The notes: generated by a model from the sequence alone, not told the origin. A DNA stretch of 64,000 nucleotides from an uncultured Gemmatimonadota bacterium (GCA_964576115.1 CAZNUA010000001.1:124001-188000), one strand, 5' to 3'. Counted from the stretch's first letter, positions 1-64,000 are shown. Numbers and translations are program-made.

Positions 1-971
1 TGCCGGCGCAGGGTCCGGTACTCCTGCATGAAGGCTGCCTGCTGTTCCTGGCTGAGGGATTCGATATCGCCGTACTTTTCCTGCAGGGCCGCTTCGGCGG
101 CTTCGCGCTCGGGATTGGGAACCTCACCCCTGATGAACGAGTCGAGCGGGATGAGCTGGATACAGCCGCCGATCTCGGCCAGGCGGTAGAGCATCTCGTC
201 GCTGAAGTTGCGGGGATGATCGTTGATCCCGTCGACGCCCGAGTGGCTGGCGATGACCGGGGCACTCGACATCTCGGCCACGTCGAAGAAGGTCTGATCG
301 GAGACGTGGGAACAGTCGATCATGACTCCCAGGCGGTTCATTTCAGCCACGACCTGGCGGCCGAAGTCGGTCAGACCGAAGTCCTCCCGCTCCTCGCGGT
401 GGGTGCTCGAGGCACAGATCTGGTTATCAGAGGAGTGCGAGAGGGTCATGTAGCGCATGCCGCGGTTGTAGAAATCCTCCACGTTGGAGAGATCGGGCCC
501 GATCGGGTAGCCGTTTTCCACCCCGATGAAGATGGCCCTCGTGCCCGCCCGATGCAGGCGCAGGGCATCGGCCACGCTCAGAGCCAGCTCGGCATCGGGG
601 CTCGCTTCGGCCTGGGCGTGAACCCAGTCGAATGCCGCGATTGCCCTCTGGTGGACGTTGGCGTACCCCTCCTCGGTGAGCGGCCCCTGCTCGGTGTACA
701 CGGCCAGAAAGACGGCGTCTACATCACCCTCGATCATGCGGGGGATATCCCACAGGCCGCCTCCCCCCCACGTCTCCAAGTCGTGCCGGTCATTGGCGCT
801 CCACTCGGGATCGCGCACGTGCAGGGGGGAGTCGAGATGGGTATCGGCGACCCAGGCTTTCACGTGGGCTCTCTCGGCCCGGGCCACGATCTGCTCTTCG
901 GTCAGTTCTCCGGAACAGGCAGCCATCACGACGATGGCGGCGGCCGGCAGCAGCAGGGCGATTCGGCGCAT
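1..971 (-). CDS. Membrane dipeptidase (peptidase M19), lipoprotein; runs off the window start
   Basis: Not in the ORF track; translated by hand from ATG at 971 (GAGGAG upstream): MRRIALLLPAAAIVVMAAC lipobox, then ADTHLD, IFIGVENG, GMRYMTLSH, GVMIDCSHVSD, PVIASHSG, HPRNFSDE, all M19 motifs. Confidence 0.9.
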   Translation of the reverse strand, partial: MRRIALLLPAAAIVVMAACSGELTEEQIVARAERAHVKAWVADTHLDSPLHVRDPEWSANDRHDLETWGGGGLWDIPRMIEGDVDAVFLAVYTEQGPLTEEGYANVHQRAIAAFDWVHAQAEASPDAELALSVADALRLHRAGTRAIFIGVENGYPIGPDLSNVEDFYNRGMRYMTLSHSSDNQICASSTHREEREDFGLTDFGRQVVAEMNRLGVMIDCSHVSDQTFFDVAEMSSAPVIASHSGVDGINDHPRNFSDEMLYRLAEIGGCIQLIPLDSFIRGEVPNPEREAAEAALQEKYGDIESLSQEQQAAFMQEYRTLRR

Positions 972-1074
972 CGGTGTCACTCTCCTCATTCATGTCCCTC
1001 GGGTCACGTCCTCGCGGATCATCTGCCTTCGTTACACTCACTCTGCGACCGGCATTCAGACCGACCGTATCTCG

Positions 1075-1851
1075 TTACCGGGCGCAGGTCTGATGCCGGC
1101 CGCCGTCGATGGCGATCGTCTCCCCGGTAATCCAGCCGGAGTTCGGCGAGACCAGGAAGGCGATCAGGTCGGCGATTTCCTCGGGCCGGCCCACCCGCCC
1201 GAGAGGATGGGTCGTTTTCGAGTGCTCCAGGAAGGTGGCGTAGCGTTCCTCATCCATGCCCCCCGCCCGGTGCAGGTTGGTCACGGTCACCCCGGGATTC
1301 AGCCCGTTGACCCGCACCCCGTGCGGCGCCAGTTCCATGGCCAGGCAGCGGGTGAGCTGATCGACTCCGGCCTTGCTGACGCAGTAGGCCAGCACGCCGG
1401 GGAAGGCCCGCAGACCCGTCACGCTCGAGACGTTCACGATCGTTCCCTGCGAGACGAGCAGGGAGGGGATGCAGAGCCGGGTCAGGGCGAAAAGGGAGCG
1501 GAGGTTGATATCCATCATGATATCCCAGTCCTCCAGGGTGGTGCTCTCCCAGTCGGCGCTGGCGATGATCCCGGCGGCGTTGACCAGAGTGTCGAGCCCG
1601 TCGAATTCGCTCAGAGCGGTCTCGACCAGTTCGGTCCGGAAGGCGTCATTGGTCAGATCGCCGGCCAGAACATGGATGCTGCCCGGGGCCGGATCGAGGG
1701 CGGCGGCGAGTTCGGCCAGGGCTTCGGATCGGCGGCCGGTGGCGCAGACCCGGGCGCCGGCCCGGACAAAGAGTTCGGTCGCGGCCCGACCGATGCCGCT
1801 GCTCGCCCCCGTGATGAGAGCCCGTTTACCACTGAAATCCCATGTCGCCAT
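1075..1851 (-). CDS. SDR family oxidoreductase
   Basis: TGASSGIG Rossmann motif, NAAG, YCVSK (YxxxK), PLGRVGRPEE. Confidence 0.93.
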   Translation of the reverse strand: MATWDFSGKRALITGASSGIGRAATELFVRAGARVCATGRRSEALAELAAALDPAPGSIHVLAGDLTNDAFRTELVETALSEFDGLDTLVNAAGIIASADWESTTLEDWDIMMDINLRSLFALTRLCIPSLLVSQGTIVNVSSVTGLRAFPGVLAYCVSKAGVDQLTRCLAMELAPHGVRVNGLNPGVTVTNLHRAGGMDEERYATFLEHSKTTHPLGRVGRPEEIADLIAFLVSPNSGWITGETIAIDGGRHQTCAR

Positions 1852-2094
1852 GACTGCATCCCTTCCTGTTCGTCGCCTCTCTCCGGTTCATGCGTTTCCC
1901 GCGTCCGGACCCCGACAGTATCACCTCCGGCCCCGGCAGGGAAAGGGCGGCTCAACGGTTCGGATCCGCAGGTCGGTGCAACCCGGCAGGCGCGAGAATC
2001 GTGAATGGAGAGAGATGATGTCATGTACTATTCTACAGCATCTCGCTCTGTCTTTATCCCCCGTCCCACCCCGTTCGGAGATGAAAGGCGTTGA

Positions 2095-4404
2095 ATGAAA
2101 CACCTCGCCCGACTGCTGCCGATCATCCTGACGCTCCTGCTCGCCGCTCCGCCATCCGCCAGGGCTCAGACGAACGGAGCGATCGCCGGGATGGTAACGG
2201 ATGCGATCACCGGCGCTCCCCTTCCGGCCACCAACATCTTCCTGCGTGATAGCGGTCGGGGAGCTTTCGCCGACCGGGAGGGACGTTTCGTGATCCCCGA
2301 CCTGCCGGCCCTGACCGACGTGCTGGTGGTGAGCCGGATCGGCTACCGGACCGGCGAACACACCATCGAACTGCGAGCCGGCGAGCGACTCGAGATCGAG
2401 ATAAGGCTCGAACCGCACACCATCGACATGGGGCGGGTAACGGTCACGGCCGACCGGCGGATCGAAGCTGAACACCGGTCCCACAAACCGATCGGGCTGA
2501 CCGAAGAAGAGACGATCGAAAACCGATCCGCCTCGAGTACCGCCGACGCCCTGCGCGAAGCTACCGGGGTGCTGGTGCAGAAGACCACCGCCGGCCACGG
2601 CGCGCCGATCATCCGCGGCCTGATCGGCAAGGACATCCTCCTGCTCTACAACGGGGTGCGCCTCAACAAACCGATCTTCCGCGAGGGGGGAAACCAGTAC
2701 CTGAACACGATCGATGCCGAAGCCCTGACCCGCATGGAGGTCGTGCGGGGTCCCGGCTCGGTCCTCTACGGCTCCGATGCCGTGGGGGGGATGGTCAATC
2801 TCATCTCCCGCCCCCCCGCCTTCACCGACGGCAGGGTGCAGTGGCGTCCCCGCCTGCACACCCGCTACACCTCAGGTGACGACGGCCGTTCCCTGCACCT
2901 GGGCCTGGAACGGGCCGGCCCTTCCTTTGCTGCAACGGTCGGGGCGACGGTGCGTTCGGTCGGCGACCTGAAACCCGGCGGGGTCATCGCCCCTCACCAT
3001 CCGACCGGTTACGACGAAACTTCGGGCTACCTGATCGGCGCCTGGCGACTCTCCGATCGTCAGACCCTGCGTTTCGACGTGCTCAATACCCTGCAGCGCC
3101 GGGTGCCCCGCTACGATCAGTACGCCTCGGGCTCCTACAAAACCTATCTCTACGAACCGCAGCGGCGCTTTCTGGGAATGATCGCCTACTCCCATCACCA
3201 GCCCGCCCCCTGGCTCAACAACCTGGAAATCAATATCAGCTTCCAGCGCGAACACGAGGGCCGGCTCAAGCGCAAACCGGGTGACGACACCCTGCGCCAC
3301 GAGGACGATCTGCTCACGACCTTCGGGACCTTTCTGCAGGCCACTTCGCTGCTGGCCAACCGGCACGTGGTCCGCTGGGGGGTCGAGTACTACCACGACA
3401 ACCTGGCCAGCGGGCGGACCGATATCACCGGTGAGGTCAGGGAAGAGAAGCGCGGCGCCTATCCCGACGGTTCGACCTTCGATCAGTTCGGCCTCTTCGC
3501 CAGCGATGACCTCATGCTCGGGCACCGCACCAATCTCACCCTTGGTCTGCGTTACAGCCTGATCGGGTACAGTGCGCCGCTCGAGGCGCCATGGGGATCC
3601 TTCGAGGACAGCTTTACCAACCTGACCGGCAATCTCGGTCTGAGCAGTCAGGTGGGTTCCGGTTTCATCCTCCTGGCCAATGTGAGCCGCGGCTTCCGGG
3701 CTCCCAACTTCAATGACACCGTGGTTCTGAAATCGAGCCAGAACTGGGTCGACGCCCCCAGCCCGGGCCTGCGGGCCGAACTGAGCACCAACTACGAGGT
3801 CGGCTTCAAGACCGAGTGGAACTCGAGCGATATCGAGGGCTTTGTCTACTACTCGGCCTTCGACGATCTGCTTGCCCGCACCGACGGCACGTACGACGGC
3901 CAGTCATGGCTCGATCTGGACGGCGACGGGCTGGAGGATCCGGAGGAGCGGATCAAGGTCAAGGCGAACCTGGGCGAGGCTTATATCAGAGGGGCCGAGC
4001 TGCAGGGACGCTTCCGCCTCGTCGACGGGCTCTTTCTGCGCGGCAATGTCTTCTATACCTACGGTCAGAGCACGACCCTGGATGAACCGATGCGGCGCAT
4101 CCCGCCCCTGATGGGACTGGCCGGGGTGCAGTGGCGGGGCGAGGGGAAGAGCCTGGAGTTCTTCGTGCGGGCCGCCGGAGCCCAGGACCGGCTCTCGGCC
4201 GAGGATATCGATGACACCCGGATCGATCCGGGGGGCACGCCGGGCTGGTCTGACTGGAACCTGCGGGGTTCGTACGATCTCGGCCCCTGGCGTCTCGGCC
4301 TGACCTTCGGGAACATTTTCGACCACGCCTACAAGGAGCACGGTTCGGGGGTCTACAACCCCGGCCGGCATCTGGTCGTCTCGATCGGATACGCGCCGCG
4401 CTAG
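2095..4404 (+). CDS. TonB-dependent receptor with N-terminal carboxypeptidase-regulatory-like domain
   Basis: Signal peptide, GAIAGMVTD..TGAPL domain, plug motif RMEVVRGPGSVLYGSDAVGGMVNLIS, GFRAPN, C-terminal NIFD..Y...PGR. Confidence 0.93.
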   Translation: MKHLARLLPIILTLLLAAPPSARAQTNGAIAGMVTDAITGAPLPATNIFLRDSGRGAFADREGRFVIPDLPALTDVLVVSRIGYRTGEHTIELRAGERLEIEIRLEPHTIDMGRVTVTADRRIEAEHRSHKPIGLTEEETIENRSASSTADALREATGVLVQKTTAGHGAPIIRGLIGKDILLLYNGVRLNKPIFREGGNQYLNTIDAEALTRMEVVRGPGSVLYGSDAVGGMVNLISRPPAFTDGRVQWRPRLHTRYTSGDDGRSLHLGLERAGPSFAATVGATVRSVGDLKPGGVIAPHHPTGYDETSGYLIGAWRLSDRQTLRFDVLNTLQRRVPRYDQYASGSYKTYLYEPQRRFLGMIAYSHHQPAPWLNNLEINISFQREHEGRLKRKPGDDTLRHEDDLLTTFGTFLQATSLLANRHVVRWGVEYYHDNLASGRTDITGEVREEKRGAYPDGSTFDQFGLFASDDLMLGHRTNLTLGLRYSLIGYSAPLEAPWGSFEDSFTNLTGNLGLSSQVGSGFILLANVSRGFRAPNFNDTVVLKSSQNWVDAPSPGLRAELSTNYEVGFKTEWNSSDIEGFVYYSAFDDLLARTDGTYDGQSWLDLDGDGLEDPEERIKVKANLGEAYIRGAELQGRFRLVDGLFLRGNVFYTYGQSTTLDEPMRRIPPLMGLAGVQWRGEGKSLEFFVRAAGAQDRLSAEDIDDTRIDPGGTPGWSDWNLRGSYDLGPWRLGLTFGNIFDHAYKEHGSGVYNPGRHLVVSIGYAPR

Positions 4405-4445
4405 GGTAACCGGCGATCGTAAGGTTTGGCTGGCGCCGGAGGTTC

Positions 4446-5276
4446 TCAGCCCTCCCGCCAGTGGCTGCGGGGAGGCAGACCGGCGATCTTCTCTATCCTG
4501 ACCTCGGCCGGGGAATCAACCAGCACGAAGTGGTCCTTCTCGACCGCTTCCCACTCCGCAGGTGAGTCGAGCGGTTCGGACGCGATCCAGACCGCTTCCG
4601 GGGTCTGACGCAGGTAGAGACTGTTCGATTTGATCCCTCGCGCCAGACGGGCGAAGACCATCGCCCGGCCGTTGGTCAGCCCCAGATTGAGGGAAGCCCG
4701 GGCTTTGTCCTCGCGGGCGATCTCCAACACCATTTTCAGCGCAAAATACAGTGCGTCGCGCAGCACTGCGGCATCGACTCCATCACCCATGTCGTGGTCA
4801 AGCAGGTAGGTCTTGACTAGGGCGAAAATCCGTTCCGAATCAGCCGAGCCGTGCAGGGTCGCCAGGACGGCGTCGGGGATCTGTTCTACGAGGGGGCCCC
4901 GGAAACGCAGATGGAATCCCTCCACCGCCCCGTTGTGCATGAAAAGCAGCTGCTGGTGCACGAAGGGCGGTACGTTCTGGAGGTTGACGTCGAATCCGGG
5001 ACTGGCGTTGCGAACCGCAGCGAAGAGGCAGCTGGTATGCACCGCCCGTCCCAGCCGCGGCAGATCGGTATCGCTCCAGATCGGGGTGTCACGGTGGTAG
5101 ACGCCGGGCAGGTCGCACTCATCGCAGTACCAGCCGAAGCCGAACCCGTCGGCGTTGATGGTGCCGGTGATCATTTCGCGGGGTGCGTACGACTGCTCGA
5201 CCAGAGAATGCGACGGTTCCAGGATGGCCGAAGCGATCGAGATCTGCGGCCCCATGTACCCCAAGAGTCGGCTCAT
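4446..5276 (-). CDS. EgtC-like class II glutamine amidotransferase (Ntn hydrolase); N-terminal Cys replaced by Ser
   Basis: RLLGYMG, HSLVEQSYAPREM, NADGFGFGWY, PIWSD, FMHNG, DSE, IASEPL; begins M-S-R instead of M-C-R. Confidence 0.85.
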   Translation of the reverse strand: MSRLLGYMGPQISIASAILEPSHSLVEQSYAPREMITGTINADGFGFGWYCDECDLPGVYHRDTPIWSDTDLPRLGRAVHTSCLFAAVRNASPGFDVNLQNVPPFVHQQLLFMHNGAVEGFHLRFRGPLVEQIPDAVLATLHGSADSERIFALVKTYLLDHDMGDGVDAAVLRDALYFALKMVLEIAREDKARASLNLGLTNGRAMVFARLARGIKSNSLYLRQTPEAVWIASEPLDSPAEWEAVEKDHFVLVDSPAEVRIEKIAGLPPRSHWREG

Positions 5277-5415
5277 ACGCGCTCACTCCCTGATCCGGTC
5301 ATGATCTGATCAACTCCTCGCAACCTCCAAAGAAACGAACCCTGTCCCCCGGGGCAATGAGGGACGTATGCGATCTGCGAACCCGACGGCGGGCTCATGA
5401 GCCGCAGGTTCCGGT

Positions 5416-6843
5416 TTACCGGCCCTCCGCACGCGGCAGCGGTGTCTGGATGTCGGCCAGGATGTAGGCCATGACCGCCATGGCGGCGGTGCCGTCGGCC
5501 AGCAGCACGGGATCGATGTTCTCGACCACATCCTCGGCGGAGTGATGGTAATCGAAGTAACGGCTCACGTCGGGCCAGAGCGCGAGCACGGGCACCCCCT
5601 CGGTACCCAGCGGACCGATATCGGGTCCCCCTCCGCCGATTCGCAGCTCGGTCGCTCCGATCGGCTCGAGCAGGCTCAGAATGGACCGGAGGACGGCGTA
5701 GCCTGATTCGGTCGTCCCTCCGGCACTGAAACCTATCAGGGGGCCGGCTCCGGCATCGGACTCGATCGCCGCCACATGGTCGTGAACCTGTCCGGCATGC
5801 CGGCGGGCATACCCGTTGCCGCCGTTGAGCTCACCCATTTCCTCGGCTGCAAAGAGGACCACCCGGATTGTCCGACGGGGTCGCAGGTCGAGAGCCAGGA
5901 GCAGGCGGGCCGCCTCCATGGCCTGGATGCAGCCGGCGGCGTCGTCGTGGGCTCCCGTTCCCAGATCCCACGAATCGAGGTGTCCGCCGATCACGACCAC
6001 CTCGTCGGGCCGCTCCCGTCCGACGAGTTCCCCGATGACATTGGCGCCGTTCACGTGAGGCATCGTCCGGGCCCCGAGCCGGAGGCGGACGCGGACCCGC
6101 CGGCCGGCGTCGCAGAGCCGGGCCAGAGCACCGGCGTCGGCCATGGTCAAGGCCGCGGCCGGGATGGGCGGCACGCCGTCGACATACTGCATTACCCCGG
6201 TATGGAGATTGGCCGCCGGCCCCGTGCCCACACTGCGCACCAGGCAGGCCACCGCCCCCTTGCGGGCCGCCGCCGCCGGACCCCCGCTGCGGTAGGCGAC
6301 CGCCTCGCCGTAGCCGGCCATCGAACGGTCGGTCCGGCGCATGGGGACGTTGAAGAGCACGATCCGGCCCCGGACCTCCGCATCGGGCAGAGCCTCGAGT
6401 TCGTCGAAACTGGTCACCATCACGACGTCGGCTTCCAGCCCGCCGGGCGGGGTGCCGATGCTCCCGCCCAGGGTGGTCAGCCCGAGCGGGCGCCGGGCGG
6501 GGCGAATCAGAGAGGCTTCTTCATCCCCCCGGATCCAGTGCGGTACCAGCACCGGTTCGCTCCGAACGTTCTCGAGCCCGTCGGACCGCATGGTCTCCAG
6601 AGCCCATTCGCGCGAGGCCCGGTCACCGGCCGAGCCTGAAAGGCGGGGCCCGATCCCGTCGCAGAGGGCCACCAGCTTGTCCCACTGCCGCCCCTGCTCG
6701 CGGACCGCAGTCAGAATGCGGCGGGCATCGCTGCGATAGTGCACAGCGATATCGGACTGGGCCGTCAGCGGCAGGGGGCGGACGGGCAGCAGGAGACAGG
6801 CCGCTCCCGCCGCGACGATCACCCTGGGTACGTATGCTTTCAT
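5416..6843 (-). CDS. Secreted M28 metallopeptidase with PA domain (carboxypeptidase Q-like)
   Basis: IGPRLSGS, GGHLDSWD.GTGAHDD, FAAEE, ESD, YHHSAED. Confidence 0.92.
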   Translation of the reverse strand: MKAYVPRVIVAAGAACLLLPVRPLPLTAQSDIAVHYRSDARRILTAVREQGRQWDKLVALCDGIGPRLSGSAGDRASREWALETMRSDGLENVRSEPVLVPHWIRGDEEASLIRPARRPLGLTTLGGSIGTPPGGLEADVVMVTSFDELEALPDAEVRGRIVLFNVPMRRTDRSMAGYGEAVAYRSGGPAAAARKGAVACLVRSVGTGPAANLHTGVMQYVDGVPPIPAAALTMADAGALARLCDAGRRVRVRLRLGARTMPHVNGANVIGELVGRERPDEVVVIGGHLDSWDLGTGAHDDAAGCIQAMEAARLLLALDLRPRRTIRVVLFAAEEMGELNGGNGYARRHAGQVHDHVAAIESDAGAGPLIGFSAGGTTESGYAVLRSILSLLEPIGATELRIGGGGPDIGPLGTEGVPVLALWPDVSRYFDYHHSAEDVVENIDPVLLADGTAAMAVMAYILADIQTPLPRAEGR

Positions 6844-6868
6844 CTCGTCCTCCCGATGTATCGGGGAG

Positions 6869-7756
6869 CTATAGAGTCGGCTGCGCCGGACGGCGCCCCA
6901 TCATGATGGTGCTGAGCACGATCACCACTGCCCCGGCGATACTCAGCAGGTTGGGAATTTCGGCGAAGAAGAACACTCCCCAGAGAGCTGCGAATACGAT
7001 CTGCACGTAGCCGACCGGGGCGGCCCGTCCGGCCCGCTCGAGCTTCAGAGCCCGAGTCAGGTAGATCTGTCCGAAATGGGTGAAGACCCCCAGGCCGATC
7101 AGCATCAGCCACTCCATCGGGGTGGGCATAACGAACTCGATCGCCAGCAGGGGCAGGGCCCCGAGAGTGCTCACCAGCGAGAAGTAGAAGATGATGACCA
7201 GGGATTCTTCGGTGTGCCCGAGCCTCCGGATCGTCACCCAGGCGGCGGCGCTCATCAGGGCTCCTCCCAGACCGATCGTGACCGCCACCTGATCGAGACC
7301 GCTCCCCAGACCGCCGAACAGCGCGGTCGGTTGAGCCACCAGCATCACCCCGGCCAGGCTGATTCCGATCAACACTCCCTGCCGCACCGAAAAGTGCTCG
7401 GCCAGGAAGATGACCGCCAGCAGGGCGGTGAAGACAGCATTGGTAAACATGATCGTGGTGGCGTCGCTCAGAGGCAGGTGGACGATCGAGTAGTAAAAAA
7501 AATTCAGGGCGACGAAACCGAAAACCCCGCGGGCGATGAGCAGGCCACGATGATTGCCCCAGGTCGGAATGCCCTGGCGCCGGATCAGGACGGTACAGAT
7601 GATGAGCATCACCAGGGAGCGGAAAAAAACCATTTCCCAGGTGGGCAGATGCCGACCGGCCATCTTGACCATCAGGCTCATCAGACTGAAAAAGAAAGCG
7701 GCGCCCACCATGTGGCGCTGACCGGGGGAGAGAGCGGGTAGACGAAAACCAGGCAT
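6869..7756 (-). CDS. DMT/EamA family transporter
   Basis: About 10 hydrophobic segments in two EamA repeats (EMVFFRS, LPLSDAT, FLAE...FFAEIP); start trimmed to ATG 7756. Confidence 0.9.
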   Translation of the reverse strand: MPGFRLPALSPGQRHMVGAAFFFSLMSLMVKMAGRHLPTWEMVFFRSLVMLIICTVLIRRQGIPTWGNHRGLLIARGVFGFVALNFFYYSIVHLPLSDATTIMFTNAVFTALLAVIFLAEHFSVRQGVLIGISLAGVMLVAQPTALFGGLGSGLDQVAVTIGLGGALMSAAAWVTIRRLGHTEESLVIIFYFSLVSTLGALPLLAIEFVMPTPMEWLMLIGLGVFTHFGQIYLTRALKLERAGRAAPVGYVQIVFAALWGVFFFAEIPNLLSIAGAVVIVLSTIMMGRRPAQPTL

Positions 7757-7904
7757 GGAGCCAAACAACTTCCCCCGGCGACCGCCGTCAGCCTCTTTTT
7801 CGCCCCGCCCGATCCGAATGCACCTGGAGTGCTTCCCGCAGTCGGTATACATTCCCCCTCGACCGCCGCCGCAACCCGTCGCCCGCTGCCGGAAAGGATG
7901 GCAT

Positions 7905-9335
7905 ATGCCGGAAAGTCCAACCTGCCCTGCGACGTCCACCCGGTTCGTCGCCGCCGGATGCTGTCTCGCTCTGTTCGGATTGCTTACTCTTTCTGGTTGC
8001 AGCCGCACGGACGGCGAGTCTGCCCGGTGGCGCGAAACTGCTCTGGCCGGTCTGGAATGGCTCGCCGCCGCCGCGGTGCCCGGTCCGGCCGGGTCGCTCT
8101 ACCCCGACGTGCCCGGCGACAGCCTTGGGATCCCCACCAATCCCGACCTCTACCACGGCCAGGCCGGCCGGGTCTTCGGGCTGCTTCAGGCTGCGGCCGC
8201 GCTCGGGGATGATCTGTGGCGTGAGCGGGCCCTGGCCGCCATGAACGCCCTCGAGGCCCTGACCGGCACCGCCCGGTCGACCGGCGTCCCGGGAGCCGGG
8301 CTCTACACCGGCCTGGCCGGTTCGGGAGCCGCCCTGCTGGCCGGCGCCCGCCTGTTTCCCGATCAGCCCCGATTCGCCGAAGCGGGGCTGGCCCTGGCCG
8401 ACGAGATTCTCGACTCGGTCCGCCCGGCCGGAACCGGGGCGACCTGGAGCGGGGGGAGCGATATCATCAGCGGAACGGCCGGGACCGGGCTCTTCCTGCT
8501 CGAAGCCTGGCGTTTCTCCAGCCGGGAACGTTATCTGGACGGCGCTCGCGAAGCGGCCGACTGGCTCCTCTCGGTCGCCCAACGCCGCGAGGATATGCTC
8601 TTCTGGCCGGTCGGCGGTGCGACCGGGATGCACTATCCCAACTTCGCCCACGGCACCAGCGGGGTCTGTTTCTTTCTCGGCGAGCTGGCCACAGCCCTCG
8701 GATCCGAAGTCGAGAACTACCTCACCGCCCGCCGGGCGGGACTGGCCTGGCTGACCGCGCACGGTTCGGCCGGCGGGAGCGTGGTCTTTCATCACGAAGA
8801 AGGGGGTGAAGATCTGCAGTACGTCGGCTGGTGCCACGGTCCGGCCGGAACCGCACGCGCGTTCCTGCAGGAACGGGCACTGCCCGGCAGTCCGGCCGGT
8901 GCACCGGTCCCCGCTCCGGCCCTGGCCGGTGCCGACTGGCTCGTGACCGAGGTCGGAGCCGAACCGGGCGAGAGCCCATCCGGGTACTGGAACAACGTCA
9001 GCGTCTGCTGCGGCACCTCCGGCATTCTGCTGGCCATGCTCGACGTCTATCTCGAGACGGGTCAGGAGCGTTATCTCGAACACGCCCGGGCCTGCGGGCG
9101 CGTTCTGTGCCGGTGGGCGGTGACCGAAGGTGCGGGAGTGAAATGGCCGCAGGCCGAGCACCGCGTGCGGCCCGATTTCATCCAGGCCCAGACGGGATAC
9201 ATGCAGGGCGCAGCCGGCATCGCCGCCGCCCTGCTGCGGCTCTGGCTGGTCGAAACCGGACACCCGGAGCGTTTCGTGCGCCTGCCCGACGAATATCGCG
9301 GCACCCCGGGACGCGGGACCGGAGAGGGGTCATGA
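7905..9335 (+). CDS. LanC-like (lanthionine synthetase C-like) protein with lipoprotein signal
   Basis: Repeated GxxG barrel motifs (LYHGQAG, LYTGLAG, IISGTAG, YMQGAAG), FAHGTSG, GWCHGPAG, VCCGTSG; LTLSGC lipobox; AAGGA before ATG 7905. Confidence 0.85.
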   Translation: MPESPTCPATSTRFVAAGCCLALFGLLTLSGCSRTDGESARWRETALAGLEWLAAAAVPGPAGSLYPDVPGDSLGIPTNPDLYHGQAGRVFGLLQAAAALGDDLWRERALAAMNALEALTGTARSTGVPGAGLYTGLAGSGAALLAGARLFPDQPRFAEAGLALADEILDSVRPAGTGATWSGGSDIISGTAGTGLFLLEAWRFSSRERYLDGAREAADWLLSVAQRREDMLFWPVGGATGMHYPNFAHGTSGVCFFLGELATALGSEVENYLTARRAGLAWLTAHGSAGGSVVFHHEEGGEDLQYVGWCHGPAGTARAFLQERALPGSPAGAPVPAPALAGADWLVTEVGAEPGESPSGYWNNVSVCCGTSGILLAMLDVYLETGQERYLEHARACGRVLCRWAVTEGAGVKWPQAEHRVRPDFIQAQTGYMQGAAGIAAALLRLWLVETGHPERFVRLPDEYRGTPGRGTGEGS

Positions 9336-10105
9336 GAGTTACGATCTGCGAACTGCCCGACGAGAGCGGCGCCTTTGCCGACGCCTGGACCGACCTCGTC
9401 TCGCACGTACAGGCCGAAGCGAGCGAACTGGTCCTGCTGCCCGAGATGCCTTTTCACCCCTGGCTCCCGGCCCGGCGCGAGGTCGATCCCGAGCTCTGGG
9501 CCGCGGCCGTGGCGGCTCACGACCGGTGGCAGGAGCGACTGGAGCAGCTCGCACCCGCCGTCGGACTCGGTTCCCGCCCCATCGAGCGGCAGGGTCACCG
9601 CTTCAATGAAGGCTTTGTGTACGAACCCGGTACGGGGTACCGGGGAGTGCACCTGAAGAGTTATCTCCCCGACGAACCCGGTTTCTGGGAGGCCAGCTGG
9701 TACGAGCGAGGCCCGGGCGAGTTCGCGGTTACGAGCGCCGGTCGGGCCCGGATCGGTTTTCAGATCTGTACCGATCTCTGGTTTCCCGCACACGCCCGCA
9801 CCATGGGACAGGCGGGGGCGCAGATCATTGCCGTACCCCGGGCTACACCTGTCGCGACGGTGCCCAAATGGCTGACCGGAGGAGCCGTGGCGGCGGTCGT
9901 GTCGGGCGCTTTTACCATCTCTTCCAACCGGGTGGCTCCAGCCGGTGGAGAGGTCGATCTGGGCGGGGTCGGCTGGGTCTGCGATCCCGAGGGGGTGATT
10001 CTGGCGATCACCTCTCCCGAACTGCCCGTCCTGACCATCGATCTGCCCCTCGAGGAGGCCGATGCGGCCAAAAGCACCTACCCGCGCTACGTGCCCGACC
10101 TGTGA
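9332..10105 (+). CDS. Carbon-nitrogen hydrolase (nitrilase superfamily)
   Basis: E-K-C triad context: LLPEMP, HLKSYLP, QICTDLWFP; ATGA overlap with the LanC-like gene. Confidence 0.9.
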   Translation: MRVTICELPDESGAFADAWTDLVSHVQAEASELVLLPEMPFHPWLPARREVDPELWAAAVAAHDRWQERLEQLAPAVGLGSRPIERQGHRFNEGFVYEPGTGYRGVHLKSYLPDEPGFWEASWYERGPGEFAVTSAGRARIGFQICTDLWFPAHARTMGQAGAQIIAVPRATPVATVPKWLTGGAVAAVVSGAFTISSNRVAPAGGEVDLGGVGWVCDPEGVILAITSPELPVLTIDLPLEEADAAKSTYPRYVPDL

Positions 10106-10147
10106 ATCCGATCCATCCGGCCGCGGCCGGGTGTGAAGGAGGCTGTT

Positions 10148-11608
10148 GTGAGCGATATCCCCCGCAAGCCGACCCTGGCGATCTCGCTGGTTCCGGTCAT
10201 TCTGCTCATCGTCATGCTCTTCTACACCATCGCCATTCTCGACGGCTCGGGTCACATCCCTCTGATCTTCGGCGCAATCATCGCCGCGGCTATCGCTGGC
10301 TGGGTACTGAAGATGCCCTACAAGGACATCCTGGCCGGAATGACGCAGGGGATCGAAACGGCCCTGCCCGCCATTCTCATCCTGGTCATCGTGGGCCTGC
10401 TGATCGGGGTCTGGATCGCCAGCGGGGTGGTCCCGATCATGATCTACTACGGCTTGAAGATCCTGGCGCCCGGATACTTTCTGGTGGCCACCGCCCTGAT
10501 CTGCGCCCTGATCAGTCTGGCCACCGGATCGTCCTGGTCCACTGCGGCCACGGTGGGGCTAGCCATGATGGGGGTGGGCCAGGCGCTGGGGATCAATCCG
10601 GGCATGACCGCCGGGGCGGTCATCTCCGGATCCTATTTCGGCGACAAGATGAGCCCGCTGTCCGATACCACCAATCTGGCCCCGGCCGTGGCCGGCACCA
10701 CCCTCTTCACCCACATCCGCCACATGGTCTACACCACCCTGCCGGCGCTGATCATCGCCCTGATTCTTTACACCATCATCGGCCTGCTCACCCCCACCTC
10801 CGGTTCGGTCGAGACCGCCGAATACACGCAGATGCTCACCACCCTGAAGTCCTCTTTCAACCTCAGTCCCTGGCTCCTGCTGGCTCCGGCGGCGGTGCTC
10901 TGGCTGGTGTGGAAAAAGACCCCCGCCCTGCCCGCGCTGATCATCGGGGTGCTGGTCGGCGCCGTACTTCTGCTTCTGTTTCAGAGACAGAGTTTCACCG
11001 GCCAGCCGGGAGGGGGCATCGGCGCCCTGCTCAACTCCCTGTACAGCGGGTATGAAAGCACAACCGGAGTGACTGCGGTCGACGAACTGCTCACCCGCGG
11101 CGGCCTGATCTACATGCTCGACACCATCGCCCTGATCATCGTCGCTCTGGCCTTCGGGGGGATCATGGAGGCGTCGGGCATGCTCGAAGCGATCGCCGCG
11201 GCGGTGCTCAAGCTGGCCCGTTCGACCGGCACCCTCATCACGGCCACGATCGTGAGCTGCTTCGCCATGAACGCCCTGGCCAGCGATCAGTACCTGGCCA
11301 TCATCGTGCCCGGCCGGATGTACCGGAACGCCTTCTTCCGGCGCGGCCTGCACCCCAAGAACCTTTCCCGCGCGCTCGAGGATTCGGCCACCCTGACCTC
11401 GTCGCTGATTCCGTGGAACACCTGCGGGGCCTACATGTCGGGCGTTCTGGGGGTGAGCGCCTTCACCTACCTGCCCTTTGCCTTCCTCAACCTGTTCTCG
11501 CCGCTGATTTCGATCTTCTACGGCTTCACCGGGATCACCATCCAGAAACTCGAGGACGATCCCGAGACGGTCGTCGGGGCGCCGGAGCTAACCGGCCGGA
11601 CAGAGTAA
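10148..11608 (+). CDS. nhaC: Na+/H+ antiporter NhaC family
   Basis: SLATGSSWST, GAVISGSYFGDKMSPLSDTTNLA, LSRALEDSATL, LIPWNTCG; AAGGAGG before GTG 10148. Confidence 0.92.
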   Translation: MSDIPRKPTLAISLVPVILLIVMLFYTIAILDGSGHIPLIFGAIIAAAIAGWVLKMPYKDILAGMTQGIETALPAILILVIVGLLIGVWIASGVVPIMIYYGLKILAPGYFLVATALICALISLATGSSWSTAATVGLAMMGVGQALGINPGMTAGAVISGSYFGDKMSPLSDTTNLAPAVAGTTLFTHIRHMVYTTLPALIIALILYTIIGLLTPTSGSVETAEYTQMLTTLKSSFNLSPWLLLAPAAVLWLVWKKTPALPALIIGVLVGAVLLLLFQRQSFTGQPGGGIGALLNSLYSGYESTTGVTAVDELLTRGGLIYMLDTIALIIVALAFGGIMEASGMLEAIAAAVLKLARSTGTLITATIVSCFAMNALASDQYLAIIVPGRMYRNAFFRRGLHPKNLSRALEDSATLTSSLIPWNTCGAYMSGVLGVSAFTYLPFAFLNLFSPLISIFYGFTGITIQKLEDDPETVVGAPELTGRTE

Positions 11609-11638
11609 CGCCGATCCGCCCGGATCCCCCGGATGCGA

Positions 11639-12283
11639 TCAGACGCTCTTTTTCCTCATCAGGATGATTCCGACCGCTGAGCCGAGCAGGGCCACGATGA
11701 GCAGGACGACGAGCAGGGTGATCGTGCCGTTCTTGGACGCGATCGTCTCGTCGAGCTGAGACTGCAAGCCGTTACGCTCGGTCTCGAGAGCGGATATCTG
11801 CGCGCGCAGATCGGTGATGGTGCCGTTCAGAGCGCGGACCTGCTCCTGAAAGGTCTGGGTCCGATCTTCGAGCTCGGTAATGCGGTTTTGCCGGGCTGCA
11901 AGCCGGCGGCGCAGCCCGGCCATCTCGCTCTCGAGTTCGGAAGCCGACTCTTCGGCCGCAGCCGTGGTCTCCTGCTCGGTCGTGAGTTCGGACCGCAAAT
12001 CGTCCCGCTCCGATTCGAGCGTCGCGATGCGATTCCGCAGATCGTTCACGGAGTCCTCGAGATCCCTCTTCTCCGACTGCAGGGTTCCGATCCGGTCACG
12101 GGCTCCTGAGAGCTGCTGCTCGAGATCACCTACCTGTTGCTGCAGGGACACGAGTTCCTGGCTGGCCGCCTCCACCTGCTGCTGTTGCTCCTCGAGCTGC
12201 GCACTGGAGGCACAACCGGCAGCAAGGAATAAAGCTGAGATCGTGGCAATCCACAGCGAGGCCCGGCGTCTGGTCTGGTGCAT
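11639..12283 (-). CDS. Coiled-coil lipoprotein with C-terminal transmembrane helix
   Basis: FLAAGC lipobox, about 160 aa of heptad-rich E/Q/L/R helix, then LLVVLLIVALLGSAVGIILM-RKKSV. Confidence 0.8.
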   Translation of the reverse strand: MHQTRRRASLWIATISALFLAAGCASSAQLEEQQQQVEAASQELVSLQQQVGDLEQQLSGARDRIGTLQSEKRDLEDSVNDLRNRIATLESERDDLRSELTTEQETTAAAEESASELESEMAGLRRRLAARQNRITELEDRTQTFQEQVRALNGTITDLRAQISALETERNGLQSQLDETIASKNGTITLLVVLLIVALLGSAVGIILMRKKSV

Positions 12284-12401
12284 GATTGTCTCCCCCCTGA
12301 AATCGGCGACCGGGTACAGTTCTGACAATGACTGATACAACAACAGCCGACCGGTTCTTCACAAGGCAATACCGTCGCCGATTGTTCTGCCGGTCAGCGT
12401 G

Positions 12402-14165
12402 TCATTCGAGTTCGTCGATCAAGCCGGCGACGACATCGAAGCCTCCCTGCCAGAAGGCCGGATCGGTCATGTCGACCCCGACCTCGGCCAGGATCTCGGC
12501 CGGGCGGGCGGAACCGCCGTGGGCCAGCAGACGCAGGTACGCGGGAACGAAGGTCTGGCCCTCTTCGCGGTAACGGCGGTACAGGCTCAGGACCAGGAGC
12601 TGGCCGAAGCTGTACGCGTAGCAGTAAAAGGGTGTGGAATACAGGTGGGGAATGGTGACCCATTCCCAGGCGAAGTCCTCGTTGACCTCGACGCTCGATC
12701 CGAACTGCTCGTGCAGGTTCTCCAGGTAGAGACCGTTGAGCTCTTCGGGAGAACGTCCCGCCATGACAGCTTCGTGGGCCGCGATCTCGAAGAGCACGAA
12801 GAAGGCCTGACGCAGCACGGTGGCGTAGACATCGTCGAGGGCCCCGGCCAGGATCTCGCGGCGCACCGCCGGATCGCTTTCGCGCTCGAGCAGGCTGTCG
12901 ACCACCAGCATTTCACCGAAGACCGAGGCCGTTTCGGCCAGGGGCAGGGTGGGATGCTGGACCAGAACCGAATGGTCGGCGGCCAGCATGCTGTGCACGG
13001 CGTGGCCGAGCTCGTGGGCCAGGGTGGCCACATCGCGTACTTCCCCGGCATAGTTGGAGAGCACCCAGGGAGTGTGTTCGGGCAGAACGGTCATGCAGAA
13101 GGCGCCCCCCCGCTTCCCCGGCCGGATTTCCGAATCGATGTGATCGTCGGCGAAGACGCGTTCGGCCAGTTCGGCGAAACGGGGCTCGAAATCCCGGAAG
13201 GTGCCGAGCACCAGTTCGACCCCTTCGGAGTAGGGAACGGTCCGTTCCGAAACCGCCACCGGGGCGTAGAGGTCGTAGCGGCGCAGGATCGGCCGGCCGA
13301 GCCAGCCGGCTTTGAGCGTGAAGTAGCGCTGGAACAGTCCGGTGTTGGCCCGGGTGACGTCGAGCAGGGTTTCAACGGCGGAATCGGGGATGTCGTTGGA
13401 CAGGTTGCGGACCGCCAGAGGAGAGTCGAAACCCCGCAGCTCGATGTTTTCCGAACGCCAGTCGCGCACCCGGTTGGCGTAGATCTGGGCCAGAAGGGGA
13501 GCTTCGCGGTGGTAGATCCGGTGCAGTTCGGTATAGGCGGCCTGGCGGAGTTCGGACGAGGGACTGCGCACATACTTCATCAGCGCATCCCGGGTCAGGG
13601 TTCGGGACTCGCCGTCGACTTCGAGGGTGAACTCCAGCCGGTTTGTGATCATGGAATACAGAGTCAGCAGGGCGTCGATCCCCTCGGCGTCCTTGAGGTT
13701 GATGAGCTGTTCGCGGGCCTCGTCGAGCGTATAGGGTGCGAAGCGGCGCAGATCGGCCAGGAAGTGACGCTCGTCCCCGGCGGCGTCACCGTCGGGCACG
13801 AGACGCCCGGCCGCCTCTTCATCAAGCGCCTTCCACCAGAGGCTGAAGAACAGGATCCGGTTGCCGAGACCGGTGAGTTCGTGCCGAACGCGGTTGCGCA
13901 GGGTCAGGGCCGCCTCGGACTGTGTGTCCTCGGAAAAACGGAGCGAAGCGTAGGCCGAGAGCACCTGCATCTTCCGTACCAGTTCCTCGTACTCGCGCAG
14001 GATGGTTCCGAACGTGCCGGAGGAGATTTCGGGAGTCAGCTCCCGCCGTCGGGCTTCGAAAGCCCCGACCGCGGCGTGCAGATCCTCGATCCGTTCGGTC
14101 AGGGCGGCCCCGGTTTCGTCGGGGAGAAGGTCGCTCAGGGTCCAGCGGCCGATATCGTAGGCCAT
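12402..14165 (-). CDS. pepF: M3 family oligoendopeptidase F
   Basis: WTLSDL, GKRGGAFC, TLAHELGHAVH (HExxH), LAETASVFGE, WVTIPHLY..PFYCYAYSFG. Confidence 0.93.
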   Translation of the reverse strand: MAYDIGRWTLSDLLPDETGAALTERIEDLHAAVGAFEARRRELTPEISSGTFGTILREYEELVRKMQVLSAYASLRFSEDTQSEAALTLRNRVRHELTGLGNRILFFSLWWKALDEEAAGRLVPDGDAAGDERHFLADLRRFAPYTLDEAREQLINLKDAEGIDALLTLYSMITNRLEFTLEVDGESRTLTRDALMKYVRSPSSELRQAAYTELHRIYHREAPLLAQIYANRVRDWRSENIELRGFDSPLAVRNLSNDIPDSAVETLLDVTRANTGLFQRYFTLKAGWLGRPILRRYDLYAPVAVSERTVPYSEGVELVLGTFRDFEPRFAELAERVFADDHIDSEIRPGKRGGAFCMTVLPEHTPWVLSNYAGEVRDVATLAHELGHAVHSMLAADHSVLVQHPTLPLAETASVFGEMLVVDSLLERESDPAVRREILAGALDDVYATVLRQAFFVLFEIAAHEAVMAGRSPEELNGLYLENLHEQFGSSVEVNEDFAWEWVTIPHLYSTPFYCYAYSFGQLLVLSLYRRYREEGQTFVPAYLRLLAHGGSARPAEILAEVGVDMTDPAFWQGGFDVVAGLIDELE

Positions 14166-14180
14166 GAATACACAACTCCT

Positions 14181-16310
14181 TCAGGGGCGAGCCCGGGTGC
14201 GGAGAACGGCGTCCACAGCCCGGTGCCGATCGGGTTCAGGTGAACAGAGTACGGGATTGAGCTCGATCTCGACAAGCTCGGGAACCGCCTCAGCCAGGTG
14301 CACCAGACGACCGATCAGGTCGAGCAGGGTTTCCAGGTGCACCCCCGAGCCGCGGGCGGTGCCCGCGAGTACCGGCCAGGCCGCCAGGGAGCGCAGCAGA
14401 CGCCCGGCCTCGCTGCGGCTCAACGGCAGGCGGGCGACAGCCACATCCTGGAGCGCCTCGGTGAAAAAGCCGCCCAGCCCGGCCAGCAGAAGGGGACCGA
14501 AATGCGGATCGCGCCGGGTGGCGAGAATGAGTTCGACGCCTTCTCCGACCATCTCCTGGACAACGAAACCCGTCAGACTCTCACCGGCGGCTGCGATCCC
14601 GTCGGCCATACAGCGGGCGGCGGCGGTGACGTCCCGCGCCCCGGTCAGAGAGAGAGAAACTCCTCCGATATCGGCCTTGTGCAGCAGGCCGGGCACAACC
14701 GCCTTGAGAGCGACAGAGCGGCCGATCCGCTCAGCGGCCTCACCGGCTGCCTCGGGGGTCACAACAACAGCCTGTTCGGGAATCGGAATGCCCGCGGCCC
14801 CGAGCACCACGGCGGTGGCGGCGGGGTCGAGCAGAGAGGGTTCGTCGGCGGCGTCCGCCGGGGGAACCATGGTGGCGAGACCGGCGTCGATACCGGCCCG
14901 ATCCAGTGAAGAGGCAGCGAAAGGAACCTCCTCGCGCCGCTGCCACCCGGCATAGCGGGCCAGAGCCGCCAGGGCCCCGACAGCCGGTTCGGGGTAACGA
15001 TAAATCGGCGGCGCTCCCTCGATACGGGCCGCCACGGGGTAGAAGGCATCGCCTGTCAGAACGGCCGCGACGACCGGTTTGCGCTGCGCGGCCTCCAGGC
15101 CGGAGACGGCCCCGATGACTTCTTCGGGGGTACTCCCCAGCGGCGGGGTGACGTTGACGACGAGCAGGGCGTCGACGTTTTCGTCTTCGGCCACGATCTC
15201 GACGCAGCGCCGGTACTCTTCGGGTCCCGAGGAGGCGATCATGTCGACCGGATTGCCGAGGGCGGCCGCGGGAGGCAGGAAGGCAGCCAGCCGCTGCTGC
15301 ACCTCCGGAGTCAGTTCGGGCAGTTCCAGGCCGTGCCGGCTGCAGGCGTCGGCGGCCATGATGGCCGGTCCGCCGGCGTTGGTGATGATCGCCACCCGGT
15401 TCCCCGCGGGCAGGGGACAGCGTTCGAAAGCGGCCGCCCAGAAGCACATGTCCTGGACGGTCGGCGCCCGCAGCACACCGCACTGGGTCAGCAGGGCATC
15501 GAGGGCCCGCTCGTCGGTCGCCAGAGCCCCGGTGTGCGAGGCCGCGGCGCGGGCGCCCGCCGCTGTGGCCCCTGCCTTGACGGCGATGACCGGACGGCTC
15601 CGGGCCAGAGGCCCGGCCCGTTCAGCGAAGGCGTCGGCGTCGCCGAACGATTCGAGATAGAGGGTAACGACCCGGGTACGCTCATCTTCGAGCCAGAAAT
15701 CGAGGGCGTCTTCGATACCGATGTCGGCCATGTTCCCGACCGAGATGAAGGAAGAGAAACCGAGGTTCAGCCCCTCGGCCAGACTCAGAATGGCCACCCC
15801 GAGAGCACCGCTCTGGCTCACCAGCCCCACCCCGCCGCGGATGACCGGCACCGGGCTGAAGGTCGTGTCGAGACCGACCGCCGGATCGGTGTTGACCGCC
15901 CCCATGCAATTGGGTCCGAGCAGACGCATGTCGTGCCGCCCGGCGATCTCGACCAGTTCCCGCTCCCGTTCGGCCCCCTCTTCGCCGGTCTCCGAGAATC
16001 CGGCCGTGATCACCACCGCCGTACCGATCCCCTTCGCACCGCAGGTTTCGAGCACCTGTCCGACCGCCTCGGGAGGAACGATCACAACCGCCTGATCGAT
16101 CCCCTCGGGCAGATCGTCGGGTGAGGTCAGAGCACGTACACCCTGGACGGTCTCGGCCTTCGGGTTGACGGGGTAGATATCGCCGGTGAATCCGGCTGCA
16201 AGCAGGTTGGCAAAGGTCTTGCCCCCCAGCGATTCGAGCCGGGTGGAAGCGCCGATGACGGCGATCGAGCGGGGTTCGAGAAGCGAAGCGAGGGGGCGGG
16301 ATGCCGACAT
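14181..16310 (-). CDS. ADP-forming acetate/acyl-CoA ligase, alpha-beta fusion (no GNAT domain)
   Basis: PRSIAVIGAS, LLGPNCMG, SQSGALG, ASHTGALA phospho-His, TNAGGP, NPVDM, ATP-grasp HKADIGGV, EIELNP. Confidence 0.92.
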   Translation of the reverse strand: MSASRPLASLLEPRSIAVIGASTRLESLGGKTFANLLAAGFTGDIYPVNPKAETVQGVRALTSPDDLPEGIDQAVVIVPPEAVGQVLETCGAKGIGTAVVITAGFSETGEEGAERERELVEIAGRHDMRLLGPNCMGAVNTDPAVGLDTTFSPVPVIRGGVGLVSQSGALGVAILSLAEGLNLGFSSFISVGNMADIGIEDALDFWLEDERTRVVTLYLESFGDADAFAERAGPLARSRPVIAVKAGATAAGARAAASHTGALATDERALDALLTQCGVLRAPTVQDMCFWAAAFERCPLPAGNRVAIITNAGGPAIMAADACSRHGLELPELTPEVQQRLAAFLPPAAALGNPVDMIASSGPEEYRRCVEIVAEDENVDALLVVNVTPPLGSTPEEVIGAVSGLEAAQRKPVVAAVLTGDAFYPVAARIEGAPPIYRYPEPAVGALAALARYAGWQRREEVPFAASSLDRAGIDAGLATMVPPADAADEPSLLDPAATAVVLGAAGIPIPEQAVVVTPEAAGEAAERIGRSVALKAVVPGLLHKADIGGVSLSLTGARDVTAAARCMADGIAAAGESLTGFVVQEMVGEGVELILATRRDPHFGPLLLAGLGGFFTEALQDVAVARLPLSRSEAGRLLRSLAAWPVLAGTARGSGVHLETLLDLIGRLVHLAEAVPELVEIELNPVLCSPEPDRHRAVDAVLRTRARP

Positions 16311-16531
16311 GCAGGCGGACTCCGGGTCGAAGTGTCGTCGGCCGGCCGGGGACGAGAAGCCGGGTATAGTGTCTTTATAAAGCACATCAGGCCGCCGGGT
16401 GGCCAGTAAAAGGGACACCCCGGTCCGCTTTGCCGTTTGAGCCCCGGGAATCGTGTAGTACTGTACTCACGATCCGTCATCCGGCTTCCACCCGGCCGGG
16501 ACGATTCCGACCCGTACTGGAGAGAAGGCAC

Positions 16532-17371
16532 ATGCGCACCATACCAGCTGAGAAGCTCACCGAGGCGATCAAAGAACTCTCCATGACAGCCAATTACGAC
16601 CTGCCCGAGGATGTCCTTGCGGTCCTCAAAACCGCCCGTGAAGCCGAGGAGTCCCCGGTCGGTCGGGAGATCCTCGATCAGATCATCGAGAACGCCGAGA
16701 TATCCGCCGCCGAGCGGGTGCCGATCTGTCAGGATACCGGCTTCGCCGCCATTTTCCTGGAGATCGGTCACGATGTCTGCATCGAGGGTGACATTCCCGC
16801 GGCCGTTGACGAGGGCGTGCGTCAGGGGTACACCGAGGGCTACCTGCGCAAGTCGATCGTTTCCGATCCCCTGCGCCGGACCAACACCGGCGACAACACC
16901 CCGGCCGCCCTGACGGTCGAATACGTTCCGGGGGATCAGGTCACCGTCACCATCGCCCCGAAGGGAGGCGGGAGCGAGAACATGAGCATGGCCCGTCTCT
17001 TCGCCCCGGCGGCGGGACGTGACGGTCTGGTCGAGTTCGTCGTCAACCGGGTCAGGGAATCGGGCTCGAATCCCTGCCCGCCCGTGGTGGTGGGGGTCGG
17101 GATCGGGGGCACCTTCGATCTCTGCGCCCGCCTGGCCAAGAAGTCATTGATGCGCCGGCTCGGCGAGCGGCATCCCGATCCCTACTATGCCGAGATGGAG
17201 GAGGAGATCTTCGAGAAAGTCAACAACCTCGGGATCGGGCCGATGGGACTGGGAGGACGCACGACGGCCCTGGACGTCCATATCGAAACCTACCCCTGCC
17301 ACATCGCCAGCCTGCCGGTCGCGGTGAACATGCAGTGTCACGCCGCCCGTCACAAAAGCGCGACCATCTAG
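16532..17371 (+). CDS. Fe-S hydro-lyase alpha subunit (fumarate hydratase / tartrate dehydratase type)
   Basis: PICQDTG, NTGDNTPA, PKGGGSEN, NPCPP, GIGPMGLGG, CHIAS..VAVNMQCHAAR. Confidence 0.94.
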   Translation: MRTIPAEKLTEAIKELSMTANYDLPEDVLAVLKTAREAEESPVGREILDQIIENAEISAAERVPICQDTGFAAIFLEIGHDVCIEGDIPAAVDEGVRQGYTEGYLRKSIVSDPLRRTNTGDNTPAALTVEYVPGDQVTVTIAPKGGGSENMSMARLFAPAAGRDGLVEFVVNRVRESGSNPCPPVVVGVGIGGTFDLCARLAKKSLMRRLGERHPDPYYAEMEEEIFEKVNNLGIGPMGLGGRTTALDVHIETYPCHIASLPVAVNMQCHAARHKSATI

Positions 17372-17385
17372 GGAGGAGAGACATC

Positions 17386-17943
17386 ATGGCAGAGAGCAAA
17401 AAGATCCAGCTTCCACTCACTCCCGAGGCCGTGCAGGACCTGCGGGCCGGCGACCGGGTACTGTTGAGCGGTCCCATGTTGACCGGCCGGGACGCGGCCC
17501 ACAAGCGGCTTGTCGACCTGCTCGAGGCCGGCGAGGACCTGCCCGTGGACATCGCCGGCGAGACCATCTACTTCGTGGGTCCCTCCCCCGCCAAGCCCGA
17601 CCAGGTCATCGGTTCGTGCGGTCCGACCACCTCGTACCGCATGGATCCCTACAGCCCGCAGCTGATCGCTCTGGGCCTGCGGGGCATGATCGGCAAGGGC
17701 GCCCGCGGTCCGGCCGTGGTCGAGGCCATGAAAGAACACGGGGCGGTCTACTTTACCGCCGTGGGCGGCGCAGCCGCGCTGATCGCCCGCAGCGTAAAGT
17801 CGATGGAGATCGTGGCCTACGAGGATCTGGGGCCGGAAGCCATCCGGCGCCTGGTGGTCGAGGACTTCCCGGCCATCGTGGCCCAGGACGCCCACGGCGG
17901 CAATCAGTACGAAGCCGGGGTCGAGGAGTACGCCCGCGGTTGA
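17386..17943 (+). CDS. Fe-S hydro-lyase beta subunit (fumarate hydratase C-terminal)
   Basis: TGRDAAHKRL, GPTTSYRMD, MIGKG, EDLGPEA; GGAGG RBS. Confidence 0.94.
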   Translation: MAESKKIQLPLTPEAVQDLRAGDRVLLSGPMLTGRDAAHKRLVDLLEAGEDLPVDIAGETIYFVGPSPAKPDQVIGSCGPTTSYRMDPYSPQLIALGLRGMIGKGARGPAVVEAMKEHGAVYFTAVGGAAALIARSVKSMEIVAYEDLGPEAIRRLVVEDFPAIVAQDAHGGNQYEAGVEEYARG

Positions 17944-18111
17944 CGAAAACGGTCCGGCGGCGGTCAGGGCCCGATGGACCGCCGGCCGGGCGCGCCCTAT
18001 ATTTGCGGGCGTCACCGGGTGGCTGCAGCCGCCGGGTGGCGCCCGTTCTGAATACAGCGAGGACCCTGACCGGCACCGCCCCCGTGGCGGTCCGTCTGCG
18101 AGGATCGGATC

Positions 18112-20277
18112 ATGAGGAGACGATTTCCCCAGTTTGTCATAGCCGCCCTTGTCATCAGCCTGACCGCCGGTCTGGCCCTGACAGACGAGGGGCAGTGGAC
18201 CCCCGATTCACTCGAGAAGCTCAACCTGCGCCGCGCCGGCCTGCGGATCCCGACCGCCCGGGTCTTCAACCCCGGCGGGGAGGGGATCCACGAAGCGGTA
18301 CTCCTGCTCGGCGGGGGCACCGGAGAGTTCGTTTCGGCCGACGGCCTGATCATGACCAACCACCACGTCGCCTTCGGGGCGGTGGCCCGCATCTCCACCG
18401 CCGAACAGGATTACATCACCGACGGCTACTACGCCCGCTCGCCGGCCGAAGAGATCCAGGCCCGCGGCTATACCGCCCGGATGGTCCAGCTTTACGAGGA
18501 CGTGACCGGCCGGGTGCTCGAAGGTGTCGGCGGGACGATGAGCGAGGCGGAACGTCAGGAGACGATCCGTGCCAACGCGCAGGACGTGCTCGCTCAGGCA
18601 CGGGAGGCCCACCCCGACCTGCAGCTCTCGATCTCCGAGTTCTCGTACGGGAACGCCTTCAAGATGGTCGGCTACAGCATCATCCGCGATATCCGGATCG
18701 TCTACGTTCCCCCCTTCGCGGTGGGGAACTACGGTTCGGAAACCGACAACTGGATGTTCCCCCGCCACACCGGAGACTTCAGCTTTCTGCGGGCGTACGT
18801 GGCTCCCGACGGCAGCCCCGCTGCCTATGCGGAAGAGAACGTCCCCTACCACCCCCGCAGCTGGCTCGAGGTGGCCGCCGAGGCGCCGGCCGAGGGCGAT
18901 TTCGCGTTCCTGATGGGTTTTCCGGGCACCACCATGCGCTACCGCAATTCCTACTACGTGGAGTACGAGGCCCGGAGCCGCCTGCCCTATGAGATCACGA
19001 TCCGGGGCGAACGGATCGAAGTCATGGAGCAGGCCGGCGAGGGAGACCGGGCGATCCAGATACGGTACGCCGAGACGATCAAGGGAATCGCCAACGGCTA
19101 CAAGAACTACCAGGGCAAGGTAGTCGGCTTCGCCCGCCAGGATCTGGTCCGGGTCAAGCGTGCCGAGGAGGAGGCCTGGACCGAATGGTACCGTGCCCGC
19201 CCCGAACTGCGAGCCCGCTACGACGGCGTGCTCGACGAACTGGAGGAGATCTACGCCGGCATCGAACGCGACGCGCCCTTCGAGCGGACCGTACGCGAGC
19301 TGATGTATTCCCCCCTGCAGGCCTATGCCGCCGATCTCTACGAGTACTGCGTACAGATGCAGGCGCCCGAGGCCGAGCGGCCGGTAGCCTACCGGGGCGA
19401 GCGCCTCGAACGCGTCCGTTCCGAGCTCCTGGCCGGTCCCCGCTCCTTCTACGCTCCGGTGGACGAGGAACTCTACACCCGGGCGGCGGTCCGGGCCCTG
19501 AATCTGCCGGCCTCCGAACAGATCACCACCTTCGCCGAGATCGTCCGGGGCCAGGAGATCACCGGTTACGGCCCGGCCCTGCAGCGGGTGGTCCGCGACG
19601 CCCACCTCACATCCCCCCTGCTCGACGAACGAAGCCGGACCGAACTGATCGAAGCCGATCCCTCAACGGCGGTCCGGCGGGGCGGTCTCTTCATGGCCGT
19701 GGCGGCCGACGTGCGACCCGCGAGGCTGACGATCGCCGCGCGGCAGAACGAGCGCAACGGGCGGCTGGCCCGGCTGCGCCGGCTCTATGCCGAGGGGATC
19801 CTGGCCTATCGCGAATCCCGGGGCGAGACGCTCTACCCCGATGCCAACCGCTCGCTGCGTTTCTCCTACGGCTACGTGCGCGGGTACGACCCGCGCGACG
19901 CGGTGCGCATCAGACCCTTCACCCACCTCGCCGGAGTCATGGAGAAGGAAACCGGCGAGGGGGAGTTCGTGGTCCCCGACGCTCTGAAACAGGCCTGGCT
20001 CGAGCGTGACTTCGGCCCCTTCGCCGATGACTCGGGGGACGTGCCCGTCTGCCTGCTGACCAACTGCGACACCACCGGCGGCAATTCGGGCAGCCCCCTG
20101 ATGAACGCCCGCGGCGAGCTGATCGGCATCAACTTCGACCGGGTCTGGGAAGCCACCGTCAACGACTACAATTTCGATCCCGAATTCGGACGCAACATCA
20201 GCGTACACATGCACTACATCCTCTTCGTCTGCCGCACCTTCGGCGCTGACCGGGTGCTGGCGGAGCTGGGGTTCTGA
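18112..20277 (+). CDS. S46 family dipeptidyl peptidase (DPP7/DPP11-like)
   Basis: DEGQW, GLIMTNHHV, DNWMFPRHTGDFSFLRAY, YPDAN.SLR, DTTGGNSGSP, GINFD. Confidence 0.95.
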   Translation: MRRRFPQFVIAALVISLTAGLALTDEGQWTPDSLEKLNLRRAGLRIPTARVFNPGGEGIHEAVLLLGGGTGEFVSADGLIMTNHHVAFGAVARISTAEQDYITDGYYARSPAEEIQARGYTARMVQLYEDVTGRVLEGVGGTMSEAERQETIRANAQDVLAQAREAHPDLQLSISEFSYGNAFKMVGYSIIRDIRIVYVPPFAVGNYGSETDNWMFPRHTGDFSFLRAYVAPDGSPAAYAEENVPYHPRSWLEVAAEAPAEGDFAFLMGFPGTTMRYRNSYYVEYEARSRLPYEITIRGERIEVMEQAGEGDRAIQIRYAETIKGIANGYKNYQGKVVGFARQDLVRVKRAEEEAWTEWYRARPELRARYDGVLDELEEIYAGIERDAPFERTVRELMYSPLQAYAADLYEYCVQMQAPEAERPVAYRGERLERVRSELLAGPRSFYAPVDEELYTRAAVRALNLPASEQITTFAEIVRGQEITGYGPALQRVVRDAHLTSPLLDERSRTELIEADPSTAVRRGGLFMAVAADVRPARLTIAARQNERNGRLARLRRLYAEGILAYRESRGETLYPDANRSLRFSYGYVRGYDPRDAVRIRPFTHLAGVMEKETGEGEFVVPDALKQAWLERDFGPFADDSGDVPVCLLTNCDTTGGNSGSPLMNARGELIGINFDRVWEATVNDYNFDPEFGRNISVHMHYILFVCRTFGADRVLAELGF

Positions 20278-20309
20278 ACGACCACGACGACGAGAAGGAA
20301 AGGAACATC

Positions 20310-21494
20310 ATGGCGCAGCATACCATCGTCGCGATGCCCGGGGACGGTATCGGTGCGATCGTCCTCCCCGAGGCGATCCGGGTTCTGGAAGCGGCCGGTT
20401 TCGCGGCCGGATACGTCCATGGGGACATCGGCTGGGAGTTCTGGCGCACCGAGGGTAATGCCCTGCCCGAGCGTACCGTCGACCTGCTGGCCGAGCACAA
20501 GGTCGGGCTCTTCGGGGCCATCACCAGTAAGCCGAAGAACGAGGCGGCGGCAGAACTCGACCCCGCCCTGCACGATCAGGGGTACGTGTACTACTCCCCG
20601 ATCGTAGGGCTGCGGCAGCGCTTCGACCTGGACATCTCGATCCGCCCCTGCCGTTCCTTCGCGGGCAACCTGCTCAACTTCGTCCGGCGTTCGGCGGGGG
20701 GCGCGTGCGAGGAGCCCGAGGTGGACGTGGTCGTCTTCCGGCAGAACACCGAAGGGCTTTACTGCGGGGTGGAATGGACCGATCCGCCGGCTGCGGTGCG
20801 GGCCGCCTTCGAATCGCACCCCAAATTCGCTCCCTTCGCCACCGCCCCGGGAGCCGACCTGGCCATCTCGAGCCGCATCTTCACCCGCGGGGCCTGCCGC
20901 CGGATCATGGAGGAAGCTTTCTCCTACGCCCGGACTCACGGTTATCGCTCGGTGACGGTGTGCGAGAAACCGAACGTCATCCGGGAGACCTCGGGGATGC
21001 TCGAGCACGAGGCCCGCGAGGTGGCCGCCGAGTACGCCGATATCGCGCTGTGGTCGACCAACATCGACGCCCAGACAATGTGGCTGACCAAGAATCCCGA
21101 GGATTACGGCGTCATCGTGTCGGGGAACATGTTCGGCGATATCATTTCAGACGCTTTCGCCGGTCTGGTCGGGGGCCTGGGATTTGCCGCCTCGTCCAAC
21201 GTGGGACGGGAAGTGGCGGTCTTCGAACCCACCCACGGCTCGGCCCCCAAGTACGCCGAGCTCGAGCCGAGTATCGTCAACCCGATCGCCATGATCCTGG
21301 CCGCCGCCATGATGCTCGACCATCTCGGCGAAACCGGAACGGCCGACGCGGTGCGGGCGGCGGTCGGCCGGGTTGTTTCCGAAGGCAGAATCAGAACCTA
21401 CGACATGTGCAAGATCCCCGGCGGAGCCGGGGTGATCGAACAGGGTGCGGCGACAACGAAGCAGATGACCGACGCCGTCATCGACGCCCTCTGA
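20310..21494 (+). CDS. Beta-decarboxylating dehydrogenase (isocitrate/isopropylmalate family), homoisocitrate-dehydrogenase-like
   Basis: PGDGIG, YYSPIVGLR, RQNTEGLY, NMFGDIISD, FEPTHGSAPKY, NPIAMIL. Confidence 0.92.
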   Translation: MAQHTIVAMPGDGIGAIVLPEAIRVLEAAGFAAGYVHGDIGWEFWRTEGNALPERTVDLLAEHKVGLFGAITSKPKNEAAAELDPALHDQGYVYYSPIVGLRQRFDLDISIRPCRSFAGNLLNFVRRSAGGACEEPEVDVVVFRQNTEGLYCGVEWTDPPAAVRAAFESHPKFAPFATAPGADLAISSRIFTRGACRRIMEEAFSYARTHGYRSVTVCEKPNVIRETSGMLEHEAREVAAEYADIALWSTNIDAQTMWLTKNPEDYGVIVSGNMFGDIISDAFAGLVGGLGFAASSNVGREVAVFEPTHGSAPKYAELEPSIVNPIAMILAAAMMLDHLGETGTADAVRAAVGRVVSEGRIRTYDMCKIPGGAGVIEQGAATTKQMTDAVIDAL

Positions 21495-21520
21495 GGGAAC
21501 CAGCATCCGGGAGGTCCGTC

Positions 21521-22105
21521 ATGATCGAAGCCGAAGATATCAGGGAACTGTTCGCCGATCTGCTCACGGAAATCACCGCCGAGGACCTGCGCGAGAAGGT
21601 CATCGCGGCCTGGGTTCTGGCCTGTGCCGAGGGGGGGTGGGAGGATCTCGAACAGGTACGCACGATGCCCTTCACCCTGCTGACCGACTGCGGCGGGATC
21701 GGTTTCGTGGAGCACACCGTGGCCGTGACCCGGGGGGCGCTTGGTCTGGCCGAGGCCCAGCAGGCGGCTTACGACCGTCTGCCCTATGCGATCGATCGCG
21801 ACCGGTTGATCGCCGGCGGGCTGCTGCACGATGTGGGCAAGCTGCTCGAGATCGAACCCGACTCATCGGGGGGCTACCGCAAGAGTCATAAGGGGCGCTG
21901 CACCCGCCACCCGATCAGCGGTACCGTCGTCGCCGCCCGGGTCGGACTGGGACCGGAGGTGCAGAACAGCATTGCCTGTCATTCGAAAGAAGGTGACGGC
22001 CGGCCGAAAACGGTCGAGACGATCTTCATCCACCAGGCCGACTTCGCCACCTTCGATCCCCTCACCGCCCGGGCCGCCGGCACGCTGATCGAGGGTAAAG
22101 ACTGA
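21521..22105 (+). CDS. HD-domain metal-dependent phosphohydrolase
   Basis: VEHT...LLHDVGK...RHPISG...ACH...HQAD; GGAGG before ATG 21521. Confidence 0.88.
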   Translation: MIEAEDIRELFADLLTEITAEDLREKVIAAWVLACAEGGWEDLEQVRTMPFTLLTDCGGIGFVEHTVAVTRGALGLAEAQQAAYDRLPYAIDRDRLIAGGLLHDVGKLLEIEPDSSGGYRKSHKGRCTRHPISGTVVAARVGLGPEVQNSIACHSKEGDGRPKTVETIFIHQADFATFDPLTARAAGTLIEGKD

Positions 22106-23971
22106 TGGGCAGGACCGTCATCGAGCAGATCATCGCCGCACATACCGGCGACGCGGTCACCCCCGGCGCCGTGGTGGAACTGGCGATCGATCTGCGGGTG
22201 GCGCGCGACTTCGGCGGTGCCAACGTGGTGGCCAATCTCGAGGAACACGACCTGCGGCTGGCCGATCCGGAGCGCACCGCTTTCACCTTCGACTGCAATC
22301 CGACCGGCTCGGACCAGGGGTATGCCGCCAACCAGCAGCGCTGCCGCGACTTCGCCCGCCGGAACGGGGTCAGGATCTTCGACATCAACCGGGGAATCGG
22401 CACCCACCTGGTGATCGAAGAGGGGCTCGTCGCTCCCGGCTCGACCTTCGTCTCGACCGATTCGCACGCCAATATCATGGGAGCAGTAGGCGCCTTCGGC
22501 CAGGGCATGGGCGACCTGGACATCGCTCACGCTTTTGCCCGCGGTTCGGTCTGGTTCCGGGTGCCGCCGACAGTACGGGTGCACCTGACGGGCGAACCCT
22601 CGCCGGTGGCCGCGGCCAAAGACCTGACCCTGGCCCTGGTGCGTCATTTCGGTTCGAAGGGTCTGCTCGGCCGGGCGGCCGAGGTCTCGGGTCCGGCGAT
22701 CGAGGCTCTCGACCTGGCCGGACGCATCACCCTGGCCTCGATGGCCACCGAGATGGGCGCCATCATCCTCTTTCCCCTCCCTTCTGCCGCGGCCGAGGCC
22801 GAACTGGCCGCCTGGACGGATCAGGAACGCACCTGGCCCCGGCCCGAGGCGGGAGCGGCCTACGAAACCGAAGTCGAGATCGACGTCGAGGGGCTCGAAC
22901 CGCTCGTGAGCCGGCCGGGCCATCCCGATGACGTCGTGCCGGTCAGCGAGGTCGAAGGCGAACCAATCGGCTCGGTCTTCATCGGCTCGTGCACCAACGG
23001 CCGGCTGGCCGATCTGGCTGCGGCGGCCCGGATCGTGAGCGATCATCCCCCGGCCGACGGGGTGATCGTCAAGGTGGTGCCCGCCACCGACCGGGTCTGG
23101 CGCGAAGCGCTGGCCGGCGGCCTCGTCGAAACGTTCAAGCAGGTCGGCGCCCTGTTGAGCAATGCCGGCTGCGCCGGCTGCGCCGCCGGTCAGGTGGGAC
23201 AGACCGGACCGGGGGAGGTCACCCTATCGACCGGCAACCGGAATTTTCCCGGCAAGCAGGGGCTGGGTTCGGTCTGGCTGGCCTCGCCGGCCACCGCGGC
23301 CGCCTCGGCCGCGGCCGGTTTCATTACCGGAGTCGACCGGCTGGCCGCGGCCCTCGAACGGCCGGCCGTGCAGAGAGCCGCCGAGCCTGTGGCCCCGATC
23401 ATCGCCGAGCCGGCCGCCCGGCGTCCTGTCTCCTCCGCTCAGGCGGCGCAGGCTCCGGCCGCCGACAGAGCCCTGGTCGTCGAGGGGCGCGTCTGGATCC
23501 TGGAGACCGATTCGGTGGATACCGACATGATCTACCACAACCGTCACCTGGCCGTGGTGGATATGCAGGAAATGGGACGATACGCCCTGGGGAACGTCCC
23601 GGGCTGGGAGGAGTTTCCTGAACGGGTTCGGCCCGGCGACATCCTGGTGACCGGAGCCAATTTCGGCGCCGGGAGCAGCCGGCAGCAGGCGGTGGATTGT
23701 TTCCGGGCGCTCGGAGTGGGAGCGATCATCGGCGCCAGTTTCGGAGCCATCTACGAACGCAACGCCGTCAACAGCGGTCTGGCCCTGCTGCAGGGCGATC
23801 TTCGCTCCGCGCTCACGGACGGAGACCGGGTGCAGGTCGATCTCAAAGAAGGTATCGTGGAGCGTATGAGCGACGGAGAACGATTCGCGGTCACCCCGAT
23901 GTCGGAGGTCCAGCTCCGCATCTACCGCCGGGGCGGCCTGCTGGCCGGTCCCGGAGCAGAACCGGACGAGC

Positions 23972-23979
<8 letters not shown>
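22105..23979 (+). CDS. Aconitase-family hydro-lyase, LeuC/HacA large plus LeuD/HacB small subunit fusion, atypical active site
   Basis: TDSHAN, FIGSCTNGR, GCAGC, STGNRNFPG, Ala/Pro linker, then DTDMIY and NFGAGSSRQQA swivel domain. Confidence 0.9.
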
Positions 23980-25233
<1,254 letters not shown>

Positions 25234-25237
<4 letters not shown>

Positions 25238-25731
25238 AGGTCTGGCGCTATGGCGACGACGTGAACACCGACCAGCTCTTTCCCGGCAAGTACACCTACA
25301 GCTGCTCCACCGCCGAAGACATCCTCCCCCACCTGCTCGAGGACCTCGACCCCGCTTTCGCCGCTGGCGTGCAGGCGGGTGACGTCATCGTGGCGGGGCG
25401 CAATTTCGGCTGCGGTTCGAGCCGCGAGCAGCCCGTCCTGGGACTCCGGGCCGCCGGCATCGCGGGCATCGTCGCCGAATCGTTCGCCCGGATCTTCTTT
25501 CGGGCGGCCGTCAACCAGGGCCTGGTCCTGATCGAATCCCCCGCAGCCGTCGGGGCCTGGGCAGAGGGGGACGAGATCATCCTCGATCCCGCCGGCGGCA
25601 TGGTGCGGGTGGGGACCGAAACCTTCCGGGTACCCCCCCTTCCCCCCCTGCTGCTCGAGATCAGGGAGGCGGGGGGACTCCTGCCGGCGGTCCGAGCCCG
25701 CCTGGCTGCAGAGAGGGACAGTGAATCATGA
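25234..25731 (+). CDS. 3-isopropylmalate dehydratase / homoaconitase-type small subunit
   Basis: VWRYGDDVNTDQLFPGKY, NFGCGSSREQP, SFARIFFR; ATGA overlap with upstream gene. Confidence 0.92.
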
Positions 25732-26993
25732 GCCGCACGACACAGGATATCGGCGAGGCCGGTCACCGGGGATCAGAGGTCCGCTCCGACTGCTGGATCA
25801 GGGTCGAACCGGGAGCCGGTCCCGGCGTGAAACTCACCAGCCGGGTCGAGGCCTTTTACGGAGAGAGTATCCGTGCCCTGATCGAAGCGGGGCTCACCGC
25901 GCTCGAGGTCCCCGACGCGGCGGTCACAATCGAGGACGGCGGAGCCCTGCCCTGGGTCATCGCCGCCCGTCTCGAGGCGGCGGTGCGGGCCGCCGGCGCC
26001 GGCGGTCCCGAGCCCTTTCTGCCCGAACGCACGGTCGAGCCGCGCCGCCCCGAACGGGATCGCTTCCGGCGATCCCGCCTCTACCTGCCGGGAAACACCC
26101 CGAAGTTCATGCTCAATGCCGCCCTGCACGCCCCCGACGGTATCATCCTCGACCTGGAAGATTCGGTTGCACCCGAGCGCAAGGCCGAGGCCCGCTACCT
26201 GGTCCGTAACGCTTTGCGGGCCCACGACTTCGGCGCCTGCGAGGTCATGGTCCGGATCAACCAGTCTCCCCTCGGACTGACCGATCTCGACATGATCGTT
26301 CCCGAAGGCCCCGAGCTGATCCTCATCCCCAAAGCCGAAGACGCCGCAGGAGTCCGTGAGGTCGCCGAAACCGCCGGCATCCTGGCCGTCAACGCGAACC
26401 AGCCCGCGCCTCTTCTGATGCCGATCATCGAAAGTGCCCGGGGAGCGTGGTTCGTCTACGAGATCGCCACCGCCCACGAACAGGTGGCGGCCCTCACCAT
26501 CGGTCTGGAGGATTACACCGCCGATCTGGGGGTCGAGCGCACCGCCGGGGGACGGGAATCGTTCTGGGCCCGCGCGCGGCTCGTCAACGCCGCCCGCGCG
26601 GCCGCAGTACAGGCCATCGACACCGTCTTCAGCGACGTGGACGACGCCGAGGGACTGCAGGCCAGTGTGGCCGAAGCCCGCGCTCTCGGTTTCGAGGGCA
26701 AGGGCTGTATCCATCCCCGCCAGATCGGAATCGTCCACCAGACCTTCGCCCCGGGACCGGAGGAGATCGACAAAGCGGTGGCGATCGTCCAGGCCTGGGA
26801 CGTGGCCCGGGAACGGGGCGAGGGAGTCGTAGCCCTGGGCAGCAAGATGATCGATCCCCCGGTGGTGGCACGGGCAGAGCGGATCGTGAAGCTGGCCCGG
26901 GCCCTCGACCTGATCGCAGACGCCCCCAGGGACGGTGGGCTCACCGCCGACGACGGCCGGGAGAGCGACACTGCTCACAGCAGGGAGGTCTGA
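25728..26993 (+). CDS. citE: Citrate-lyase ACP (CitD)-like domain fused to citryl-CoA lyase (CitE)-like domain
   Basis: N-terminal AG..RSDCWIRVEP, S.VEAFYGESI, IEDGGAL.WVIAARLE (CitD-like); then RRSRLYLPGN, ILDLEDSV, VMVRIN, PKAE, IES, GLEDY, AIDTV, GFEGKGCIHPRQ. Confidence 0.88.
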   Translation: MSRTTQDIGEAGHRGSEVRSDCWIRVEPGAGPGVKLTSRVEAFYGESIRALIEAGLTALEVPDAAVTIEDGGALPWVIAARLEAAVRAAGAGGPEPFLPERTVEPRRPERDRFRRSRLYLPGNTPKFMLNAALHAPDGIILDLEDSVAPERKAEARYLVRNALRAHDFGACEVMVRINQSPLGLTDLDMIVPEGPELILIPKAEDAAGVREVAETAGILAVNANQPAPLLMPIIESARGAWFVYEIATAHEQVAALTIGLEDYTADLGVERTAGGRESFWARARLVNAARAAAVQAIDTVFSDVDDAEGLQASVAEARALGFEGKGCIHPRQIGIVHQTFAPGPEEIDKAVAIVQAWDVARERGEGVVALGSKMIDPPVVARAERIVKLARALDLIADAPRDGGLTADDGRESDTAHSREV

Positions 26994-26995
26994 GG

Positions 26996-28558
26996 ATGCC
27001 GGAGACAGGAATTGCTCGCGTCGAGAACGTCCTCGGGCGAAGCGTACCCGAGAGCGTCAACGGTCGCGCCCGGGTTCCCTTTCAGGGGGTGGGGATTCAC
27101 CGCCCCGGGGGATACCGGACCGGACCGCCGATCCGCTCGTGTGCCGATTACCCCGTCGACGGCGACAAACGCGTACCCGATCTCGAGGCTGCACTCGAAG
27201 CCTGCGGTCTGGCCGACGGGATGACGATCAGCACCCACCACCATCTGCGCAACGGCGATACGATCGCCAACGCCCTCTTCGATACCGCCGCCCGTCTGGG
27301 GGTCAGGGATCTGATGTGGTTCCCCTCAGCATCCTTCCCCTGCCACGAACCGCTCATCGAGCATCTCGATTCGGGCGTCATCCATCACATCGAGGGGAGC
27401 ATGAACGGTCCTCTCGGGGATTACTGCTCGCAGGGACGGATGCGGGGCACGCATGTGCTGCGCTCTCACGGCGGCCGCTGGCAGGCAATCCAGGACGGCG
27501 AGGTGCATATCGATCTCGCCGTCATCGCCGCGCCGACCGCCGATCCCTTCGGTAACGCCCACGGGCTCACAGGACCGTCGGCGACCGGGGGGCTGGGTTT
27601 CGCCCTGGCCGACAGCCGCTATGCCGACCGGGTCGTCGTCGTAACCGACAATCCGGTCCCCTTCCCCGCCGTGCCGTGGCAGATCCAGGGGAACGACGTG
27701 GACTGCGTGGTCGAAGTCGAGAGTCTGGGGGATGCGTCTCAGATCATCTCGGGTACGACCCGGATCACCCGCAGTCCCGACCGCCTGCTGATCGCCGAGC
27801 AGGTGGCCCGCTTCGTGGCCGAAACGGGCATCATGCGCGAAGGCTTCAGTTTCCAGGCCGGTGCCGGCGGCACCGCTCTGGCCTTCACCATCTATCTGAA
27901 GGAGCTGATGCGCGAAGCCGGAGTGAAAGCCCGCTTCATACGCGGCGGCACGACCCGCTACCTGGTCGAGATGCTCGAGGAGGGCCTGACCGATTACCTG
28001 CTCGACGGTCAGACCTTCGATCTGGAAGCGGTGACGAGCATGGGCCGCAATCCCGGCCACGTCATGACCAGCCCCTTCACCTCCTATAACTACCACGGCA
28101 AGGGCAATTTCGCACCGCTGGTGGACGTGGTCGTGCTGGGTGCCACCGAAGTCGACACCGCTTTCAACGCCAACGTGGTCACCCACAGTGACGGTCGCCT
28201 CCTGCATGGCATCGGCGGCTGGCAGAACTGCCTGTTCGCCGGCTGTACCATTCTGGCCGTACCCACCATGCGCGACCGCATTCCGGTTATCGTGGACGAG
28301 GTCACGACCCTCTGCGCTCCCGGCGAACTCATCGATGTAGTGGCAACCGAACGGGGTATCGCCATCAATCCCCGCCGCCGTGACCTGCGCGAGGCCCTGG
28401 CCGGCTCATCGCTGCCGATCCGCGAGATCGAGGATATCCGCACCGAACTGGTGCAGATGTGCGGGGCGCCGCAAAAGCCCCGGCCGGAGGAGGAGATCGT
28501 TTCGGTGGTCACCTGGGTGGACGGCACCTTGCTCGACAGTATCCGCCGGGTGGAATGA
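26996..28558 (+). CDS. citF: Citrate lyase alpha subunit (citrate CoA-transferase)-like
   Basis: GLADGMTISTHHHLRNGD, LRSHGGR, FSFQAGAGG, LDGQTFD, LGATEVD..FNANV, PGELIDVVATERGIAINPRR, DGTLLD. Confidence 0.92.
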   Translation: MPETGIARVENVLGRSVPESVNGRARVPFQGVGIHRPGGYRTGPPIRSCADYPVDGDKRVPDLEAALEACGLADGMTISTHHHLRNGDTIANALFDTAARLGVRDLMWFPSASFPCHEPLIEHLDSGVIHHIEGSMNGPLGDYCSQGRMRGTHVLRSHGGRWQAIQDGEVHIDLAVIAAPTADPFGNAHGLTGPSATGGLGFALADSRYADRVVVVTDNPVPFPAVPWQIQGNDVDCVVEVESLGDASQIISGTTRITRSPDRLLIAEQVARFVAETGIMREGFSFQAGAGGTALAFTIYLKELMREAGVKARFIRGGTTRYLVEMLEEGLTDYLLDGQTFDLEAVTSMGRNPGHVMTSPFTSYNYHGKGNFAPLVDVVVLGATEVDTAFNANVVTHSDGRLLHGIGGWQNCLFAGCTILAVPTMRDRIPVIVDEVTTLCAPGELIDVVATERGIAINPRRRDLREALAGSSLPIREIEDIRTELVQMCGAPQKPRPEEEIVSVVTWVDGTLLDSIRRVE

Positions 28559-28569
28559 GGAGGTGACAC

Positions 28570-31272
28570 GTGAGCGCTGAGAACAGGTCCGATCCTTTCG
28601 CGGGGCCCGATGCGCCCCTCAAGCTCGACCGCGAGGACGCACCCGAGATTCTGCAGCTCATTCTCGAGCAGAGCCGGGCCGCGATCTACCTGCTGGTCGG
28701 CAAGCAGTTCCCGATCATCAACCAGCGTTTTGAGGAACTCTTCGGGGTATCCCGCCGGGAGGCCAACTCACCCGAGTTCGATTTCATGGACCTGGTGGCC
28801 CCCGAGAGCCGACCCCTGATCGTCGAGCGGGCCGAAGCCTACGGCCGGGGCGAAGCGATCCCGAACGACTACGAGTTCACCGCCCTGACCGCCGAGGGCC
28901 GGCGGCTCGAAGTCTTCGCCAGTACCGTACGGGTGAGTTTTCGCGGTCAGGAAGGTACCCTGGGCATTCTACGCGACATCACCGCCCAGAAAGAGGCGGC
29001 CGAAGCCCTGCGTGCCAGCGAAGAAAAATACCGCACCCTGGTGGAAAGGGCCAACGACGGGATCGTCATTCTGCAGGGGGATACGATCGCCTTCGCCAAC
29101 AGCCAGGCCGCCGCCCTGACCGGTTTCGACGTCGAAGAACTGCCCGGCCGATCGTTCGTCGAAGCCATCCCGCCCGAGTATCGTGACACCCTCATCGGCC
29201 GGTACACCGAGCGGCTCGACGGTGAAAGAGTCCCAGCCCTGTACGAGACCGAAATCCTGCACCGCGATGGCACCCGCATCCCGGTCGAGGTCAACGCCGG
29301 TCGCATATCCTACGGTAGCCAGCCCGCCGATATGATCATCCTGCGCGACCTGACATCCCGCCGCGAGGCCGAGGCCCGGCTGCGGGAATCGGAAGCGGAG
29401 CGGGCCATGATCCTCGATTCCGTGAACGAGTTGATCGCCTTCCAGGACACCGAGCTACGGATCGTCTGGGCCAACCGGACGGCTATCGAATCAGCTGGCT
29501 TGACAGCCGAGGAAATCATCGGCCGGCACTGCTACGAGATCTGGCCCGGCAGCTCGGAGCCATGCGAAAACTGTCCGGTCGAGAGAGCGATGGCCACGGG
29601 CCGGTCCGAGAAGCAGGAGATCACGACCCCCGACGGCCGGGTGTGGTTCATCCAGGGAGCGCCGGTCATCGACGAAGACGGGACCGTCACCGGGGCGGTC
29701 GAGACCACGCTGGAGATCACCGACCTGCGGCGGGCCGAGGAAGCCCTGCGGGAGAGCGAGACCAGTCTGCGCACCCTTTTCGAGACGATGGTCGAGGGAG
29801 TGGCCTGGGTTACCCCCGACGGTGGTTTTGTGCGGGCCAATCAGGCCGCCGAGGAAATTCTTCGTCTAGAAAAATTGCCTGACGGCAACGTGTATGACAC
29901 CCCCCGCTGGGAGCTGATCGGCGAGGATGAACTCCCGCTCGAGGAGAACCAGAACCCCTGCCTTCTCGCCTGCTCCGGCACCGAACCGATCAAGAACATG
30001 CTCGTCGGCGTCCGGCATCCGGAAGGGGACCTGACCTGGATCAACCTGAGCATCACCCCGGTCAGCGACGGCGCGGGTGCCATCCAGGCCAGCGTTTGGA
30101 CTTTCTTCGATGTAACCGAGCGCAAACTGCTCGAACGCCAGCTCTTTCAGTCGCAGAAGATGGAGGCGGTCGGTCGCCTGGCCGGCGGAATCGCCCACGA
30201 TTTCAACAACATCCTGACCGTCATCTCGGGCAACGCCCAGCTCGGGATCATGCGCCTGAAAGAAGCCGATCCCCTGGGCGAACGCCTGCAGACCATCCTG
30301 CAGGCGGCCGGTCATGCCGAAGATCTGACCCGCCGGTTACTGGCCTTCAGCCGCCGGCAGATCACCTCGCCCCGCACTCTCGATCTGAACGAGATCCTCG
30401 AAGGCCTGCAACCGATGCTCGAACGCCTGCTGGGCGAGGACGTCAAAGCGATCTTCGATCTGACCGAGGAGCGGGGAGCGGTCACCTTCGACCCCACCCA
30501 GCTGGAGCAGATGCTGGTCAACCTGGTCGTCAACGCCCGCGATGCAATGCCGGAAGGGGGCACTCTCACGATCGGCACCGGGATCACCACCCTGGACGCC
30601 GCCTATGCCCGGATCCACCCGTACGTCGAGCCGGGGCAATATGTCTTTGTGGCGGTCAGCGATACCGGAACCGGTATGACCGAGGATATCAAAGACCACA
30701 TCTTCGAACCCTTTTTCACTACCAAGGAAGACGGCACCGGTCTCGGGCTGGCCACGGTCTACGGCATCGTGAAGCAGAGCGGCGGTTCGATCGAACTGGA
30801 GAGCACCACCGGCGAGGGCACTACCTTCACCATCTTTCTGCCCCTGGCCGACGAGACCCCGGAGAGTTACCGCCAGGAAGAGTTCCGGGCCGAGCTGCCC
30901 TGGGGATCGGAGACCATCCTGCTGGTCGAAGATGAAGAAGGAGTGCGCACCTTCGCCGCCGAGACGCTGGGGGAACTCGGGTACATCGTGCACGACTTCG
31001 CCGCCCCGGAGGACGCTCTCGCCTTCTGCCGAACGGGTGAGATACCCCTCGATCTCATCCTCTCCGACGTGGTCATGCCCGGTTCGAGCGGCAGCGAACT
31101 GGTTCAGGATATCCAGCAGTACCACCCCGACACACCCGTGCTGTACATGAGCGGCTACACAGACGACCACATCGTGCGCCAGGGCATCCTCGACGACGAT
31201 GTCGAGTTCATTCCCAAGCCCTTCACGCCCTACGATCTGGCGCGGCGGGTGCGGGATATCCTGGACGATTGA
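28570..31272 (+). CDS. Hybrid sensor histidine kinase (four PAS domains, HisKA, HATPase, receiver)
   Basis: Repeated PAS ends (RDITAQK, RDLTSRR, EITDLRR, DVTERK), QSQKMEAVGRLAGGIAHDFNNIL, NARDAM, GTGLGL, receiver LVEDE/SDVVMPG/KPF. Confidence 0.95.
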   Translation: MSAENRSDPFAGPDAPLKLDREDAPEILQLILEQSRAAIYLLVGKQFPIINQRFEELFGVSRREANSPEFDFMDLVAPESRPLIVERAEAYGRGEAIPNDYEFTALTAEGRRLEVFASTVRVSFRGQEGTLGILRDITAQKEAAEALRASEEKYRTLVERANDGIVILQGDTIAFANSQAAALTGFDVEELPGRSFVEAIPPEYRDTLIGRYTERLDGERVPALYETEILHRDGTRIPVEVNAGRISYGSQPADMIILRDLTSRREAEARLRESEAERAMILDSVNELIAFQDTELRIVWANRTAIESAGLTAEEIIGRHCYEIWPGSSEPCENCPVERAMATGRSEKQEITTPDGRVWFIQGAPVIDEDGTVTGAVETTLEITDLRRAEEALRESETSLRTLFETMVEGVAWVTPDGGFVRANQAAEEILRLEKLPDGNVYDTPRWELIGEDELPLEENQNPCLLACSGTEPIKNMLVGVRHPEGDLTWINLSITPVSDGAGAIQASVWTFFDVTERKLLERQLFQSQKMEAVGRLAGGIAHDFNNILTVISGNAQLGIMRLKEADPLGERLQTILQAAGHAEDLTRRLLAFSRRQITSPRTLDLNEILEGLQPMLERLLGEDVKAIFDLTEERGAVTFDPTQLEQMLVNLVVNARDAMPEGGTLTIGTGITTLDAAYARIHPYVEPGQYVFVAVSDTGTGMTEDIKDHIFEPFFTTKEDGTGLGLATVYGIVKQSGGSIELESTTGEGTTFTIFLPLADETPESYRQEEFRAELPWGSETILLVEDEEGVRTFAAETLGELGYIVHDFAAPEDALAFCRTGEIPLDLILSDVVMPGSSGSELVQDIQQYHPDTPVLYMSGYTDDHIVRQGILDDDVEFIPKPFTPYDLARRVRDILDD

Positions 31273-31386
31273 CGGAAAGAATCTGAGGTGAAGACTTGAA
31301 CATCGTCGGGGGTATTACGTTACAATAGACTGCCGGCGGCACCGGAGCGAGCGACCCGCCGGTGATCCCCGTTGGGGAGAGTGTCT

Positions 31387-31683
31387 GTGAAGAGAACGTC
31401 GCGCATACTCTGGACAGTGGCTGTCAGCCTGGTCGTGATTTACGGCTCCGTCAGTACCCTGGTGCATCTATTCCACAACCACCACGATCTGGTCCAGCGC
31501 GACGACTGCCCCGCCTGCCTCTGGCAGCAGATGAGCCAGGATTCACATCCCGATGACGGGCTGGCAAACCAGATCGAAACCCCTCTCATGGTTGTGGCCC
31601 TGCTGCAGACTCCACTCCAGGACAGGGTTGCCACCGAACGAGACTTTTCCCCCGGCATCCAGCCTCGCGCCCCTCCCGCCTGA
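31387..31683 (+). CDS. DUF2946/CruR-like small protein; candidate RAPP ribosome-arrest leader
   Basis: Basic N-terminus plus hydrophobic segment, HLFHNHH, CPAC, C-terminal QPRAPPA-stop; GGGAGA before GTG 31387. Confidence 0.78.
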   Translation: MKRTSRILWTVAVSLVVIYGSVSTLVHLFHNHHDLVQRDDCPACLWQQMSQDSHPDDGLANQIETPLMVVALLQTPLQDRVATERDFSPGIQPRAPPA

Positions 31684-31834
31684 AACGACTGCCGAAACAG
31701 CACCTGACGAGTACAACAGCCGGCGGAACCAGACCGGCTCCTCCGGCGCCATCCTCCCCCGGCGACACCCGGCGCACTATCTGTCGGCTGTGCGGACCGG
31801 CGGGCGGGATGGAAAAACGTATAAGGAGAACCAC

Positions 31835-33184
31835 ATGCCGCGCCTACGGTATGTATCACTCACGATCCTGGCTGTCGTGCTGCTCGGACCGGTATCACTT
31901 CAGGCCCAACGCCAGGGTTCCTTACAGAGCCGTCGACCGGCCGGGAGGGACACGGTGACCGCGGTCTCCGATTCACTGCAGACCGTGATCGCCGAACTCA
32001 CTGCCCGCCTGGCCCGGCTCGAAGAGGCCATCGAGGCCCGGGAGCGGGCGGCCCGGCTGCAGTCCCTGCGCGACCGGGCCCAGCAGCGCGCCGCCGGCAG
32101 CCGGGAAGAGACGGTCGATGCCCGTTCGGTCACCTTCTACGGCCGCCAGCGCCAGATGAACCAGCTCAATCCCGAGATCAGCATGACCGGCGATTTCATC
32201 GGGCTGGCCCGTTCGCCGCAATCACCGACCGGGACGACGAACCCGGCCTGGGACGGTATGGATTTCGCCGACAACCTGGCCTTCCTGCCGACCGGCAACC
32301 GCTTCTTCCTGCGGGCGGCGGAACTGAACGTGGTCGCCCCACTCGATCCCTTCACCCGGGGCAAGTTCTTCCTCGAGATCCCCGGCGACGGCAGCCTCGT
32401 GGTCGAAGAGGCCTACATGCAGTGGGTGGCGCACACCCATCTGAAGATCGGTCTGTTCCGCAACCAGTTCGGCCAGCTCAACCGCTGGCACGAACACGCC
32501 CTGCCCCAGGTGGACCGCCCCCACGTGCTGACCACCTTCTTCAACCAGGACGGGCTCGAGGGACTGGGAGTCTCGGCCAACTGGGTGCTGGGCAACCTCT
32601 GGTCGGACGTCAACGAGTTGACCATCGAGTATGTCTCCGGCGGGGACGGGATCAGTTTCGCCGGCGGCAAGGGGCACGACCGCGTGGCGGTGGCCCGGCT
32701 CAAGAACTACTACGATCTGTCGGGCGATACATACCTGGAGATCGGTCTGAGCGGGGCGCAGGGAGCCAACGATACCGCCGGTGACTACCTCTCGACGGTC
32801 GGCGGGATCGATGTCAACTACCGCTGGACGCCCGCCGGACGCAGTCACTACCGCACCTTCGAGGTGCGGGTCGAAGCGCTTTACAGCAGCCAGGAAACCG
32901 CCCTGGGAACGATCGACGCCTGGGGCGGGTATATTTCGGCCCAGAACCGCTTCGGGGCCCGGATCCTGGCCAGTGTGCGGCTCGATTACACCCAGCTCCC
33001 CTGGGATAAAGACGAAACGATCCAGGGTCTGGCGGCGACGCTGGACTTCTGGCAAAGCGAGTTCGTGTTCTTCAGGCTCCAGGTTGACACGGTGAAGATG
33101 TCCTTTGCCGACGACGATCCCATCAACCGCGTGATCCTGCAGACGGTGTGGTCGATGGGACCGCACAAGCACGAGGCATACTAG
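31835..33184 (+). CDS. Outer-membrane beta-barrel metal-uptake protein with N-terminal coiled coil
   Basis: Signal peptide, coiled coil, NPEIS, ELNVVAPLDPF, EEAYM, FGQLNRWHEHALPQVDRP, alternating beta strands, C-terminal GPHKHEAY; AAGGAG RBS. Confidence 0.75.
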   Translation: MPRLRYVSLTILAVVLLGPVSLQAQRQGSLQSRRPAGRDTVTAVSDSLQTVIAELTARLARLEEAIEARERAARLQSLRDRAQQRAAGSREETVDARSVTFYGRQRQMNQLNPEISMTGDFIGLARSPQSPTGTTNPAWDGMDFADNLAFLPTGNRFFLRAAELNVVAPLDPFTRGKFFLEIPGDGSLVVEEAYMQWVAHTHLKIGLFRNQFGQLNRWHEHALPQVDRPHVLTTFFNQDGLEGLGVSANWVLGNLWSDVNELTIEYVSGGDGISFAGGKGHDRVAVARLKNYYDLSGDTYLEIGLSGAQGANDTAGDYLSTVGGIDVNYRWTPAGRSHYRTFEVRVEALYSSQETALGTIDAWGGYISAQNRFGARILASVRLDYTQLPWDKDETIQGLAATLDFWQSEFVFFRLQVDTVKMSFADDDPINRVILQTVWSMGPHKHEAY

Positions 33185-33242
33185 TGTCTCCCCACGGGAG
33201 TCGGACTGACTCCCGGGCCGGAACACGAGAGGAGATTCAGTC

Positions 33243-34286
33243 ATGAAACGCGTTACTCTCTGCACCATCACCGCCCTGGTGTTCTTTGCAACACTCGGGT
33301 CCGGTCTGCCGCAGGAGCCGATCAAAGTCGTGGGCAGCGTGCCCGACTTCGCGGCTCTGGCGGACGAGATCGGGGGGGACCTGGTGGATGCCTCCTTTAT
33401 CGCCCAGGGCAATCAGGATCCCCACTTCGTCCCGCCGAAACCGAGTCTGGCCCTCCTGCTGGCCGATGCCGATCTCTTCATCCAGACCGGTATCGACCTC
33501 GAGATGTGGGCCCCGCCCCTGATCGACAAGGCGCGCAACCGCAACATCATGGAGGGTGCCGACGGCTACGTTGCGGTCACCTCGGGAATCGATCTGATCG
33601 ATGTGCACGCCGCGGCCGACCGCTCGGCCGGCGACATCCACGTCCACGGCAACCCGCACATCCAGACCTGCCCGGCCCGCATCCGCCTGGCCGCCGCCAA
33701 CGTCCTGATCGGCCTGCAGAAGGTGGATCCGGACCACAGTGCGGAGTACGAGCAGGGCTATGAGGATTTCCTCGACCGCTGGGACCGGGCCCTGTTCGGG
33801 GATGAACTCGTCGATCTGCTCGGCGGCGATCTGCTGATCGACATGATCATGAATGCGAGTCTCTTCGACTTCCTCGGAAGCGAGGAGTTCGACGGCGGCA
33901 CCCTGCTCGACCACCTCGGCGGCTGGTACGCCAAGGCCGCTCCCCTGCGGGGACTGAAGATCATCGCCTATCACAAGAACTGGTCGTACTTCGCCCGGGC
34001 TTTCGGGATGGAGATCGTGGACTTCGTCGAACCCAAACCGGGCATCCCCCCCACCGCACGCCACGTCAAGCATGTGATTGACGAGATCAACGAATACGGC
34101 ATCGACCTGATGCTGGTGGCTAACTACTTCGAACGGAACACTCCGGGCAAGATCGAGGAACGCACCGGAGTCCGGGCGATCTTCCTGCCCATCTCGGTCA
34201 CCGGTGAGCCGGGCACCGATACGCTCTTCGATCTCTACGACTACTGGCTCGACACGATCCTGGCGGCGATGGCCGGGACGGGCTGA
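33243..34286 (+). CDS. Metal ABC transporter substrate-binding protein (ZnuA/TroA family)
   Basis: EIGGD.V, QDPHFV.PKPS, ADLFIQTGIDLE.W, HVHGNPH, YHKNWSYF, EPKPGIPPT. Confidence 0.92.
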   Translation: MKRVTLCTITALVFFATLGSGLPQEPIKVVGSVPDFAALADEIGGDLVDASFIAQGNQDPHFVPPKPSLALLLADADLFIQTGIDLEMWAPPLIDKARNRNIMEGADGYVAVTSGIDLIDVHAAADRSAGDIHVHGNPHIQTCPARIRLAAANVLIGLQKVDPDHSAEYEQGYEDFLDRWDRALFGDELVDLLGGDLLIDMIMNASLFDFLGSEEFDGGTLLDHLGGWYAKAAPLRGLKIIAYHKNWSYFARAFGMEIVDFVEPKPGIPPTARHVKHVIDEINEYGIDLMLVANYFERNTPGKIEERTGVRAIFLPISVTGEPGTDTLFDLYDYWLDTILAAMAGTG

Positions 34287-34312
34287 ACGCCGACGGTAAG
34301 GAGACACGCTCC

Positions 34313-35152
34313 ATGGGTGAAATCATAGCTTTCCTCTTCCCTCCCTTCGTGGTCACCCTGGCCATCGTGGCGATCCACGTCTACCTCGGCATCCACGTGA
34401 TCGAGCGGGAGGTCATCTTCGTCGACCTGGCCCTGGCCCAGATCGCCGCCCTGGGATCGATCGTGGCCTTCGTGATCGAGCCGGGCGGCCCGGTCACCCA
34501 CACCTACACCTGGTCGATCCTGTTCGTGATCATCGGTTCGGCGATCTTCAGCATCACCCGGGTGCGCAACCAGCGGATCCCGCAAGAGGCGATCATCGGC
34601 ATCGCCTACGTGATCGCCACCGCGGCCTCGATCATCGTGGCCGACCAGTCGGCCGGCGGCGCCGAACACATCAAGGAAACCCTGATGGGGGCCATCCTCT
34701 GGGTCAACTGGGGGACGATCGTGCCGCTGGCGCTCTTTTATGCGGTGATCGCCGGCCTGCACTGGCTGCTGCGCAAGCGGTTCATGGCACTGACCGAGGA
34801 GTACCGCAACGGGGTGTTCTCAAAGGGCGACCGCTGGCTCGACTTTCTTTTCTACCTCACTTTCGGGCTGGTGATCGTCTTCAGCGTCAAGGTGGCGGGG
34901 GTGCTGCTCGTCTTCAGCTTCCTGGTCATCCCGACCGCGATCTCGGCCCTCTATGCCACGTCGTGGAAGATCCGTCTGCTGATCGGCTGGGGGGTGGGTG
35001 TCCTGGTCACCCTGCTGGGATTGATGATGTCGTGGTGGATCGACGTGCCCTGCGGACCTGTCATCGTCATCCTGCTGGGGCTCTTTCTGGTCCTGGCGGC
35101 GGTGCTGCGGCCGCTGATCGCGAAAACGGCACAGGATGCGGGGGGCAGTTGA
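34313..35152 (+). CDS. Metal ABC transporter permease (ABC-3/ZnuB family)
   Basis: YLGIHVIEREVIFVDLALAQIAALG, EAIIGIAY, AGVLLVFSFLVIP; multiple TM helices. Confidence 0.9.
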   Translation: MGEIIAFLFPPFVVTLAIVAIHVYLGIHVIEREVIFVDLALAQIAALGSIVAFVIEPGGPVTHTYTWSILFVIIGSAIFSITRVRNQRIPQEAIIGIAYVIATAASIIVADQSAGGAEHIKETLMGAILWVNWGTIVPLALFYAVIAGLHWLLRKRFMALTEEYRNGVFSKGDRWLDFLFYLTFGLVIVFSVKVAGVLLVFSFLVIPTAISALYATSWKIRLLIGWGVGVLVTLLGLMMSWWIDVPCGPVIVILLGLFLVLAAVLRPLIAKTAQDAGGS

Positions 35153-35309
35153 CCGGATCTGACCGGGCGCAACGCCGGTCCGGGTCGGGCGGAACAGAAC
35201 ATCGCGAACCACCGGCCGGGCGCCGCCGAAGAATGTGGCGGCTCCCGGCCGTGAGTCCTGTATCTGCCGCTCTCAGGTGATCCGGCCCGGGCGGACCCGC
35301 GACTCTGTC

Positions 35310-35621
35310 CTACATTTCGAGCTGTTCGATTTCCTCCATCAGGGGCACGTACTGCTCATACGTCAGAGCCTGCCAGCTTTCGGCGGTCAGGGCCCCCTGA
35401 CTGCGGGAGATGAGCGAGACCTTGTGCGCCATCTCCTCTCCCGGGGCTTCGTAGATGTCCATGAAATCGTAGGGCCCCAGAATGGCGTAGTGGGCCAGAA
35501 AGGTCACCTCGGGGCAGAGGGAGCGGACCTTTTCGAGCCAGGAACGTCCGACCGCCCGCCGGCCGCGCGGATCGTGCATGGCATCGGGACCCAGCTTGGT
35601 CATCAGAATGTAGGTCGGCAT
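35310..35621 (-). CDS. GYD domain-containing protein
   Basis: MPTYILMTKL, YAILGPYDFMDIYEAP; GGAGGA RBS. Confidence 0.85.
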   Translation of the reverse strand: MPTYILMTKLGPDAMHDPRGRRAVGRSWLEKVRSLCPEVTFLAHYAILGPYDFMDIYEAPGEEMAHKVSLISRSQGALTAESWQALTYEQYVPLMEEIEQLEM

Positions 35622-35885
35622 GGTATCCTCCTCCGGGTACCGGGGTACGTTCACACAGTCTAACGAACCGGAGCCGTCCGGTTCAATACGACCGGAGACG
35701 GCCCGAGACCGGTATCACGACACCGGCGGTGACGGGATGAGAACACCGGCTGTGTCCCGCCGGTCACACCGAGAATTACAACGGATTCCCCGGCCGCCCG
35801 GGCGTATTCCACTGAAGAGCCCCAACTGAATATATCCCAACACCTTGCCGGGCTTCTCCGGCTGCCGTTCCGACCCCGCGGGGAT

Positions 35886-35900
35886 TGGCACGCTTGTTGT
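35886..35900 (+). promoter_or_regulatory. Candidate sigma-54 promoter
   Basis: TGGCACG-CTTG-TTGT matches TGGCACG-N4-TTGC with one mismatch at -12; about 50 bp upstream of ATG 35949. Confidence 0.5.
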
Positions 35901-35948
35901 TCACCTACAGCAGCCGACAACCATCTCTCTGTCCTGCGGAGGCTGACC

Positions 35949-36779
35949 ATGCGATATACGTCAGGAGCAGCGTCACGATCCGGCAGGCTACCGGTTCTCT
36001 GCACCCTGTTCCTCACCCTTGCGGCCTGCACGGCGATTCCGATGCACGAGAGCGCGACTCCCGAAACCCTGGGCCGGGGGGGCGTACGGCTCGGTCTGCT
36101 CGGGATCGGAATCGCGCCGACCATGTTCGTCACCCCCGAAGAGGATGAAGCGGCAGAGTATAGACACTATCCCGATCATACGAAGGAGGGCACCTGCACC
36201 ATCTCGCATGCTCTGGCGGTGGGTCTGGGTGACCGCCTAGACGGGGAGATCGGATTCTACTACGGCTTCAACAGTTACGGCTGGGGAACCGGTCTGAAGT
36301 ACCAGTGGCTGGGCTCGAGCCGCATTTTCAGTCCCGACCGGGGCACCTTCTCATCATCGATCGCCCTGCGCTTCCTGCACCTCTGTTCGGGCCAGAGGGT
36401 CTGGGAACCCGGCTATGGGGAGGATGTCGAAGACATCTTTCACGGCCGGGGCACATCCTTCCAGGTCTCACTGCCCACAGGTTACCGGCTGGCGTCGTGG
36501 TTTACGGTCTACCTCGCCCCGAAAGTCGTCTGGGGCGGATTGCAGGCGTCATTCAGAGATTACCCCGAAGCCGGGTGTACGACCCAGGTGCAGAAGGACT
36601 ATGCCGGCTACGGGGGTTCGGTGGGAGTGGGAATTCATCCTCACGGGGAACGGGGCGGTTTCGAGCTCCGCTTCGAACTCTACCGCATGAATCTGCCGCT
36701 CATGACCGACGGAGTCCGCGGCAGGTTCGGCGGTGGCGTCCTCACCATGGCCCTGCCTCTCAGAGTGGGAGGGCGGTGA
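35949..36779 (+). CDS. Hypothetical outer-membrane beta-strand lipoprotein (paralog 1)
   Basis: LAAC lipobox, TPETLG.GGVR motif, amphipathic beta strands; GGAGG RBS. Confidence 0.7.
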   Translation: MRYTSGAASRSGRLPVLCTLFLTLAACTAIPMHESATPETLGRGGVRLGLLGIGIAPTMFVTPEEDEAAEYRHYPDHTKEGTCTISHALAVGLGDRLDGEIGFYYGFNSYGWGTGLKYQWLGSSRIFSPDRGTFSSSIALRFLHLCSGQRVWEPGYGEDVEDIFHGRGTSFQVSLPTGYRLASWFTVYLAPKVVWGGLQASFRDYPEAGCTTQVQKDYAGYGGSVGVGIHPHGERGGFELRFELYRMNLPLMTDGVRGRFGGGVLTMALPLRVGGR

Positions 36780-36780
36780 C

Positions 36781-37551
36781 ATGAAACTTTCCTGCGCAGA
36801 GTTCCTGCTGTTCTCAGGACTGTTCCTGATCGCAAACGGATGCGCCATGACGATCCCGATGAGCGAGTTCGGCACCCCGGAGACACTCGGAGCGGGTGGC
36901 GTGCGGGTCCAGCCCCTCGGCGTGGGAACAGCCCCGCTGGTCCGTCAGGAACCATCGGAGACACAGTCATGGTTCGGGGCCAGGACCCAGGCGGTTGCAT
37001 CGGCCGGCCTTGCGGTCGGTGTTCACGACCAGGTCGATCTCGAATTCTCGCTCTTCGCGGGCCTGGGTGCAGCCGCCCGTTTCGGTCTGAAATGGCAGCT
37101 TCTCGGCAGCGACCATTATTTCGACGCGCACAGCGAAACGTGGATCGCTTCGGTGGCTGCACGCTATACCATAGCCGAGAACGGCGATCCAAACGATCCG
37201 TATCCCGATCCGAGTGCCGACTTCGCCGCCGCCGCGCACTATCTGCAACTCTCCTTCCCGGTCGGATACCGCCTGACCCCAGCCGCCAGCTGGTATGCCG
37301 CACCGAAGCTGATCACCGGTGACGTGAACCTCGCAACCCGCAACGGGGACGACAACGGCTGGACCCGGCTCCGGGAGAACTACTGGGGATACGGCTGTTC
37401 AACCGGTGTCGGACTCCATCCCCACAGCCGGCACCTGGGGATCGAACTTCTCTCCGAAGTCAGTTTCATGAACCTGCCGGCTCCCGACCTGACCGGTCGC
37501 ACCACATACATCTGCGTCAACCTGAGCCTGGCCCTACCCTTTCATTTCTGA
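36781..37551 (+). CDS. Hypothetical outer-membrane beta-strand lipoprotein (paralog 2)
   Basis: ANGC lipobox, TPETLG.GGVR, GLKWQLLGS, C-terminal Phe; colinear similarity to the upstream gene. Confidence 0.7.
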   Translation: MKLSCAEFLLFSGLFLIANGCAMTIPMSEFGTPETLGAGGVRVQPLGVGTAPLVRQEPSETQSWFGARTQAVASAGLAVGVHDQVDLEFSLFAGLGAAARFGLKWQLLGSDHYFDAHSETWIASVAARYTIAENGDPNDPYPDPSADFAAAAHYLQLSFPVGYRLTPAASWYAAPKLITGDVNLATRNGDDNGWTRLRENYWGYGCSTGVGLHPHSRHLGIELLSEVSFMNLPAPDLTGRTTYICVNLSLALPFHF

Positions 37552-37557
37552 TCCGCT

Positions 37558-38466
37558 TCAGTAGAAGCGGTGCAGACCCGCCCGCCGGGCCGCCTCGCGG
37601 GCCTGTTCGTACTCCTCACCGCGCAGGGGACGGTCGATATCGGGGTGCTCGCCGGCCCGGTAGAGGGGCCGGTACTGGGCCATGACGTTCACGGCCGTAT
37701 CGGGCGAGAGCTCGTCGGCCAGAAAGCGCATGTTCTCGGCACTGCCGGCTGCATCCCCGGGCAGGACCAGGTGCCGCACCAGCAAACCCCGCCGGGCCAC
37801 CCCGGCGGCATCGGTCACCAGATCACCGACCTGGCGGTGCATCTCGCGCAGAGCGGTCCGAGCCACGGCGGGGTAGTCAGGTGCGCCTGAGAGCCGGCCG
37901 GCCACCTCCTCTGACGCGTACTTGAGATCGGGCATGTAGATATCCACGATCCCCTCGAGTTCGCCGAGCGTTTCGAGGCTATCGTACCCGCCGGTGTTGT
38001 AGACCAGAGGCAGGTTCAGACCCCGGGCGGCCGCCAGTTCGAGGGCCGCCACGATCTGCGGCACGACATGGGAGGGAGTGACCAGATTGATATTGTGACA
38101 GCCGGTCTGCTGCAGGTTCAGCATGACCGTGGCCAGCTCGGCTGCCGTGAGTTCGCGCCCCGCCCGACCGTGGCTGATATCGTGATTCTGACAGAAGATG
38201 CAGCGCAGGTTGCAGCCCGAGAAGAAGATGGTGCCGCTCCCCCGCCGGCCGGTAATGGGCGCTTCCTCGCCGAAGTGCGGTCCGGCGCTGGCCACCACCG
38301 CGCGGGCTCCGATGCCGCAGATCCGACCCGGTTCCCGGCGGCGGTCGGTCGAGCAGCGACGAGGGCAGAGAGTGCAGGCCGCATGGTGCTGTTCCAGCCT
38401 GCGCCGCCGGCGGGCCAGCTCACCGGTCCGGTACAGCGCCAGATAAGCGGGCGAGGGATCCGACAT
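37558..38466 (-). CDS. Radical SAM protein, PflX-like
   Basis: CTLCPRRC, PHFGEEAPITG..GSGTIFFSGCNLRCIFCQN (CxxxCxxC), HNINLVTPSH, DIYMPDLKY, RHLVLPG. Confidence 0.93.
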   Translation of the reverse strand: MSDPSPAYLALYRTGELARRRRRLEQHHAACTLCPRRCSTDRRREPGRICGIGARAVVASAGPHFGEEAPITGRRGSGTIFFSGCNLRCIFCQNHDISHGRAGRELTAAELATVMLNLQQTGCHNINLVTPSHVVPQIVAALELAAARGLNLPLVYNTGGYDSLETLGELEGIVDIYMPDLKYASEEVAGRLSGAPDYPAVARTALREMHRQVGDLVTDAAGVARRGLLVRHLVLPGDAAGSAENMRFLADELSPDTAVNVMAQYRPLYRAGEHPDIDRPLRGEEYEQAREAARRAGLHRFY

Positions 38467-38668
38467 GAACGGGTGACCTCCGGGTCGTGATGCCCCTGGA
38501 CGCTGCCGTATCCGCCCCGTAAGCTGGTAATCGAGCGGTCGCTTCGGATGCGGACCGGGACGGTGTACCGAGACTGAAACGCGGACAGGGACCGTCATCC
38601 GAACGCGAACATGCTACGCGGCCCCCTCGGGAGAGATCAAGGAGAAGGGCTCTGCTTGCGAGCCGACC

Positions 38669-39106
38669 ATGAAGCTGTCCAAGAAAGGTATCTACGCCCT
38701 GCGGGTGCTCCGGCACCTGGCGGCCTCGTACGGACACGGCCCCGTCTCCGCGGCTTTGCTGGCCGAGAAAGAAGAGCTCCCGGTCAAGTTCCTCGAGAGC
38801 ATTCTCACCACCCTGCGCAAACGCGGCATCCTGGTGAGCCAGCGCGGCAAGGTGGGCGGCTACGCCCTGCGCCAACCCCCCGAAGAGATCACTCTCGGAG
38901 ATATCATCCGGGCGGTGGACGGCCCGCTGGCTCCCATCCCCTGCGCCAGCCGCACCGCTCCGATCGCCGAGTGCGACGACTGCCCGTACGATCTCGAAAC
39001 CTGCTGGCTGCGGGCGCTCATGCTGCGGGTGCGCGACAATATCAGTGAGATCCTCGACCGCGAAACCCTGGCCCAGATGGCCGAAGAGGCGGCTGCACGC
39101 GACTGA
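38669..39106 (+). CDS. Rrf2 family transcriptional regulator
   Basis: YALRVL, KFLESIL..LR..G.L.S.RG..GGY.L, ITLGDIIRAVDGPLAP, four C-terminal Cys. Confidence 0.93.
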   Translation: MKLSKKGIYALRVLRHLAASYGHGPVSAALLAEKEELPVKFLESILTTLRKRGILVSQRGKVGGYALRQPPEEITLGDIIRAVDGPLAPIPCASRTAPIAECDDCPYDLETCWLRALMLRVRDNISEILDRETLAQMAEEAAARD

Positions 39107-39146
39107 GTTCACCGTTTCGTTGTGCTCACGCGACGGTTGCTCTCTA

Positions 39147-39241
39147 CTCTTTCCGACTTCCTCTCCTCTTTCCGATTGCTTCTCTTCTTCCCGATTCCCC
39201 ATTGTCTTTCGCTTTCTTCCTCCTTTTTCCGATTCAAGAGT
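39147..39241. repeat. Degenerate pyrimidine-rich tandem repeat, 19-bp period, about 5 units
   Basis: ctctttccgacttcctctc / ctctttccgattgcttctc / ttcttcccgattccccatt / gtctttcgctttcttcctc / ctttttccgattc; YCCGA at 39152, 39171, 39190, 39228. Confidence 0.65.
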
Positions 39242-39292
39242 GTATTCCATACATGATTGAGCTTGATAACAGGGGTGGGACGGCATTATAAA

Positions 39293-39309
39293 CCTATTAC
39301 ACCAATAGG
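39293..39309. promoter_or_regulatory. Inverted repeat CCTATT-N5-AATAGG; candidate Rrf2-regulator operator
   Basis: Perfect 6-5-6 palindrome in an AT-rich island between the rrf2 gene and the tauE-like gene. Confidence 0.55.
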
Positions 39310-39362
39310 AATTAGATGATAAGAATGCCCTCTCCGGGCCCGGTGAAAGGTGTTCGAGCTCC

Positions 39363-40232
39363 ATGCCCGATCCGCAGCTGCTGCGCCGCATCTGGACGGT
39401 CTGTCTCGTGGTTGTCGGGACGGCCCTGATCGCCCTGACTCTGACCCGGAACTTCTCGCTCGCGGCCGGCCTCGGCCGGGGTTCCGCTCTCTTCTTCTCT
39501 CTGGCTCTGCTGGCCTTCTTCTGCGAGTTCGTGGACAGCTCGCTCGGCATGGGATACGGCACGACCCTGACACCGATTCTGCTCATTGTCGGCTTCTCCC
39601 CTCTCGAGATCGTCCCGGCGGTGCTCTTCTCCGAACTGATCTCCGGCCTCTCGGCCGGCCTGATGCACCACCGGCTCGGAAACGTCGACCTGGGCCGCGG
39701 CAGCCGGGCCCGGCGGATCACGACGATCCTGGCCGGCTGCTCGGTCCTGGGGGCGGTGACTTCGGTCGTGGTCGCGGTCAGCCTGCCGAACAGTCTGGTC
39801 AAGCTCTACATCGGGGTCATGATCCTCGGGATCGGGCTCTTCATTCTCATCGGCCGCCATGTCGCCGGATCCTTCTCCTGGCCGAAGATCATCGGACTGG
39901 GAACCCTGGCCGCTTTCAACAAGGGTATCTCCGGCGGCGGCTACGGACCCCTGGTGACCGGCGGGCAGGTACTGGTGGGGGTTCCGGAAAAACAGGCCGT
40001 GGGGATCACCTCGTTCGCCGAAGGGGTCATGTGCCTGGTCGGACTGGCGCTCTACCTGGTGCTCGAGGGCGCCCTGGCCTGGTATCTGGCCGCCCCGCTG
40101 GCCCTGGGAGCCATTGTTTCAGTGCCGGCGGCGACCTGGACCGTCAAGATCCTGCCCGAGAAGCTGCTCCGGCAGTCGATCGGATACGCGACCATTTTTC
40201 TGGGAACGCTCACGATCATCAAACTGCTCTGA
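39363..40232 (+). CDS. Sulfite exporter TauE/SafE family protein
   Basis: EFVDSSLGMGYGTTLTP, HHRLGNVD, ISGGGYGP, AVG..SFAE. Confidence 0.9.
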   Translation: MPDPQLLRRIWTVCLVVVGTALIALTLTRNFSLAAGLGRGSALFFSLALLAFFCEFVDSSLGMGYGTTLTPILLIVGFSPLEIVPAVLFSELISGLSAGLMHHRLGNVDLGRGSRARRITTILAGCSVLGAVTSVVVAVSLPNSLVKLYIGVMILGIGLFILIGRHVAGSFSWPKIIGLGTLAAFNKGISGGGYGPLVTGGQVLVGVPEKQAVGITSFAEGVMCLVGLALYLVLEGALAWYLAAPLALGAIVSVPAATWTVKILPEKLLRQSIGYATIFLGTLTIIKLL

Positions 40233-40335
40233 ACCGAGGCCGCGCTGGCGCTCCCGGCTCTTCACCCGCTACCCTGTCACTCGTCCGTTCCGGGTACCGA
40301 ACCCGGCCGGAAAACGGGAGAGGCGGAGAGAGCCG

Positions 40336-41448
40336 GTGAAACGGGAACATGATTCGATCGCCGGGAGACAGATCTGGATCGCGACCGAGGATTACCCCCC
40401 AAAACTCGGCGGACTGGCCCGCTGGAGTGAGAATACCGCCCGGGCCCTTTCCGATCGGGGAGCCCGGGTCACGGTCCTGGCCAAGAAGGCCGATCCCGCC
40501 CGCCACCGCGACGCCGCCTGGACCGTCGTTGGCGTCACCGGCCCCGACTTCCCCCGCTGGCGCCGGTTCCACTTCCGGCGCACCGGACGAGGTGTGCAAC
40601 GCACCGGCAACGCACCCGACCTCATCATCGCTTCCACCTGGCATGTAGGCGAAGCCTTCGCCGGCCGCCGTCCCCGGGTTCCGCTCACCATCGCGATCCA
40701 CGGCCTGGAAGTATTCACATCGTGGCCGGCGGTACGGCGACGGAGAATGGCGAAAACCCTCTCGGCGGCCGATCGCCTGGTGGCGGCCAGCGCCTATACC
40801 GCCGGGCGGGTTCGCGAGATCGTACCCGGCCGGGACATTGCAGTCGGCCTGAACGGCATCGACCGAGAGGTCTTCGCGCCCCCCGGCCGGCTCCTGCCCC
40901 CCGACCGCGACCTGCAGCTGCTCTCGGTCGGCCGGCTGGTGGAACGCAAACGGTTCGATCTGGTGCTCGAGGTCGTTGCCGCCGCGACCGAGCGGGGATT
41001 GGATGTCGGCCTCTGGATCATCGGCCGGGGTCCCCTCGAGCCCGATCTGCGCGCCCGGGCGGCCGAACGGGGAATCGATGACCGGGTGCGGTTCCTGGGA
41101 GCGCGCACCGATCGAGAACTGGCCGTTTATTATCGCTCGGCCGACCTCTTTGTCTCGCCCTGCCAGTCCGATCCCGGAACGGGCGATGTCGAGGGCTTCG
41201 GTCTGACTTTCGTCGAGGCGGCGGCCTGCGGTACGCCCGCGGTCGCTCTGGCCGAAGGAGGCGTGACCGACGCCGTCGAAGACGGGTTCTCTGGGGTACT
41301 CACCACCCGCGACGATTTCGTGGCCCGGACTCTCGTGTTGCTGGGAGACCGCCCCCGGATCGACCGGCTGAGCGAGCAGGCAGCCGAACGGGCCCGCCGT
41401 TTCGATATCCGGAGGGTGGTGACCAATCTGCTCCCCGAAGGATTCTGA
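40336..41448 (+). CDS. Glycosyltransferase family 4
   Basis: DYPPKLGG, IHGLE, SVGRLVERK, YRSADLFV, EGFGLTFVEAAACGTP. Confidence 0.92.
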   Translation: MKREHDSIAGRQIWIATEDYPPKLGGLARWSENTARALSDRGARVTVLAKKADPARHRDAAWTVVGVTGPDFPRWRRFHFRRTGRGVQRTGNAPDLIIASTWHVGEAFAGRRPRVPLTIAIHGLEVFTSWPAVRRRRMAKTLSAADRLVAASAYTAGRVREIVPGRDIAVGLNGIDREVFAPPGRLLPPDRDLQLLSVGRLVERKRFDLVLEVVAAATERGLDVGLWIIGRGPLEPDLRARAAERGIDDRVRFLGARTDRELAVYYRSADLFVSPCQSDPGTGDVEGFGLTFVEAAACGTPAVALAEGGVTDAVEDGFSGVLTTRDDFVARTLVLLGDRPRIDRLSEQAAERARRFDIRRVVTNLLPEGF

Positions 41449-41613
41449 ATCCGGCCGGAGCACAACGCCGCCGGCCGGCGGCAGAATCCGGGCCGGGTCA
41501 AGGAACGAGCGGAAGCGGTTGAGCCGGGGAGTTCCCCGGCCTACTTTGGGTGAGGCCGGCCCCCGGCGCCGGCAGCGGCAGACAGAGAGGCCGTATCACG
41601 GGAGGGCCCTATC

Positions 41614-44502
41614 ATGAGAACTCTGGAAAAAATCGCCAGCGAGTCCGTTCTTTCCCTCAAAGATCTACGGCGGGTCGAAGAGATCATTCTCGCCCACGGC
41701 AACTTTGCGCCCGACGTGGTGCGCGATGCGATCGACTGGTACTGCGCCCGGCAGGGTATCGACGAGTATTACTTCCAGACCACACCGGTGGAAACGATCG
41801 CCGCCCACATCGAAGGCCTGCGGGCCGCTTCGGTCGTAGCCGGCATGCAGGGAGACGATGACCGGACCGGGATCGACATCAGCACCGAGCAGGCCACCGA
41901 AGCGGTTTACCTGATCGACGATCAGCACACCAAGGGACGGGATCTGGAGCGGCGGATCGAGGCCAGATACCCCCTGCACCGGCTGCAGTCTTACCGTACC
42001 CCCGGCACCGCTTTCGGGGTCGACTGGCTGCGGATGTACATCATCTCCAAACCCCGTCTGCCCGGGGGGTTGGTCTGCTCGACCGACGACGATATCGAAG
42101 CCATCGCCTGCCGCTCGTTTCTCGAAACCACGACCCGCGACACCTACCGCCGCTATCAGCGTGCGATCGCAAAAGCATGCGGCTGGGAGCACCCCCTGAT
42201 CGAGGCCTCGCGCAAGAAGGACACAGGTGAGCTGCGCCTGCTGATCGTGGTCAACAGCGACTCCAGTTCGCGTTTTTTCTCCAATATCTCCGACGTTATC
42301 AATTCCTACGGCCTGGTCTCGAACCGCAAGTACGTCGAACAGTTCGCCAACGGGAAGACCACCTACGCCCTGTACCTCGACTGGATCGAGGACGAGAAGC
42401 TGCGCAACCGGTTGATCGAGAACATCGGTCTGGTCTATGCCGTACCCGAAAACCCCCTCAGCCGGCTCTTCCGGGAGGGACTGCTGAACGCCCGTGAAAT
42501 GGTCTTCGGGGTAGCGGCCTGGACCTTCGCCCACCAGTTCCTGACCGAATACGACGAGGAGTACCTCAAGCTCGCCGACGAACTCAAAGACGAACCGGAA
42601 CTGACTGGTTTGCTGCGCAACCTGCGGACCCGTCTGGCCAAGGTCTCCTACGACGAGGAGCGGATCTGGGACTCGCTGATCGATCACCATGACTGCCTGC
42701 AGGCGGCGTTCCGGCTCTTCAACCGTCGTTTCAACCCGGTTCATGCCGGCAAGGCGAGCCAGGGAGAGCTCGAGGCCTTCCAGAGTCTGTGCGCCGAGCG
42801 TCTCGATACCGAGACCGACCGCCATATCTTCGAAGCGATCCTGCAGTTCATCGAGCACACCCGGAGGACCAATTTCTACAAGCGCGAGAAGATCTCGCTC
42901 TCCTTCATGCTCGATCCCGGTTTCCTGAACCGGGTCGATTACCCCGAACTGCCGTACGGGATCTTTCTGGTGATCGGGAGCGAGTTCCGGGGCTACCACG
43001 TGCGCTTCCGCGATATCGCCCGTGGCGGCATCAGGTTGGTGCGCTCGGCCAACCTGCAGACCTTCATGAAGAACGCCGACGCGATCTTCGACGAGAATTA
43101 CAATCTGGCCCTGACCCAGCAGCGCAAGAACAAGGACATCCCCGAGGGCGGGTCGAAGGGCGCCATCCTGCTCGAACGCGACGCCCAGGACCGGGACGAA
43201 TCGGCCTTTAAGAAGTATATCGACGGCTTGCTCGACCTCCTGCTCGGCGACGAACGGATCGTGGATCACTACGGCGACGACGTAATCCTCTTTCTCGGAC
43301 CGGACGAGGGCACCGCCGAGCTCATGGAGTGGGCTTCGGTCCGCGCCCGCGAGAGGGGTTATCCCTGGTGGCGCTCCTTTTCGACCGGCAAGCCGGTCGG
43401 GATGGGCGGCATCCCTCACGACATCTACGGCATGACCACCACGAGCGTGCACGAGTACGTGCTCGGCATGCTGGAAAAGACCGGGCTGAAGGAAAGCGGG
43501 GTCACCAAGGTCATGACCGGCGGGCCCGACGGCGACCTGGGTTCGAACGAGATCCTGATCTCGCGCGACACCATCCGCGCCATCGTGGACGGCTCGGGAG
43601 TTCTCTGCGATCCCGAGGGTCTGGATCGCCGCGAGCTGCGCCGCCTGGCCCGGCGACGGGTACCGGTCGAGCATTTCAATCCCGAACGCCTCTCGCCCCG
43701 GGGCTACCTGGTCAGGGTCGGGGACCGGAACGTGACCCTGCCCGGCGGGCAGACCGTCACCAGCGGGCTCGATTTCCGCAATACTTTCCACCTGCACCCG
43801 CATTTCAGCGCCGATCTCTTCGTTCCCTGCGGCGGCCGGCCGGCTTCGATCACGATCAACAACTGGACCGAGCTGCTCGACGAGAAGGGACGGCCCCGCA
43901 TCCGATTCGTCTCCGAGGGGGCCAACCTCTTCATCACCCAGGAGGCCCGGCTGCGGCTCGAAGAGAAAGGCGTAATCATCTACAAAGACGCCTCGGCCAA
44001 CAAGGGAGGCGTAACGTCATCCTCGCTCGAGGTCTTCGCCGGACTGGTCCTGAACGACCGCGAGTGGGACGAGCTGATGTGCGAACACAACGGCAAGGTC
44101 CCCGATTTCCGGAAACGCTACGTCGAGGAAATCCTCGATCTGATCCGGACCAACGCCCGCCTCGAGTTCGAGATCATCTGGCGCGAACACGAACGCAGCG
44201 GACTGCCCCGGACGATCCTGACCGACCTGGTGTCGCAGAAGATCAACGCCATTACCGACGCCATCATGGCCACCGATCTGTTCCGCGATCGCGCCCTCTT
44301 CCGGCAGGTGATCGCGTGCTGCACCCCCCTGGTCCTGAGCGAACTCAAGACGACCGCCCAGATCATGAACCGGGTTCCCGACTCCTATCTACGGGCCGCG
44401 TTTGCCGCCCGCCTGGCGAGCCGCTACGTCTACTATCACGGTCTCGAGGCCACCGAAATGGACTTCTACAGCTTCGTCACCGAGGCCGATCGGCTCGTCT
44501 GA
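41614..44502 (+). CDS. NAD-specific glutamate dehydrogenase, about 960-aa (fungal GDH2-like) type
   Basis: HVRFRDIARGGIR, DENYNLA.TQQRKNKDIPEGGSKG, LFLGPDEGTA, GGIPHDIYGMTT, TGGPDGDLGSNEI, EGANLF, KDASANKGGVTSSSLEV. Confidence 0.93.
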   Translation: MRTLEKIASESVLSLKDLRRVEEIILAHGNFAPDVVRDAIDWYCARQGIDEYYFQTTPVETIAAHIEGLRAASVVAGMQGDDDRTGIDISTEQATEAVYLIDDQHTKGRDLERRIEARYPLHRLQSYRTPGTAFGVDWLRMYIISKPRLPGGLVCSTDDDIEAIACRSFLETTTRDTYRRYQRAIAKACGWEHPLIEASRKKDTGELRLLIVVNSDSSSRFFSNISDVINSYGLVSNRKYVEQFANGKTTYALYLDWIEDEKLRNRLIENIGLVYAVPENPLSRLFREGLLNAREMVFGVAAWTFAHQFLTEYDEEYLKLADELKDEPELTGLLRNLRTRLAKVSYDEERIWDSLIDHHDCLQAAFRLFNRRFNPVHAGKASQGELEAFQSLCAERLDTETDRHIFEAILQFIEHTRRTNFYKREKISLSFMLDPGFLNRVDYPELPYGIFLVIGSEFRGYHVRFRDIARGGIRLVRSANLQTFMKNADAIFDENYNLALTQQRKNKDIPEGGSKGAILLERDAQDRDESAFKKYIDGLLDLLLGDERIVDHYGDDVILFLGPDEGTAELMEWASVRARERGYPWWRSFSTGKPVGMGGIPHDIYGMTTTSVHEYVLGMLEKTGLKESGVTKVMTGGPDGDLGSNEILISRDTIRAIVDGSGVLCDPEGLDRRELRRLARRRVPVEHFNPERLSPRGYLVRVGDRNVTLPGGQTVTSGLDFRNTFHLHPHFSADLFVPCGGRPASITINNWTELLDEKGRPRIRFVSEGANLFITQEARLRLEEKGVIIYKDASANKGGVTSSSLEVFAGLVLNDREWDELMCEHNGKVPDFRKRYVEEILDLIRTNARLEFEIIWREHERSGLPRTILTDLVSQKINAITDAIMATDLFRDRALFRQVIACCTPLVLSELKTTAQIMNRVPDSYLRAAFAARLASRYVYYHGLEATEMDFYSFVTEADRLV

Positions 44503-44558
44503 CCGCCCGGGGACGGGAAGGGCAGGAATCCGACAGGCAGCCGGGGGGCCGGGGGGAT

Positions 44559-45470
44559 TCAGGAGGGTGAGGGAACTCCGTTGAGCGGCGGTTCCGATTC
44601 TCGCCGCCGGCGCCGCTCATCGCGCCGGCGCATGGCCGCCAGGCGGTCGGCGTAGACCTTGGTGAACTCGGCCCCCATGTAAAAAACCTGAGCGATATAG
44701 AGGAACCAGATCAGCAGGATCAGCAATGATCCGAACGCCCCGTATAGACTGAAGACGTTGCTCAGCCCGAGCATCAGGTTCATGAAGATTTTACCCAGCA
44801 CGAGCAGGAGCGCGGTGACCGCCGCCCCACCCCAGATGGCACGCCAGGGCAGAGGTTCGCGGACCAGCAACCGGAAAACCGCAGCCACGAGCAGAAACGC
44901 TCCCAGATAGGTTGTGACGTAACTGATGAAATGGGTCAGGCCGCCGATCTCGATCGGGAACCAGTTCTCCAGCTGGGTCAGGGCGAGCATGGCGGTCGCC
45001 GCGGCCGAGATCAGCAGCAGAACGATGAGCTGCACCCCGAGGATGAGAACGAAAGAGAGCCAGCGGGCCACGATGAAGTGCCGCATCGGGCTCTGCCGGC
45101 CGCGAATCCCCCAGATGACATCCAGCGATCCGCGCAGAAAATGGAAGCTGTTCGAGGCGATCACCAGCAGGGTGATGAAACCGAAGACCTGGGTCAGGAT
45201 CCCGACCCCCGGCCGGGCGGCGTCGAGGATCATCGATTCGATGAAACGGGCGGTCTGTTCGCTGATGGCCGTACTCAGGGTCACGACCAGCTGGCCTTCG
45301 ACTGCCTGCTCGCCGAGAACCCGTCCGAGGATGCGTACGCAGATGATCGCCAGGGGGACGACCGACATGGTCAGATAGAAGGCCAGGGCGGCGCCCATGC
45401 GGCCGGCCCCGTCGAGCCGCCAGACCCTGATGGTGGTGCTGATGACCTTCCTGACGTCGCTCCAGCTCAC
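44559..45470 (-). CDS. YihY/BrkB family membrane protein
   Basis: GAALAFY, SLDVIW, YGAFGSLLILLIW, GAEF. Confidence 0.9.
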   Translation of the reverse strand: MSWSDVRKVISTTIRVWRLDGAGRMGAALAFYLTMSVVPLAIICVRILGRVLGEQAVEGQLVVTLSTAISEQTARFIESMILDAARPGVGILTQVFGFITLLVIASNSFHFLRGSLDVIWGIRGRQSPMRHFIVARWLSFVLILGVQLIVLLLISAAATAMLALTQLENWFPIEIGGLTHFISYVTTYLGAFLLVAAVFRLLVREPLPWRAIWGGAAVTALLLVLGKIFMNLMLGLSNVFSLYGAFGSLLILLIWFLYIAQVFYMGAEFTKVYADRLAAMRRRDERRRRRESEPPLNGVPSPS

Positions 45471-45541
45471 GGGTCGTTCCGCTCTCCTTCGGTCCGGTGT
45501 CCCGGCGGCGCGCCCGGGCGCGCCGCTTCAGCCCTCATAAT

Positions 45542-47440
45542 CTACCATCCCCCTCCGCCACCGCCACCCCCTCCCCCACCACCGCCTCCCGAACCGCCTC
45601 CACTCATACCACCGCTGCCTCCCGGTTGCGAGGCCAGGGTCGACGCCAGCGAACCGTTGAAGCAGCGGATTCCCTTGAGCAGATCGGCTACCCGGCCCGG
45701 CGGTCGATCATCCAGCGGCCCGATCCGCCGCGATCGATAGTACTCTACCGGCGGCACGGCCAGCGATTCGATACCGCGCATCCAGCGGTCGGAAACCCCG
45801 AGCGCCACACTGTAGGGCAGGAACTCGGGGAAAAGTCGGGGTTCCATGCCGACCGCCTCCTCGTGCCCCATCGCCGCCAGCTGGTCCCGCAACTGCAGCC
45901 ATTTGGCTTTGGCCAGGGCACCCCGCAAGGTCTTCTGCGGCATGAAGGGAGCGAAGAGGGCCGTCACCAGACCGGCCAGCATGATCCCGATCCCCGTCGA
46001 CCAGGCGGGAGTCCAGAGGATCGCCGAGAAGACATCGGTGGCCGCGGACAGAAAGAGGCTCCCGCCGACAAAGAGGAAGACGGCGGTGAAGAGAAGCAGG
46101 CCCCACTTGCGCTGGCGGGCGGCGCCGAAGGCCATGACCGACGGCACGCCCATCCAGAGGGTGAGCAGAAGCAGGGGCAGGAGCTGCTCGGCCCCGCCGG
46201 CCAGGGCCGCCACGACCGCCCCGAGAGCGAACACGGCCGCGGCTATACCCAGCCACAGCAGACGGACCCGGCGCGGATCGGCCTCAAACCACTTCTGCTC
46301 CGTCACCTCTTTCCACAGGGCCCGGCGGATGCGCGGGAGGTGGGTGTAGAACTCGTCCTGCAGGTCTTCCTGGTCAACCACGTCCCCCGGCTCGGGATGA
46401 CCGAACAGGGCCCGCATCACTTTCCGCTCGAATTCCCTGAGCCCGCTGTCGGGCCGCCGGAGCAGAGTAAAGCGGAACTCCACCTTTTTCCCCTCCCCCG
46501 TCTCCTCGATTTCGAGATAACCCTTGCGTCCCAGATCCATGATGGTGGCCAGGATCTCGCGCAGACCGATCCGCTCGTCGACCAGAGCGCCGGCCATGGC
46601 GGGAGGCACGTCGAGATCGAAAATGTCGAGGGAGACCGCCAAAGGGGGAACGTCGGGATCCCGGCCCCGGCGCATCCAGGTACTCAGGAGCAGCAGGCAG
46701 AGAATACCGGGCAGGACGAGAGCCGGCGCGGTGATGATGCTGCGCCTGATGATCCGGGCCACCGAGGCGCCGGCGGCAATCGCCTCGCGGGGGAAATCGA
46801 CCTGGACCTCGAAGAGCGTGCCCGGAGCCACGTCCGAACCTGAGAAGGTGACCGTACGGGGATTCTCGATTTGCCAGCGGGCGTCGGCCAGGGGCGTGTA
46901 AAAGGTGACCTGAAGCTGCTCCGGTTCCACCTCGCGGGGCAGCCTGACGGTAGCCGTCGCTTGTTCGACCACGGCCGGACGGTCCTCGAAGAGGGCTTTC
47001 CAGTGCAGGCGCCAGGCTCCCTGCCAACCCCGGCGCAGCGGCATCTCGACCCGGTAACGCACGGTGAAACGCTCGCGGGTATCGCGGTAGGGCGGATCCG
47101 AGGGACGCCGGGACCGCCAGCGGATACGCAGGTAGCGCCCTTCCCGCTCGACCCGGTACCCGTGCAGATCGAGATCGCCACGGCGGTACGCTCCCTGTGA
47201 ACCGCTCACCCGGATGTCACTGATGCGATACCGCCCGCCGGTATCCAGCAGCCGCTCACCGCCGTTCCAGGCGCCGTCGAAGACATAGTCGAGGGTCTCG
47301 GTCACAACCAGATCGCCGTTGGAGAGGATCTGCAGGTCGGTATCGACAGCTTCCCAGTACAGGCTGCGCTGAGCCCGCCCGGTAACGGGCAGGCCGAGGA
47401 CGAAACCGAGTACTATGAGCAGGGCGCCATGACGATGCAT
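45542..47440 (-). CDS. DUF2207 domain membrane protein
   Basis: L.VTETLDY.F, GRDP, ATIMDL..KGYL.I, LPYSVALGV..W, Gly-rich tail ending in W. Confidence 0.9.
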   Translation of the reverse strand: MHRHGALLIVLGFVLGLPVTGRAQRSLYWEAVDTDLQILSNGDLVVTETLDYVFDGAWNGGERLLDTGGRYRISDIRVSGSQGAYRRGDLDLHGYRVEREGRYLRIRWRSRRPSDPPYRDTRERFTVRYRVEMPLRRGWQGAWRLHWKALFEDRPAVVEQATATVRLPREVEPEQLQVTFYTPLADARWQIENPRTVTFSGSDVAPGTLFEVQVDFPREAIAAGASVARIIRRSIITAPALVLPGILCLLLLSTWMRRGRDPDVPPLAVSLDIFDLDVPPAMAGALVDERIGLREILATIMDLGRKGYLEIEETGEGKKVEFRFTLLRRPDSGLREFERKVMRALFGHPEPGDVVDQEDLQDEFYTHLPRIRRALWKEVTEQKWFEADPRRVRLLWLGIAAAVFALGAVVAALAGGAEQLLPLLLLTLWMGVPSVMAFGAARQRKWGLLLFTAVFLFVGGSLFLSAATDVFSAILWTPAWSTGIGIMLAGLVTALFAPFMPQKTLRGALAKAKWLQLRDQLAAMGHEEAVGMEPRLFPEFLPYSVALGVSDRWMRGIESLAVPPVEYYRSRRIGPLDDRPPGRVADLLKGIRCFNGSLASTLASQPGGSGGMSGGGSGGGGGGGGGGGGGGW

Positions 47441-47679
47441 CCCGATGACCTCCTGTGAACCAGTGGAACGGATCGGACTCCGGGCAACCGATATTGGGCC
47501 AGCCTATACCCGGCCCGCGAGCGATGCCAGAACCAAGCCGTCGGTGCCGACGCAGGACACGAGATCCTCTTCTCACCGCCCGGCGGTTGTGGCTATGATG
47601 ATTTCACGCCGGCCGGAGCGGCTCCGAAACAGAGCCCTCCGGTCAACCTTCTGAGGCTGAAACCGGGGGAGACTGTCAG

Positions 47680-49416
47680 GTGAAACGAGTACGCACCATG
47701 ATGCCGGGGGTCACAGCGGCCCTGGTTTTTTTCACCCTCACCGTTGCCTGCGGCCGACCGGAACCGGCCGATCTGGTTCTTCTCGACGGCCGGGTCGTCA
47801 CGGTGGATGAATCCCGGCCCGAAGCCGAGGCTGTTGCCGTGCGGGGTCACGAGATCGTGGCGCTGGGCGGCACCTCCCGCATCCGCCGGTACATCGGAGA
47901 TCGAACCCGCACCATCGATCTCGCCGGGCGGCTGGCCGTTCCCGGCTTTATTGACGGACACGGCCACTTCACCAGCCTGGGGCAGGCAAAGATGGTTCTC
48001 GATCTCAACGACGCCGAGCGGTGGGAGGATATTGTCGCGATGGTGGCCGAGGCAGCGCGCACCGCCGAACCGGGGGAATGGATCCTGGGCCGGGGATGGC
48101 ATCAGGAGAAATGGGCGAGCCTGCCCGAGCGCACCGTCGACGGAGTGCCGACGCACCACGACCTGAGCCGGGCGGCGCCGCGCAATCCGGTCGATCTCGG
48201 GCACGCCAGCGGGCATGCCGCCCTGGTGAATGCGGCGGCGCTGCGGGTCGCGGGAATCGATCGGAACACACCCGACCCGCCCGGGGGTGAGATCGTCCGC
48301 GATGTCCGGGGCGAACCCACCGGCCTGCTGCGCGAGACCGCCCAGCGGATCGTCGACCGCGTTTATGCCCACTCGCGCGAATCGCTGACACGGGACGAAC
48401 TCGAGGCCGAATTCCGCCAGATTGTCGAGCTGGCGACCGACGAGGCGCTGGCGAAGGGTGTCACCACTTTCCACGACGCCGGTTCCTCGATGGCCGACAT
48501 CGACCGCCTGCGAGCACTGGATGACGCGGGTGAACTGCGCCTGCGGCTCTATGTCATGGTCCGCTACGCCACCAACGAGGAAATGGAAGCCCGCCTGGAC
48601 AACTACCTGATCATCCCACAGGGCAACGATCACCTGGCAGTACGGTGTATCAAGCGGCAGATCGACGGGGCTCTGGGCGCTCACGGAGCCTGGCTTTTCG
48701 AACCGTACGAGGACCTGTCCACCGGCACGGGGCTGAACCTGGAACCGGTCGAGGATATCGCCGGCACCTGCGAACTGGCCATCAGGCACGGCTTCCAGGT
48801 AGCCACCCACGCCATCGGCGACCGCGGCAACCGCGAGGTCCTCGATCTCTACGAGGCGGCCTTCACCCGGGCCGGGGTCGACAGCCGATCTCTGCGCTGG
48901 CGGATCGAGCACGCCCAGCACCTGCATCCCGAGGACGTGCCCCGCTTCGCCGAGCTGGGCGTGATCGCTTCGATGCAGGCCAACCACTGCACCTCCGACG
49001 GGCCGTGGGTGCTCAAACGTCTGGGCGAGCGACGGGCCGAAGAGGGCGCCTATCTCTGGCGGACTCTCTGGGATCTGGGAGTGGTCATCACCAACGGGAC
49101 CGACGTACCGGTCGAGGATATCGATCCCCTGGCCAATTTCTACGCCGCCGTGACCCGGCACTGCTGGGACGGGTCGGTCTTTTACCCCGAAGAAGCGCTG
49201 ACCCGCACCGAAGCCCTGCGCTCCTACACTCTCAATAATGCCTTCGCGGCCTTCGAAGAGCATCTGAAGGGATCGCTCGAACCGGGCAAACTCGCCGACA
49301 TCGTCGTGCTCTCCGACGACATCCTGACTATTCCCGCCGAACAGATCCCCGACGTCACCGTCGACTATACCATTGTGGGCGGCACCATCGCCTATGCCCG
49401 GGAGACAAACCGATGA
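47680..49416 (+). CDS. Amidohydrolase family 3 (YtcJ-like), exported
   Basis: PGFIDGHGH, GRGW, SGHA..VN, TGLLRE, DGALG, THAIGDRGN, RIEHAQ, GTDVPVE, GSLEPGKLAD. Confidence 0.93.
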   Translation: MKRVRTMMPGVTAALVFFTLTVACGRPEPADLVLLDGRVVTVDESRPEAEAVAVRGHEIVALGGTSRIRRYIGDRTRTIDLAGRLAVPGFIDGHGHFTSLGQAKMVLDLNDAERWEDIVAMVAEAARTAEPGEWILGRGWHQEKWASLPERTVDGVPTHHDLSRAAPRNPVDLGHASGHAALVNAAALRVAGIDRNTPDPPGGEIVRDVRGEPTGLLRETAQRIVDRVYAHSRESLTRDELEAEFRQIVELATDEALAKGVTTFHDAGSSMADIDRLRALDDAGELRLRLYVMVRYATNEEMEARLDNYLIIPQGNDHLAVRCIKRQIDGALGAHGAWLFEPYEDLSTGTGLNLEPVEDIAGTCELAIRHGFQVATHAIGDRGNREVLDLYEAAFTRAGVDSRSLRWRIEHAQHLHPEDVPRFAELGVIASMQANHCTSDGPWVLKRLGERRAEEGAYLWRTLWDLGVVITNGTDVPVEDIDPLANFYAAVTRHCWDGSVFYPEEALTRTEALRSYTLNNAFAAFEEHLKGSLEPGKLADIVVLSDDILTIPAEQIPDVTVDYTIVGGTIAYARETNR

Positions 49417-49997
49417 CGCTGGAAGAGATCATCCGCCGCAACCGGAGTTACCGCCGGTTCGACGAAAGCATCCGCCTCGATCTGGAAACGGTCCGCAGCT
49501 TCGTGGAACTGGCCCGGCTCTCGGCCTCGGGAGCCAACCTGCAGCCTCTGAAGTACATCATCAGCACCGATCCGGAGGTCAATGCCGGCATCTTCCCCCG
49601 TACCGCCTGGGCCGGCTACCTGGAGGAGTGGAGCGGTCCGGTCGAAGGTCAACGGCCGGCGGCTTACGTCATCATTCTGGGGGACACCGCCATCGCGAGC
49701 AGTTTCGGCTGCGATCACGGGATCGCCGCGCAGTCGATCATGCTCGGAGCCGCCGAGCAGGGCTGGGGGGGCTGCGTGATCGGCTCGATCGACCGGGGCG
49801 GTCTGCGCCAGGCCCTCGATATCGACGAGCAGTACGAGATCCTGCTCATTCTGGCCCTGGGACGGCCGGCCGAGGAGGTACAGCTCGAAGCGGTCGGGGA
49901 AGACGGCAGCATCAGGTACTACCGCGATGATGAGAATGTACATCACGTTCCCAAACGCTCCCTGGACGAACTGATCGTCGCCGCCTACGGCACCTGA
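49413..49997 (+). CDS. Nitroreductase family protein
   Basis: RRNRSYRRF, SASGANLQP, DHGIAAQSIMLGA, VPKRSLDE. Confidence 0.92.
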   Translation: MTLEEIIRRNRSYRRFDESIRLDLETVRSFVELARLSASGANLQPLKYIISTDPEVNAGIFPRTAWAGYLEEWSGPVEGQRPAAYVIILGDTAIASSFGCDHGIAAQSIMLGAAEQGWGGCVIGSIDRGGLRQALDIDEQYEILLILALGRPAEEVQLEAVGEDGSIRYYRDDENVHHVPKRSLDELIVAAYGT

Positions 49998-50040
49998 ACC
50001 GGACCGCGGCCCAGCGGGAAACCTCTGAGAAGGAGAGGAT

Positions 50041-51537
50041 ATGGCCCAGACCATCGACCGCCGCGAATTCGTCCGCCGGGTCACAACCGGGGCGACCGCC
50101 CTCTCGCTGGGGACCGCCGCCGGATGTTCGTTCTTCGGGGACCGGCGCCCCAATATCATCCTGATCGTGGCCGACGATCTGGGCTGGGCCGAACTGGGCT
50201 GCTACGGCCAGACAAAGATCCGCACTCCCCACATCGACCGTCTGGCTGCCGAAGGAATGCGTTTCGCCCAGCACTACTCGGGCAGTCCGGTCTGCGCTCC
50301 CTCCCGGTGCGTGCTGCTGACCGGCCGGCACACCGGGTACGCCTACATCCGCGGCAACGACGAGATGGGGGAGCGGGGTGATGTCTGGCACGACCCGGCA
50401 CTGGAAGGCCAGCGGCCTATCCCGGCCGGCACGGTAACGATCGGCACCCTGCTGCAGGCAGCGGGATATACGACCGGCGCCATCGGCAAGTGGGGTCTGG
50501 GGGGGCCGGGCAGCGAGGGGGAGCCGAACCGGCAGGGTTTCGATCACTTCTATGGCTATCTCTGTCAGCGGGTCGCCCACAACTACTACCCCACCCACCT
50601 GTGGCGCAACGGCGAGAAGGACGAGCTCGACAACGAGTACTTCTATCCCCACCAACGCCTGCCCGTCGACGCCGATCCCCTCGATCCCGCCTCCTACGAA
50701 CCCTACCGCGGCACCGAGTACTCGCTGGATCTGATGTTGGCCGAGGCCCTTGAATTCGTCCGCGCCAACCGCCGGAACCCGTTCTTCCTCTATCTCCCCT
50801 TCACGGTTCCGCATGTCTCGCTGCAGGTGCCCGAGGATTCGCTGGCCGAGTACGCCGGCGCCTTCCCCGAAACCCCCTACCGGGGCGAAAAGGGGTACCT
50901 GCCCCACCCCACCCCGCGGGCGGCCTATGCCGCCATGATCACCCGCATGGACCGCGGCGTCGGCCGCATCATGGATCTGCTGGCAGAACTCGGACTCGAC
51001 TCCGACACCCTGGTGCTCTTCACTTCCGACAACGGGCCCACGTTCAACGGCGGCACCGATTCGGCGTTTTTCGACAGCGCCGGTCCCCTGCGGGGTCTGA
51101 AGCAGGATCTCTACGAGGGGGGTATCCGGGTGCCGCTCGTCGCCCGCTGGCCGGGGCGGGTTCCGGCCGGGACCGTCAGCGATCACATCTCGGCCTTCCA
51201 GGACTTTCTGCCCACCGTCACGGTTCTGGCCGGGGCCACGACCCCGGCCGATATCGACGGTCTTTCATTCCTGTCCGCCCTGCGGGGCGAGTCCGACCGC
51301 CAGCCGGCTCACGATCATCTCTACTTCGAGTTCCGGGGCGCGCAGGCGGTACGGCTGGGAGACTGGAAGGGATTGAGGTCCGGTCCCGACAGCCCGATCG
51401 AGCTCTACAACCTGGCTGCGGATATCTCCGAGGAGCGCGACATGGCGTCCGAACGGCCCGGTATCGCGGCTCGGATCCTCGACATCATGACCACCGACCG
51501 GACTCCCTCGGAGCACTTTCCGCTCGTGAGGAGATAA
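50041..51537 (+). CDS. Arylsulfatase (S1 sulfatase), Tat-exported
   Basis: DRREF Tat motif, PNIILIVADDLG, CAPSR (CxPxR), GKWGLG, TSDNG, YEGGIRVP. Confidence 0.95.
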   Translation: MAQTIDRREFVRRVTTGATALSLGTAAGCSFFGDRRPNIILIVADDLGWAELGCYGQTKIRTPHIDRLAAEGMRFAQHYSGSPVCAPSRCVLLTGRHTGYAYIRGNDEMGERGDVWHDPALEGQRPIPAGTVTIGTLLQAAGYTTGAIGKWGLGGPGSEGEPNRQGFDHFYGYLCQRVAHNYYPTHLWRNGEKDELDNEYFYPHQRLPVDADPLDPASYEPYRGTEYSLDLMLAEALEFVRANRRNPFFLYLPFTVPHVSLQVPEDSLAEYAGAFPETPYRGEKGYLPHPTPRAAYAAMITRMDRGVGRIMDLLAELGLDSDTLVLFTSDNGPTFNGGTDSAFFDSAGPLRGLKQDLYEGGIRVPLVARWPGRVPAGTVSDHISAFQDFLPTVTVLAGATTPADIDGLSFLSALRGESDRQPAHDHLYFEFRGAQAVRLGDWKGLRSGPDSPIELYNLAADISEERDMASERPGIAARILDIMTTDRTPSEHFPLVRR

Positions 51538-51538
51538 T

Positions 51539-52999
51539 ATGAAGCGCTGCCGTCATCGACTATTTGTGCTCCCGGTCCTGGCTTTGATCGCCGCCGCAGC
51601 CTGCGCCGTCAACCCGGTGACCGGGCGACGACAGCTGATGCTGGTCAGCCCCGAGCGCGAACTCGAACTCGGGCGTGAAGCCGATACCGGTATCACCGCC
51701 AGCTACGGACTCTACGGGGAGGAGGAGCTGGGCTTCTACCTCGACGAGCTGGGTCAACGGATGGCCCGGATCTGTCACCGGCCCGAACTGGAGTTCAGCT
51801 TCAAGATCCTCGACACCCCGGTCATCAACGCCTTCGCGGTGCCCGGCGGATTCGTCTACGTGACCCGGGGCATCCTGGCGTACCTGAACAGCGAGGCCGA
51901 ACTCACCGGAGTGCTGGGTCACGAACTCGGGCACATTACAGCCCGCCATACGGCCCAGCGGCTCAGCCAGGCAACCGTGGCGGGGCTGGGCATCGGTCTC
52001 GGTTCGATGTTCTCGGAGACCTTCAGCCGCTACTCGCAGGTGGCCGAAGCCGGGGTGGGTCTGCTGATGCTGAGCTTCAGCCGGGCCAACGAGCGCGAGG
52101 CCGACCGGCTCGGGGTCGAATACTCGAGCGCCGCCGGCTGGGATGCCGCCGAGATGGCGGCTTTCTTCGCCACCCTCGAACGGATGAGCCCGAAACGGGG
52201 CGGCGGGCTCCCCGACTGGTTCTCAACCCATCCCGCACCCGAAGAACGAGTGGATAATGTACGCCGGATGGCCCGGGAAGCACGGACCGAGCGGAGCGCG
52301 GCCGGCGGCGCCGAGCCGGTCGTGAACCGCACCGAATACCTGCAGCAGATCGCGGGGCTGGTATACGGCGCCGATCCCCGCCAGGGCTATATCGCCGAGG
52401 GGACATTCTACCATCCCGAGCTGCGTTTCCTCTTTCCGGTTCCGACCGACTGGACAGTCCTGAACGAGGCCCGTCAGGTCCAGCTCACCGGTCCGCAGGA
52501 CCAGGCCGTCATCCTCTTCACCCTCGGCACCGGTGACGATCCCGAGGCCGAAGCCGACACCTTTCTCGAGTCCACCGGACTGACCCCCCGCGAGCGCTCA
52601 CCGGTCACCGTCAACGGCCTGCGGGGAGTCAGCCTGGAGGCCCTCGTGGAACAGGGGGGGAACGAGGTGTTCCTGCGCTCCCTCTTCATCGGCAAGGGCG
52701 AACGCACCTATCTCTTCCACGGTCTGTGCGAAGCCGCGCAGGTCTCACGTTACTCCGGTACGTTCGCGACCGTCATGCAGGGCTTCGCCCCTCTGACCGA
52801 CCGGGCCCGGATCGAGGTCGAACCGGAACGGCTGCAGCTCGTCGAAACCGGCAGCGGCGGAACCCTGCGCCGGCTCCTGCTCGATCACGGGGTGAGTGAT
52901 GACAGACTCGAGGAGCACTCCCTGCTGAACGGAAGGCTCCTCGAGGATCGGGTGGAGGCGGGCAGTCTGCTGAAAATCATCCGGCCGGGCGGCCGCTGA
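51539..52999 (+). CDS. M48 family metalloprotease lipoprotein
   Basis: AAAC lipobox, NPVTG, INAFAVPGG, GHELGH, FSRANEREAD, STHP. Confidence 0.92.
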   Translation: MKRCRHRLFVLPVLALIAAAACAVNPVTGRRQLMLVSPERELELGREADTGITASYGLYGEEELGFYLDELGQRMARICHRPELEFSFKILDTPVINAFAVPGGFVYVTRGILAYLNSEAELTGVLGHELGHITARHTAQRLSQATVAGLGIGLGSMFSETFSRYSQVAEAGVGLLMLSFSRANEREADRLGVEYSSAAGWDAAEMAAFFATLERMSPKRGGGLPDWFSTHPAPEERVDNVRRMAREARTERSAAGGAEPVVNRTEYLQQIAGLVYGADPRQGYIAEGTFYHPELRFLFPVPTDWTVLNEARQVQLTGPQDQAVILFTLGTGDDPEAEADTFLESTGLTPRERSPVTVNGLRGVSLEALVEQGGNEVFLRSLFIGKGERTYLFHGLCEAAQVSRYSGTFATVMQGFAPLTDRARIEVEPERLQLVETGSGGTLRRLLLDHGVSDDRLEEHSLLNGRLLEDRVEAGSLLKIIRPGGR

Positions 53000-53794
53000 T
53001 CAGCGCTTTCTGAAACTGACCATCAGGACGTCGTCCCTCTCGTCGGGGTTCATCTCCTGCAGGGTTTCCAGCGTGTACTCCCAGTAAAGGGTCTGCCCCT
53101 CGACCCGGGTGGCGTTGTGCTCCACGATCCGGTTGGGGACGGTGATCTTCATCGCCACCCGCAGGTCGGAGAAGGCCCGTTCGATCATGGTCTCCAGACC
53201 CGAGAAGCCCATCTCCATTCCTTCGTTCTGTTCGACATCCTCGACCGGATTGGGGGTGCCCATCTCGAGCCGCCAGGTCCGGCCTTCGTCGATCAGCCGC
53301 AGGTCTTCGAAGGGCGTTGAGAGGGAAGAAAAATCGGACAGACCCATTCCCGTCCGCTGCTCGCCGGCGGTCTCGTCGGGATCCTCCAGATGGAGTTCGT
53401 GGAGCCGGTCGATGTGGGGGAAATCCACTTCGACCGCGAACGTCATGCGCAGGCCCTCGGCTGAAGCGAGAGCATTGAGAAGGGTGAAACCCTCGGGCAG
53501 ATCCTCTTCGATGTCCCGACGAATCTCATCCTGATCGATCTCGGATTCCAGGTCCATCTCGGCTATCAGTTCGGCCCGGGCATCGGCCACTGCCTCGTCG
53601 CTCGGCTCGCCCTCCTCACCGGAGAAAGCGTGCTGGAGCGAGGCCATGATGTAGGCCATCGGTTCCATGTTGATCGTGAACTCGAAGCCGGCCGTGCCGG
53701 ACAGATCCTCGTTCAGATCCAGACTGGCCTCGATTCCGAAGCAGCCCGCCAGCAGCAGGAGTGCCGCCAGCGAAGCGGTTGCCGCTCGTTTCAT
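53000..53794 (-). CDS. Hypothetical lipoprotein (LppM-like)
   Basis: LLAGC lipobox, L.LNEDLSG, VP.RIVEHNAT.VEG.TL.W. Confidence 0.7.
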   Translation of the reverse strand: MKRAATASLAALLLLAGCFGIEASLDLNEDLSGTAGFEFTINMEPMAYIMASLQHAFSGEEGEPSDEAVADARAELIAEMDLESEIDQDEIRRDIEEDLPEGFTLLNALASAEGLRMTFAVEVDFPHIDRLHELHLEDPDETAGEQRTGMGLSDFSSLSTPFEDLRLIDEGRTWRLEMGTPNPVEDVEQNEGMEMGFSGLETMIERAFSDLRVAMKITVPNRIVEHNATRVEGQTLYWEYTLETLQEMNPDERDDVLMVSFRKR

Positions 53795-53895
53795 GATCCT
53801 CTCCCCCCTAAGGACACCGTTTCGCAATGACGCTTGTATTCGAGGGCCGGTACGCTACCGTACTTCCGAAGCTGTGCACCATGGATCGATCCGGT

Positions 53896-54540
53896 TCAGT
53901 GCTCGATCACCTCGGCGCCGCGGATGCGTCCCCGCACTCGGGATCCGTCATAGAGATGTACCGTAACGTCGACGTCGGAGTCCAGCACCTCGATATCGCC
54001 CTCGACAGTCGAGCCGCCCCGCATATAGATCCGCAGGTACCGTTGATCGCGATTCTCACCTTCGTGCGTAACCCGCCTGATGATGATATCGCGCTCCACC
54101 ACACTCTGGTCATCGAGCACGATATCGGCATCGAAGGTGGTGATGTCCTCGGTCACCCGGGTCCGGGTCAGACGGATTTCCCCGTCGACGGTGTTGATCT
54201 CGCCGTCCACGCGCACCCCCCGCCGACAGACGATCTCGCCGTCGACGGCCTGCAGATTGCCGCGGACCTCGACGTCGGACATGAGTTCGATCCGACCGTC
54301 GACACTCTGTAGAGTGCGTACCCGCGCCCCCTGACCGATCTCGATATCGCCGTCGACCGTCCGGCAGGGCGCCCGTACGACGCACTCCCGACCGATGATG
54401 ATATCGCCGTCGATCGTCAGGATACTGCTGCGCACCACGCTCCCGTGCGGTACGGCAATATCGCTGTCGATGGCAAAGTGACAACCGGTGAGGATCAGGA
54501 CCGCCCCGATCGCCGGGGTCAGTCGAATGAGTCTCTTCAT
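53896..54540 (-). CDS. Lipoprotein with beta-helix-like repeats (DUF4097/bactofilin-like)
   Basis: LTGC lipobox; about 17-aa repeats TIDGDI, TVDGDI, SVDGRI, AVDGEI, TVDGEI, TFDADI. Confidence 0.75.
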   Translation of the reverse strand: MKRLIRLTPAIGAVLILTGCHFAIDSDIAVPHGSVVRSSILTIDGDIIIGRECVVRAPCRTVDGDIEIGQGARVRTLQSVDGRIELMSDVEVRGNLQAVDGEIVCRRGVRVDGEINTVDGEIRLTRTRVTEDITTFDADIVLDDQSVVERDIIIRRVTHEGENRDQRYLRIYMRGGSTVEGDIEVLDSDVDVTVHLYDGSRVRGRIRGAEVIEH

Positions 54541-54574
54541 GGGCCGCCTATCTCCTCTCCCCCACAATATCATG

Positions 54575-54600
54575 TACGTCATTCCCCCGGCCGGGTTTCT
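54575..54600 (-). promoter_or_regulatory. Candidate ECF-sigma promoter
   Basis: Minus strand AGAAAC-N16-CGTA, matching the SigW-type consensus TGAAAC-N16-CGTA, 35 bp upstream of ATG 54540. Confidence 0.55.
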
Positions 54601-54636
54601 CTCGACCCACCCTCCGGCGGCCCGGTCGATCCACCG

Positions 54637-56787
54637 CTACTGTTTCCTGATCCAGACATAGTCAAAGCCGAAGAGGCCCGGTTCGGCACATTCGATGACG
54701 AGGGTGTGGTTCCCGGCGGCCAGATCCACCCGCTCGAAAGCGGTACTCAGCAGACGGCGGCCATATCCGGTCCGCAGGACGAGGTTCCCGGTGCCCCGCA
54801 GGCCCTCGCCGGCCCCGCCCAGGTTGTTCACGATCAGCGGCTCGCCGTCACACAGAACCCGGATCACCCCGCTTTCGGGCCAGTGAGCGGCCACCAGGTT
54901 GATGGTATAGGTGCCCGCCTCGGCCACCGCGACCGGAATCGCGATCCGCTCCCCCGGCTCGGCCCGCCAGGTCAGCAGCCGGCCGCGGGAGGCTCCCGGC
55001 TGAGAGGCGGTGCCGCCGGTTTCGCCTCCCTCGGCACGGATCGTCCGCTCCGCGACCGGATGGAAGGTGGCATTGTTCGCCCCCCCGTAGGCCTGCGGCT
55101 CCATGGCGGGCAGGGACGGAATGATGAGCTCCGAAGCCACCAGCCGGCGATGATCGTCGCGGGCTCCGGGACGGGCGTAGTAGTACGCGATCCGGGCATA
55201 CCCGAGACCGGGCTGGGCCCGGTGCGGCCACAGTTCCATATAGAAGGCCAGGGCGGTGCGGAAGGGTACCGAATCGAGAATGTGCCAGCGGTGGTTCGAG
55301 ACATAGCCCAGATTGCCGGGGCCGGTGTCCAGCGGCTGGCCGCAGTAGGGATGGTCGAAGAGATCGGGGCGGCTCCACGAGTAATTGAAGTAATCCTCGC
55401 TTCCGGTGCCGTAGAAGCGGGGAAAGGACTCGTCGTCGACAAAGATCTTCTCGTCCCCCTCACCCCACCAGTTGCCCCCCGGGGTGGGCACCGCCGACGG
55501 GTTGACGACCATGGCCGCGACCCCGACCAGGCGCCCGGCGCCGTGGACCACCGCGTAGGGCAGATCGATCGGTCCGGTACGCACGTCCAGATCGGTGTCG
55601 GAGCGCCAGCGGGCACGGAAGTACAGCGAGCGCTCGTCCCAGGACCACGGCGAGACTTCGAACGAGACGTGGGCGGTGACGGTCGCATCGCTCAGGTTGG
55701 TCAGCCTGACGATCGTTTTCTCCTGAAAAGGCATGACCCAGCGGCTCGTCATCCGGCCCTGGTCGTCGACCGTGACGGGGGTGCTCTCGAAGGGATTCAC
55801 CCCCGGACCCGAACCGAAGAAATCGCCGAGGGGCGCTTCGACCTGCGGCTGTCCCGCGCCGTCGAAGGCCAGCTGGAGCAGAGTGCCGCGCAGGGCCCGG
55901 TCGACGTCATCGGCCTCGACCCGGGCGCCGAACTGCGTGATCGCCCCCGCCGTACCGGAGGTGCGCAGGGTCATGTCCCACGAGGTGCCGGGCGCCAGCT
56001 CGGCCTGCTCGACATAGGTCGGCGGGGCGGTCGTCGTTTCCTGCTCCGCCCGCCGCCGGCCGGACAAGACCCGGGCCGGGATCAGTTCGAGTTCCTCACG
56101 GGCCGCCCGCAGTTCCCGACCGGTGTTGAAGGTTCGCACCCGGGTTCCTTCGGGGTAGCGCCTCACCTCGACGTGATAGAAGTGCAGCTCGTCGAGTTTG
56201 CCCTCCCAGGTCAGACGCACCCCTGCCGCGTACGGGATCGGGAAATAGTCGGCGTCCTGCTGGCAGAAGATATCGAGAAAATCTCCATCGATGCCGCCGG
56301 CTTCGAGAAAAACCTCCGCTTTGCGGGCCAGGAAGCGATAGGCATCCCCCTCGTAGCAGGGCTCATCGGCGCCATCGAGGTAGACCCGCAGGATTCCACC
56401 CATGCCCGCCGACCAGGTCCGCACGATTGCCCCGGGGCCGGTTTCGTCAACCATCAGGTAGAGCCCGACGCCGTCGGCCCCGGCCTCGCGCAGGGTGGTC
56501 AGGAAACCGGGGATCGGTTCACCTCCGAAACCGTCGGCATTGGAGTACCAGCCTTCGGCATCGGGGGACCGGGATCTCCGGTCGTAGGAGGAGAACTGCA
56601 TCACCTCGAAGAAGGGGTCGGGCAAAGAGGCCAGCCGGGCGAGATCGCCCATCTCGGCCAGCAGGGTTCCGGTCGTGACCGTCCCGGCCCGGGAGAGATT
56701 CTGGGCCGGGAGGGAGAGGGGCAACAGAGAAACGGTCACGATCGTGGCGGCGAGAGCGGGACGCAGTCGAGTGAACATTCTTCTCAT
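54637..56787 (-). CDS. Glycoside hydrolase family 172 (DUF2961) protein, secreted
   Basis: SSYDR, GPGAIVRTWS, VEAPLGDFFG, MPF, WWGEGDEKIFVD, GTGSEDYF, H..D.VPF. Confidence 0.9.
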   Translation of the reverse strand: MRRMFTRLRPALAATIVTVSLLPLSLPAQNLSRAGTVTTGTLLAEMGDLARLASLPDPFFEVMQFSSYDRRSRSPDAEGWYSNADGFGGEPIPGFLTTLREAGADGVGLYLMVDETGPGAIVRTWSAGMGGILRVYLDGADEPCYEGDAYRFLARKAEVFLEAGGIDGDFLDIFCQQDADYFPIPYAAGVRLTWEGKLDELHFYHVEVRRYPEGTRVRTFNTGRELRAAREELELIPARVLSGRRRAEQETTTAPPTYVEQAELAPGTSWDMTLRTSGTAGAITQFGARVEADDVDRALRGTLLQLAFDGAGQPQVEAPLGDFFGSGPGVNPFESTPVTVDDQGRMTSRWVMPFQEKTIVRLTNLSDATVTAHVSFEVSPWSWDERSLYFRARWRSDTDLDVRTGPIDLPYAVVHGAGRLVGVAAMVVNPSAVPTPGGNWWGEGDEKIFVDDESFPRFYGTGSEDYFNYSWSRPDLFDHPYCGQPLDTGPGNLGYVSNHRWHILDSVPFRTALAFYMELWPHRAQPGLGYARIAYYYARPGARDDHRRLVASELIIPSLPAMEPQAYGGANNATFHPVAERTIRAEGGETGGTASQPGASRGRLLTWRAEPGERIAIPVAVAEAGTYTINLVAAHWPESGVIRVLCDGEPLIVNNLGGAGEGLRGTGNLVLRTGYGRRLLSTAFERVDLAAGNHTLVIECAEPGLFGFDYVWIRKQ

Positions 56788-56918
56788 CCTTTGCGGTTGA
56801 GGGGAATATCGTAGTGTAGCAGGGGCACGGGAATCGCTCCAGAGTAGCCCGCACCGGCGGGGGCGGGTATGGTAGGAGAGAGATGCTGGAGAGGCCCAAC
56901 CGAAGCAGGAGAGAACCG

Positions 56919-57521
56919 ATGAAGCGATCGCTGGGCGCCCGTACCCTGCTCTACCCCACCCCCGTACTCGTCATCGGCACGTGGGATACGGCGGGAAAAC
57001 CGAACCTGATGGCGGCGGCCTGGGGTGGGATCTGCTGTTCGCAGCCACCCTGTGTTGCGGTGGCGGTACGCCGGAACCGGCACACCTATGCCGGGCTCAT
57101 CGAGCACGGCGCCTTTACTGTCAGCGTCACCTCCGAGGCCCTGGCGGCTGAAGCCGATTTCACCGGCACCGTCTCGGGCGCCGAAGTGGACAAGTTCGCC
57201 GCCGCCGGTCTGACTCCGGTAGAAAGTGAGATCGTGGATGCCCCCTGGCCCGACGAGTTTCCGATGGTGCTCGAATGCACATTGCGCCACACCGTCGAAA
57301 TCGGCGTGCACACCCAGTTCGTGGGCGAGATCATGGATATCAAGGTCGAGGAGTCGCTGCTGGATGAAAAAGGAGTACCCGACCTCGAACGCCTGCAGCC
57401 GATCTTCTACGATCCCGGCCGGGGCGGGTACTGGACCACCGGCCGCTGGCTGGCCGATGCCTACAGCCTCGGTCGGCGTTTCTCGGATAACTCCGATCAG
57501 CCGGCCGGCAGGTCCAGATAG
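56919..57521 (+). CDS. Flavin reductase-like protein (flavoredoxin type)
   Basis: YPTPVLVIGT, N.MAAAWGG, SG..VDKF, LEC, HTQFVGEI. Confidence 0.9.
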   Translation: MKRSLGARTLLYPTPVLVIGTWDTAGKPNLMAAAWGGICCSQPPCVAVAVRRNRHTYAGLIEHGAFTVSVTSEALAAEADFTGTVSGAEVDKFAAAGLTPVESEIVDAPWPDEFPMVLECTLRHTVEIGVHTQFVGEIMDIKVEESLLDEKGVPDLERLQPIFYDPGRGGYWTTGRWLADAYSLGRRFSDNSDQPAGRSR

Positions 57522-58624
57522 AAGGTCGTGCCCTCTCCCTCGGCCGAGGTGAAGCCGACCTGACCGCCGAGATACCCTTCGCCCAGCAGTTTCATGCTGT
57601 AGGTGCCGATTCCCCGGCCCGCTCCTTTGGTGGAATAGGAACGCTCGAAGATCTGGAGCTGAACCTCGCGGGGCATGACGGTCGAGTTGTGCACCCGCAG
57701 ACGCACACCGCCCGACCGGCTCGAGCCGCCGAGCGTGACCGTGCCGCCCGCCGGGGTGGCCTCGAGAGCGTTCTTGAGCATATTCCCGATGACCCGGCCG
57801 GCCAGGCGGGGGTCGGTCGCGACCGCGATCCCGGGGGCATCCGTTTCGACCACGATTTCTTTGCCTTCCGCCACTTCGTGATTGCAGTAGAGTTCGCGGA
57901 GCGAGGCCAGGAATTCAGCCACGTCGACAGCGCTGCGCCCGACGGCGAGATCTCCCCGCTCGGCCGCCAGCAGATCGCGCTGGGCCTGAATCTCCTCCAC
58001 CAGCCGCTCGGCCTGACGACCGAGCATGTCGAGAATCTCCACCTGTTCCTCGGCATCGGTGTAGGCCATCATTTCGGCCAATCCCTGCAGTCCGCCGGCG
58101 GTATTCATGATGTCGTGGAAGAAGGTCCGTTCGAGCAGGGAGCGGCGTTTCTCGTGGGCGATATCCGAGGCCGTGAAGAGAGTGACGGTTTCCCCTTCCA
58201 GCTCGAGCGGAGCGGCGGTCACGGCCAGGTCGAGCGACTCGCCGGCCGGCTCGCGGCTGATCCGGCATTCCGAAGCGGCGCTTTGCCCCGCGACTGCCTC
58301 CAGGATGACGTGGGCCGCCCCGCATGTGCGGCAGAACTCCGTCGTGCCGCACCCGCCCTCGGTCTCATGGGCGTGGATACAGTGCAGGGCTTCTCCCGGC
58401 CGCAATCCGCATAGGCCGTCCAGAGACTCCGATCCGGTGAAGGCCTGCATCGACCGGTTGGCGTAGACGATCTGGCGCTCGTCGTTGAGCAGCAGCAGCA
58501 GAACGGGCACGCGATCGAGCAGGCCGGTCAGCAGTCGGTCGGAGGTGACCGTGTCGGTCAACCGTTTCAGTTCTTCGGCGCCGGCCCGCTCAGCGGGTGC
58601 AAACATGGTTTCCATCGCGGTCAT
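57497..58624 (-). CDS. Sensor histidine kinase with Cys-rich PAS-like domain
   Basis: RPGEALHC...GCG...CRTCG, FFHDIMN, NMLKNALEA, STKG.GRGIGTY. Confidence 0.92.
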   Translation of the reverse strand: MTAMETMFAPAERAGAEELKRLTDTVTSDRLLTGLLDRVPVLLLLLNDERQIVYANRSMQAFTGSESLDGLCGLRPGEALHCIHAHETEGGCGTTEFCRTCGAAHVILEAVAGQSAASECRISREPAGESLDLAVTAAPLELEGETVTLFTASDIAHEKRRSLLERTFFHDIMNTAGGLQGLAEMMAYTDAEEQVEILDMLGRQAERLVEEIQAQRDLLAAERGDLAVGRSAVDVAEFLASLRELYCNHEVAEGKEIVVETDAPGIAVATDPRLAGRVIGNMLKNALEATPAGGTVTLGGSSRSGGVRLRVHNSTVMPREVQLQIFERSYSTKGAGRGIGTYSMKLLGEGYLGGQVGFTSAEGEGTTFYLDLPAG

Positions 58625-58641
58625 GGCCGTGTGTGCCTCCT

Positions 58642-60114
58642 TCAGAAGCGCTTCCGGGTCTCGCTGCCATTCAGGTTTCGCCCGGGGGGCCGTTCTGCGG
58701 GTTGATAGAGCGGATTCGGTTCGTCGGGTACGGGGGCTGAGAGGTCACGCCGCCACTGCCGCATCAGAGCGTGCAGCTCATCCCGCCGAGCGGGCATGTC
58801 ATGCGCCAGGTTACGGGTCTCCCCGATATCCTCGCGCAGATTGTAGAGCTCGAGGCGACCGTCTTCGAAGAATTCGATCAGTTTGAAATCTCCCCGGCGC
58901 ACCGCTCCGGCCGGGGTCGTACGCCACGGCCCCCCGGTATCGGCATAGGCTTCGAGATAGGCCGGGAAGTGCCAGAAAAGCGGATGCGATGCGAGCCGAT
59001 CAGCCCCGCGCAGCAACGGGATCAGGCTCACTCCGTCACAGGGCTGACCGGCCGGCGGGTCGACTCCGGCCAGCTCGCAGAGGGTGGGATAGAAATCGAC
59101 CATGATGACCGGTTCCGGGCACCTCGTGCCGGTCGCGATGACACCGGGCCAGTGCACGATCATCGGCGAACGGATACCCCCTTCATACAGCATTCCCTTC
59201 GAACCGCGCAGGGGCGCCATCGAGGTCACCCTCCCGTGACCGCCGTTGTCGGAGAAAAAGATGATCACGGTCTCCCGTTCCAGGCCGAGTTCTTGCAGCG
59301 TTTTCACGATCCGGTCCACTCCGGCATCAACCCGCTCGATCATGGCGGCATAGGTCGGATTCCGGTGCCCGCCGTCGGATTCGCGCTCCCGGCAGGAGGC
59401 GACGAGATCTTCTGGTGCCTGGAGGGGGGTATGGACGGCGTAGTGGGTCAGGTAGAGAAAGAAGGGACGCTCGGCATTCGCCTCGATGAACCGCACCGCC
59501 TCGGCGTTGAGCCGGTCGGTCAGGTACTCCCCCGCCGGGCCGTCGGGCAGATCGGGGTTGGAATAGGGGCTGAAGTAGCTCGCGGGGTGCCCGCGCTCAT
59601 TGCCCCCCACATTGACATCGAACCCCTGGCCCAGGGGGCCGGTTTCGGGACCGGTCCCCAGATGCCACTTCCCCAGACTGGCACAGCGGTAGCCGGCTTC
59701 GCCCAGTACCTCGGCGATGGTCACGATCGCGGGATCCAGTTCGGTTCTGTTCGGCGTCGGCACGAGCCGCCGGTCGCGGGCCCGGCCGCGCTCGGAAGAA
59801 TTCACCGTATAGACGCCGTGACGGGGGGTGTACTGACCCGACAGCAGGCAGGCTCGCGAGGGCGCGCAGTTCGGAGCGGCGGCATAGGCGTCCGAGAAGA
59901 CCATCCCCTCCGCCGCCAGCCGGTCGATCGCCGGGGTACGGTAATAGCGGCTGCCCATGAAACCGGCGTCGCGCCAGCCGAGGTCGTCGATGAGAATGAA
60001 GATGATATTCGGAGACCGTCGGCGGCGCGTGAGGGTACAGGCTCCCAGGAGGAGACCGGTCGAACCGATGCCGGCCGTCTTCAGGAAAGAACGTCTGCCG
60101 GTCTGGCGTGCCAT
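58642..60114 (-). CDS. Sulfatase (S1), Tat-exported
   Basis: GRRSFLK Tat motif, PNIIFILIDDLG, CAPSR, GKWHLG, FSDNGG, YEGGIR. Confidence 0.95.
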   Translation of the reverse strand: MARQTGRRSFLKTAGIGSTGLLLGACTLTRRRRSPNIIFILIDDLGWRDAGFMGSRYYRTPAIDRLAAEGMVFSDAYAAAPNCAPSRACLLSGQYTPRHGVYTVNSSERGRARDRRLVPTPNRTELDPAIVTIAEVLGEAGYRCASLGKWHLGTGPETGPLGQGFDVNVGGNERGHPASYFSPYSNPDLPDGPAGEYLTDRLNAEAVRFIEANAERPFFLYLTHYAVHTPLQAPEDLVASCRERESDGGHRNPTYAAMIERVDAGVDRIVKTLQELGLERETVIIFFSDNGGHGRVTSMAPLRGSKGMLYEGGIRSPMIVHWPGVIATGTRCPEPVIMVDFYPTLCELAGVDPPAGQPCDGVSLIPLLRGADRLASHPLFWHFPAYLEAYADTGGPWRTTPAGAVRRGDFKLIEFFEDGRLELYNLREDIGETRNLAHDMPARRDELHALMRQWRRDLSAPVPDEPNPLYQPAERPPGRNLNGSETRKRF

Positions 60115-60185
60115 CAGGTCGGCTCCTGCGAGAGTCCGCTCATCATCCTACGCCGTCCCCTGCGGCGGCTCAAGCCACAGCCGGC

Positions 60186-60212
60186 GAACCTTTCGGCCTC
60201 CGGCGGTGTATT
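60186..60212 (+). promoter_or_regulatory. Possible autoregulatory ECF promoter
   Basis: GAACCT-N16-GTATT about 45 bp upstream of the ECF sigma start. Confidence 0.35.
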
Positions 60213-60255
60213 CACAGTGCAGGATCGGCACTCTCACCGGCAGCGAGGACGAGGC

Positions 60256-60810
60256 ATGGAAGACACAACCCTGGTGAAACGTGCAGCGGCGGGCGATCCC
60301 CGGTCGTTCGAGATCATCGTGCGGCGTCACGCCGGCGCGATCGTGAACTACCTGCGGCGTTTCCTGCCCGATCCCGACGAGGCCGAGGACGCCGCTCAGG
60401 AGGTGTTTGTGTCGGCCTGGTGCAATCTCAGCCGTTTCGATCCCGATCGCGGGTTGTTCAAGAGCTGGCTCTTCCGGATCGCCACCAATACCGGTTTGAA
60501 CGAGATCAAGCGCCGGGAAAGATCCGCGGCCAGGGAAGAGGCCGCGGCACCGCTGGTGCATCAGAGCCGCAGCGAACCGGGGCAGGGTAGCGAACAGCGC
60601 GAAATGACCCGGTTGCTGCAACCCGCCCTGCAGTCCCTGCCGGACGGCGAGCGTCAGATCATCCTGCTCTCCTACTACCACGAGCTGACCTACAGTCAGA
60701 TCTCTCACATCCTCGAGATTCCGATCGGTACCGTGAAATCACGGATGCACAAGGCGATGGCGCGCCTGCGCACCGAGCTGGAACCGATCAGGGAAGGTGA
60801 GTTGAAATGA
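60256..60810 (+). CDS. ECF RNA polymerase sigma factor
   Basis: AEDAAQEVF, FKSWLFRIATN, LP...R.II.L.Y, IPIGTVKSRMH; GAGG RBS. Confidence 0.95.
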   Translation: MEDTTLVKRAAAGDPRSFEIIVRRHAGAIVNYLRRFLPDPDEAEDAAQEVFVSAWCNLSRFDPDRGLFKSWLFRIATNTGLNEIKRRERSAAREEAAAPLVHQSRSEPGQGSEQREMTRLLQPALQSLPDGERQIILLSYYHELTYSQISHILEIPIGTVKSRMHKAMARLRTELEPIREGELK

Positions 60811-62018
60811 AACACCCCACTGCGGCGGAACTGACCGATCTGGAACGCGGCGAACTGCCCATCGAACGGGCCCGGGAGATCCGCGACCATCTGGAAAAAT
60901 GTGAGGCGTGCCGGAGGGAATGGGAGGCCATGCAGAATGTGGCCCGGGAGCTGGCGACGTGGGAAGATGAACCGGTGTCGACAGCCTTCGTGACCTCGAC
61001 CATGAACGCCATCGCGCGAACCGATTCCACTCGGGCTCCGGACGGGCGCAGGACCGCTTTCGGCTGGTTGCGGCGGGTTTCGGTCGCTGCGGCAGCCGTG
61101 GCGGTCTCGCTGCTCTTTCAGGCCTTCGTCTGGAATCCTCTCGATACTCCCCGCTCCTTCCGGGCAATCTTCGACCTGACTCCGGAAGCGGCCGCCCTGA
61201 GCGCCGGAGCGGCTTTGCCCGACACGATCCTGGTTCTGACCGTACATCCCGACGGGAAGGTGAGTACCGAGCTGCTGGGTGAAGAGATCGGCGAACTCGA
61301 AGATCTCATCCCCCGGATCATCGAGCGAGCCGGCGAACGCGACATCAGGACCGTGCTCCTGCTCGGGAGCGATCCCGAGGGAACGATCACGATCGACCGG
61401 AGCGACCTGGCGCCCCTGCTCGAAGAACTGGATATCGAGCAGGTCACGGCCGGAGCCGGCGTCGTCCTCATCGCCGGCCGGGGTGACGTGGTGGCCCGGA
61501 TCGGAGTGCCGATCGAGTACATCATCACGACGGTTCCCCGGATCGAGGGGCAGATTGTCCAGATCGATATCGCCGACTCGCTCGTTTCCCGCGCCGAGGC
61601 GGCACAGGCTGTCCGTGCCGCTCTGGTCCTCTCGCGGGCCGACTCGTTGCGCGATACCGGCGCGTTCGCGGTCGAGATGCGCTACGCACGCGGGGAAGAG
61701 AGACCGGTCGTGCATGTCATCCGACCCCGACTCGAAGTCCTGCCACGGTCCGAACCGGCTGCGGCACTGCACGACAGCCTGTTGACCCCGCAACGGCTTC
61801 TGATCACCGTGAACGAGGCGGGCGAGATCGTCACCAGCTGGTCCACTCTGCCGCTCGAGGATTTCCGCGACATGGCCGGCCGGATCATCACATCCCTGGG
61901 AGATATCCCGATCCTCTTGCTGATCCCCGAAGGTTCAGAGGACCGCGAGTCGATTCTGTTTCAGATTCTGGAGGAGGCCGGCGGGACGAAGATCACCGTC
62001 AGACGGATCAAGAAGTGA
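60807..62018 (+). CDS. Anti-sigma factor: zf-HC2 zinc finger, TM helix, ExbD-like periplasmic domains
   Basis: H..HLEKCEAC (ZAS), one TM helix, two segments LTV..DG / ITV..AG resembling the ExbD/TolR C-domain; ATGA overlap with sigma gene. Confidence 0.8.
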   Translation: MKHPTAAELTDLERGELPIERAREIRDHLEKCEACRREWEAMQNVARELATWEDEPVSTAFVTSTMNAIARTDSTRAPDGRRTAFGWLRRVSVAAAAVAVSLLFQAFVWNPLDTPRSFRAIFDLTPEAAALSAGAALPDTILVLTVHPDGKVSTELLGEEIGELEDLIPRIIERAGERDIRTVLLLGSDPEGTITIDRSDLAPLLEELDIEQVTAGAGVVLIAGRGDVVARIGVPIEYIITTVPRIEGQIVQIDIADSLVSRAEAAQAVRAALVLSRADSLRDTGAFAVEMRYARGEERPVVHVIRPRLEVLPRSEPAAALHDSLLTPQRLLITVNEAGEIVTSWSTLPLEDFRDMAGRIITSLGDIPILLLIPEGSEDRESILFQILEEAGGTKITVRRIKK

Positions 62019-62216
62019 CCTGTCGAATCGGCGAATTCCCGGACTGACGAGTACGTCCGGGGTGAGGGAAGGGAACGAAACGGGCGGGCACCGGAGCTGC
62101 GCCGGTTGACGCAGCTCCGGGCCGGTAAAGCGAAAATAGAACTGCCGGGAACGACCTCCCACACTGCCTTCCTCCCCTAAGCACTGCGGTGTCCCCGGCA
62201 GAGAGCTTCCGTCTTG

Positions 62217-62245
62217 TTGATATTAATAGTTATAATTCCTATTAT
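62217..62245 (+). promoter_or_regulatory. Candidate sigma-70 promoter inside an imperfect palindrome
   Basis: TTGATA-N17-TATTAT; overlaps inverted repeat TTGATATTAATAG-N9-CTATTATTGTCAA (62217-62251). Confidence 0.6.
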
Positions 62246-62257
62246 TGTCAAGCTTCG

Positions 62258-62299
62258 GATGTAACCTCGGCGGTATCAGATGTAACCCCGGTGGTATCA
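62258..62299. repeat. 21-bp tandem direct repeat (2 copies)
   Basis: gatgtaacctcggcggtatca / gatgtaaccccggtggtatca, 19/21 identical. Confidence 0.8.
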
Positions 62300-62599
62300 A
62301 ACCCTGTCCCCGCAGTCGATACCGATACCTCCGGGCGTTCGGGACCGAAACCTGTGTACCGGCCCCCGTGCCCGGCCGTCCGAGCCCTGCTCCGGAGTCC
62401 GGCTCGACCCCGGTAGCCGAACCCTTCCGGATGGGGTTATACTCACCTCCACCCGAACCGGCAGGGCGACTTCATGATCAGTCCATCTTCGACCCCCCCC
62501 GCTCCACCATTCCCCGCTTCGATACCCCCCTGTTGGGCGAATCGGTTATGACGATTTGCCCGGCACCCTCGGGAAACCGCTGAGCGGAGAGCACTACCG

Positions 62600-64000
62600 A
62601 TGAGCACCCTGACAGACAACCTCAGTTTCGGTCTCAAGCTGCTGCGCAAGGAAACCGCTTTCTCCGTTACCGCTCTGCTCACCCTGGCCCTCTGTATCGG
62701 GGCCAACAGCGCCGTCTTCAGTGCCGTCAACGCCCTGATGCTGCGCCCCCTGCCCTTTCCCGAACCGGAACGGCTGGTCATGATCTACAACTCCTACCCC
62801 CGGGCCGAGGCTCCCCGTCTGGGCGCCTCGGTTCCCGATTATGTCGCCCGGCGGGCGGGGGTCGACGCGTTCGAGGATATCGGCGCTTTCTTCTACGGCG
62901 GTCTGACCGTAGGTGAGACGGGCCAGCCCGAACGTGCCTGGGCGATCTACATCACTCCCGCCCTGCTCACTTTGTTGCGGATCGAACCGGTCATCGGACG
63001 CAATTTCACCGAAGCCGAGACCGAGGCCGAGAACGCCCGGGTGGTGCTGCTGGGCTATGAATACTGGCACGAGCATTTCGAACGGTCCGACGATGTCCTG
63101 GGACAAACCCTGCGCATCGACGGCGAGAACTGGACCATCGTGGGTGTCCTGCCCGAGGGCTTCCGCCTGCTCGACGAACGGCAGGTCGATCTCTGGACCC
63201 CGATCCCCTTCACCCCCGCCGCCCGGTCGATCGACAACCTGCATACCAATTCCCTCTCACTGATCGCCCGGCTGCGGCCCGGAGCCACGATCGAGCAGGC
63301 CGAAGAACAGATCGCGGCCGTCAACAACCGGCTGCTGGAGCAGTGGCCCGCTCCCGACGGTCGTCAGATCATGGAACGGGCCGGTTTTCACACCGAGGTC
63401 GTCGAGCTGCAGACAGCCCTGCTCGGCGACCGGCGACCGCTCTTCACCCTGCTCCTGGGCGGGGTTGTCCTGGTCCTGTTGATCGGTTGCGTGAATATCG
63501 CCCACCTGATGATCACCCGCCTCAATGTCCGGCAGCTCGAACTGGCCACCCGGATCGCCCTGGGCGCCAATCGCCGGCAGATCTACACCCAGGTCGTGAC
63601 CGAAAGCCTGCTGATCGCCGTCATCGGCGGTCTGCTGAGCCTGCTGGTGGCAATCGGCGCTCTGGCCCTGATGCGCCTGCTCCGGTTCAACGAATTTCCC
63701 TTCGGCTACATGATCCGCCTCGATGTCACCACCCTGCTCTTCACCCTGCTCATTTCCATGCTGGCGGGGGTTTTTTTCGGGCTCGTGCCCGCCGCTCAGG
63801 TCATGCGCACCGACCTGCAGACGGTCTTTCGATTCGACGGCCGGAGTGTGACCGCCGACCGGGGAGCGATCCGGAACCGGAACCTGATGGCGATCATACA
63901 GGTGGCGCTCGCCTTCGTGCTGCTCACCGGGGCGGGGCTTCTGGTTCTGAGTTTCTCGCGGCTCATCAGGGTCGATCCCGGTTTCACCGATCCCGCCTCG
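62600..64000 (+). CDS. ABC permease, ADOP/MacB-FtsX type; runs off the window end
   Basis: Not in the ORF track; hand translation MSTLTDNLSFGLKLLRKETAFSVTALLTLALCIGANSAVFSAVNALMLRPLPFPEPERLV... LLIGCVNIAHL, ELATRIALGA, TESLL, QVALAFVLL.GAGL, VDPGF. Confidence 0.92.
   Translation, partial: MSTLTDNLSFGLKLLRKETAFSVTALLTLALCIGANSAVFSAVNALMLRPLPFPEPERLVMIYNSYPRAEAPRLGASVPDYVARRAGVDAFEDIGAFFYGGLTVGETGQPERAWAIYITPALLTLLRIEPVIGRNFTEAETEAENARVVLLGYEYWHEHFERSDDVLGQTLRIDGENWTIVGVLPEGFRLLDERQVDLWTPIPFTPAARSIDNLHTNSLSLIARLRPGATIEQAEEQIAAVNNRLLEQWPAPDGRQIMERAGFHTEVVELQTALLGDRRPLFTLLLGGVVLVLLIGCVNIAHLMITRLNVRQLELATRIALGANRRQIYTQVVTESLLIAVIGGLLSLLVAIGALALMRLLRFNEFPFGYMIRLDVTTLLFTLLISMLAGVFFGLVPAAQVMRTDLQTVFRFDGRSVTADRGAIRNRNLMAIIQVALAFVLLTGAGLLVLSFSRLIRVDPGFTDPAS

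Follow-up and report, generated by a model that had tools for sequence, protein, structure and literature searches.

Described systems closest to the locus

Citrate (pro-3S)-lyase, the CitDEF enzyme of E. coli, Klebsiella and lactic acid bacteria (EC 4.1.3.6), canonically requires CitC, CitX and CitG. An ACP-type homolog, the citramalate lyase of Clostridium tetanomorphum, cleaves a different hydroxy-acid during glutamate fermentation. The upper alpha-aminoadipate pathway combines homocitrate synthase, homocitrate isomerization (by aconitase and Lys4 in fungi, LysT/U in Thermus) and homoisocitrate dehydrogenase (HICDH). For fungi, one report describes the conversion of homocitrate to homoisocitrate as requiring two enzymes (PMC3556520). 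Two fates of 2-oxoadipate are given in the reports on lysine catabolism consulted here, namely oxidation to glutaryl-CoA by the 2-oxoadipate dehydrogenase complex and conversion to D-2-hydroxyglutarate by HglS (PMC9367764, PMC7286885). Our literature search returned no description of the gene module reported below or of the route that we propose for it.

The module lies in a window of 64,000 nucleotides from an uncultured Gemmatimonadota bacterium. Like CitDEF, it encodes homologs of CitF (40% identity to the E. coli protein across 465 residues) and CitE (38%) and a CitD-type carrier with a conserved Ser, and its expected chemistry would likewise be acyl exchange followed by aldol-type cleavage with release of acetate. 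Unlike in CitDEF, carrier and beta subunit form a single polypeptide, the CitE part falls well below the equivalog cut-off, and no CitC, CitX or CitG was found. The partner genes encode no citrate carrier or oxaloacetate decarboxylase but enzymes of the homoaconitase, PrpD and HICDH types together with an HD protein, and these partners point to homocitrate as the likely substrate. The citramalate lyase of C. tetanomorphum, which we compare by its description alone, differs in its C5 substrate. With the upper alpha-aminoadipate pathway the module shares the predicted intermediates, a two-enzyme isomerization and, in a second form of the module, a LYS4-type homoaconitase at equivalog level. It differs in that this genome has a lyase complex instead of homocitrate synthase, that no LysX-type continuation to lysine was found in most carriers of the module, that a divergent fused LeuCD-like or PrpD-family protein is predicted to catalyze the first dehydration, and that its direction is probably reversed. 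Homocitrate synthase and LysX, as in the LysW-type lysine biosynthesis of Thermus, were not found here, whereas both are present in Rosettibacter. Finally, the proposed route starts from the same substrate as the 2-oxoadipate dehydrogenase complex and HglS, but would reductively carboxylate 2-oxoadipate and split off acetate, consuming redox independently of oxygen.

Organization of the operon

The preliminary description reported seven co-oriented ORFs, all of which we found on the + strand, and Pfam and NCBIfam profile matches upheld the family given for each. The first encodes a beta-decarboxylating dehydrogenase (DH; 20310-21494, 394 aa; Pfam Iso_dh), a predicted homoisocitrate dehydrogenase, followed after 26 nt by a conserved accessory gene for an HD-domain protein (21521-22105, 194 aa; Pfam HD, TIGR00277 HDIG). 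Next is a fused LeuC-LeuD-like [4Fe-4S] hydro-lyase of a divergent subfamily (22105-23979, 624 aa; Aconitase and Aconitase_C), predicted to dehydrate homocitrate to cis-homoaconitate. The homoaconitase-type large and small subunits, LeuC (23972-25237, 421 aa; NF001614, TIGR01343) and LeuD (25234-25731, 165 aa; TIGR02087), are encoded separately. The last two genes encode a fusion of CitD (acyl-carrier) and CitE (acyl-lyase), the predicted beta/gamma part of a homocitrate lyase (25728-26993, 421 aa; Pfam ACP and HpcH_HpaI), and a CitF-type acyl-transferase subunit, its predicted alpha part (26996-28558, 520 aa; Pfam CitF). The stop/start junctions are as first claimed, with overlaps of 1 nt at 22105, 8 nt at 23972 and 4 nt at both 25234 and 25728, and a gap of 2 nt before 26996.

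Conservation and co-occurrence of the module genes

We surveyed the neighborhood of CitD-CitE and found that the module genes recur together across many phyla. Relatives of CitD-CitE were encoded on 514 of 588 candidate stretches in a search of genome_contigs, and the best 80 loci were analyzed. Among these 80, CitD-CitE lies beside at least one DH, HD, aconitase-family or PrpD gene in 51, occurs with CitF only in 11 and stands alone in 18. The full seven-gene order is present in eight of them. A second form, found in 17, lacks the fused LeuC-LeuD gene and carries a fungal-type homoaconitase and a PrpD/MmgE-family protein in place of the two aconitase-family enzymes. The aconitase-family gene of this form reaches 892.6 bits on TIGR00139 'homoaconitase' (equivalog cut-off 529.9), while the product of the adjoining PrpD-family gene is far under the prpD cut-offs (91 vs 575). 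The Rosettibacter form includes a CstA transporter gene, and an AMP-forming acetyl-CoA synthetase gene lies within 10 kb in eight of the 80 loci. Methylisocitrate lyase and propionate genes did not recur in the related loci. In one Myxococcales locus, a divergently oriented lysine 6-transaminase ortholog (53% identity) adjoins the module.

In 251 genomes of Rosettibacter's class, CitF was found in 52 and the LYS4-type homoaconitase in 53. Both were present in 47, CitF only in five, the homoaconitase only in six and neither in 193, counts that are non-independent because the genomes are related. The two genes are unlinked in several genomes of the class, with 400 kb between them or a separate contig for each. 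LysX is absent from 34 of the 47 genomes that hold both, so LysW-type lysine synthesis does not account for the homoaconitase there; conversely, 17 genomes of the class have LysX, and the LYS4-type homoaconitase is encoded in 16 of these. Lysine 6-transaminase was negatively associated with CitF in the 251 genomes (25 of 52 CitF-positive vs 189 of 199 CitF-negative).

No HMGL-family synthase was found in nine of 21 module-bearing genomes. LysX over the cut-off was lacking in 18 of the 21, and all three carriers have an HMGL-family gene beside LysX. Rosettibacter primus possesses LysW-HCS-LysX-LysY-LysZ-LysJ and lacks LysA; the HMGL-family gene beside its LysX is homocitrate-synthase-like. Rosettibacter needs an HICDH, and its only Iso_dh proteins are LeuB, ICDH and the module DH. 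Since the module supplies its sole Iso_dh and aconitase-family genes outside the leu and TCA sets, no other genes qualify as encoding its homoisocitrate dehydrogenase and homoaconitase. From this gene inventory, the module enzymes of Melioribacteraceae probably serve the upper alpha-aminoadipate pathway. Homocitrate synthase occurs alongside the lyase there, a combination that would be futile unless regulated.

Lyase subunits and HD protein

CitF scores 440 bits on Pfam CitF and 484.4 on the TIGR01584 citF model (equivalog cut-off 501.45), which its Rosettibacter ortholog exceeds with 522.5. CitD-CitE matches Pfam ACP with 64 bits and HpcH_HpaI with 167.5 bits, and remains under the TIGR01588 citE equivalog cut-off (254.5 vs 443.4). 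The CitE part keeps the DLEDS and EDY motifs of E. coli CitE. The Ser of a VRSDC motif is present in 66 of 67 CitD-CitE sequences, one column off Ser14 of E. coli CitD in a MAFFT alignment. CitC, CitX and CitG were not found in this 93.7%-complete genome. CitX and CitG were likewise found in none of the 21 module-bearing genomes, which include this one and are incomplete. CitC was found in none of the six tested, of which the five besides this genome yielded no full-length match and two partial matches of 24 bits.

The HD gene is present in 35 of the 80 best loci, each time within the module. Seven residues of its product are invariant (H65, D104, H130, H154, E157, H171 and D174), and the Ignavibacteria subgroup has Ile instead of His in the 'HD' pair. 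Its structure was predicted with a pLDDT of 92.4, and the closest solved fold, the HD domain of YhaM, reaches only a TM of 0.66 at 19% identity. 

Two dissimilar hydro-lyases and the dehydrogenase

The fused LeuC-LeuD protein lies below all large-subunit, aconitase and equivalog NCBIfam cut-offs (best NF001614, 376.9 vs 385) and passes only the TIGR02087 small-subunit subfamily model, via its C-terminal domain (129 vs 108.95). It retains the three cluster cysteines (GSCTNG, GCAGC) and a DSH motif, has ARDFGG in place of the THDNT of LeuC and the LYS4-type enzyme, and its small-domain loop is MI[FY]HN[RK][HY]L, not PGKYTY. The split enzyme matches homoaconitases at family level in both subunits. 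LeuC exceeds the cut-offs of NF001614 (501.4 vs 385) and TIGR01343 hacA_fam (486.8 vs 385.7) and LeuD that of TIGR02087 LeuD/DmdB (158.9 vs 108.95), where TIGR01343 and TIGR02087 are subfamily models that include archaeal isopropylmalate isomerases. Neither subunit reaches the homoaconitase equivalogs compared (TIGR00139, NF040615 and NF010629), LeuC scoring 281.8 vs 529.9 on TIGR00139 and 388.8 vs 550 on HacA_Meth, and LeuD 138.1 vs 229 on PRK14023, whereas the protein at the orthologous position in the second form passes TIGR00139. The leuB, leuC and leuD equivalog scores of the module proteins are all far under the cut-offs. Identity to the LYS4-type homoaconitase of Rosettibacter is 37% for LeuC and 28% for the fused paralog.

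Work on methanogen enzymes identified a small-subunit loop as a determinant of specificity. In LeuD this loop reads FPGKYTYSCS, and PG[KR]YTY is found in 43 of 43 small subunits or small domains matched by pattern in the related loci, including the LYS4-type (YPGKYTYNDD), while the true LeuD of the Rosettibacter leu operon reads IPAEHLVYS. Because the loop of LeuD is common to homoaconitases, it favors the series of homocitrate, homoaconitate and homoisocitrate, with a citrate-lyase-like final cleavage.

The DH scores 249.9 bits on Pfam Iso_dh. Its top NCBIfam matches are the methanogen homoisocitrate dehydrogenases AksF2 (253 bits; cut-off 540) and AksF (245 bits; cut-off 500), with lower scores on ICDH (218 bits) and IPMDH (209 bits), every NCBIfam score being below its cut-off. 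The loop YYSPIVGLRQRF, present in the DH translation as the preliminary description had it, was likened there to the SPIVALR of fungal homoisocitrate dehydrogenases. In PDB alignments, the S-x-N motif of ICDH reads S-P-I in the DH, and Thermus HICDH also has Ile there, whereas the position of Arg85 in Thermus HICDH is Val in the DH. PDB ICDHs and Thermus HICDH are matched about equally (184 vs 173 bits), and the S. pombe enzyme 3ty3 is matched at 1.2e-39. Thermus-type HICDH accepts isocitrate too. The Rosettibacter ortholog of the DH is 66% identical.

Metabolic context of the genome

Outside the module, the genome encodes citrate synthase, an aconitase of the AcnA type and a further Iso_dh protein, in which the S-x-N motif of ICDH is present. 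The module genes are therefore not the ordinary TCA or other housekeeping genes of the cell. No HMGL-like synthase (LeuA/homocitrate synthase family) is present in the window, as first noted, or anywhere in the 93.7%-complete genome. A check for separate leucine and lysine genes found no LeuA-family, LysA or LysX gene in it, the best LysX match being 55 bits and under the cut-off. Without LysA, LysX over the cut-off or homocitrate synthase, no path is visible here by which the module could feed lysine synthesis.

The genome carries an equivalog-level lysine 6-transaminase and many peptidase genes; no piperideine-6-carboxylate dehydrogenase or 2-aminoadipate transaminase over the cut-off was found in it. 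Matches to the saccharopine dehydrogenase family occur in 15 of the 21 module-bearing genomes and are ambiguous with polyamine enzymes. The link to lysine is weak in view of these missing enzymes, the ambiguous matches and the negative 6-transaminase association. The source organism looks like a peptide degrader lacking lysine and leucine biosynthesis genes. A fermentative role had been argued from nearby genes for an ADP-forming acyl-CoA synthetase, a class I fumarase and a large NAD-GDH; all three are present, but they do not recur among the gene families of the 80 related loci.

A predicted homocitrate route and its alternatives

In the route that we propose, the DH would interconvert 2-oxoadipate, CO2 and NAD(P)H with homoisocitrate, the LeuC/LeuD homoaconitase would interconvert homoisocitrate and cis-homoaconitate, and the fused hydro-lyase (the PrpD-family enzyme in other lineages) would interconvert cis-homoaconitate and homocitrate. 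The citrate-lyase-like CitD-CitE and CitF, in place of homocitrate synthase, would then interconvert homocitrate with 2-oxoglutarate and acetate. Run catabolically, as predicted here, the route would turn lysine- or aminoadipate-derived 2-oxoadipate into 2-oxoglutarate and acetate, using NAD(P)H and CO2. In favor of this direction are the missing LysA, LysX and homocitrate synthase, the equivalog-level lysine 6-transaminase and many peptidase genes of this genome, and the lysine 6-transaminase ortholog beside the Myxococcales module. The preliminary idea of a (homo)citrate-type pathway with a CitEF-like pair where the synthase would stand gains from the cross-phylum co-occurrence, the separate AcnA, ICDH and citrate synthase, the missing HMGL synthase and the co-occurrence of CitF and homoaconitase even when unlinked. 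As to the cleavage to 2-oxoglutarate and acetyl-CoA suggested there, an ACP-type lyase would give acetate, not acetyl-CoA. We observed which genes are present, how far they are conserved, how they co-occur and which motifs they share, and from this we infer the substrates, the direction and the charging of the carrier. A homocitrate-type series seems slightly favored and, given that series, a catabolic direction here is moderately favored. We put the whole reading, a self-contained 'homo-series' tricarboxylate module leading catabolically from 2-oxoadipate via homocitrate to 2-oxoglutarate and acetate, at about even odds.

An ordinary citrate lyase, forming oxaloacetate and acetate, could instead be combined with a DH and hydro-lyases whose substrates are isocitrate and citrate. 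The resulting reductive branch from 2-oxoglutarate through citrate would serve to ferment glutamate or as a reverse TCA step that needs no ATP. CitF closely resembles genuine citrate-lyase alpha subunits (at or near the equivalog cut-off here and in Rosettibacter, and 40% identical to E. coli CitF), so citrate may be the lyase substrate, and the CitF and CitE-CitD fusion of Ignavibacterium album have been interpreted in the paper on its genome as an ATP-independent citrate lyase that perhaps closes a reverse TCA cycle (PMC3362086). The fumarase, NAD-GDH and ADP-forming synthetase genes in the window and the AMP-forming acetyl-CoA synthetase near eight of the 80 loci would also suit citrate. 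However, a single aconitase would be enough for citrate, whereas both forms of the module keep two different dehydratase types, and AcnA and an ICDH-type gene are already encoded elsewhere. Moreover, an equivalog-level homoaconitase accompanies CitF in 47 of 52 genomes, the LeuD loop matches homoaconitases, CitX and CitG are missing in 21 of 21 genomes and CitC in six of six tested, and the fumarase, GDH and synthetase neighbors are not recurrent. The comparative evidence thus weakens citrate as the substrate, an alternative already raised in the preliminary description, and we consider it unlikely.

The same substrates might also be used in reverse, the lyase forming homocitrate from acetate and 2-oxoglutarate with no need of ATP or CoA while the decarboxylating DH exerts the pull. 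A synthase-free upper aminoadipate pathway of this kind would provide 2-oxoadipate or 2-aminoadipate, the precursor of lysine or of some other product. This would agree with the missing HMGL-family synthase here and in nine of the 21 genomes, with the missing LysA, with the Melioribacteraceae DH and homoaconitase as only candidates for a biosynthetic aminoadipate route, and with the homoaconitase of 16 of 17 LysX-positive genomes. We nevertheless regard it as quite improbable, as this genome has no LysX over the cut-off and no visible step from aminoadipate to lysine, 34 genomes hold CitF and homoaconitase without LysX, and all three LysX carriers among the 21 have an HMGL-family gene beside it. 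In addition, established citrate lyase thermodynamics suggest that cleavage of one molecule into two is favored at millimolar concentrations. Other hydroxy-acid series are conceivable, such as citramalate/methylmalate (2-oxobutyrate to pyruvate and acetate), methylcitrate, or longer 2-oxodicarboxylates shortened stepwise in a reversed methanogen Aks pathway. AksF enzymes, the best family matches of the DH, handle several chain lengths, citramalate lyase is an ACP-type homolog of citrate lyase, the Rosettibacter form includes CstA, and PrpD relatives, by their family names, act on methylcitrate. Yet the equivalog-level homoaconitase and the common loop indicate the C7 homo series, the PrpD-family protein is far from the prpD cut-off, and methylisocitrate lyase and propionate genes are not recurrent, which leaves these series very unlikely.

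It is possible, though doubtful, that the module represents a third fate of 2-oxoadipate, one that does not depend on oxygen. In that case, 2-oxoadipate from lysine would be reductively carboxylated and carried to homocitrate by a reversed upper aminoadipate pathway, and a new 'homocitrate lyase' would cleave it to 2-oxoglutarate and acetate. The fused carrier of this lyase would be charged without CitC, CitX and CitG, perhaps aided by the HD protein. If true, the fused hydro-lyase, or the PrpD-family protein elsewhere, would be the homocitrate dehydratase that has long been sought in bacteria.

A seven-gene operon of aconitase-family and citrate-lyase-like enzymes

The preliminary description had placed seven co-oriented genes in one operon, and both their positions and their families were confirmed, the latter by Pfam and NCBIfam. 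All seven ORFs lie on the + strand and encode an Iso_dh-family dehydrogenase (DH; 20310-21494), predicted to be a homoisocitrate dehydrogenase, an HD protein (21521-22105), a fused LeuC-LeuD-like protein (22105-23979), LeuC (23972-25237), LeuD (25234-25731), a CitD-CitE fusion (25728-26993) and CitF (26996-28558). At five of the six junctions the genes overlap or almost touch, with overlaps of 1, 8, 4 and 4 nt and one 2-nt gap; the DH and HD genes are spaced by 26 nt. In both aconitase-family large domains of the window, the three cysteines for the cluster and the DSH motif are conserved. In the proposed reading, 2-oxoadipate would be converted through homoisocitrate and cis-homoaconitate to homocitrate, which the citrate-lyase-like pair would cleave to 2-oxoglutarate and acetate.

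Genes for the alpha and beta parts of a class I fumarase (16430-17371 and 17335-17943, both +) are found directly upstream of the operon, and an S46 dipeptidyl-peptidase gene (18112-20277, +) ends 33 nt before DH. These genes might be co-transcribed with the operon; their arrangement did not recur among the gene families common to related loci. Downstream, a hybrid sensor with multiple PAS, HisKA, HATPase and receiver domains (28570-31272, +) starts 11 nt after CitF and could regulate the operon. A simple scan for promoter and terminator signals around the operon returned nothing beyond what shuffled sequence gave.

The host genome encodes separate TCA enzymes

The window's genome (G000) comprises 3.96 Mb in 144 contigs and is an estimated 93.7% complete, absences being subject to the unassembled 6%. 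A check for separate TCA, leucine and lysine genes recovered an AcnA-sized aconitase gene just upstream of the window, one citrate synthase and, on another contig, a second Iso_dh protein with the S-x-N motif of isocitrate dehydrogenases. An HMGL-family synthase (LeuA, homocitrate or citramalate synthase) and LysA were not found in this 93.7%-complete genome, and no LysX scored over the cut-off. Given this gene complement, we judge that the operon is distinct from the TCA set and is no leucine operon. Many peptidase genes (M28, M3, S46 and M48) lie in the window, and the organism may be a leucine and lysine auxotroph living on peptides. The second Iso_dh protein (L002:1486-2916 (-), contig C18, a 476-aa ORF) contains an insert that resembles a small zinc ribbon and has four cysteines (CLYC ... 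CDKC).

Distribution of the module

A scan of species-representative genomes found 514 CitD-CitE relatives among 588 candidate stretches, of which the best 80 loci were kept. This neighbourhood survey bore out the proposed gene partnership, as the module genes recur together in other genomes. Among these best 80 loci, CitD-CitE was accompanied by CitF at 58, a LeuD-like protein at 45, a LeuC-like protein at 41, the HD protein at 35, DH at 32, a PrpD-family protein at 23 and the fused hydro-lyase at 20. The full seven-gene set was present at eight loci, which by record title belong to Gemmatimonadota, Acidobacteriota, Bradymonadales, Myxococcales, an Ignavibacteriae MAG and unclassified-bacterium MAGs. 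A second form, in which a fungal LYS4-type homoaconitase and a PrpD-family protein replace both aconitase-family enzymes, was found at 17. CitD-CitE stood alone at 18 loci and with CitF only at 11, and many of these loci belong to Phycisphaerae or lie on short contigs. CitF was present in seven of the nine usable genomes of the window genome's own phylum, a number too small for a test. The database names of DH homologues are generic, and a PDB search with a 29-residue DH loop gave no match.

The module is interrupted at some loci (L072:4627-7657 and 11352-14910, L033:1067-1516, L049:6775-7531), leaving the order of the metabolic genes unchanged. The interrupting genes are nucleotidyltransferase/HEPN pairs, PD-(D/E)XK proteins, a member of the 23S rRNA intervening-sequence protein family, and AAA_21 with DUF4276. 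They were rejected as pathway genes, being toxin-antitoxin-like or otherwise selfish. A CstA-family transporter gene (L028:3881-5515) separates DH and HD in Rosettibacter and at four other loci.

When the divergent DH subtype of locus L022 was used as the query, 80 further loci (L116-L195) were returned that mostly represent a different module; at no fewer than 34 of them, LeuC and LeuD come after a related DH. At one of them (L136:10001-15159), an HMG-CoA-lyase-type gene (HMGL-like, 309 aa) and a family III CoA-transferase gene lie between DH and LeuC/LeuD, so that a CoA-ester lyase and a transferase stand in place of the window's CitD-CitE and CitF. The LeuD loop of this sister module is PGRYMAT, compared with PGKYTY in the window. 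Judged by record titles, the sister module spans many phyla, including Methanomassiliicoccales archaea.

Homoaconitase in Rosettibacter primus and predicted roles of the hydro-lyases

The cultured Rosettibacter primus carries the second form, in the order DH, CstA, HD-like protein, a 657-aa fused aconitase-family protein, a PrpD/MmgE-family protein, CitD-CitE and CitF. Its DH is 66% identical to that of the window. Against TIGR00139 'homoaconitase' (equivalog cut-off 529.9), the fused protein reaches 892.6 bits. The PrpD-family protein falls far under the prpD cut-offs. Elsewhere in the genome, a Thermus-type lysine cluster (L101, G005:C25:86000-105999, about 6683-12694) contains LysW, a homocitrate-synthase-like protein, LysX, LysY, an amidotransferase-like protein, LysZ and LysJ. 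Neither a homoaconitase nor a homoisocitrate dehydrogenase lies inside this cluster, and the only Iso_dh and aconitase-family genes of the genome outside the leucine and TCA sets are those of the module. This leaves the module DH and hydro-lyase as sole candidates for these aminoadipate-pathway steps. This cluster, together with a search of the R. primus genome that did not find LysA, suggests that Melioribacteraceae probably make lysine via the aminoadipate route.

Sequence identity of the LYS4-type enzyme is 37% with the window's LeuC and 28% with the fused paralogue. In addition, the small-subunit loop PG[KR]YTY is common to all 43 LeuD or LYS4-type small domains retrieved from related loci by the search pattern; the window's LeuD has FPGKYTYSCS, and the true LeuD of R. 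primus has AEHLVY. Because of this closer identity and the common loop, LeuC/LeuD would catalyse the step between cis-homoaconitate and homoisocitrate. The fused paralogue has the loop MI[FY]HN[RK][HY]L and ARDFGG where THDNT is expected, and its gene is missing from loci that have the PrpD-family gene. By exclusion, it would interconvert homocitrate and cis-homoaconitate. Two predicted hydro-lyase roles would mirror the fungal pathway, where two enzymes are needed to isomerise homocitrate to homoisocitrate (PMC3556520).

The lyase and its likely substrate

The main rival explanation is that the lyase is citrate lyase proper. Identity to the E. coli proteins is 40% for the window's CitF and 38% for the CitE part. 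The CitF and CitE-CitD fusion of Ignavibacterium album were earlier read as an ATP-independent citrate lyase, in passages of the genome paper that are silent about the neighbouring genes (PMC3362086). Geobacter bemidjiensis carries the canonical citCDEFXG cluster. The accessory proteins CitG, CitX and CitC were not found in the window's genome; CitX and CitG were found in none of 20 other module-bearing genomes, and CitC gave only two partial matches of 24 bits among five others. The VRSDC motif of the carrier domain has its Ser in 66 of 67 sequences, one column off Ser14 of E. coli CitD in the MAFFT alignment.

Co-occurrence with homoaconitase bears on the substrate. In 251 genomes of Rosettibacter's class that were at least 85% complete, CitF was present in 52, LYS4-type homoaconitase in 53 (52 over the cut-off) and LysX in 17. 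Both CitF and homoaconitase occurred in 47 genomes, CitF only in 5, homoaconitase only in 6 and neither in 193, an odds ratio of about 300 among related, non-independent genomes. The two genes are unlinked in several of these genomes, being on separate contigs or 400 kb from each other. Homoaconitase was present in 16 of the 17 LysX carriers, and 34 genomes had homoaconitase and CitF without LysX. Only three had homoaconitase with neither, and in two of them a contig end truncates the gene. From these cross-counts, the LYS4-type homoaconitase of this class is assigned to two settings, one with LysW-type lysine synthesis and one with the CitF lyase. The latter setting would be hard to explain unless the lyase acts on the homo series. 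The homocitrate-type reading with a CitEF-like pair, as the preliminary description had put forward, is therefore the best supported one by gene partnership across genomes, homoaconitase co-occurrence and the common LeuD loop. We nevertheless regard the homocitrate-module explanation as a whole as an even call.

The HD protein

The HD protein is kept inside the module with an invariant set of His, Asp and Glu residues. In the HD-protein alignment (A1), the His of the HD pair (column of window residue 103) is replaced by Ile in all 15 Ignavibacteria-type HD-like proteins, and the Asp of the pair and four other His/Asp/Glu positions are invariant across both types. The metal binding or function of the protein may differ between the two module forms. 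Its structural model is a confident one (pLDDT 92.4), yet a PDB profile search and Foldseek gave only the generic HD fold, the nearest being the YhaM HD domain, and in the Atlas the protein falls into generic HD clusters. Speculatively, it could help to charge the carrier domain.

Direction of the pathway and the link to lysine

On established thermodynamics, the metabolite levels of a cell would favour cleavage by such a lyase, and dehydrogenases of the isocitrate type work in both directions. Several observations were counted for the catabolic direction. The window's genome has lysine 6-transaminase (LAT) at equivalog level (626 bits), many peptidase genes, an NAD-GDH and an ADP-forming acyl-CoA synthetase, and homocitrate synthase, LysX and LysA were not found in it. 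In R. primus, LAT adjoins an equivalog-level piperideine-6-carboxylate dehydrogenase (P6CDH). A LAT orthologue (53% identity) adjoins the module in divergent orientation in a Myxococcales locus (L081:2893-4204 (-)). This LAT consists of two overlapping pieces in different frames, as do the DH and LeuC of the locus, a pattern suggestive of a frameshift or misassembly. Net conversion of 2-oxoadipate to 2-oxoglutarate and acetate would use up NAD(P)H and CO2.

LAT scored over the cut-off in 10 of 21 module-bearing genomes versus none of 14 controls. Across the 251 class genomes the association is negative (25 of 52 CitF-positive versus 189 of 199 CitF-negative genomes), and we rejected LAT as a co-occurrence marker because it is commoner without CitF. 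Saccharopine dehydrogenase (SDH) family matches occur in 15 of the 21 module-bearing genomes; they are ambiguous with polyamine enzymes, since an arginase-family gene is close to the copy in the window's genome and a LysA-like decarboxylase adjoins one other copy. Neither P6CDH nor 2-aminoadipate transaminase scored over the cut-off in the window's genome. Matches to LAT, SDH and P6CDH near loci with the L022-subtype DH were discounted as paralogues (24-28% identity). The only orthologue-level neighbours are SDH at L144 (54%) and, from the first locus set, LAT at L081 (53%).

Implications

In the openly accessible literature, we found no homocitrate lyase and no module of citrate lyase, homoaconitase and homoisocitrate dehydrogenase. 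Listings and abstracts on homocitrate in connection with citrate lyase, with PrpD, with lysine catabolism or with reductive carboxylation likewise contained no such route. The cultured carriers R. primus, Melioribacter roseus and I. album make the reading directly testable.

To our knowledge, the homocitrate-dehydrating step of bacterial aminoadipate pathways has no assigned enzyme, and the module, if the reading is true, would offer candidates for it. The citrate-lyase family would gain a new substrate and a new mode of maturation. The module is now annotated as 'citrate lyase', 'isopropylmalate isomerase' and 'isocitrate dehydrogenase', which would feed wrong claims of a reverse TCA cycle. 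It would instead represent an unrecognised pathway joining lysine or 2-oxoadipate to 2-oxoglutarate and acetate in many uncultured sediment and soil lineages, with carriers among Ignavibacteria, Acidobacteriota, Gemmatimonadota-like groups, Phycisphaerae, WOR-3, Eisenbacteria and Myxococcota.
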